Source: Haloplasmataceae bacterium (GTDB lineage: Bacteria > Bacillota_I > Bacilli_A > Haloplasmatales > Haloplasmataceae). Taken from it: 24,000 bases of DNA. Both the position numbers and the translations under genes were made by a program. Below are positions 1 through 24,000 of the stretch, piece by piece. The notes below the pieces were generated by a model that saw nothing but the letters and a program-made list of their open reading frames with translations, had not been told where the DNA came from and did not search any database. The stretch's first letter is position 1. Every line of letters begins with the position of its first letter. The stretch lies in the NCBI GenBank assembly GCA_036562595.1, contig DATCJW010000083.1, positions 1 through 24,000 of the forward strand, read 5' to 3'.

Positions 1-1
1 A

Positions 2-121
2 GGATGGGGGCATCGCATCGGGATGAGTCAATATGGTGCCAACTACATGGGACAAGCAGGTTATACCTACCGCGAGATTATCCATCACTATTACCAAGGC
101 GTGCAAATCGAAAAATTGTGA
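2..121 (+). CDS. 3' end of a SpoIID/LytB-domain protein (partial; continues upstream of the window)
   Basis: The frame starting at nt 2 reads GWGHRIGMSQYGANYMGQAGYTYREIIHHYYQGVQIEKL, with a TGA stop at 119-121. The G-H-x-x-GMSQYGA and Y-x-EI-x-HYY-x-GV pattern is the conserved C-terminal signature of SpoIID/LytB domains. Confidence 0.6.
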   Translation, partial: GWGHRIGMSQYGANYMGQAGYTYREIIHHYYQGVQIEKL

Positions 122-130
122 TAGAAGGTG

Positions 131-159
131 TTGACAAACCATTAAAACTTGCATAATAT
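131..159 (+). promoter_or_regulatory. Sigma-A-like promoter upstream of the HutP-family gene
   Basis: TTGACA at 131-136, a 17-nt spacer, then TAATAT at 154-159. It lies about 45 nt upstream of the ATG at 202. Confidence 0.4.
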
Positions 160-201
160 ATATACAACCATTTTGTAAGATGGAAGCACGGTGAAAAGGG
201 A

Positions 202-618
202 ATGAATCACTTCAGTCTTAAAGTGGCTAAAGCAGCGATTCAAGTCGCCATGACGGAATCGCGTGAGGAAGAACGGCAGTGGATCGAAAAACTGAAGAAG
301 GATGGGATCGATGCCGTGGCTGTCGATATCGGGGGCAATCTCATCGAGACCATTCAAAAGGTGATTGAACGTGCAGTCATCGCTGCGAAACGAACGGGGC
401 TTATTCCTGAGGAGCACATCTATGAAGGGGCGGTTGCTGGGGCTGCGCGTGAAGCCATTACGCAAGTCGTTCATAAAGGCATCGGCTTGAATGCTGGCGG
501 AAAGATTGGCATTGCTAGAAGTGGAGAACATCTGAGCTGTTGTATCTTTATGAGCGTCGGCTTACTTCATTTAAATGATGTGGCGATCGGGTTAGCCCAT
601 CGACCGGTGCCTCTATAA
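202..618 (+). CDS. HutP-family RNA-binding antiterminator-like protein
   Basis: 138-aa ORF. Its length and several blocks (E-x-L-KKDG..., KVIERAVIAAKRTGLI, ...EA..., C-terminal ...VGL...IGLAHR) align by eye with B. subtilis HutP (148 aa). The antisense ORF 142-531 is judged spurious. Confidence 0.6.
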   Translation: MNHFSLKVAKAAIQVAMTESREEERQWIEKLKKDGIDAVAVDIGGNLIETIQKVIERAVIAAKRTGLIPEEHIYEGAVAGAAREAITQVVHKGIGLNAGGKIGIARSGEHLSCCIFMSVGLLHLNDVAIGLAHRPVPL

Positions 619-642
619 TGAAAAAATGGGTTTTATTTTAAG

Positions 643-661
643 TAGTATGGTAGAACGGTAG
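643..661 (+). promoter_or_regulatory. Three (G)GUAG repeats at 8-nt periodicity in the HutP-ABC intergenic leader (candidate HutP-type RNA site)
   Basis: UAG triplets at 643-645, 651-653 and 659-661 (aaGTAGtatgGTAGaacgGTAGgg). They lie between the HutP-family stop and two terminator-like hairpins. Confidence 0.3.
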
Positions 662-682
662 GGAAGGAATAAATGATAGCAT

Positions 683-745
683 GCTTTTTTACATGAAAAA
701 AGCTTTTGGTGACACTCTACGTTTTACCAGTAGAGTGTTTTTTTA
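683..745 (+). terminator. Two tandem intrinsic-terminator-like hairpins between the HutP-family gene and the ABC operon
   Basis: Hairpin 1 is GCTTTTTT (683-690), loop ACATG, AAAAAAGC (696-703), then TTTT. Hairpin 2 is ACACTCTAC (712-720), a 9-nt loop, GTAGAGTGT (730-738), then T7 (739-745). Confidence 0.7.
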
Positions 746-784
746 TCTTTATTAATCATATTAAACATTGGGAGGATTAGTAGC

Positions 785-1780
785 ATGGTAGGGTTAAGAA
801 GATTGTTGATGATGAGTATCGTTGGCTTGGCCTTCCTTATGACAGGATGCCAAAAAGAGCATAAAATCCGAATCGGCATTACTCAATTCGTAGACCACGC
901 GGCTTTGGATCGTGCCCGGCAAGGATTTATTGATGCATTAGCCGATCGAGACTATGAGCATGGTCAGAATATAATCATCGATTATCAAAGCGCCCATGGT
1001 GATTTCGCCAATACGACGCTGATTGCTGAAACCTTTGTGTCTAAACGCGTCGATCTCATCTTTGCGATTGCAACACCTAGTGCTCAGGCAGCCCGCAACG
1101 TTACCGAAGGAACGAATATTCCTGTTCTTTTTTCCGCAGTGACAGATCCTGTCGGGGCGGGTTTAGTTGACCGTTTGGATAAACCAGGAGGCAATGTGTC
1201 AGGAACGAGCGACATGAGCCCTATGGATAAACAATTCGCATTGATACGAGCCGTACTGGGAACCCAGAAACGAATCGGCGTCCTTTATCATCAAGGGGAA
1301 CAGAATTCCATCGTACAGGTTGATGCCATCCGAAAAGAAGCAGGCCATGACTTTACCATTGAAGCCGTAGGAATTGCCGATAGTGCCACCCTCCAGTTAG
1401 AATTGGAAGTGTTATTAAGAAAAGTTGATGCCCTCTTAATTCCAACCGATAACCTGATGGCCTCAAACATGGAACTCATCGCTGTCAAAGCCATTGAAGC
1501 CGGTATTCCGGTGTTCGGGACGGAAGCCAATCAAGTAGAAGCAGGTGCCCTCATGACGGAAGGAATCGATTACTATGATCTTGGCTATCAAACGGGGATG
1601 ATGGCGGCGGATATCCTCGAAGGGAAAGTGGAAGTAAGTGAGCTTGCCGTCCAATTGAGCGAAGTGACAGAACTGGTCATTAACCTGGATACGGCCAAAG
1701 CCTTAAATTTAAATATACCACAAGATTTATTGGATCGCGCAACACTCATTGAAAATGGAGTGATGCTGAATGACGATTAA
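785..1780 (+). CDS. ABC transporter substrate-binding lipoprotein (COG2984 / ABC_sub_bind type, substrate unknown)
   Basis: 331-aa ORF with GGGAGGA RBS at 771-777. Signal peptide ends in lipobox LMTGC. The IRIGITQFVDHAALD...DLIFAIATPSAQAA pattern is typical of this SBP family. Confidence 0.8.
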   Translation: MVGLRRLLMMSIVGLAFLMTGCQKEHKIRIGITQFVDHAALDRARQGFIDALADRDYEHGQNIIIDYQSAHGDFANTTLIAETFVSKRVDLIFAIATPSAQAARNVTEGTNIPVLFSAVTDPVGAGLVDRLDKPGGNVSGTSDMSPMDKQFALIRAVLGTQKRIGVLYHQGEQNSIVQVDAIRKEAGHDFTIEAVGIADSATLQLELEVLLRKVDALLIPTDNLMASNMELIAVKAIEAGIPVFGTEANQVEAGALMTEGIDYYDLGYQTGMMAADILEGKVEVSELAVQLSEVTELVINLDTAKALNLNIPQDLLDRATLIENGVMLNDD

Positions 1781-2738
1781 CCTTTTCATCGAAATCCTCG
1801 AACAAGGACTGATCTTCTCTATTCTTGGCTTTGGTGTGTATGTAACCTATAAAGTCTTGGGAATGGCTGATATGACGACGGACGGTTCCTTCGTTCTCGG
1901 CGGCACCGTTTTCGGCTCACTCGTCGCCTATCATCATCTTCACCCACTTTTGGCAATGGCCTTCGCTTTATTGGGTGGGGCAGCTGCTGGTTTATTAACT
2001 GGTTTTTTACATATTAAACTAAAGATTTCGAGTTTGTTATCGGGAATTATCGTCATGACGGCGCTTTATTCGGTTAACCTTAGAATCTTAAGAGGGCCTA
2101 ATCTTCCCCTATTTCGTGAACGAACGCTGTTTACTATCGTTCAAGAAGGATTCACACGCATTGGCCTTCAAACGCCTTATGGCAAATTAGTTCTCTTATT
2201 CCTCCTTGTCTTTGGCCTTAAATGGGTATACGATTGGTTCTTTAACACCAAATTGGGGCTTTTGCTACGGACAGTTGGGGATAATCCCCAACTGTTGGCC
2301 CAATTGGGAGCCAATCAGGATCATATGAAATTTGTAGGGTTAATGATCGCGAATGCGCTGGTAAGCTTATCCGGAGCCCTCATGGCCCAGCATCAGCGAA
2401 ATGCGGATGTCAATGCAGGAGTGGGTATGCTGGTCATCGGTTTGACGACGATTATCATCGGATTAACCCTTTTTCGAAAGCGGGACGGCTATTGGCTAAG
2501 GCCGACGACGATGATTATTATTGGCGCCATCCTCTATCGTACCCTTCAAGCATTTACTTTACTCCTCGGTTTACCATCAGGTGATTTCAAATTAATCTCA
2601 ATGGTATTCGTTGTCATTGCCTTGACGATCTCGAATGAGCCATGGAAAGAGCGACTCAGAACGAAAAGGAAACGGTTAGCTGGAGTGAGAGAGGAGGGGT
2701 GGCGTGTTAAGGATTCGATCACTCAAAAAAGTGTTTAA
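1770..2738 (+). CDS. ABC transporter permease (COG4120 type, partner of the COG2984 SBP)
   Basis: 322-aa polytopic hydrophobic ORF. Its start overlaps the SBP stop by 11 nt, consistent with translational coupling. Confidence 0.8.
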   Translation: MTINLFIEILEQGLIFSILGFGVYVTYKVLGMADMTTDGSFVLGGTVFGSLVAYHHLHPLLAMAFALLGGAAAGLLTGFLHIKLKISSLLSGIIVMTALYSVNLRILRGPNLPLFRERTLFTIVQEGFTRIGLQTPYGKLVLLFLLVFGLKWVYDWFFNTKLGLLLRTVGDNPQLLAQLGANQDHMKFVGLMIANALVSLSGALMAQHQRNADVNAGVGMLVIGLTTIIIGLTLFRKRDGYWLRPTTMIIIGAILYRTLQAFTLLLGLPSGDFKLISMVFVVIALTISNEPWKERLRTKRKRLAGVREEGWRVKDSITQKSV

Positions 2739-3492
2739 ACAAGAACACTTCGAACAAACGGTGTTCGATAACTTTTCTCTAAACGTAAATGAAGGGGATT
2801 TTATTACGATCATCGGAAGCAACGGAGCGGGGAAGTCGACCTTGCTTCACCTCATTATGGGTAACCTTTTTCCCGATGAGGGGGAAATCCTCTATCGGGG
2901 CGAACCGATTGAACACCTCCCTAGCTACAAGCGATCTGCTTTTATCTCTTATGTTTACCAGGATCCGTCGGTTGGCGTTGCCCCGAATTTAACCATCCTA
3001 GAAAATTTATCAATGGTCTGGAACAAATATCACCGTAATCCCTTCCGCTCCGGCATTCGTCGAAGAGAAATCGAATTACTTAAAGAGAAGTTGGCGTTAT
3101 GTCAATTGGGATTGGAGAATATGCTAGATAAAAAGGTGAAAACCTTATCTGGGGGTCAACGTCAGGCGGTTAGCTTAATCATGAGCATTCTTCACAAGCC
3201 AGACATCTTGCTTCTTGATGAACATACCGGTGCCCTTGATCCAGCGACTGCTGATAAGATTTTATCGATTACGCGTCATCTGGTCGACTCTTATCACGTC
3301 ACCACATTAATGGTGACGCATAACATGCAGCAAGCCTTGGAAAATGGAAATCGCCTCCTAATGCTGGATCAGGGGACCATTATCCTCGATGTCAAAGGGG
3401 AAGAAAAGGCGCGTTTAACGCCAGAAGATTTAATTGAACGTTTTAAACAGTTGAAATATCAATCCATTAGTGATCGCCTTGTTTTAAATTGA
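2704..3492 (+). CDS. ABC transporter ATP-binding protein
   Basis: GTG start preceded by GGAGGGG. Contains Walker A GSNGAGKST, signature LSGGQRQ, Walker B LLLDEHT and H-loop VTH. It overlaps the permease 3' end. Confidence 0.9.
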   Translation: MLRIRSLKKVFKQEHFEQTVFDNFSLNVNEGDFITIIGSNGAGKSTLLHLIMGNLFPDEGEILYRGEPIEHLPSYKRSAFISYVYQDPSVGVAPNLTILENLSMVWNKYHRNPFRSGIRRREIELLKEKLALCQLGLENMLDKKVKTLSGGQRQAVSLIMSILHKPDILLLDEHTGALDPATADKILSITRHLVDSYHVTTLMVTHNMQQALENGNRLLMLDQGTIILDVKGEEKARLTPEDLIERFKQLKYQSISDRLVLN

Positions 3493-3558
3493 GCTTTCTA
3501 AAATTAATTTTCTAAAGGAATAGCTTTTTCCTGAATTTTTGTGTATCATTATTACTTA

Positions 3559-3615
3559 GAGCCGTGTCCGTGTCTTGAAATTATCGCGATCTTCTTGCAC
3601 GGGATGGCTCTTTTT
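3559..3615 (+). terminator. Probable terminator of the ABC operon (imperfect long hairpin plus T5)
   Basis: GAGCC...CCGTG (3559-3572) pairs with CACGG...GGCTC (3598-3610), followed by TTTTT. The loop is large (25 nt), so confidence is moderate. Confidence 0.45.
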
Positions 3616-3695
3616 ATTCGTGTCTTTATTTGATGGAATTAGATATGGAACGAGATTATATTTCATTTGGTCATAAAACAGTAGGAGGATTCATC

Positions 3696-4871
3696 GTGGT
3701 AACGTGGCTACTTCTTATCATCTATTTATCGTTTATTGGCCTTGGCCTGCCGGATGCCATCCTTGGAGCGAGTTGGGCGATTGTCCACCGTGAACTCGGC
3801 GTAGACATCGATTGGCAAGGCATTCTCACGATAACCATTTCTGGGGGCACCATCGTCTCCAGTTTTTTAAGCGGTTACCTAATCAAAAAATTTAAAACGG
3901 GCCCTTTAACTTTCATAAGTACCTTGATGACGGCGATTGCGGTTTTAGGGATGACGGTTACCCACTCCTTCTTTTGGTTTTGGTTTTTTGCGATTCCCCT
4001 TGGGTTAGGTGCAGGTGCAGTCGATACGGCTCTCAATAACTACGTGGCTTTACACTACCAATCCCGTCACATGAATTGGCTTCATAGTTTTTGGGGAGTG
4101 GGTGCACTAACCGGTCCTTTCATCATCAGCTTTTTCTTAAACGGACCATCGACTTGGCGAAAGGGGTATTTGACTATCGCCCTATGCTTGTTTTTCCTGA
4201 CCGTGCTCCTTTTTCTGTCCCTTCCAATATGGAAACGTGTAGAAGAGCGAGCTAATGTGTTGAAACCAGCGGCCGAAACAAAGCCAGCTTCCGCCTCACC
4301 CTTTAGGTTAAATCGCAAGATTTTAAGTGCTCTTCTCGTTTTTTTATTTTACAGTGCTACCGAAATGTCAATGAATGCCTGGGGGAGTGTTTACCTCATC
4401 AATACCCACCAGTTTACGGCCAGCCAAGCGGCTCGTACCGTATCTCTCTTCTTTATTGGAATTATGACGGGGCGCTTTCTCGTTGGTTTCATATCGAGCC
4501 GATTAGGCAATCCCCTTCTTATCCGGATTGGCCAAATATTGGCTTTTATTGGGGCCGGAACGATTCTTTTGGCCGGTGCGCGGGAAGCTGTTATCGTCGG
4601 ATTTCTATTAATAGGTTTAGGCTGTGCTCCCATCTTCCCTGCTATGATCCATGAGACCCCCAACCGTTTTGGCAGCGCCTACTCGCAACGCTTAATTGGC
4701 TTCCAGATGGGCTTTTCCTACATCGGTGGTACTTTCATCCCTCCACTAATTGGTATTGTTGCCAAGTGGACGACTTTCCGCTTTCTTCCTCATATTCTGA
4801 TTGCCTTTATCCTCATCATGTTCATCTGTTCGGAAGCCCTTGATCGGATCGGAAAAACACTCGATAATTGA
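3696..4871 (+). CDS. MFS transporter
   Basis: 12-TM-like hydrophobic ORF. I prefer the GTG at 3696 (AGGAGG at 3683-3688, 7-nt spacer), giving MVTWLLLIIYLSFIGLGLPDA. The track start at 3630 has no RBS. Confidence 0.8.
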   Translation: MVTWLLLIIYLSFIGLGLPDAILGASWAIVHRELGVDIDWQGILTITISGGTIVSSFLSGYLIKKFKTGPLTFISTLMTAIAVLGMTVTHSFFWFWFFAIPLGLGAGAVDTALNNYVALHYQSRHMNWLHSFWGVGALTGPFIISFFLNGPSTWRKGYLTIALCLFFLTVLLFLSLPIWKRVEERANVLKPAAETKPASASPFRLNRKILSALLVFLFYSATEMSMNAWGSVYLINTHQFTASQAARTVSLFFIGIMTGRFLVGFISSRLGNPLLIRIGQILAFIGAGTILLAGAREAVIVGFLLIGLGCAPIFPAMIHETPNRFGSAYSQRLIGFQMGFSYIGGTFIPPLIGIVAKWTTFRFLPHILIAFILIMFICSEALDRIGKTLDN

Positions 4872-4918
4872 TGCATTGATCGGGTGATTATCGACAGTAA
4901 AATAATTTTAAATACTCT

Positions 4919-4947
4919 TGACAAAATAAGAAAAATATGATTAATAT
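4919..4947 (+). promoter_or_regulatory. Promoter of the ileS leader
   Basis: TTGACA at 4919-4924, a 17-nt spacer, then TTAATA at 4942-4947 preceded by TG at 4939-4940 (extended -10). Confidence 0.55.
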
Positions 4948-4953
4948 AAATAA

Positions 4954-5224
4954 GACAATTCCTAAAACTGGATAGTGGAAAGGCGTTGAAGAGGACAGGT
5001 AGTTTAAGAAGGCTATGTCAGAGAGATAATCCTAGTGGTGAGAGATTATTCATAGGCTTCTTAAATGAGATCACCTCGGAGCCGAACTCCTGAACGGATG
5101 CCCTAGTAGGGGGTTACGTCTATTTGCGTTAAAATTTCGAGTGATAGGAAATGCTCGAGCCATTTCCTATAATTTGGGTGGTACCGCGGTCTATTCGTCC
5201 CTAAGCTTGGCTTAGGGTTTTTTA
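4954..5224 (+). promoter_or_regulatory. T-box riboswitch leader, Ile (AUC) specifier
   Basis: AGAGA box near 5020-5026. Stem I arms are TTTAAGAAGGCT and AGGCTTCTTAAA. The specifier loop reads GAG-AUC-A with AUC at 5070-5072. The conserved T-box AATTTGGGTGGTACCGCG is at 5171-5188, and its UGGU bulge matches an A73 discriminator. The terminator is CCCTAAG (5199-5205), loop CTTGG, CTTAGGG (5211-5217), then T7. Confidence 0.9.
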
Positions 5225-5273
5225 TTAGTATAAACGGCAATCAGGACTATAATAGACAGAAAGGATGATTTGA

Positions 5274-8200
5274 ATGGCGAAGTTTAAACCTTTACGAGAT
5301 GGATCGGTTGCTGAAAACGAAAAACGGCTGGCAGAGTTTTGGGAAGAACAAGACATTTTAAACAAGTCCATTGAAAATCGTAAAGACAATGAGCCTTTCG
5401 TCTTCTATGAAGGGCCACCAACCGCAAACGGCCAACCTGGGATCCACCACGTACTCGCTCGGACATTAAAAGATACAATAACCAAATTTAAAGTCATGCA
5501 AGGTTACAAAGTGAGAAGAAAAGCCGGTTGGGATACCCATGGGCTACCTGTTGAAATCGAGGTGGAGAAAAAGCTCGGATTTAAAAATAAACAGGACATC
5601 GAATCATATGGCATAGAAAAGTTTAATGCGGAATGCCGAGAGTCTGTGTTTACTTATGAAAAGCAATGGCGAGAGATGACGAAGCGGATGGGGTATTTCA
5701 TCGACCTTGACCATCCCTATATCACCCTCGACAACGATTACATTGAAACGTTATGGTGGATTTTAGACCAGTTTAATAAAAAAGGTTACATTTACGAGGG
5801 GCATAAAATCCTGCCCTATTGCCCGCGTTGTGGGACGGGGCTTTCTTCACATGAAGTGGCCCTAGGGTATAAAGAAGTCAAGTCCAATACGGTAATCGTC
5901 GGCTTTAAACGGAAGGATCGCGATGAATACTTCCTTGTCTGGACCACGACTCCTTGGACGCTTGCATCCAACGTCGCATTAGCGGTTCACCCGGATGTTA
6001 CGTACGTTCGCGTGAGAAGTCGCGGGCATGTCTTCATACTTGCAAAGGATCTTCTGAAACAAGTCCTGGGTGATGATTACGAGGTTCTCGATGAATTTAT
6101 CGGAAAAGACCTCGAATACGTTGAATATGAACAGCTCATGCCCTTTATAAAGGTGGACAAGAAGGCATTTTTTGTCACCTGCGCCGATTTCGTTACGACA
6201 GAAGACGGAACCGGGATTGTCCATATCGCGCCTGCATTCGGTGACGATGACTACCAAGTCGGTCGAAAATATGATCTCCCGGTCCTTCAACCGGTGGATG
6301 AACAAGGAAACTACACGGATACGCCATGGAAAGGCCGTTTCGTCATGGACGAAGCATTAAACCTTGAGATTATTAAATGGTTGGCCGAGGAAGAGAAATT
6401 ATTTAAAAAGGATAAAGTAGAACACAACTATCCTCACTGTTGGCGTTGTCAAACCCCGCTCATTTACTATGCCCATCCCAGTTGGTATATCGAAGTTACA
6501 AAATTGAAGGATCAGCTTATTAAGAATAATCAAACAGTTCGTTGGTTTCCGGATTATGTCGGTGAAAAGCGGTTTGGCAATTGGCTTGAAAATGTAAAGG
6601 ATTGGGCAATTTCCCGTTCCCGTTACTGGGGGACACCGCTTAATATTTGGCGATGTGACACCTGTCATCGCTTTGAGACGATCGGATCGCGCAAAGAACT
6701 CGTCGAACGGGCAATCGAAGACATTGACGAATCGATTGAACTGCATCGGCCATATGTGGACAGTGTTCATCTCCGTTGTGAGTGCGGAGGTGTGATGCAC
6801 CGTGTTCCTGATGTCGTTGACGTCTGGTTTGATAGCGGTGCGATGCCGTTTGCCCAATACCATTATCCATTCGAAAACCTTGAGCTGTTTGAGGAACAAT
6901 TCCCTGCTGATTTCATTTGCGAGGGAATTGACCAGACCCGGGGCTGGTTTTATTCGCTCTTGGTCATCAGTACGTTCGTGAAAGGGGTATCCCCATTTAA
7001 GTCCGTTTTAGTCAACGACCTCATTTTAGATAAAGACGGACAAAAAATGTCTAAATCCCGTGGAAATACGGTGGACCCCTTTGATCTCTTCGAGAAGTAT
7101 GGTGCTGATGCGGTCCGATGGTATTTGATGTATGTATCTCCCGTCTGGAATCCGACACGCTTCAATGAAGAGGAACTGAAGGAAGTCGCTAGCAAGTTCT
7201 TCGTCACGCTACGCAATGTCTATACCTTCTTTTCGCTTTATGCCAATACGGATGACGTTGACCCCCGTGAGTTCTTTGTCCCCTATGCGGAGCGCCCCGA
7301 AATTGACCGCTGGATTCTTTCGAAATATCATCACCTGATAAAAGATGTCACCGAAGAACTAGAGGTCTGTGACTTAAATCGAGCGGTTCGTAAAATCCAA
7401 CACTTCGTTATTGAGGAGCTTTCCAATTGGTACATTCGTCGGAACCGCCGCCGATTCTGGAAAGGCGAACTGGACGATGATAAGAAGGCGGTTTACAATA
7501 CGACTTATGAGGTGCTTGAAGGATTATCCCGCCTCATTGCCCCCTTCGTCCCGTTTATTTCCGAAGAAATTTACCAAAATTTAACGGGAGAGTTATCCGT
7601 TCATTTAGCGGATTATCCCGTATACGATCCTTCGCTCATCGATCTGAAAGTGGAAGAGCGGATGGACCTCGTGAAGGGCCTTGTTGGCCTTGGTCGTGCG
7701 GCACGGGCGAATGAACAAATTAAAATTCGCCAACCCATTCAAAAGGTCATCATAGATGGTCGTTACGAAGCGCTCATCGGCGACTTGGTTGAGCTGATCG
7801 AAGAAGAGCTAAACGTGAAAGAAGTGGTTTTCCAACACGATTTAAGCACCTTTATGGACTTTTCCTTAAAGCCCAATTTCCGAGTTGCAGGAAAAGTATT
7901 AGGTCCCAAAATGAAGGCCTTTGGACAGGCGTTACAAAAACTAAACGCCTTGGAAGTGATGGAAAAGCTTCAAGCCGGCCATTCCTTAACCCTTAATCTC
8001 GATGGAGAAGAAACAGAGATTCCGGAGGACTTCATCCAAATCACCATCACGGCAAAAGAAGGGTTTAAAGTGGAGATGGAAAACAATTTGTTCGTCATCC
8101 TCGATACCCATCTTACGCCAGAACTCATAAAAGAAGGCTTGGCACGCGAATTTGTCTCGAAAGTCCAACAGTTACGGAAAACGAACAATTTTGAAGTGAC

Positions 8201-8390
8201 GGACCATATCCACATCATTTATCATTCTGACGATGAGGTAAAACAAGCCGTTCAAGATTTTGAGGCGTACATTAAAGAAGAAACATTAGCCGATTCGATT
8301 CGCTTCGTTGATTCATTAGAAGGGCTTGAGGAGCAAAATCTCAATGGCCACCTGACAGGCATTCGAGTCGAACGGGTTCCAACGGAATAA
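5274..8390 (+). CDS. ileS: Isoleucine--tRNA ligase, long type-2 (eukaryote-like) form
   Basis: 1038-aa ORF with HIGH-type motif PGIHHVL, KMSKS motif GQKMSKSRGN and CP1 zinc knuckles CPRCGT and CWRCQTP. The C-terminal 250 aa contain no Cys, so the type-1 zinc-binding tail is absent. An Ile T-box lies directly upstream. Confidence 0.95.
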   Translation: MAKFKPLRDGSVAENEKRLAEFWEEQDILNKSIENRKDNEPFVFYEGPPTANGQPGIHHVLARTLKDTITKFKVMQGYKVRRKAGWDTHGLPVEIEVEKKLGFKNKQDIESYGIEKFNAECRESVFTYEKQWREMTKRMGYFIDLDHPYITLDNDYIETLWWILDQFNKKGYIYEGHKILPYCPRCGTGLSSHEVALGYKEVKSNTVIVGFKRKDRDEYFLVWTTTPWTLASNVALAVHPDVTYVRVRSRGHVFILAKDLLKQVLGDDYEVLDEFIGKDLEYVEYEQLMPFIKVDKKAFFVTCADFVTTEDGTGIVHIAPAFGDDDYQVGRKYDLPVLQPVDEQGNYTDTPWKGRFVMDEALNLEIIKWLAEEEKLFKKDKVEHNYPHCWRCQTPLIYYAHPSWYIEVTKLKDQLIKNNQTVRWFPDYVGEKRFGNWLENVKDWAISRSRYWGTPLNIWRCDTCHRFETIGSRKELVERAIEDIDESIELHRPYVDSVHLRCECGGVMHRVPDVVDVWFDSGAMPFAQYHYPFENLELFEEQFPADFICEGIDQTRGWFYSLLVISTFVKGVSPFKSVLVNDLILDKDGQKMSKSRGNTVDPFDLFEKYGADAVRWYLMYVSPVWNPTRFNEEELKEVASKFFVTLRNVYTFFSLYANTDDVDPREFFVPYAERPEIDRWILSKYHHLIKDVTEELEVCDLNRAVRKIQHFVIEELSNWYIRRNRRRFWKGELDDDKKAVYNTTYEVLEGLSRLIAPFVPFISEEIYQNLTGELSVHLADYPVYDPSLIDLKVEERMDLVKGLVGLGRAARANEQIKIRQPIQKVIIDGRYEALIGDLVELIEEELNVKEVVFQHDLSTFMDFSLKPNFRVAGKVLGPKMKAFGQALQKLNALEVMEKLQAGHSLTLNLDGEETEIPEDFIQITITAKEGFKVEMENNLFVILDTHLTPELIKEGLAREFVSKVQQLRKTNNFEVTDHIHIIYHSDDEVKQAVQDFEAYIKEETLADSIRFVDSLEGLEEQNLNGHLTGIRVERVPTE

Positions 8391-8505
8391 AGCTTTAGCA
8401 AATAAAGCATATCCGAAAGAAAATGAAAAATGGGAAAACTTGTTTAGTTGTTGTCTCTTTTGTCGCATCATTTTTCCAAATATTCAGTAAAAATCGAAAA
8501 TACAC

Positions 8506-8534
8506 TTGCATATGTTGGAGTAGGAAATTATAAT
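8506..8534 (+). promoter_or_regulatory. Promoter of the ferredoxin gene
   Basis: TTGCAT at 8506-8511, a 17-nt spacer, then TATAAT at 8529-8534. Confidence 0.6.
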
Positions 8535-8589
8535 ATAAGTTGTAAGTAGGTTAGCTAGATGAAAATATAGAGTGAAAGGATTTGGTGCA

Positions 8590-8778
8590 ATGAAAGCTTT
8601 CGTTGATAAAGATTTATGCATTGGTTGCGAACTTTGCTCGCAAATCGAACCTAATGTATTCCGGATGGATGATGATGGATTAGCCATCGCCATCGACGAA
8701 GAGCTATCAGAAGATCTTATCGCTACAGCGAAAGAGGCAGAAGAAAACTGCCCAACGGGAGCTATAACCGTCGACTAA
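8590..8778 (+). CDS. Small single-cluster ferredoxin ([4Fe-4S]/[3Fe-4S] type)
   Basis: MKAFVDKDLCIGCELCSQIEP...CPTGAITVD carries the C-x2-C-x2-C ... CP cluster motif. I prefer the ATG at 8590 (AAAGGA RBS) over the GTG at 8572 in the track. Confidence 0.85.
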   Translation: MKAFVDKDLCIGCELCSQIEPNVFRMDDDGLAIAIDEELSEDLIATAKEAEENCPTGAITVD

Positions 8779-8793
8779 TTTAGTAAGGATAAA

Positions 8794-8823
8794 AAAGGAA
8801 GAATGCCTGTTCTTCCTTTTTCA
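8794..8823 (+). terminator. Intrinsic terminator after the ferredoxin gene
   Basis: AGGAAGAA (8796-8803), loop TGCCTG, TTCTTCCT (8810-8817), then a T-run. Confidence 0.8.
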
Positions 8824-9011
8824 TTTTGATGGGATTTGTCATCATTCCGTAATGGAAATAAGCGTAACAGTCGTTAATCGATTCAGAAAGTTTTAAAGCA
8901 TTGGCCTGTTCATTTTCTGTAAAATGTTGTATAATAAAGTCGTATGGATTAAGATCAACCGCTGATACTATGGTTAGTATCAGTAAATAAAAAATAAAAG
9001 GAGGAATCGTG

Positions 9012-9446
9012 ATGAAAGAATTAATACAATTGCTAAACAAAGAAGTGGCGAACTTCGGTGTATTGTATACCAAGCTCCATAACTTCCATTGGTTTGTCAA
9101 AGGGACGAACTTCTTCCGCTTACACGATAAGTTTGAGGAGCTGTATAATGCGGTGACCAATTATTTTGACGATGTGGCAGAACGCATCCTTATGCTCGGT
9201 GATCGTCCTGTTGCGACTCTTAAAGAGTTTTTAGAGCTAGCGTCAATTGAAGAAGCCAAAGGTAATGAGACAGACGTCGATATGGTGAAAGCAACAATCG
9301 CTGATTTCAAGAAGGTTAATGATGAACTAAGGGAAGGTATTGAACTAGCGGAAAAACTCGGCGATGATGTCACCGCAGACCTCTTCACGGGCATTCGTTC
9401 CGAACTACAAAAGCATATCTGGATGCTTGAAACGTTCATTGCTTAA
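9012..9446 (+). CDS. dps: Dps family DNA-protection/ferritin-like protein
   Basis: LNKEVANFGVLYTKLHNFHWFVKGTNFFRLHDKFEELY...ERILMLG is the Dps ferroxidase-site region. AGGAGG at 8999-9004 sits 7 nt from the ATG at 9012. Confidence 0.9.
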   Translation: MKELIQLLNKEVANFGVLYTKLHNFHWFVKGTNFFRLHDKFEELYNAVTNYFDDVAERILMLGDRPVATLKEFLELASIEEAKGNETDVDMVKATIADFKKVNDELREGIELAEKLGDDVTADLFTGIRSELQKHIWMLETFIA

Positions 9447-9470
9447 TCCTTTATTTTATGAAAGGGATAA

Positions 9471-9505
9471 AAAGAGCACTGGCTAGTACCAGTGCCCTTT
9501 TTGTT
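9471..9505. terminator. Bidirectional terminator between convergent dps and tpx
   Basis: AAAGAGCACTGG (9471-9482), loop CTAGTA, CCAGTGCCCTTT (9489-9500). There is an A-run on the left and a T-run on the right. Confidence 0.8.
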
Positions 9506-9533
9506 ATGTGTCGGGTTTGATAAAATCCTATCT

Positions 9534-10031
9534 TCACGTGAGTGAGTTAACGAATTCGAGCAATGCGTCATAGTTCGGATGATTCGTCACTTCATCGACG
9601 TATTCGGCGTAAAGTACTTTATTCTGTTGGTCGATGACAAACACGGCACGCGTTTGGAGCCGATATTCCGACATTAAGGTACCAAAAGCATTCGCGAAGT
9701 CTAAGTCTTTATAGTCGCTAAGCGTAATGATCTGTTCAAGACCTGAGTTTCCACACCACCGAAGTTGTGCAAAAGGGAGATCATTACTGATGGTCAGCAC
9801 GACGAGATCTTTCCGTCTGGCCAGTTCTTGGTTTATTTTCCGCGTTTGAAAGTCGCAGACCCCAGTATCGAGAGAGGGAACAACGTTAATCACACGATAC
9901 TTGTAGGATCTATAGTCATCGAATTGAACGGGTTTTAAATCGGTATTTATGACGGTAAAGTTACGAACGACATCACCGACTCGCACTGGTTTTCCGACGA
10001 GGTGGACGGGGCGACCAGCAAAGCTTGGCAT
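9534..10031 (-). CDS. tpx: Thiol peroxidase (atypical 2-Cys peroxiredoxin)
   Basis: 165-aa ORF with the VVPSLDTGVCDFQTR peroxidatic-Cys motif and the resolving-Cys context LRWCG. AAGGAG RBS present. Confidence 0.9.
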   Translation of the reverse strand: MPSFAGRPVHLVGKPVRVGDVVRNFTVINTDLKPVQFDDYRSYKYRVINVVPSLDTGVCDFQTRKINQELARRKDLVVLTISNDLPFAQLRWCGNSGLEQIITLSDYKDLDFANAFGTLMSEYRLQTRAVFVIDQQNKVLYAEYVDEVTNHPNYDALLEFVNSLT

Positions 10032-10069
10032 GGTATTTCACTCCTTTTTGTGAATTGAAAGTTAACCTT

Positions 10070-10097
10070 ATTATAGTAATTTAATTAACGATGTCAA
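10070..10097 (-). promoter_or_regulatory. tpx promoter
   Basis: On the minus strand: TTGACA (10097-10092), a 16-nt spacer, then TATAAT (10075-10070). Confidence 0.6.
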
Positions 10098-10106
10098 AGA
10101 TAATGC

Positions 10107-10766
10107 TTAAAGGTAAAACACAAAATAATAAAACAAACTGGTCATCAAAGGCAAAAGGAGGTTATCGTGCCCAGCTGGAGAAAAGATTTCGATAAGCGTC
10201 GCGATGATACTGATGGATAGGGCGGATATCATGGCAAATGGTTGCTTAAAAAGAGTAAGAATAAGGAAGGTAACCAAAAATGATATGATAAACATCGCGA
10301 TTGAACCTTCGAGGGTCTTATTTCGGAAAATTTTACGATGCCCCCATTTGGTGCCGACGATGGCGGCGAAACCATCGCCATAACCAAGGATGAAAATCCC
10401 GATGGCTCCGATGAAGGGTTCATGGATGATCCCAAAACTAAACAGGACAAGAAAGGCCATCGCCAACGGATAGAGTACGAGACCATGGTTTTGGCTGGGT
10501 TTGCGTTCCATCGCTTCTAATAGTTTCAAATCACGAGCAATAATATTGGCGATGATGAAGGTGACAGGCGGAATCAAAGCGATGAACGTGCGATCGAAGT
10601 ATGCCATGGCGATGAGCCACCAATGGCTGATGGAGACATGGATAAATTTGCGATTGTACTCCCGTTTCATTCCCATCCTACTGAAGAGCTTAGAGAGTAG
10701 GAACAACGTGCCAACGAAGACATAGGAGAGGGCCAGCCCTTTCCATTCGTTCATGGTAGGGAGCAT
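10107..10766 (-). CDS. Polyprenol/phytol/dolichol-kinase-like membrane protein (CTP-transferase-1 superfamily, COG0170-like)
   Basis: 219-aa polytopic protein with NRKFIH and GYGDGFAAIVGTKWGHRKI...NKTLEGS motifs, characteristic of this kinase/cytidylyltransferase family. Confidence 0.65.
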   Translation of the reverse strand: MLPTMNEWKGLALSYVFVGTLFLLSKLFSRMGMKREYNRKFIHVSISHWWLIAMAYFDRTFIALIPPVTFIIANIIARDLKLLEAMERKPSQNHGLVLYPLAMAFLVLFSFGIIHEPFIGAIGIFILGYGDGFAAIVGTKWGHRKIFRNKTLEGSIAMFIISFLVTFLILTLFKQPFAMISALSISIIATLIEIFSPAGHDNLLLPLMTSLFYYFVFYL

Positions 10767-10882
10767 GTTAACACCTGCCCTTTATTCATACGATCCATCT
10801 GACGCTCTCGTCGTTGTTCTTATTGTATCACCTGACGGTCGTTTTAGACAATAGCCCTCTTTTGAACATAGCTTTTTTATCA

Positions 10883-10911
10883 TTGCATCTTTTTGGCATT
10901 ACTGTTATGAT
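10883..10911 (+). promoter_or_regulatory. Dedicated promoter of the ATPase-HEPN cassette
   Basis: TTGCAT at 10883-10888, a 17-nt spacer, then TGtTATGAT (extended -10) with TATGAT at 10906-10911. It lies about 40 nt upstream of the ATG at 10952. Confidence 0.55.
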
Positions 10912-10951
10912 GGAAGGGGAAAGGCTAAAATAAACGGAAGGGGGTTTTGGG

Positions 10952-12052
10952 ATGCTGGTTCAAATCGGCATATCGAACTATAAATCCATCGATGAGCGAA
11001 TCGTTCTTTCCTTATTAGCCACGAAGGAAGAACGCCATCCGAGCATTGTCCGCTCAGTGGGAGACTTGTCCCTTCTTCCCGTCGCTTTAATCGTAGGACC
11101 AAATGGGGCGGGGAAGTCAAACTTATTCCATGCCCTCCAACACATGCAGGATATCATCTTAAACACCGTTTCGCTTCCCTATTACCCGCATCACCTAAAT
11201 CCCAATGAAGAGACGGCCATCGATCTTCAGCTCATGCTTCAGGGGAGGCGCTATGCCTATGGCATCGCTTATAATGGGGAAAGCATCCTTGAAGAGTATT
11301 TTGCCGTAATTGAAAACGAGGAACCGATGGCCATCTTTGAGCGAGAAGGCGACACGGTTACGCTTTCGCACCAATCGGTCAAACTTCCTACTCATGAAAG
11401 TGCGGTTCATTTTCTTTCAGAAGGAGCGTCTGACGACATTCGGCTGTTTTACCAATTCGTTAAAAATCATCTCATCGTAGCCCTTGTCGATGAGGAAATT
11501 GAACAAGAAGAAGTATCGCAACTATTAAAAGAAAGCCAGTTACTCAAACAGGTACGAACCCTCTTAAAACGACTCGATATTGGACTAGAGGATCTTGTAC
11601 TAAAGGGGGATACCGTTTATGTTAAGTATCACGCCTTTCAGTTACCACTTGAAAACGAGTCGACGGGAACGCGGCGCCTTATCTATCTTTTAACGGTTAT
11701 TTGCGACGCATTAAGGGCGGGAAAAGTCATTCTCATCGATGAACTCGAGCGGAATATACATACAAACTTAACGACGACAATCATTCGATTATTTAATTCG
11801 GATATAACGAACCCGCAGAACGCCCAATTGATCTGTTCGAGCCACAATACGCACCTATTAGATCTCCAATTGTTGCGGCAGGATCAAATTTGGTTTATGG
11901 AGAAGGACTTCGAGCATTTGCGGACCGATCTTTACTCCCTTTATAACATTGAAGGGGTAATGGATGATGAGAACATCGAGTACGGCTATGTGAAGGGGAA
12001 GTACGGCGCTACGTTTAAAATTAATTTTACAGAGGTCATGAAGGATGATTAG
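10952..12052 (+). CDS. AAA_21/ABC-type (SMC-like) ATPase, candidate sensor subunit of a two-gene defence-like module
   Basis: 366-aa ORF with AAGGGGG RBS. N-terminal IGISNYKSID strand. Walker A GPNGAGKS (aa 49-56, nt 11096-11119), signature-like ESTGTRRL (aa 236-243), Walker B VILIDELE (aa 259-266) and H-loop CSSHNTHLL (H298). Confidence 0.85.
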   Translation: MLVQIGISNYKSIDERIVLSLLATKEERHPSIVRSVGDLSLLPVALIVGPNGAGKSNLFHALQHMQDIILNTVSLPYYPHHLNPNEETAIDLQLMLQGRRYAYGIAYNGESILEEYFAVIENEEPMAIFEREGDTVTLSHQSVKLPTHESAVHFLSEGASDDIRLFYQFVKNHLIVALVDEEIEQEEVSQLLKESQLLKQVRTLLKRLDIGLEDLVLKGDTVYVKYHAFQLPLENESTGTRRLIYLLTVICDALRAGKVILIDELERNIHTNLTTTIIRLFNSDITNPQNAQLICSSHNTHLLDLQLLRQDQIWFMEKDFEHLRTDLYSLYNIEGVMDDENIEYGYVKGKYGATFKINFTEVMKDD

Positions 12053-12749
12053 ACGCGATTTTGCTCTCGAGAATCGGGAGGTCAAAACCCGTAAGAAACG
12101 GCCCGTATCGCTTGAAACCGATGCTCTTGGGCTGATCGAACGGTTTCGAACATCGATAAGAAATATCGATGATCGCTTCCGTCTTTATCACGTTTTAATC
12201 GGCCAACGTCTTTATGAGGAGGCAGAGGATCTCCTACGCTTTCAGATTGTTTATTTAATGAGCGCCTTGGACTTCTTTATGCATGAGCTGTATAGCTACG
12301 GAATTCTAAAGATTTTCCAACATCAAAAGCGTAAAACTGAGCGCTACAAATCGTTTCGGGTGCCGCTGGAACTGGTGGAACAAGCCTTATTCGATGGTGA
12401 GAATATTCAGCACCACTTAAAAAAAATGATTACCGAAATCAACCAAACATTTACCTTTATGCATCCCAGTCGTATTAAAGAATTGCTTCATACTATTGGT
12501 TACGCCGATGCTTTTTCAAAAGCGCAACGGGTGCTGCGTAAAAAAGGCATTTTACGAGACGGTGAGGCCTTAGCGCCTCTATTAGAGAAGATCTACATTC
12601 GCCGAAATAAAATTTCGCACCAAACGGATATTGAGCATGGCGGTACTAATCGCCTATCCATTTCGTTGGAAGAGGTCAGGCATTACCGTGACGTCATTTT
12701 CCATGCCGTAGAGACAATTTATGAGACCGTTTGTCACGACATATCTTAA
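12045..12749 (+). CDS. HEPN-domain protein (predicted RNase effector), translationally coupled to the upstream ATPase
   Basis: 234-aa, mostly helical ORF. Its ATG at 12045 overlaps the ATPase stop (12050-12052) by 8 nt. The motif IYIRRNKISHQ gives R187-N-x3-H192 (nt 12603-12620) about 40 aa from the C-terminus, where the HEPN Rx4-6H motif normally sits. The N-terminus is basic (RREVKTRKKRP). Confidence 0.7.
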   Translation: MIRRDFALENREVKTRKKRPVSLETDALGLIERFRTSIRNIDDRFRLYHVLIGQRLYEEAEDLLRFQIVYLMSALDFFMHELYSYGILKIFQHQKRKTERYKSFRVPLELVEQALFDGENIQHHLKKMITEINQTFTFMHPSRIKELLHTIGYADAFSKAQRVLRKKGILRDGEALAPLLEKIYIRRNKISHQTDIEHGGTNRLSISLEEVRHYRDVIFHAVETIYETVCHDIS

Positions 12750-12753
12750 ATGC

Positions 12754-12780
12754 GAAAGAGGCTGATGCCTCTTTTGCTTT
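12754..12780 (+). terminator. Intrinsic terminator of the ATPase-HEPN cassette
   Basis: GAAAGAGGC (12754-12762), loop TGAT, GCCTCTTTT (12767-12775), followed by a T-rich tail. Confidence 0.75.
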
Positions 12781-12923
12781 ATTTGGCAAATTAGAGATGG
12801 GGACTTTTTCAACACTTGTTCATTTTGTGTTTCATAACTCTAATTTTTCCGAGCTAAGTATAAGTCGGCACATCTTGATGAACAATACATTATAGAGTAA
12901 AACGAAAAAAGAAGGAGTGGACT

Positions 12924-13520
12924 ATGGCAAAAGTATTGTTCATTAAAGCCAATCCAAAGGAAGTAGAAGACTCCAATACGTTTCAACTGGCCACTGCATT
13001 TTTAAACGAGTATAAAAAAATCAATCCTGATGATACCATTGATTTCATCGATCTGTATGAGGAAGAACATCTCACCTTTATCGACCAAAAAATGCTCCGA
13101 CAGATGTTAAGCGGAGAAGACAATGTCATGGCCCAGTACGCTAAGCACTTCACGGAGTACGATAAGTATGTCTTTGCAGCCCCGCTTTGGAATTTAAGCT
13201 TTCCTGCCATTCTAAAGGCCTACTTCGACTATATCAGCTATGCAGGCATTACCTTTAAGTATACGGAGCAGGGTTCCATCGGATTATTAAAAGACCGGCC
13301 ACGTAAGGCCATCTACATTACGAGTCGGGGCGGAGATTATACAACGGGCCCCTTAAAGGATTTAGGGGAGTTGTACATTCATACCCTCCTTAAGTTCTTT
13401 GGAATTGAACAAGTCGAGACGTTAGCCCTTGACAATACGAACGTTTTGGTTGGGGAGGCGCTTCAAAAGGCCCGAGAAGAAGCATACGAACGGGCTCGAG
13501 AAGTTGCTCATCGCTTCTAA
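12924..13520 (+). CDS. azoR: FMN-dependent NADH-azoreductase
   Basis: 198-aa ORF. MAKVLFIKANPK...STFQLATAFLNEYKKINPDD...FAAPLWNLSFPAILKAYFDYI matches the AzoR/AcpD flavodoxin-like fold family. GAAGGAG RBS present. Confidence 0.85.
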   Translation: MAKVLFIKANPKEVEDSNTFQLATAFLNEYKKINPDDTIDFIDLYEEEHLTFIDQKMLRQMLSGEDNVMAQYAKHFTEYDKYVFAAPLWNLSFPAILKAYFDYISYAGITFKYTEQGSIGLLKDRPRKAIYITSRGGDYTTGPLKDLGELYIHTLLKFFGIEQVETLALDNTNVLVGEALQKAREEAYERAREVAHRF

Positions 13521-13612
13521 TGGAGCTTCATGATTAATAACAAAACGCCTAAAATGATGTTCCTGCTATAAATATAATGTGTGTCATTCAATAAAATAGC
13601 ATAAACGAAAAG

Positions 13613-13646
13613 GTAGACCAACGGTAATCGGGTCTACTTTTGTTTT
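13613..13646 (+). terminator. Intrinsic terminator downstream of azoR
   Basis: GTAGACC (13613-13619), an 11-nt loop, GGTCTAC (13631-13637), then TTTTGTTTT. Confidence 0.7.
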
Positions 13647-14013
13647 AGCACCCATTAATTTAGGGCTAGATGTATCATGACAGATTATCGAAAAAAGGAA
13701 GAGTGTAATTCTTGTCTGTTTGGGATGATCCTTGCGGATGTTCACTCTGTCGATACCTGTCGAACGATTTTTCAAAAAAATTTTTCCGCCTTTTTCCACA
13801 CATTGTGGACAAAGGTGTTAATAAATAAAAACCGTATACAAACGATAACACACCCAATTGTGAATAACTTAGGCCATTTTTGTTTTTTTACACAATGCGA
13901 CACGGTTTTGACAAAAATAAGCACAGAGATTATGACACCCTTCGACAATCCGAGCAAATTATAATAAGATTCAACAAAAGCCAACAGCTAAAAAATACAA
14001 AATTTTACAAAGG

Positions 14014-14484
14014 GTGAGGAAATTGAAACGAGTAAAAATGAGTCAACTGATCGTGGACCACGTCATGTTGGTCTACTTGCACGACCTTCTATCGTTGCGG
14101 GAGAAGGACGAACACTTTTATCAAAGCGACGTGTACCGCGTTTTAACAGAACCCGCACTAGTGACGGTGGTGTTAGGCCTACGTAAAAGCATGATGTTGT
14201 CCTTTGGGCTTTTGTCTTATATCTTCTTCTTAAAGTGGGCGTACCGGTCCATGGGCTGGACATGGCAATGGATAGGCATTGGCCTTTTCGTCCTACTTTA
14301 TTGGGTGGTCTTCACCTTCATTCGGCGTGAAGTCAAAGAGATGCAATACCAGTTTCAATTGAAACGCGCAGCGAAATATGCATTGGAACACTTTGACTAC
14401 AAGGAATTCGTTATCTTCCTCGATCAATATTTAAGTGTCAAATCATCAAAAGTATATTTTGAAGAAAAAGCCTATCACACATAA
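14014..14484 (+). CDS. Hypothetical membrane protein
   Basis: ORF with two or three hydrophobic segments (ALVTVVLGL, LSFGLLSYIFFL, IGIGLFVLLYWVVFTF). The start is ambiguous: GTG 14014, TTG 14023 or ATG 14038. I recognise no family. Confidence 0.5.
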   Translation: MRKLKRVKMSQLIVDHVMLVYLHDLLSLREKDEHFYQSDVYRVLTEPALVTVVLGLRKSMMLSFGLLSYIFFLKWAYRSMGWTWQWIGIGLFVLLYWVVFTFIRREVKEMQYQFQLKRAAKYALEHFDYKEFVIFLDQYLSVKSSKVYFEEKAYHT

Positions 14485-14518
14485 AAAATCACAAGAGAGG
14501 AATCTCTTGTGATTTTTT
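14483..14518. terminator. Bidirectional terminator between convergent genes
   Basis: Perfect 16-bp stem AAAAAATCACAAGAGA (14483-14498), loop GGAA, TCTCTTGTGATTTTTT (14503-14518). Confidence 0.85.
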
Positions 14519-14519
14519 A

Positions 14520-15248
14520 TTATGCAAACTGAAGCGACTCTGAAAAATTGGCGTGATCGTGTTCCAGCTTTTTGGTGAATCCGTTCATGTAATATAAGGC
14601 ATCGATTGAAAGGGATTGGGCAAACTCATTAAGTGGTTTTAAAAGCCGATTTCCTAGGCTCCCCTTGGTGTAGTAGGTGACTTGATCGATAAACAAAAGC
14701 TTTTGATTGCGAAAAGCGGCGATGATGCCGACGGGTTCGTCCCCTTCATTCACTTGCAAGTAACACGGCTTAAGCACATCATAGGTTTCTACGGGCCCCT
14801 TCTCATAAAGGGTATAGAAGAGATCCCGTTCCTCCGGGGTTGGCGTGTTACTGCACGTGTAAGGATGGGTAAAGGCAAGAGGTTGGATCGCGTCAATGCG
14901 GAGTCGATAGAAGCTATAGGGTCGGTGTTGTACGGTATATTCGTCGTAACGTTCAAAGCGGTTGTTTCGTAAAATGTGCTTAATGTATTGGATATGAGTC
15001 CCCATCAAGAGTTGTCTGATAGATGTTTTTTGGAGTTCTCGTATCACTTCATGCAATAATATCGAGCCAAAACTGAAACCCCGAATCTGCGGGTTTAGCC
15101 AAAAACGGCTGATGTAAGCATTGGTCCGCTGGACGTCGACCGAAATACCACCCAATACCTCTTCCTTTGGTCCTTTTATGAGGACGACCATCTCCTCTGC
15201 CATTGGAGATGTTATATTATTTTGAGTAATTGTGATGATCGGAATCAA
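14520..15248 (-). CDS. Hypothetical protein with GNAT-like acetyl-CoA motif(s)
   Basis: 242-aa ORF. LNPQIRGFSFGSILLHEVIRELQ resembles GNAT motif A (Q/R-x-x-G-x-G/A). A weaker second copy is YYTKGSLGNRLLKPLNEFA. The TTG start at 15248 is uncertain. Confidence 0.4.
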   Translation of the reverse strand: MIPIITITQNNITSPMAEEMVVLIKGPKEEVLGGISVDVQRTNAYISRFWLNPQIRGFSFGSILLHEVIRELQKTSIRQLLMGTHIQYIKHILRNNRFERYDEYTVQHRPYSFYRLRIDAIQPLAFTHPYTCSNTPTPEERDLFYTLYEKGPVETYDVLKPCYLQVNEGDEPVGIIAAFRNQKLLFIDQVTYYTKGSLGNRLLKPLNEFAQSLSIDALYYMNGFTKKLEHDHANFSESLQFA

Positions 15249-15425
15249 CCCCTCTATTTACGTTTGGTTACGTATAATTTACCAGAAAAATGTCGTTTTG
15301 TATAGCTTTTATTAGAAAAAGTTAAATTTTTCTAAAATGAAACAAAACAAGTCCTTCTTTATTTTCTTTATTCTCAGGTTGTGATATGATGGACTATAAT
15401 ATAGGGACAAATGGGTGAGAAAACG

Positions 15426-15806
15426 ATGAAAGATATTGACTTGCTGCCAAAAAAATGGCGCCAACTTTCGATTAGCCAAGACGAGATTGTGGTCCCCTAT
15501 GAGGCCTCCTATCCGATTCTAGACTTCTTCCGTATGAAAGGGTATGCGGCGCTTGGATGTGAGGTCCTACACGTATCCGAAACGGAACACATAGAAATTC
15601 GTACATTCATTAGCTATTTTCCTGATGCGATTGTATGGGAAGAATTTGTCAATGATGCCTATCATCAAGTTCGAAATTTTTTAGAACAGACCTATAAAGA
15701 ACTTCTCTATGGCGAGGAAGAACTAGACGACATCTACGTTCTGCTGACGTTTGTCAATCGACAGGAGTTTGAGACGTATTACTATGACTTTATAGCAGTG
15801 GACTGA
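15426..15806 (+). CDS. Hypothetical acidic cytoplasmic protein
   Basis: ORF with good coding appearance. I prefer the ATG at 15426 (GGGTGAG RBS, 6-nt spacer) over 15411. I recognise no family. Confidence 0.5.
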   Translation: MKDIDLLPKKWRQLSISQDEIVVPYEASYPILDFFRMKGYAALGCEVLHVSETEHIEIRTFISYFPDAIVWEEFVNDAYHQVRNFLEQTYKELLYGEEELDDIYVLLTFVNRQEFETYYYDFIAVD

Positions 15807-15869
15807 CCTGGCAGATACTTAAAGTTGTGATCGCATCGGTTCATGTAGAGGTTTCCGATAAGGGGAGTT

Positions 15870-16349
15870 ATGATGAAACAGCGCCTAGCTTTCCTGCTCG
15901 TCATCATATGGATGCTCTTTATCTTCGTATGGTCTCACCAAACGGGTCCGGAATCCAGTGAGACGAGCGGGAAAATCATACGTTTTCTTAGCGCCTTAGG
16001 AATAGGCATCACATCCCGTACCGAATTGATTCTTCATCATTTTATTCGGAAGGTAGCTCATTTTTTCGAATACTTTATCCTTTCCCTCTTGTTATTTAAC
16101 TACTTGCGGGAATTGATGGAGGGAAAAGGGCTGTACCTTTGGCCCATTTCGATCAGTTTCCTCTATGCTTGTTCCGATGAGATTCACCAAATATATGTGC
16201 CTGGACGCGTTGGATCATGGAAGGATGTAGTAATCGATACAGCTGGCGCAAGTGCCGCCATGCTTCTCGTTTTCGCCTATCGTAGCCTAAGGAATCACCG
16301 GAAGCCAAACCATAAAGTAATGGATTCGACAAAAAGCGAGTCGCTTTGA
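15870..16349 (+). CDS. VanZ-like family membrane protein
   Basis: 159-aa ORF. RKVAHFFEYFILSLLL and DEIHQIYVPGRVGSWKDVVIDTAGA are the VanZ-like signature regions. The start may be the ATG at 15873. Confidence 0.8.
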   Translation: MMKQRLAFLLVIIWMLFIFVWSHQTGPESSETSGKIIRFLSALGIGITSRTELILHHFIRKVAHFFEYFILSLLLFNYLRELMEGKGLYLWPISISFLYACSDEIHQIYVPGRVGSWKDVVIDTAGASAAMLLVFAYRSLRNHRKPNHKVMDSTKSESL

Positions 16350-16394
16350 CTTCAATTTCCGATATAATAAAAAAAAAGGAAGGCTGGTGAAACG

Positions 16395-17765
16395 GTGGCA
16401 TCTCCTGTCTTCGACTATACTTTTCACCTAAACTATTTACATGATCTGTTGACTAAAGCAGAAGCTTTGGATAAGCGAATCGAATCGGCTTTTTCGTTTC
16501 TGTGCCAACTTTTAAATGCCGATGAGGTGTATTTCAATACCTTTAACGCCAATTTATCCCATGCCAAGGAGACGTTTGTCTGTACCAAATTTGGGTTCGT
16601 TGGTTCCCCATACCAAAGCATTCCCTATAAATCGCATAAAAAAGTGATTCAGGTCTTATCCGAGCAGCAATATTACTACGTAAAGGAAATTGATCAGGAA
16701 ACGGATAAGGACATCCACCATCGCTTTAAGGAACGAGGCATTCGGGGCTTTTGGTTTTACCCCATAGAGGTAAAGGAGACGTTAATCGGCTGCCTTGGCG
16801 TTCGCAATTACTCGAAACCACTATACATCGATCATGCCCACCTCATGCTCATTCGGTTTGTCAGTCGCCTGTTCGCCCAGATCGTTGAAAAAGAATACAG
16901 TTTTTTTAAGTATATGATTAATGACAATCTATATAAATACTTCTTTCAAGCCTTTCCCTTTCCTTTTGTCATCCTTAATGAAGACTATAAAATTATTGAC
17001 GTCAATTCGGCTTTTGAGCAGTTATTCGATATACTGACTTACGAAATCATCTTCCGTGATTTTTTCCAAGTTTTGAACAACTACGATAATGAACGGATTA
17101 AAGCCCAACTCGAGGCCCTGGAACCCTATCGTCCGAGTACTTACGAGATCTTTAAGGTGATCAACCAAGAAAACAAGATCTTAAAACTCCTGATGGTTCG
17201 ACTCGATGACGAACATACCCACTACTATGGCGTCTGTATTGAGGATATTACAGAGATAAAAGTCAATGAGCGCACACTTCACAAGTTGGCCTACCATGAC
17301 CCTTTGTCCGGCTTGCATAATCGGAACTATTTTGAAAAAGTATGCCTTGAACTTGAAACCGAGCCGAATCAGCCGCTGGGGATTATCAGCATCAAGTTGG
17401 ACAATTTAAAGGAGGTCAACTTACAATTTGGCTATGAGGAAGGCGATCGCTTAATCTATTCGGTTGCAGAAGCGATAACGGCAACGATGGGTGCGGAGCG
17501 GCTGATTGCCCGCATCAGTGGTGGAGAATTCATTGTCTTCATCGTCAACAAGGACAAGCATTACATCGAGAAGAAACAGGATGATTTCCAACAACGCCTC
17601 GATGCAATCAAGGCCCATTTAAAAGCTCCCGTGAAACTATCCATGATGATGGCCTATGCCGAAAACAGCTGGGAAATCGGACGCTTATTGGATGAGGTTG
17701 GATATAATAAGAAACGTCTACGGCGAAAACAACGCCAACTCGTGGCCACGCATCAAGATGCATAG
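16395..17765 (+). CDS. GAF-like / PAS / GGDEF-domain signalling protein with a non-canonical active-site motif
   Basis: 456-aa ORF with a GTG start after AAAGGAAGG. PAS-like FVILNEDYKIIDVNSAFEQLF. The GGDEF domain starts at AYHDPLSGLHNRNYF. The active-site position reads RISGGEF (aa 373-379; SGGEF at nt 17517-17531) instead of R-x-GG(D/E)EF. Confidence 0.8.
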   Translation: MASPVFDYTFHLNYLHDLLTKAEALDKRIESAFSFLCQLLNADEVYFNTFNANLSHAKETFVCTKFGFVGSPYQSIPYKSHKKVIQVLSEQQYYYVKEIDQETDKDIHHRFKERGIRGFWFYPIEVKETLIGCLGVRNYSKPLYIDHAHLMLIRFVSRLFAQIVEKEYSFFKYMINDNLYKYFFQAFPFPFVILNEDYKIIDVNSAFEQLFDILTYEIIFRDFFQVLNNYDNERIKAQLEALEPYRPSTYEIFKVINQENKILKLLMVRLDDEHTHYYGVCIEDITEIKVNERTLHKLAYHDPLSGLHNRNYFEKVCLELETEPNQPLGIISIKLDNLKEVNLQFGYEEGDRLIYSVAEAITATMGAERLIARISGGEFIVFIVNKDKHYIEKKQDDFQQRLDAIKAHLKAPVKLSMMMAYAENSWEIGRLLDEVGYNKKRLRRKQRQLVATHQDA

Positions 17766-17792
17766 AAAAACCACCCACATGGGTGGTTTTTT
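17766..17792. terminator. Bidirectional terminator between the GGDEF gene and the pseudouridine synthase gene
   Basis: AAAAACCACCC (17766-17776), loop ACAT, GGGTGGTTTTT (17781-17791). Confidence 0.85.
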
Positions 17793-18717
17793 AAGTGGTT
17801 ACCTCATCCCATAGTTTTTTTAGATCCGCTGGAAGATCGGAGGATACGGTAAGCAGTTGGTCTGTGAAGGGATAGGGGAAGATTAGTTCTGAAGCATGTA
17901 AAGCGGTGCGAGGGAAAGGATTCGGTTGGGCGTGATAGAGTTTATCGCCAATGATTGGGGTCCCGATAGCTGACAGATGAACTCGGATTTGATGGGTACG
18001 GCCCGTTACCAACTCACATTGGACAAGGGCCAATCGATGTTTTGATATGGCGAGGGTCTCGATATGGGTGATCGCCCGTTGTCCAGTTGAGGAGACCCGA
18101 AACCTGTTGGAACGGTGGCGATGCCTTCCAATGGGGAGATCGATTGTTTGTTTTTTAGGGTTAGGGATGCCATCGGTGATTGCCAAGTATCTTCGGATGA
18201 TGCGATTGGCTTTTATTAAAGCATCGTAGCGGGGTTGTAGAAGGCGAGCTTTGATAAAGAGGATAAGGCCGCTCGTCTCATAGTCCAAGCGATGAAGATA
18301 ACGGACGAGACAGCGCTGGTTGGTTTCAAAATAGTAATGACTGACGGCGTTTACTAAAGTCCCGGTCCCTTCTTTGGAAGCGGGATGGACCAAGTAAAAA
18401 GGCGGCTTATTCACAACGAGAAAAAAATCATCTTCATAGGCGATGTCAATCGGGATAGGTTCCGGGATAAAATCTGGTTGATCAAGATTAAAGAAAGGCA
18501 AGCGGAGCCGATCATTGAGCTTTAATCGCAACGAGAAGTTCTGCTTAATGGGCTGATCATTCAGATAAACACGATGGCTCATGCGTAAAAAATGGCGATC
18601 CTTTTTCGAAAACTGGAGTGATTGGAAAAATGTATCGATGGTTTGATTGACATAAGGGTAATCGATGAGGATTTCTAAATCATTATCCATTCGACGGATT
18701 TGCATTTTTGAGTTCAC
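17791..18717 (-). CDS. RluA-family 23S rRNA/tRNA pseudouridine synthase (RluD-like, with an S4-like N-terminus)
   Basis: 308-aa ORF with catalytic motif HRLDYETSGLILF and downstream TGRTHQIRVHL. The start is either GTG 18717 or ATG 18705. Confidence 0.85.
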   Translation of the reverse strand: MNSKMQIRRMDNDLEILIDYPYVNQTIDTFFQSLQFSKKDRHFLRMSHRVYLNDQPIKQNFSLRLKLNDRLRLPFFNLDQPDFIPEPIPIDIAYEDDFFLVVNKPPFYLVHPASKEGTGTLVNAVSHYYFETNQRCLVRYLHRLDYETSGLILFIKARLLQPRYDALIKANRIIRRYLAITDGIPNPKKQTIDLPIGRHRHRSNRFRVSSTGQRAITHIETLAISKHRLALVQCELVTGRTHQIRVHLSAIGTPIIGDKLYHAQPNPFPRTALHASELIFPYPFTDQLLTVSSDLPADLKKLWDEVTT

Positions 18718-18862
18718 CGACCTTACTTTATATCCCCATTATAGCGCATCATATGAAAACCGCCAATGTTTATAACGGATGATGCAGTTTAAAATACGCC
18801 TATTTTGGGTAAGCTATTAAAAGATTATCTTCCTATATAAAACAAGCAAAGGACGTGAACCG

Positions 18863-19699
18863 ATGGATCGTCTAGTCGAGCTAGGCATTATTCATTTTGC
18901 GAAAAACCTTATGATCGCCCTTTTAATACTTCTCATCGGATTGTACTTGATCCGGTCCTTGCAGCGCTTGATTGAAAACCGTATGGAGCGGAAACGGGTG
19001 GATCCTTCACTTCAAAGTTTTCTGTTGCCACTCGTTCGCATGACCCTTTTGATTGTGTTAGGAATTACCGTCATACGACAGCTGGGAGTGGAGGCTACCT
19101 CTCTCATTGCCCTCATTACTTCCGCAGGTCTAGCGGTGGGGCTTGCCCTACAAGGCAGCCTATCCAATGTAGCCGGCGGTGTCTTGATTCTCCTATTGAA
19201 ACCCTTTCGGGTAGGAGACTATATTGAAGTCGATGACTATCGCGGGACGGTAAAGAACATTTCGATTTACTATACGGAACTAAAAACCGATGACGGTCAA
19301 CAAGTCGTAATTCCAAACGGGGATATCGTTAGTACTAGCGTGGTAAATTACTCCACCTATCCAGAACAACGGTTTGATTTGACCATTCCGGTTTCCTATC
19401 AAGATGATCCGATTAGGGTTCGCCAGCTTCTGCAAAGCCTGATGCACGAGGTTCCGACCTTTTTGGAGGATCCTGCACCAAGCGTCTTTCTAAAGGGTTT
19501 TACCGAACACGCCATCGAATTTACCCTACGAGGTTGGGTCAGGCGTGAACACTATCGAGAAACGTTAGACCAACTTTTACCGCTTATTAAGAAGACATTT
19601 AATCAGGAAAACATTATGTTGCCGTATCCACAGCTTGTCGTTCACCTTCATCCAACCTCTCCAATTCCTTATAAAAAGAATGGAAATTCGGGATCATGA
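18863..19699 (+). CDS. mscS: Small-conductance mechanosensitive channel (MscS family)
   Basis: 278-aa ORF with three N-terminal TM segments and the pore-helix region SAGLAVGLALQGSLSNVAGGVLILLLKPFRVGDYIE. Confidence 0.85.
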   Translation: MDRLVELGIIHFAKNLMIALLILLIGLYLIRSLQRLIENRMERKRVDPSLQSFLLPLVRMTLLIVLGITVIRQLGVEATSLIALITSAGLAVGLALQGSLSNVAGGVLILLLKPFRVGDYIEVDDYRGTVKNISIYYTELKTDDGQQVVIPNGDIVSTSVVNYSTYPEQRFDLTIPVSYQDDPIRVRQLLQSLMHEVPTFLEDPAPSVFLKGFTEHAIEFTLRGWVRREHYRETLDQLLPLIKKTFNQENIMLPYPQLVVHLHPTSPIPYKKNGNSGS

Positions 19700-19711
19700 A
19701 GGAGTGAGACG

Positions 19712-19924
19712 ATGCCAAAAAAACAATCCGAGGAGTCGAAAATGACCGTCGTACAAGGCCTCGCTAGCGACATCACCCTTGTACCCAGTTCGTTTATCGA
19801 TGCTTCAGCCATCCCAGTTATGGGGGGCATTGTCCAAATTTATGAGGTGGAAGTTGGGGAAGAAGTAGAGGGCACGTCAAAAGATACAAGCAGAATAATC
19901 CATAAAAACAATAAAAGAAAATAG
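19712..19924 (+). CDS. Small hypothetical protein (70 aa)
   Basis: AAGGAG RBS 7 nt upstream of the ATG, which lies 13 nt after the mscS stop. Acidic core with a basic tail (KNNKRK). I recognise no family. Confidence 0.45.
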   Translation: MPKKQSEESKMTVVQGLASDITLVPSSFIDASAIPVMGGIVQIYEVEVGEEVEGTSKDTSRIIHKNNKRK

Positions 19925-19940
19925 ACATCAAGATAAAAGG

Positions 19941-19974
19941 GGCTGAAAGCCGCCTAGTACGGCATATTTCAGCC
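19941..19974 (-). terminator. Terminator of the zinc-uptake operon (may also serve the plus-strand genes)
   Basis: GGCTGAAAGCCG (19941-19952), a 7-nt loop, then CGGC-ATA-TTTCAGCC (19960-19974). On the minus strand it is followed by CCUUUUAUCUU, directly after the zur stop at 19976-19978. Confidence 0.7.
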
Positions 19975-19975
19975 T

Positions 19976-20386
19976 CTAATGCTTTTGGCAATTCGGACAA
20001 AGGCCAAAAAAGTCAAGACGATGGCTAGTAATGAGAAAATGTGTAGTCGCCTCGATTTGGGACTCCAACTCGGGAATGGGACAGTGATCGACTTCAACTA
20101 CTGTTTGGCAGTTCAGACAAGTCAAGTAATGTTTGTGCCCTTCGTTTAAGGCATAGTAAGCTTTGTTATCGAAATACGTTTTGGTTACAATCTGGTGCGC
20201 TTCAAATAAATCCAGGATCCGGTAGACCGTCGAAAGGTTGATCGATTCATTCTGTTCATGAAGTTTATGATAGATGGTTTCCGCATTGAGGGGTAACCGT
20301 TCGTTTTTCATCATGTTGTAGACTAATTGGCGTTGTGTGGTAAGCCGTAGGCCTTTTTGTGCCAAAAGAGTCTTTAAATTACCCAT
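19976..20386 (-). CDS. zur: Fur-family metalloregulator, Zur by context
   Basis: 136-aa ORF with a winged-helix region (LSTVYRILDLFEAHQIV) and the structural zinc site C-x2-C (CLNC) ... C-x2-C (CPNC). It is the last gene of a zinc ABC operon and overlaps the permease by 8 nt. Confidence 0.75.
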   Translation of the reverse strand: MGNLKTLLAQKGLRLTTQRQLVYNMMKNERLPLNAETIYHKLHEQNESINLSTVYRILDLFEAHQIVTKTYFDNKAYYALNEGHKHYLTCLNCQTVVEVDHCPIPELESQIEATTHFLITSHRLDFFGLCPNCQKH

Positions 20387-21221
20387 TTAAGTGACCCCCT
20401 TTAAATTGTCTAAACGCATAAGCCAGGGCAAATAACGCCCCATTGGCTAGAACAATGGATGCCCCAGGAGAGGTATTGAATAGGATTGATGCCGATAGGC
20501 CGCTGATGACCGCGAGAACGCTTATGAGGATGGCGGAAACTATAGTCTGTTTAAAACCTTTAGTCAATTGTAGAGCAGTAACGGTTGGAAAGATGATGAG
20601 GCTGGATATGAGCATTACACCGATCATACGGATGCCAAGGATAATCGTAAGCGACGTGAGGATGGCCATGAGATAATTCGCAAAGCGTGAGGGGACCGTG
20701 ACACGGGCGAACTCCTCGTCATAGGTGATAGAAAAAAGTGGGTAATAGTAAAAGAGGACAGAGAAGACCACGATAAGCGTGAGAAGAATAGAGAGGATGA
20801 GGTCGAGTTGTGACGTCGTAATGATGCTGCCAAAAAGGTAGTTGTTAATGCTAACGTTAATGCTTTTGCTGGAGTTGATGACAACATAACCAAGGGCAAG
20901 GGCAAAGGACGAAACGAGTCCAATGGCCGCATCGCCGTAAATATTGGTTTTTTCGTTTATGTATAAAATTAAAACACTTGCAAGGCTCACGAAGGGAATG
21001 GAAAAAAGAAGGGGAGATTGGCCTAAGACTAAAGCGATGGCGACACTGGCGAAACTAACGTGGGCTAAGCCATCGCCAACGAGTGAGTATTTTCGTAATA
21101 CAAGAAAGTTACCCAATACGGCACTGCTAATCGCAATCAGTATTCCAATGATAAAAGCGCGTTGAAAGAAACTGTATTGTAAGGATTCCATGAGGGGTTC
21201 AAGCACAGGGTTCACCTCCAT
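20379..21221 (-). CDS. znuB: Metal (zinc) ABC transporter permease
   Basis: Polytopic ABC-3 type permease. The track ORF (315 aa) runs into the ATPase gene. I prefer the ATG at 21221 (MEVNPVLEPLMESLQYSFFQRAF...), or possibly 21191. A typical ZnuB/AdcB N-terminus begins just before the YxFxQRA motif. Confidence 0.8.
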   Translation of the reverse strand: MEVNPVLEPLMESLQYSFFQRAFIIGILIAISSAVLGNFLVLRKYSLVGDGLAHVSFASVAIALVLGQSPLLFSIPFVSLASVLILYINEKTNIYGDAAIGLVSSFALALGYVVINSSKSINVSINNYLFGSIITTSQLDLILSILLTLIVVFSVLFYYYPLFSITYDEEFARVTVPSRFANYLMAILTSLTIILGIRMIGVMLISSLIIFPTVTALQLTKGFKQTIVSAILISVLAVISGLSASILFNTSPGASIVLANGALFALAYAFRQFKGGHLNG

Positions 21222-21927
21222 GGCGCGTGTGGTGAGTATGGAAGCTAGGCATGAATTGATCAAGGTAGTCATGATAAGAGCCATAAAATCGGATGGACCG
21301 ATCGAGATATAGTATTTTATTTTCACACTTTAAGTGTCGAGCCACATCATGGGTAACGAGAAGGATCGTCATATCCGCTGCCAAGTTGAGTTCTTCTAGG
21401 AGATGGTAGAAGTTGGCTTTAAAATCAGGGTCCAGGGCGGATGTCGGTTCATCGAGAATCAAGACTTTTGGATTGGTTACGAGTGCACGTGCGAGAAAGA
21501 CTCGCTGTTGTTGTCCACCTGAAAGGGTCCCGATCTTGCGATCTTTTAGGTGCAGAATACCAAGGTTATCCAGTGTTTGTTCGATACGCGTTCGATCCCG
21601 TCTGGTGATAAAGAATGGAAAGTGTTTTTCAACGAGAAGCCCTGTACTGACGACTTCAAAGACGGTGGCAGGGAAAAAGGCGTCCTTGGTAAATGACCGT
21701 TGGGGAAGATAGCCAAAGAAATTTTTTTGTTGAACATGTTGGGTGATCTTTCCTTTTGTTGGTAAGACCTGACCCAAAAGCGTTTTTAAAAGGGTGGATT
21801 TCCCCGCTCCATTTGGGCCAATAATGCTGATAAAATCTCCTTCATATACGTCAAACGTGACATCCTCAAGGGCAATAAGCTCACCGTATTTGACGGTAAG
21901 ATTTTGAACAGAAAGGAGTTTATTCAC
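21199..21927 (-). CDS. znuC: Metal (zinc) ABC transporter ATP-binding protein
   Basis: GTG start at 21927. Contains Walker A GPNGAGKST, signature LSGGQQQR and Walker B LILDEPTS. It overlaps both the SBP gene and the permease gene. Confidence 0.9.
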   Translation of the reverse strand: MNKLLSVQNLTVKYGELIALEDVTFDVYEGDFISIIGPNGAGKSTLLKTLLGQVLPTKGKITQHVQQKNFFGYLPQRSFTKDAFFPATVFEVVSTGLLVEKHFPFFITRRDRTRIEQTLDNLGILHLKDRKIGTLSGGQQQRVFLARALVTNPKVLILDEPTSALDPDFKANFYHLLEELNLAADMTILLVTHDVARHLKCENKILYLDRSIRFYGSYHDYLDQFMPSFHTHHTRHGGEPCA

Positions 21928-22894
21928 GGGTAGTCAATCCTTTCTTTAAGTTCTCATAATTTTTTTGCATGAGGGAGAGATAGGTTTCTCCTTGTTCGAG
22001 TTCCTGCAAGGTGATGTGATGAAGTCCATGCAAGACAAGAATTTCAACTTCAAAGCCTTGTTTTTTTAACTCCTCTTGTATGGTGTGAGCGGTTTGGCTA
22101 TCAATAAACTCCTCCTGAAAGATCGCGCGCTGATTGGTTTCTTTAACGAGTTCAATAAGCTTAATGATGTCTTGCGGGGTGATGTCCTCATCGGGAGAAT
22201 AGCTCTCGAAGATGCTTTGAATGTTTAACTCGTAGTCTAAGGCAAAGTATCCAAGCGCAAAATGGCCGCCGTGGATGATTGTTTTGTCGTCGAGTGCGGC
22301 AAACAAATCACGAAATGCCTGATCGAGCTTGAGAAGCTCCTGTTTGTATTGTGCAGCATTTTGTTGGAAAAGGTCATGGTGTTCAGGTTTTAGCTGACTC
22401 ATCGCCTCTTCAATCGTATCAATCATAATAGTGGCATTGGATAGACTTGTCCAAGTATGGGGATCGAGATGCTCATGATGCCCCTTTTCATGATGATGGT
22501 GAGCTGTTGTTTCCTTAAACGTAACGTTTTGGCTGGCATTAAGGATGATGAGTTGCTTGTTTTCAATGGCGCCCATCACGCGATCTTTTACCCAAGGTTC
22601 CATAAGGTCATTTGTATAGATGAACAAATCGCTTCGATTTAAACGAATGAGATCTTGGGGAGTCGGTTCATAATGATGGGGCTCTACCCCAGGCTTAAGA
22701 AGAAGCGACACCTCGACGAGGTCACCCCCGATCGCCTTTGCAAAATCGTATTGGGGGAAAAGTGTGGTGCATATTTTTAGTGTATCGGGGCTATCCGAAA
22801 ATTGACATCCAAAATAGGCTGGCTGTTTTGATTTACAGGCGGATAAGAGGAAAAAAACTAAGATAAATAATACGAAATAGAATCGTTTGAACAT
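21920..22894 (-). CDS. znuA: Zinc ABC transporter substrate-binding lipoprotein (cluster A-I / TroA-like, with a His-rich loop)
   Basis: I prefer the ATG at 22894 (GGAGGG RBS, 8-nt spacer), giving MFKRFYFVLFILVFFLLSAC with a lipobox. The His-rich loop TTAHHHHEKGHHEHLDPH is typical of Zn-specific SBPs. The track start at 22954 would lie inside the promoter and operator. Confidence 0.85.
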   Translation of the reverse strand: MFKRFYFVLFILVFFLLSACKSKQPAYFGCQFSDSPDTLKICTTLFPQYDFAKAIGGDLVEVSLLLKPGVEPHHYEPTPQDLIRLNRSDLFIYTNDLMEPWVKDRVMGAIENKQLIILNASQNVTFKETTAHHHHEKGHHEHLDPHTWTSLSNATIMIDTIEEAMSQLKPEHHDLFQQNAAQYKQELLKLDQAFRDLFAALDDKTIIHGGHFALGYFALDYELNIQSIFESYSPDEDITPQDIIKLIELVKETNQRAIFQEEFIDSQTAHTIQEELKKQGFEVEILVLHGLHHITLQELEQGETYLSLMQKNYENLKKGLTTRE

Positions 22895-22925
22895 GGGTTT
22901 ATCCCTCCGAAATGTTGTCGTTACC

Positions 22926-22964
22926 ATTATACGCCTTGTTATATGCAAATGCAAATTATTTGCA
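22926..22964 (-). promoter_or_regulatory. znuA promoter with an overlapping 7-1-7 palindromic operator (candidate Zur box)
   Basis: On the minus strand: TTGCAT (22954-22949), a 17-nt spacer, then TATAAT (22931-22926). The perfect palindrome TGCAAAT-T-ATTTGCA at 22950-22964 overlaps the -35 element. Confidence 0.6.
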
Positions 22965-23052
22965 ATTAAAAGAGCAACTTGATACTACCCAATTGAAACA
23001 AAGTCCTGTATTATTAAATAAAGGATTTTTTATGCAAACATTGGAGGTGTAC

Positions 23053-23526
23053 ATGATGCCCCTTGTCACAAGTGCTCTTTTTCTATTGACCTTTTGTTAT
23101 TTTGTCTTTTTAAATGTCTATTTTATCCGCATCTTAGTCCGCTACGATTTAAGTGAAAAAAAGGACTATACGAAAGAACAGCTTGATCGCCTATTAGGCA
23201 GACGTATCGCCCTTCTGCTTCTCAATCAAATCGTCATGTTTTTGGTGTGTTCCTATTTTGAATACCGCATGCGTTATCTTGTTTACATCACGAAAATACA
23301 AGGGCTTATCGTTTTCGGAATCATCGCCTTTCTCATGGCCTTTTTCTTTATCGGATGGTATTTCTTTATTGGCCCATCGATTGAACAATCGATAAAACGA
23401 CGGTTTGGGTTCGACATCGCCGGTTCTGTCCTCTATTTTAATCCCCTTTTCATCATCATCCTTTTTAGTATTTGCATGGGATTTCTAATGTCTGTCCTTT
23501 TTTCTCTCATTAATTACTTTCGATAA
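23053..23526 (+). CDS. Hypothetical membrane protein (about 4 TM)
   Basis: GGAGG at 23043-23047 sits 5 nt before the ATG at 23053 (MMPLVTSALFLLTFCYFVFL...). The track start at 22912 would overlap the divergent znuA promoter. Confidence 0.55.
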   Translation: MMPLVTSALFLLTFCYFVFLNVYFIRILVRYDLSEKKDYTKEQLDRLLGRRIALLLLNQIVMFLVCSYFEYRMRYLVYITKIQGLIVFGIIAFLMAFFFIGWYFFIGPSIEQSIKRRFGFDIAGSVLYFNPLFIIILFSICMGFLMSVLFSLINYFR

Positions 23527-23598
23527 CGTTCGTTTTTCTTTGGTATTTAAACCTGAATTCGGCAAAACAAACCGTTTTTGTGGATAAATGAGCCATAT

Positions 23599-23627
23599 TT
23601 GAACAAAATGATGATGTGTGCTATAAT
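23599..23627 (+). promoter_or_regulatory. Promoter of the bL25/Ctc gene
   Basis: TTGAAC at 23599-23604, a 17-nt spacer, then TGcTATAAT (extended -10) with TATAAT at 23622-23627. Confidence 0.6.
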
Positions 23628-23694
23628 AATCTTATTCTAGATATCCAAATTTTGGGAGAAAAAGGAAATAAGAAAAAGAGAAAGGAGTCTAAGT

Positions 23695-24000
23695 ATGCGA
23701 GTACAACTTCGAAAAGAGCGAGGTTCAAAAGTTCGAGAATTAGGCTATATTCCAGGTGTTTTCTACGGAAAGGACATTGAAACGACGATGATCCAGACGG
23801 ATGAAAAGTCGTTGAAGAAGATGTTTAATGAGATGGGGTATACGAGAAGTTTTGACATTGAACTCAATGGAGAAAGACATTCGGTCGTTATACGAGACAT
23901 CCAATTCGACATCTTAAATCATAACCAAATCATCCATTTTGACCTGTTGAAAGTGTCTGAAGACGACGTTATCACGGCGTTTATTCCGATACGACTGGTC
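23695..24000 (+). CDS. rplY: 50S ribosomal protein bL25 / general stress protein Ctc (5' part; runs off the window)
   Basis: AAAGGAG RBS. MRVQLRKERGSKVRELGYIPGVFYGKD...LNGERHSVVIRDIQFDILNHNQIIHFDLLKV aligns with Ctc/L25 (PG-x-YGK, GE-x-HSV, D-x-Q-x-D). Confidence 0.85.
   Translation, partial: MRVQLRKERGSKVRELGYIPGVFYGKDIETTMIQTDEKSLKKMFNEMGYTRSFDIELNGERHSVVIRDIQFDILNHNQIIHFDLLKVSEDDVITAFIPIRLV

Follow-up and report, generated by a model that had tools for sequence, protein, structure and literature searches.

Introduction

Pairs made of an ABC ATPase and a nuclease (PARIS, Septu, Gabija/OLD, AbiL) rank with the most common designs of bacterial immunity, and several of them are tRNases. AbiL, in which an ABC ATPase is joined by a Toprim nuclease, has been placed in one group with PARIS (PMC13064643; PMC11464382). 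In PARIS, the oligomeric ATPase sequesters the nuclease and releases it upon a trigger, leading to its dimerisation and to tRNA cleavage, such that the ATPase doubles as an antitoxin and as a phage sensor. Cleavage of tRNA is now also reported for PtuAB and AriB, formerly regarded as DNases, including the PtuAB of retron Eco7. A related pair of an ATPase and a Toprim protein, HEC-01, failed to protect E. coli when assayed.

HEPN proteins have also been found next to P-loop ATPases. Dyads of a ParA/Soj-like ATPase and a HEPN protein were predicted to be toxin-antitoxin (TA) systems (Anantharaman et al. 2013), and in the NetFlax study a HEPN toxin node (M61) is linked to D29, the AAA-ATPase hub that the study treats as an "antitoxin", with an example in antitoxin-first order from Anoxybacillus flavithermus WK1 (WP_041638689.1) (PMC10440598). 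NetFlax gave D29:M61 one sentence, with no name, experiment or evolutionary analysis, and its authors read it as pointing to a tendency of nucleases to go together with the D29 ATPase (PMC10440598). The same study showed that AAA ATPases can neutralise nuclease toxins, with toxicity abolished in three AAA:toxin pairs, and found that AarT:AAA, the single pair included in its phage screen, gave no defence against the BASEL coliphages (PMC10440598). HEPN is missing from the effector list of a 2024 tree of AAA15/21 defence ATPases (PMC11464382).

Here, we analysed an ATPase and HEPN gene pair that a first-pass annotation of the DNA sequence had proposed as a candidate undescribed defence module. 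It lies in a 24,000-nucleotide stretch of DNA, referred to as a whole as the window, whose host is a Haloplasmataceae MAG and not a Bacillus.

Results

Both genes, like all the features located below, are on the forward (+) strand. The ATPase gene (10952..12052, from the ORF list) encodes a protein of 366 aa that is identical in sequence to NCBI HEY8436271.1, annotated as "ATP-binding protein", and the HEPN gene (12045..12749) encodes a protein of 234 aa, NCBI HEY8436272.1, annotated as "hypothetical protein". The HEPN start lies within the end of the ATPase gene, giving an 8-nt overlap (ATGATTAG, 12045..12052) that suggests translational coupling of the two genes; the lengths and the overlap initially claimed were confirmed exactly from the ORF list and the sequence. 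Both genes have a good Shine-Dalgarno sequence, which we read as GGAAGGGGG (10936..10944), 7 nt 5' of the ATPase ATG, and as GAGG/GAAGG upstream of the HEPN gene start at 12045. The pair was also said to have its own promoter and its own terminator. For the terminator, this was borne out by a scan that detected an intrinsic terminator at 12752..12777 (11-bp stem with 6 GC pairs, 4-nt loop, T-rich tail), which begins 3 nt past the HEPN stop and is the strongest and a correctly placed one among the terminator-like sites of the region, even if the number of such sites found by the scan (4 versus 3.8 expected) is no excess over chance. For the promoter, a putative sigma-A site can be read by eye at 10883..10911 (TTGCAT, a 17-nt spacer and TGtTATGAT as an extended -10) within the 185-nt divergent intergenic region, but it was not called by the consensus scan because its -35 hexamer matches at just 3/6 positions; a promoter at this place is plausible. 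Altogether, the two genes form a real two-gene operon.

Judging from its sequence, the product of the first gene is an ABC (Rad50/SMC-like, AAA_21) ATPase of the AbiLi family with intact catalytic motifs. It matches the Pfam families AAA_21 (6.3e-26) and AAA_15 (5.9e-16), PHROG 5836 and, with a score of 253 bits (6.7e-76), the PADLOC AbiLi model PDLC02335, against which the transporter ATPase of the window, taken as a control, scores just 24.8 bits. Its PADLOC matches to AriA (4e-29) and especially to PtuA (only 1e-9) are weaker, and PrrC and RloC are absent from its top PADLOC and NCBIfam matches. The Walker A or P-loop motif GPNGAGKS (11096..11119, residues 49-56), the signature-like ESTGTRRL (11657..11680, residues 236-243, E236-L243), the Walker B motif with its catalytic Glu VILIDELE (11723..11746, residues 258-265) and the H-loop SSH (11837..11845, residues 296-298) were all found where the first-pass annotation had seen them, as was the R-N-x-x-x-H motif of the second protein. 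Among 37 ATPase homologues, the invariant residues include G49, N51, G54 and K55 of Walker A, E236, S237 and G239 of the signature, D263 and E264 of Walker B and H298 of the H-loop. The AF2 model of the protein (pLDDT 89.7, pTM 0.89) was matched by Foldseek to Rad50 (3qkt, 4.1e-13), Septu PtuA (8eea, 4.1e-12), retron PtuA (9n69, 1e-11) and OLD (6p74, 4.7e-11), in line with the AAA_21/ABC-type assignment that had been proposed.

The second gene is predicted to encode a RiboL-PSP-family HEPN protein with an intact Rx4H dyad, which would make it an RNase effector or toxin. The match of the window protein to PF18735 (HEPN_RiboL-PSP; 5.9e-7) barely exceeds the gathering cut-off (30.0 versus 28.4 bits); the same family is matched by 124/130 of its relatives, with a best E-value of 2e-19. 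R187 and H192, which belong to the motif RRNKISH (12600..12620, residues 186-192), are the sole invariant columns among 130 diverse family representatives, while R186, N188 and D195 are shared by 90% or more of them, and the early placement of this 234-aa protein in the HEPN clan is upheld at the level of profile and motif. The recurrent secondary matches of the relatives are to other HEPN families (HEPN_MAE_28990, Apea, AbiU2, Cthe2314 and Swt1), and the remaining ones are scattered over one or two members each, with Abi_2 in one member. The protein also matches PHROG 13503, with no PADLOC model matched. Pfam searches and the matches of the relatives revealed no DNase motif, and neither Pfam nor PADLOC gave a match to DUF4435 or Toprim. 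The AF2 model is all-helical (pLDDT 79); Foldseek searches with it against PDB and BFVD returned nothing significant, the best HEPN chains having an E-value of ~2. The first ~30 residues form a basic N-terminal extension (MIRRDFALENREVKTRKKRP..., 12045..12134) that has low confidence in the model and that is missing from the short-form relatives linked to ParA-like ATPases; it may serve in docking to the ATPase or in RNA binding. Our literature search on PF18735 or RiboL-PSP returned nothing relevant beyond the 2013 HEPN survey and a generic domain table.

The same gene order, ATPase then HEPN, was found in 41 independent loci from the Haloplasmatales-like lineage, Clostridia and viral contigs, with the two genes separate (unfused) in every one of them. 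Since this arrangement recurs at protein identities of 25-54%, the pairing is not a chance one. Start codons as annotated in the database put the two genes either in a 4-17-nt overlap or ~14 nt apart, while automatic picks, which take the first start codon from 60 nt 5' of the ATPase stop, place the junctions between -59 and +19 nt. The ATPase gene is directly upstream in 14/16 loci found with a HEPN seed, and HEPN genes are still found downstream of ATPase homologues with identities as low as 28%. Strict search patterns located the close HEPN family at only 15 loci among 185,579 species genomes. The co-occurrence of homologous pairs that the first-pass annotation had suggested checking is therefore seen, with tight junctions, and the ATPase and HEPN genes stay closely linked as a conserved unit.

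When scans were seeded with the ATPase instead, the partners were 122 RloB, 17 HEPN and 4 other proteins, and the ATPases encoded upstream of RloB genes were 30-38% identical to that of the window. All 28 HEPN-linked ATPases fell into one clade (bootstrap 99/100), which is placed inside or beside the AbiLi family, and the RloB partners clustered apart from the HEPN partners, with no cross-matches. Because AbiLi-family ATPases mostly pair with RloB/Toprim proteins and the HEPN-linked ones make up one clade, our reading of the tree is that a HEPN protein replaced the usual RloB/Toprim nuclease, in other words that the effector was swapped within AbiL-like systems. The cassette had previously been interpreted as a split version of the PrrC/RloC logic; this did not hold, considering that the ATPase is of the AbiLi type, with the 28 HEPN-linked ones in one clade, and an evolutionary origin by splitting of PrrC/RloC was rejected, as the ATPase nests with AbiLi/RloB-linked ATPases. 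ParA-type partners were seen only with the short-form HEPN relatives (~202 aa; L014, L015 and L026), on a Pf-like phage and on Burkholderia plasmids.

In the window, the other ORFs tested are all housekeeping genes, PADLOC gives just generic ABC cross-matches besides the pair, and no NTase domain was found. A defence island was thus rejected for the window, as was a recent mobile insertion: there is no GC shift, no tRNA gene and no bounding direct or inverted repeat, and the locus is syntenic in relatives. Within the Haloplasmatales-like lineage, the neighbourhood of the pair is conserved (Dps, Tpx, AzoR and VanZ), and the identities of the ATPase (36-46%) and of the HEPN protein (43-54%) are only somewhat below those of the flanking genes (49-73%). 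This conserved neighbourhood, together with a divergence only slightly beyond that of the flanks, looks like a long vertical residence in this lineage, unlike the typical turnover of defence islands. Transposase, recombinase and Imm5-like genes lie near the pair at one locus, L190, which points to a variable region there. Viral loci make up 14 of the HEPN-linked loci. On IMG/VR contigs, the pair sits between an integrase and an endolysin gene, in Anaerotignum at a prophage end and in Intestinibacter in a context of Mor, amidase and SSB genes. The suspected link to defence islands hence fails in the window, where only housekeeping genes surround the pair; elsewhere, however, the pair is found as prophage cargo.

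Discussion

Compared with described systems, the pair is closest to AbiL (AbiLi and AbiLii of Lactococcus lactis), with which it shares the ATPase family and the order of an ATPase gene followed by an adjacent or overlapping effector gene. AbiL or AAA_21 + RloB (PF13707) modules are also often found on viral contigs, as the HEPN pair is. The difference lies in the effector, which is the RloB/Toprim-OLD-like AbiLii (PF13707) in AbiL and a HEPN protein (PF18735) in the window, and PADLOC cannot call AbiL here because AbiLii is absent. PARIS (AriA and AriB) is likewise a two-gene system of an ABC ATPase and a nuclease and is our proposed mechanistic template, although AriB is a DUF4435/Toprim tRNase, which the window partner is not, and the similarity to AriA is generic to the AAA_21 domain. 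Septu (PtuA and PtuB) and the retron PtuAB have a similar ATPase fold and the same ATPase-nuclease logic, with an HNH effector instead. PrrC and RloC likewise contain both an ABC-type ATPase and a HEPN-class RNase, which the ATPase restrains until a phage or stress signal, but they do so in a single polypeptide, whereas the window pair consists of two ORFs, each with a start codon and a ribosome-binding site of its own; its HEPN family (RiboL-PSP) and its AbiLi-like ATPase are both unlike those of PrrC/RloC, and no type I restriction-modification system is linked to it. The ParA-HEPN dyads share the HEPN family PF18735, in its short form, and likewise have an upstream, overlapping P-loop ATPase gene, but their ATPase (ParA/AAA_31(/CbiA)) is of a P-loop class unrelated to the ABC/AAA_21 ATPase of the window, and the extra basic segment of ~30 residues distinguishes the ABC-linked HEPN proteins from the ParA-linked short forms. 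In HEPN-MNT systems (HepT/MntA), the antitoxin is a minimal nucleotidyltransferase instead of an ABC ATPase encoded upstream.

NetFlax D29:M61 likewise has a HEPN gene after that of an AAA/ABC ATPase, in a Bacillota genome; we liken M61 to the window protein by its node description only, and no Anoxybacillus protein was among the named matches of our protein searches. The pairing was thus briefly noted in 2023, its logic is familiar and it is not wholly undescribed, contrary to one part of the first-pass proposal (PMC10440598). The other part, that the pair is not one of the named two-gene systems, stands as far as PADLOC v2, in which no named system covers the HEPN partner, and the 2024 effector list, from which HEPN is absent, are concerned. 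The literature searched contained no experiment on the pair or on any homologue.

We propose that the locus is a coupled operon of an AbiLi-type ATPase and a HEPN protein that took the place of RloB/Toprim, and that it would work as an ATPase-gated toxic RNase in a PARIS/AbiL-like manner, which we regard as a reasonably likely account. It is probably a phage-defence or toxin-type module, and we infer a function in defence. Weighing against this account are the housekeeping surroundings of the pair in the window, its apparent vertical residence in the lineage, the lack of a significant Foldseek match for the HEPN model, the narrow margin of its Pfam match and the failure of HEC-01 to protect E. 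coli. By analogy with PARIS, with the AAA-neutralised toxin pairs of NetFlax and with the fused PrrC/RloC, the ATPase oligomer would bind the HEPN protein and hold it inactive, acting both as antitoxin and as sensor. A phage-derived cue or a stress would then alter the conformation or the ATP cycle of the ATPase, and the released HEPN protein would dimerise into a composite Rx4H site and cleave cellular RNA (tRNA or mRNA), resulting in translation arrest and aborted infection. The physical interaction, the toxicity, the RNase activity and its substrate, the trigger and the phage protection are all expected from this analogy. That the whole clade is an uncharacterised anti-phage system, in which an AbiL/PARIS-type ATPase was re-wired once from Toprim to HEPN and has co-evolved with it since, comes close to an even bet in our opinion.

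A plain TA or addiction module would have the same two parts, with the HEPN protein as the toxin and the ATPase as a mere antitoxin without phage sensing, and would stabilise prophages, plasmids or genomic regions or mediate competition between elements. This accords with the antitoxin-first order with overlapping genes, which is typical of TA operons, with the presence of short-form HEPN relatives on plasmids and filamentous phage, with the prediction of Anantharaman et al. that ParA-ATPase:HEPN dyads are TA systems, and with NetFlax, where D29 is classed as an antitoxin hub, three AAA:toxin pairs were neutralised and AarT:AAA gave no phage defence. We nevertheless find it rather unlikely: an ABC ATPase of 366 aa whose catalytic motifs are fully conserved would be an expensive antitoxin, the ATPase of PARIS, the best-studied relative, is antitoxin and phage sensor at once, and the chromosomal syntenic copy of the Haloplasmatales-like lineage has nothing obvious to stabilise. 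The TA account and that of an ATPase-gated RNase overlap heavily.

This syntenic site, beside Dps, Tpx and an azoreductase-like gene, could also point to an RNase domesticated in the lineage for housekeeping or stress, in which an ATP-regulated HEPN nuclease would help to turn over RNA or to control its quality, perhaps during oxidative stress, and the normal composition and the absence of mobile-element signatures would fit with it. The rarity of the close HEPN family (15 loci), the module being prophage cargo in Clostridia and present on IMG/VR contigs, its faster divergence than that of its neighbours, the AbiL-type sister ATPases and the transposase, recombinase and Imm5-like genes near the L190 pair make such a role improbable. 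We consider it very improbable that the pair acts on DNA in a Septu- or Gabija-like way, with an ATPase that senses DNA ends or foreign DNA and a HEPN-like partner that is a non-RNase adaptor or a DNase; the closest solved ATPase folds (Rad50, Septu PtuA and OLD) do work on DNA or in DNA-sensing complexes, but the invariant Rx4H dyad is a hallmark of HEPN RNases, PtuAB and AriB are themselves now reported as tRNA cleavers and the partner has no DNase motif.

If the pair is an ATPase-gated HEPN RNase, a clade of AbiLi ATPases driving HEPN proteins would bring the second major fold of RNase toxins into the ATPase-nuclease design and would connect split systems with PrrC and RloC, the classical anticodon nucleases in which both parts are fused, as their two-gene counterpart. 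The clade would then be a natural experiment in which a P-loop ATPase holding a dimerisation-activated RNase proves to be a portable immune design, the same HEPN family being, on this reading, gated independently by ParA-type ATPases as well, and in Haloplasmatales an anti-phage system would have turned into a long-term chromosomal resident. Current annotation misses the pair, as PADLOC v2 sees the ATPase alone and NCBI has no name for the HEPN gene. The RloB-linked and HEPN-linked sister ATPases would offer a clean comparison to separate the parts of the ATPase that recognise the effector from those that sense phages.

Basic N-terminal tails of ~25-35 residues are found on both the ABC-linked HEPN proteins and the RloB partners (K+R fractions of 0.28 and 0.35, respectively). 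A docking peptide shared by the two types of partners was rejected: with an HMM trained on the HEPN tails, real RloB tails did not score above shuffled ones (Mann-Whitney p = 0.996), so that the idea of homologous tails was dropped and their likeness is compositional only.

An AbiLi-type ATPase gene overlaps the gene of a HEPN protein

Two ORFs of the forward strand make up the cassette, one encoding a 366-aa ATPase (10952-12052) and the other a 234-aa HEPN protein (12045-12749), and they overlap by 8 nt (junction ATGATTAG), as the first-pass annotation had described. Good Shine-Dalgarno sequences precede both genes, and every motif listed earlier was located: in the ATPase, the Walker A motif GPNGAGKS (residues 49-56), the signature motif ESTGTRRL (236-243), the Walker B/Glu motif VILIDELE (258-265) and the H-loop SSH (296-298), and in the HEPN protein the R-N-x-x-x-H motif, as RRNKISH (186-192). 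A terminator scan also called the proposed terminator (12752-12777, forward strand), with an 11-bp stem, 3 nt past the HEPN stop codon. The extended -10 promoter that had been proposed is legible in the sequence (10883-10911, forward strand; TTGCAT, 17 nt, TGtTATGAT), but it fell under the scanner threshold because its -35 hexamer agrees at only 3/6 positions, so its assignment as the cassette promoter is plausible. Both exact proteins are found in a public Haloplasmataceae bacterium MAG, labelled 'ATP-binding protein' (HEY8436271.1) and 'hypothetical protein' (HEY8436272.1), indicating that the host is not a Bacillus.

Profile searches agreed with the proposed AAA_21/ABC nature of the ATPase (Pfam AAA_21, 6.3e-26; AAA_15, 5.9e-16), and its best PADLOC match was by far the AbiLi model (6.7e-76, 253 bits), followed by much weaker matches to the generic AriA, HEC-01A and PtuA models. 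To gauge specificity, the AbiLi model was compared with a genuine ABC-transporter ATPase of the window, which reached only 24.8 bits. An ABC uptake operon of the window has a transporter ATPase (2704-3492) that cross-matched the PADLOC models mad3 (3e-26), mad8, AriA and AbiLi, showing that weak PADLOC matches of ATPases are non-specific. In an alignment of 37 ATPase homologues, no variation was seen at the residues of Walker A, the signature motif, Walker B/Glu or the H-loop. The AlphaFold model of the ATPase is confident (pLDDT 89.7), and its nearest solved structures are Rad50 heads (4e-13) and the Septu protein PtuA (4e-12), with a retron-associated PtuA and an OLD nuclease as further neighbours.

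The second protein matched PF18735 (HEPN_RiboL-PSP) with 30.0 bits, just over the gathering score of 28.4, and had no match in PADLOC or NCBIfam. Judged by sequence profiles, its HEPN assignment is much firmer for the whole family than for this single protein: when 1.84 billion cluster representatives were searched with a profile, 852 relatives were returned, and 124 of 130 diverse ones matched PF18735 (best E-value 2e-19). The recurrent secondary matches of these 130 relatives were to other HEPN-clan families (MAE_28990, Apea, AbiU2, Cthe2314 and Swt1), one relative matched Abi_2, and the remaining matches were scattered over one or two members each. R187 and H192, which form the Rx4H dyad, are the only invariant columns across the 130 representatives, while R186, N188, D195, H80 and D76 are at least 90% conserved; profile and motif thus support the earlier HEPN call. 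In a 2013 survey of HEPN proteins, 'Ribo L-PSP-HEPN' is listed as a distant relative of AbiD and AbiF (PMC3710099), and we found no functional study of PF18735 or RiboL-PSP in the literature searched. The ATPase and the HEPN protein fall in PHROG 5836 and PHROG 13503, respectively, two families whose function is unassigned in PHROG.

The ATPase and the HEPN protein are obligately co-encoded

A search seeded with the HEPN protein gave 15 loci from GTDB species genomes and one metagenome contig, and the ATPase gene was immediately upstream of the HEPN gene in 14 of these 16 loci. On the annotated starts of the records, the two genes overlapped by 4-17 nt or were separated by a gap of about 14 nt. 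When starts were instead picked automatically, as the first start codon counting from 60 nt ahead of the ATPase stop, the values ran from -59 to +19 nt. The association was also seen in the reverse direction, since ATPase homologues with only 28-35% identity (Intestinibacter, Anaerotignum) had a PF18735 gene directly downstream. Homologous pairs thus do co-occur across genomes, a point that the earlier annotation had proposed to check. Overall, the analysis shows that an ABC ATPase with intact motifs is obligately co-encoded with a HEPN protein that has an invariant dyad, and that the two are tightly linked, their genes overlapping or nearly adjacent, and co-evolving.

HEPN-linked ATPases form one clade, related to ATPases linked to RloB

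Other relatives of the ATPase, with 30-33% identity, are followed by genes encoding RloB (PF13707). This is the layout of lactococcal AbiL, in which the ABC ATPase AbiLi precedes the Toprim/OLD-like AbiLii and which is now grouped with PARIS (PMC13064643; PMC12409363; PMC11464382). When metagenome and IMG/VR contigs were scanned with the ATPase alignment and the downstream ORFs of the resulting 160 loci were clustered, the partners fell into two clean families, RloB and HEPN (64 RloB, 3 HEPN and 2 others at metagenome loci; 58, 14 and 2 at viral loci), and the RloB identity was confirmed in 6/6 randomly sampled partners. In an unrooted neighbour-joining tree of 111 non-identical ATPases, a single clade contained all 28 HEPN-linked sequences and no other (bootstrap 99/100), with a mean identity of 0.40 inside the clade versus 0.30 to RloB-linked ATPases. 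The HEPN partnership thus appears to have arisen once, or to have split once, and to have been kept since then with co-evolution; its relation to AbiL is read as a swap of the effector. The earlier proposal that the cassette is a split version of PrrC or RloC was not borne out as an account of its origin, considering that the ATPase is AbiLi-like and that the HEPN-linked clade lies inside or beside the AbiLi/RloB-linked relatives.

Two minor features of these partners were also observed. At two loci (L066 and L099), AbiLi-like ATPases are followed by a third, small type of partner, of 142-154 aa, that has no Pfam match, ends in ...HIVYLDKDHQFW and ...FYVVFLDSEHKFY, and possibly represents an mRNA-interferase-like toxin (compare 'AarT' of NetFlax, a 2023 network study of toxin-antitoxin pairs). 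In addition, both main partner types start with 25-35 residues that form a strongly basic tail outside the catalytic domain (12045-12134 in the window HEPN gene; RloB partners of loci L028-L189), and a homology test between HEPN and RloB tails was negative, with no detectable sequence homology.

As to novelty, the view that an ATPase plus a HEPN protein is not a named two-gene system holds for PADLOC v2, from which the HEPN partner is absent, and a 2024 tree of AAA15/21 defence ATPases (PMC11464382) annotates no HEPN effector. NetFlax, however, already lists a pairing of this kind, with the HEPN toxin node M61 on the AAA-ATPase antitoxin hub D29 (for example WP_012575561.1 and WP_041638689.1 in Anoxybacillus flavithermus WK1; PMC10440598), and M61 may belong to the same HEPN family. 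The cassette is best rated as a predicted, uncharacterised variant among the AbiL/PARIS-type ATPase-nuclease modules, whose pairing was partly anticipated by computation.

The module is mobile cargo in other lineages and an apparent long-term resident in the window's lineage

Outside the window's lineage, the module belongs to the cargo of mobile elements. On IMG/VR contigs it has an integrase gene on one side and an endolysin gene on the other; in Anaerotignum it is found at a prophage end, past the tail and lysis genes and adjoining host prmC/prfA; and in Intestinibacter its neighbours are Mor, amidase and SSB genes. The 24-kb window consists of housekeeping genes throughout (ABC transporters, T-box/ileS, Dps, Tpx, an azoreductase-like gene, GNAT, VanZ, a PAS-GGDEF protein, a pseudouridine synthase, MscS, Fur/Zur and ZnuABC), and a search for a GC shift, a tRNA gene or bounding repeats found none in it. 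Eight related loci carry the pair in the same neighbourhood. Flanking proteins share 49-73% identity, whereas the ATPase reaches 36-46% and the HEPN protein 43-54%, which indicates that the pair has long been inherited vertically while evolving somewhat faster, and argues against a recent acquisition.

Several features of these surroundings were noted in passing. The flanks of the cassette (9009-13520) are of an oxidative-stress type, with Dps, thiol peroxidase and an FMN-dependent azoreductase-like gene, and they recur in relatives. The isoleucine-tRNA ligase gene (5274-8390) is immediately preceded by a T-box leader (RF00230, 121.9 bits; 4977-5205, forward strand), which is ordinary regulation. 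In Haloplasmatales-like relatives, the pair often directly follows a conserved gene pair, made up of an ORF of about 200 aa and the gene of a Band_7 protein (about 475 aa) that may be flotillin-like (floT-like), at 4746-6785 in L001, 3348-6030 in L190, 6595-8622 in L191 and 6730-8792 in L192; the window lacks this gene pair at the corresponding position. L190 also has an Imm5-like immunity gene just upstream of the pair and, about 4-10 kb downstream (14343-20690), an rve transposase, DUF6431 and three tandem tyrosine recombinases, which suggests a variable, mobile region.

The cassette probably encodes an ATPase-gated toxic RNase

In PARIS, an AriA hexamer sequesters AriB until a trigger frees it to dimerise and cleave tRNA-Lys (PMC13064643; PMC12409363; PMC11464382), and the AAA ATPases of the NetFlax D29 hub neutralise nuclease toxins (PMC10440598). 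By analogy with these two precedents and with PrrC/RloC (PMC3710099), the cassette probably encodes an ATPase-gated toxic RNase acting in abortive infection. The ATPase, doubling as a sensor, would keep the HEPN protein inactive, and the freed HEPN protein would dimerise into an active RNase and arrest translation; the basic N-terminal extension peculiar to ABC-linked HEPNs may be a docking or RNA-binding element.

A toxin-antitoxin or addiction role without phage sensing is in our view unlikely. We hold it improbable that the pair was domesticated in the window's lineage as a housekeeping or stress RNase, and a DNA-directed role seems very improbable.

Some short-form HEPNs are paired with ParA-type ATPases

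The two exceptions among the 16 HEPN-seeded loci (Acinetobacter and Angelobacter MAGs), together with one further short relative, had a ParA/AAA_31-type ATPase upstream instead. With a length of about 202 aa, these ParA-linked HEPNs have no counterpart of the basic 30-residue N-terminus of the ABC-linked form; at L014, L015 and L026/L027, the short-form PF18735 gene overlaps that of the ParA/AAA_31-type ATPase. The 2013 HEPN survey (PMC3710099) predicted that ParA-ATPase:HEPN dyads act as toxin-antitoxin systems. Using tblastn against annotated records, the short form was also found beside an integrase in the Pf-like filamentous Pseudomonas phage WX-TY (L193, 1959-3591) and behind an 'AAA family ATPase' on conjugative Burkholderia glumae plasmids (L194, 2449-4088); both pairs resemble the ParA-linked ones by size and arrangement, their upstream gene being known as ATPase-sized or by its record label. 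Short-form HEPNs with an upstream ATPase look like a separate, apparently uncharacterised family of ATPase-HEPN modules.
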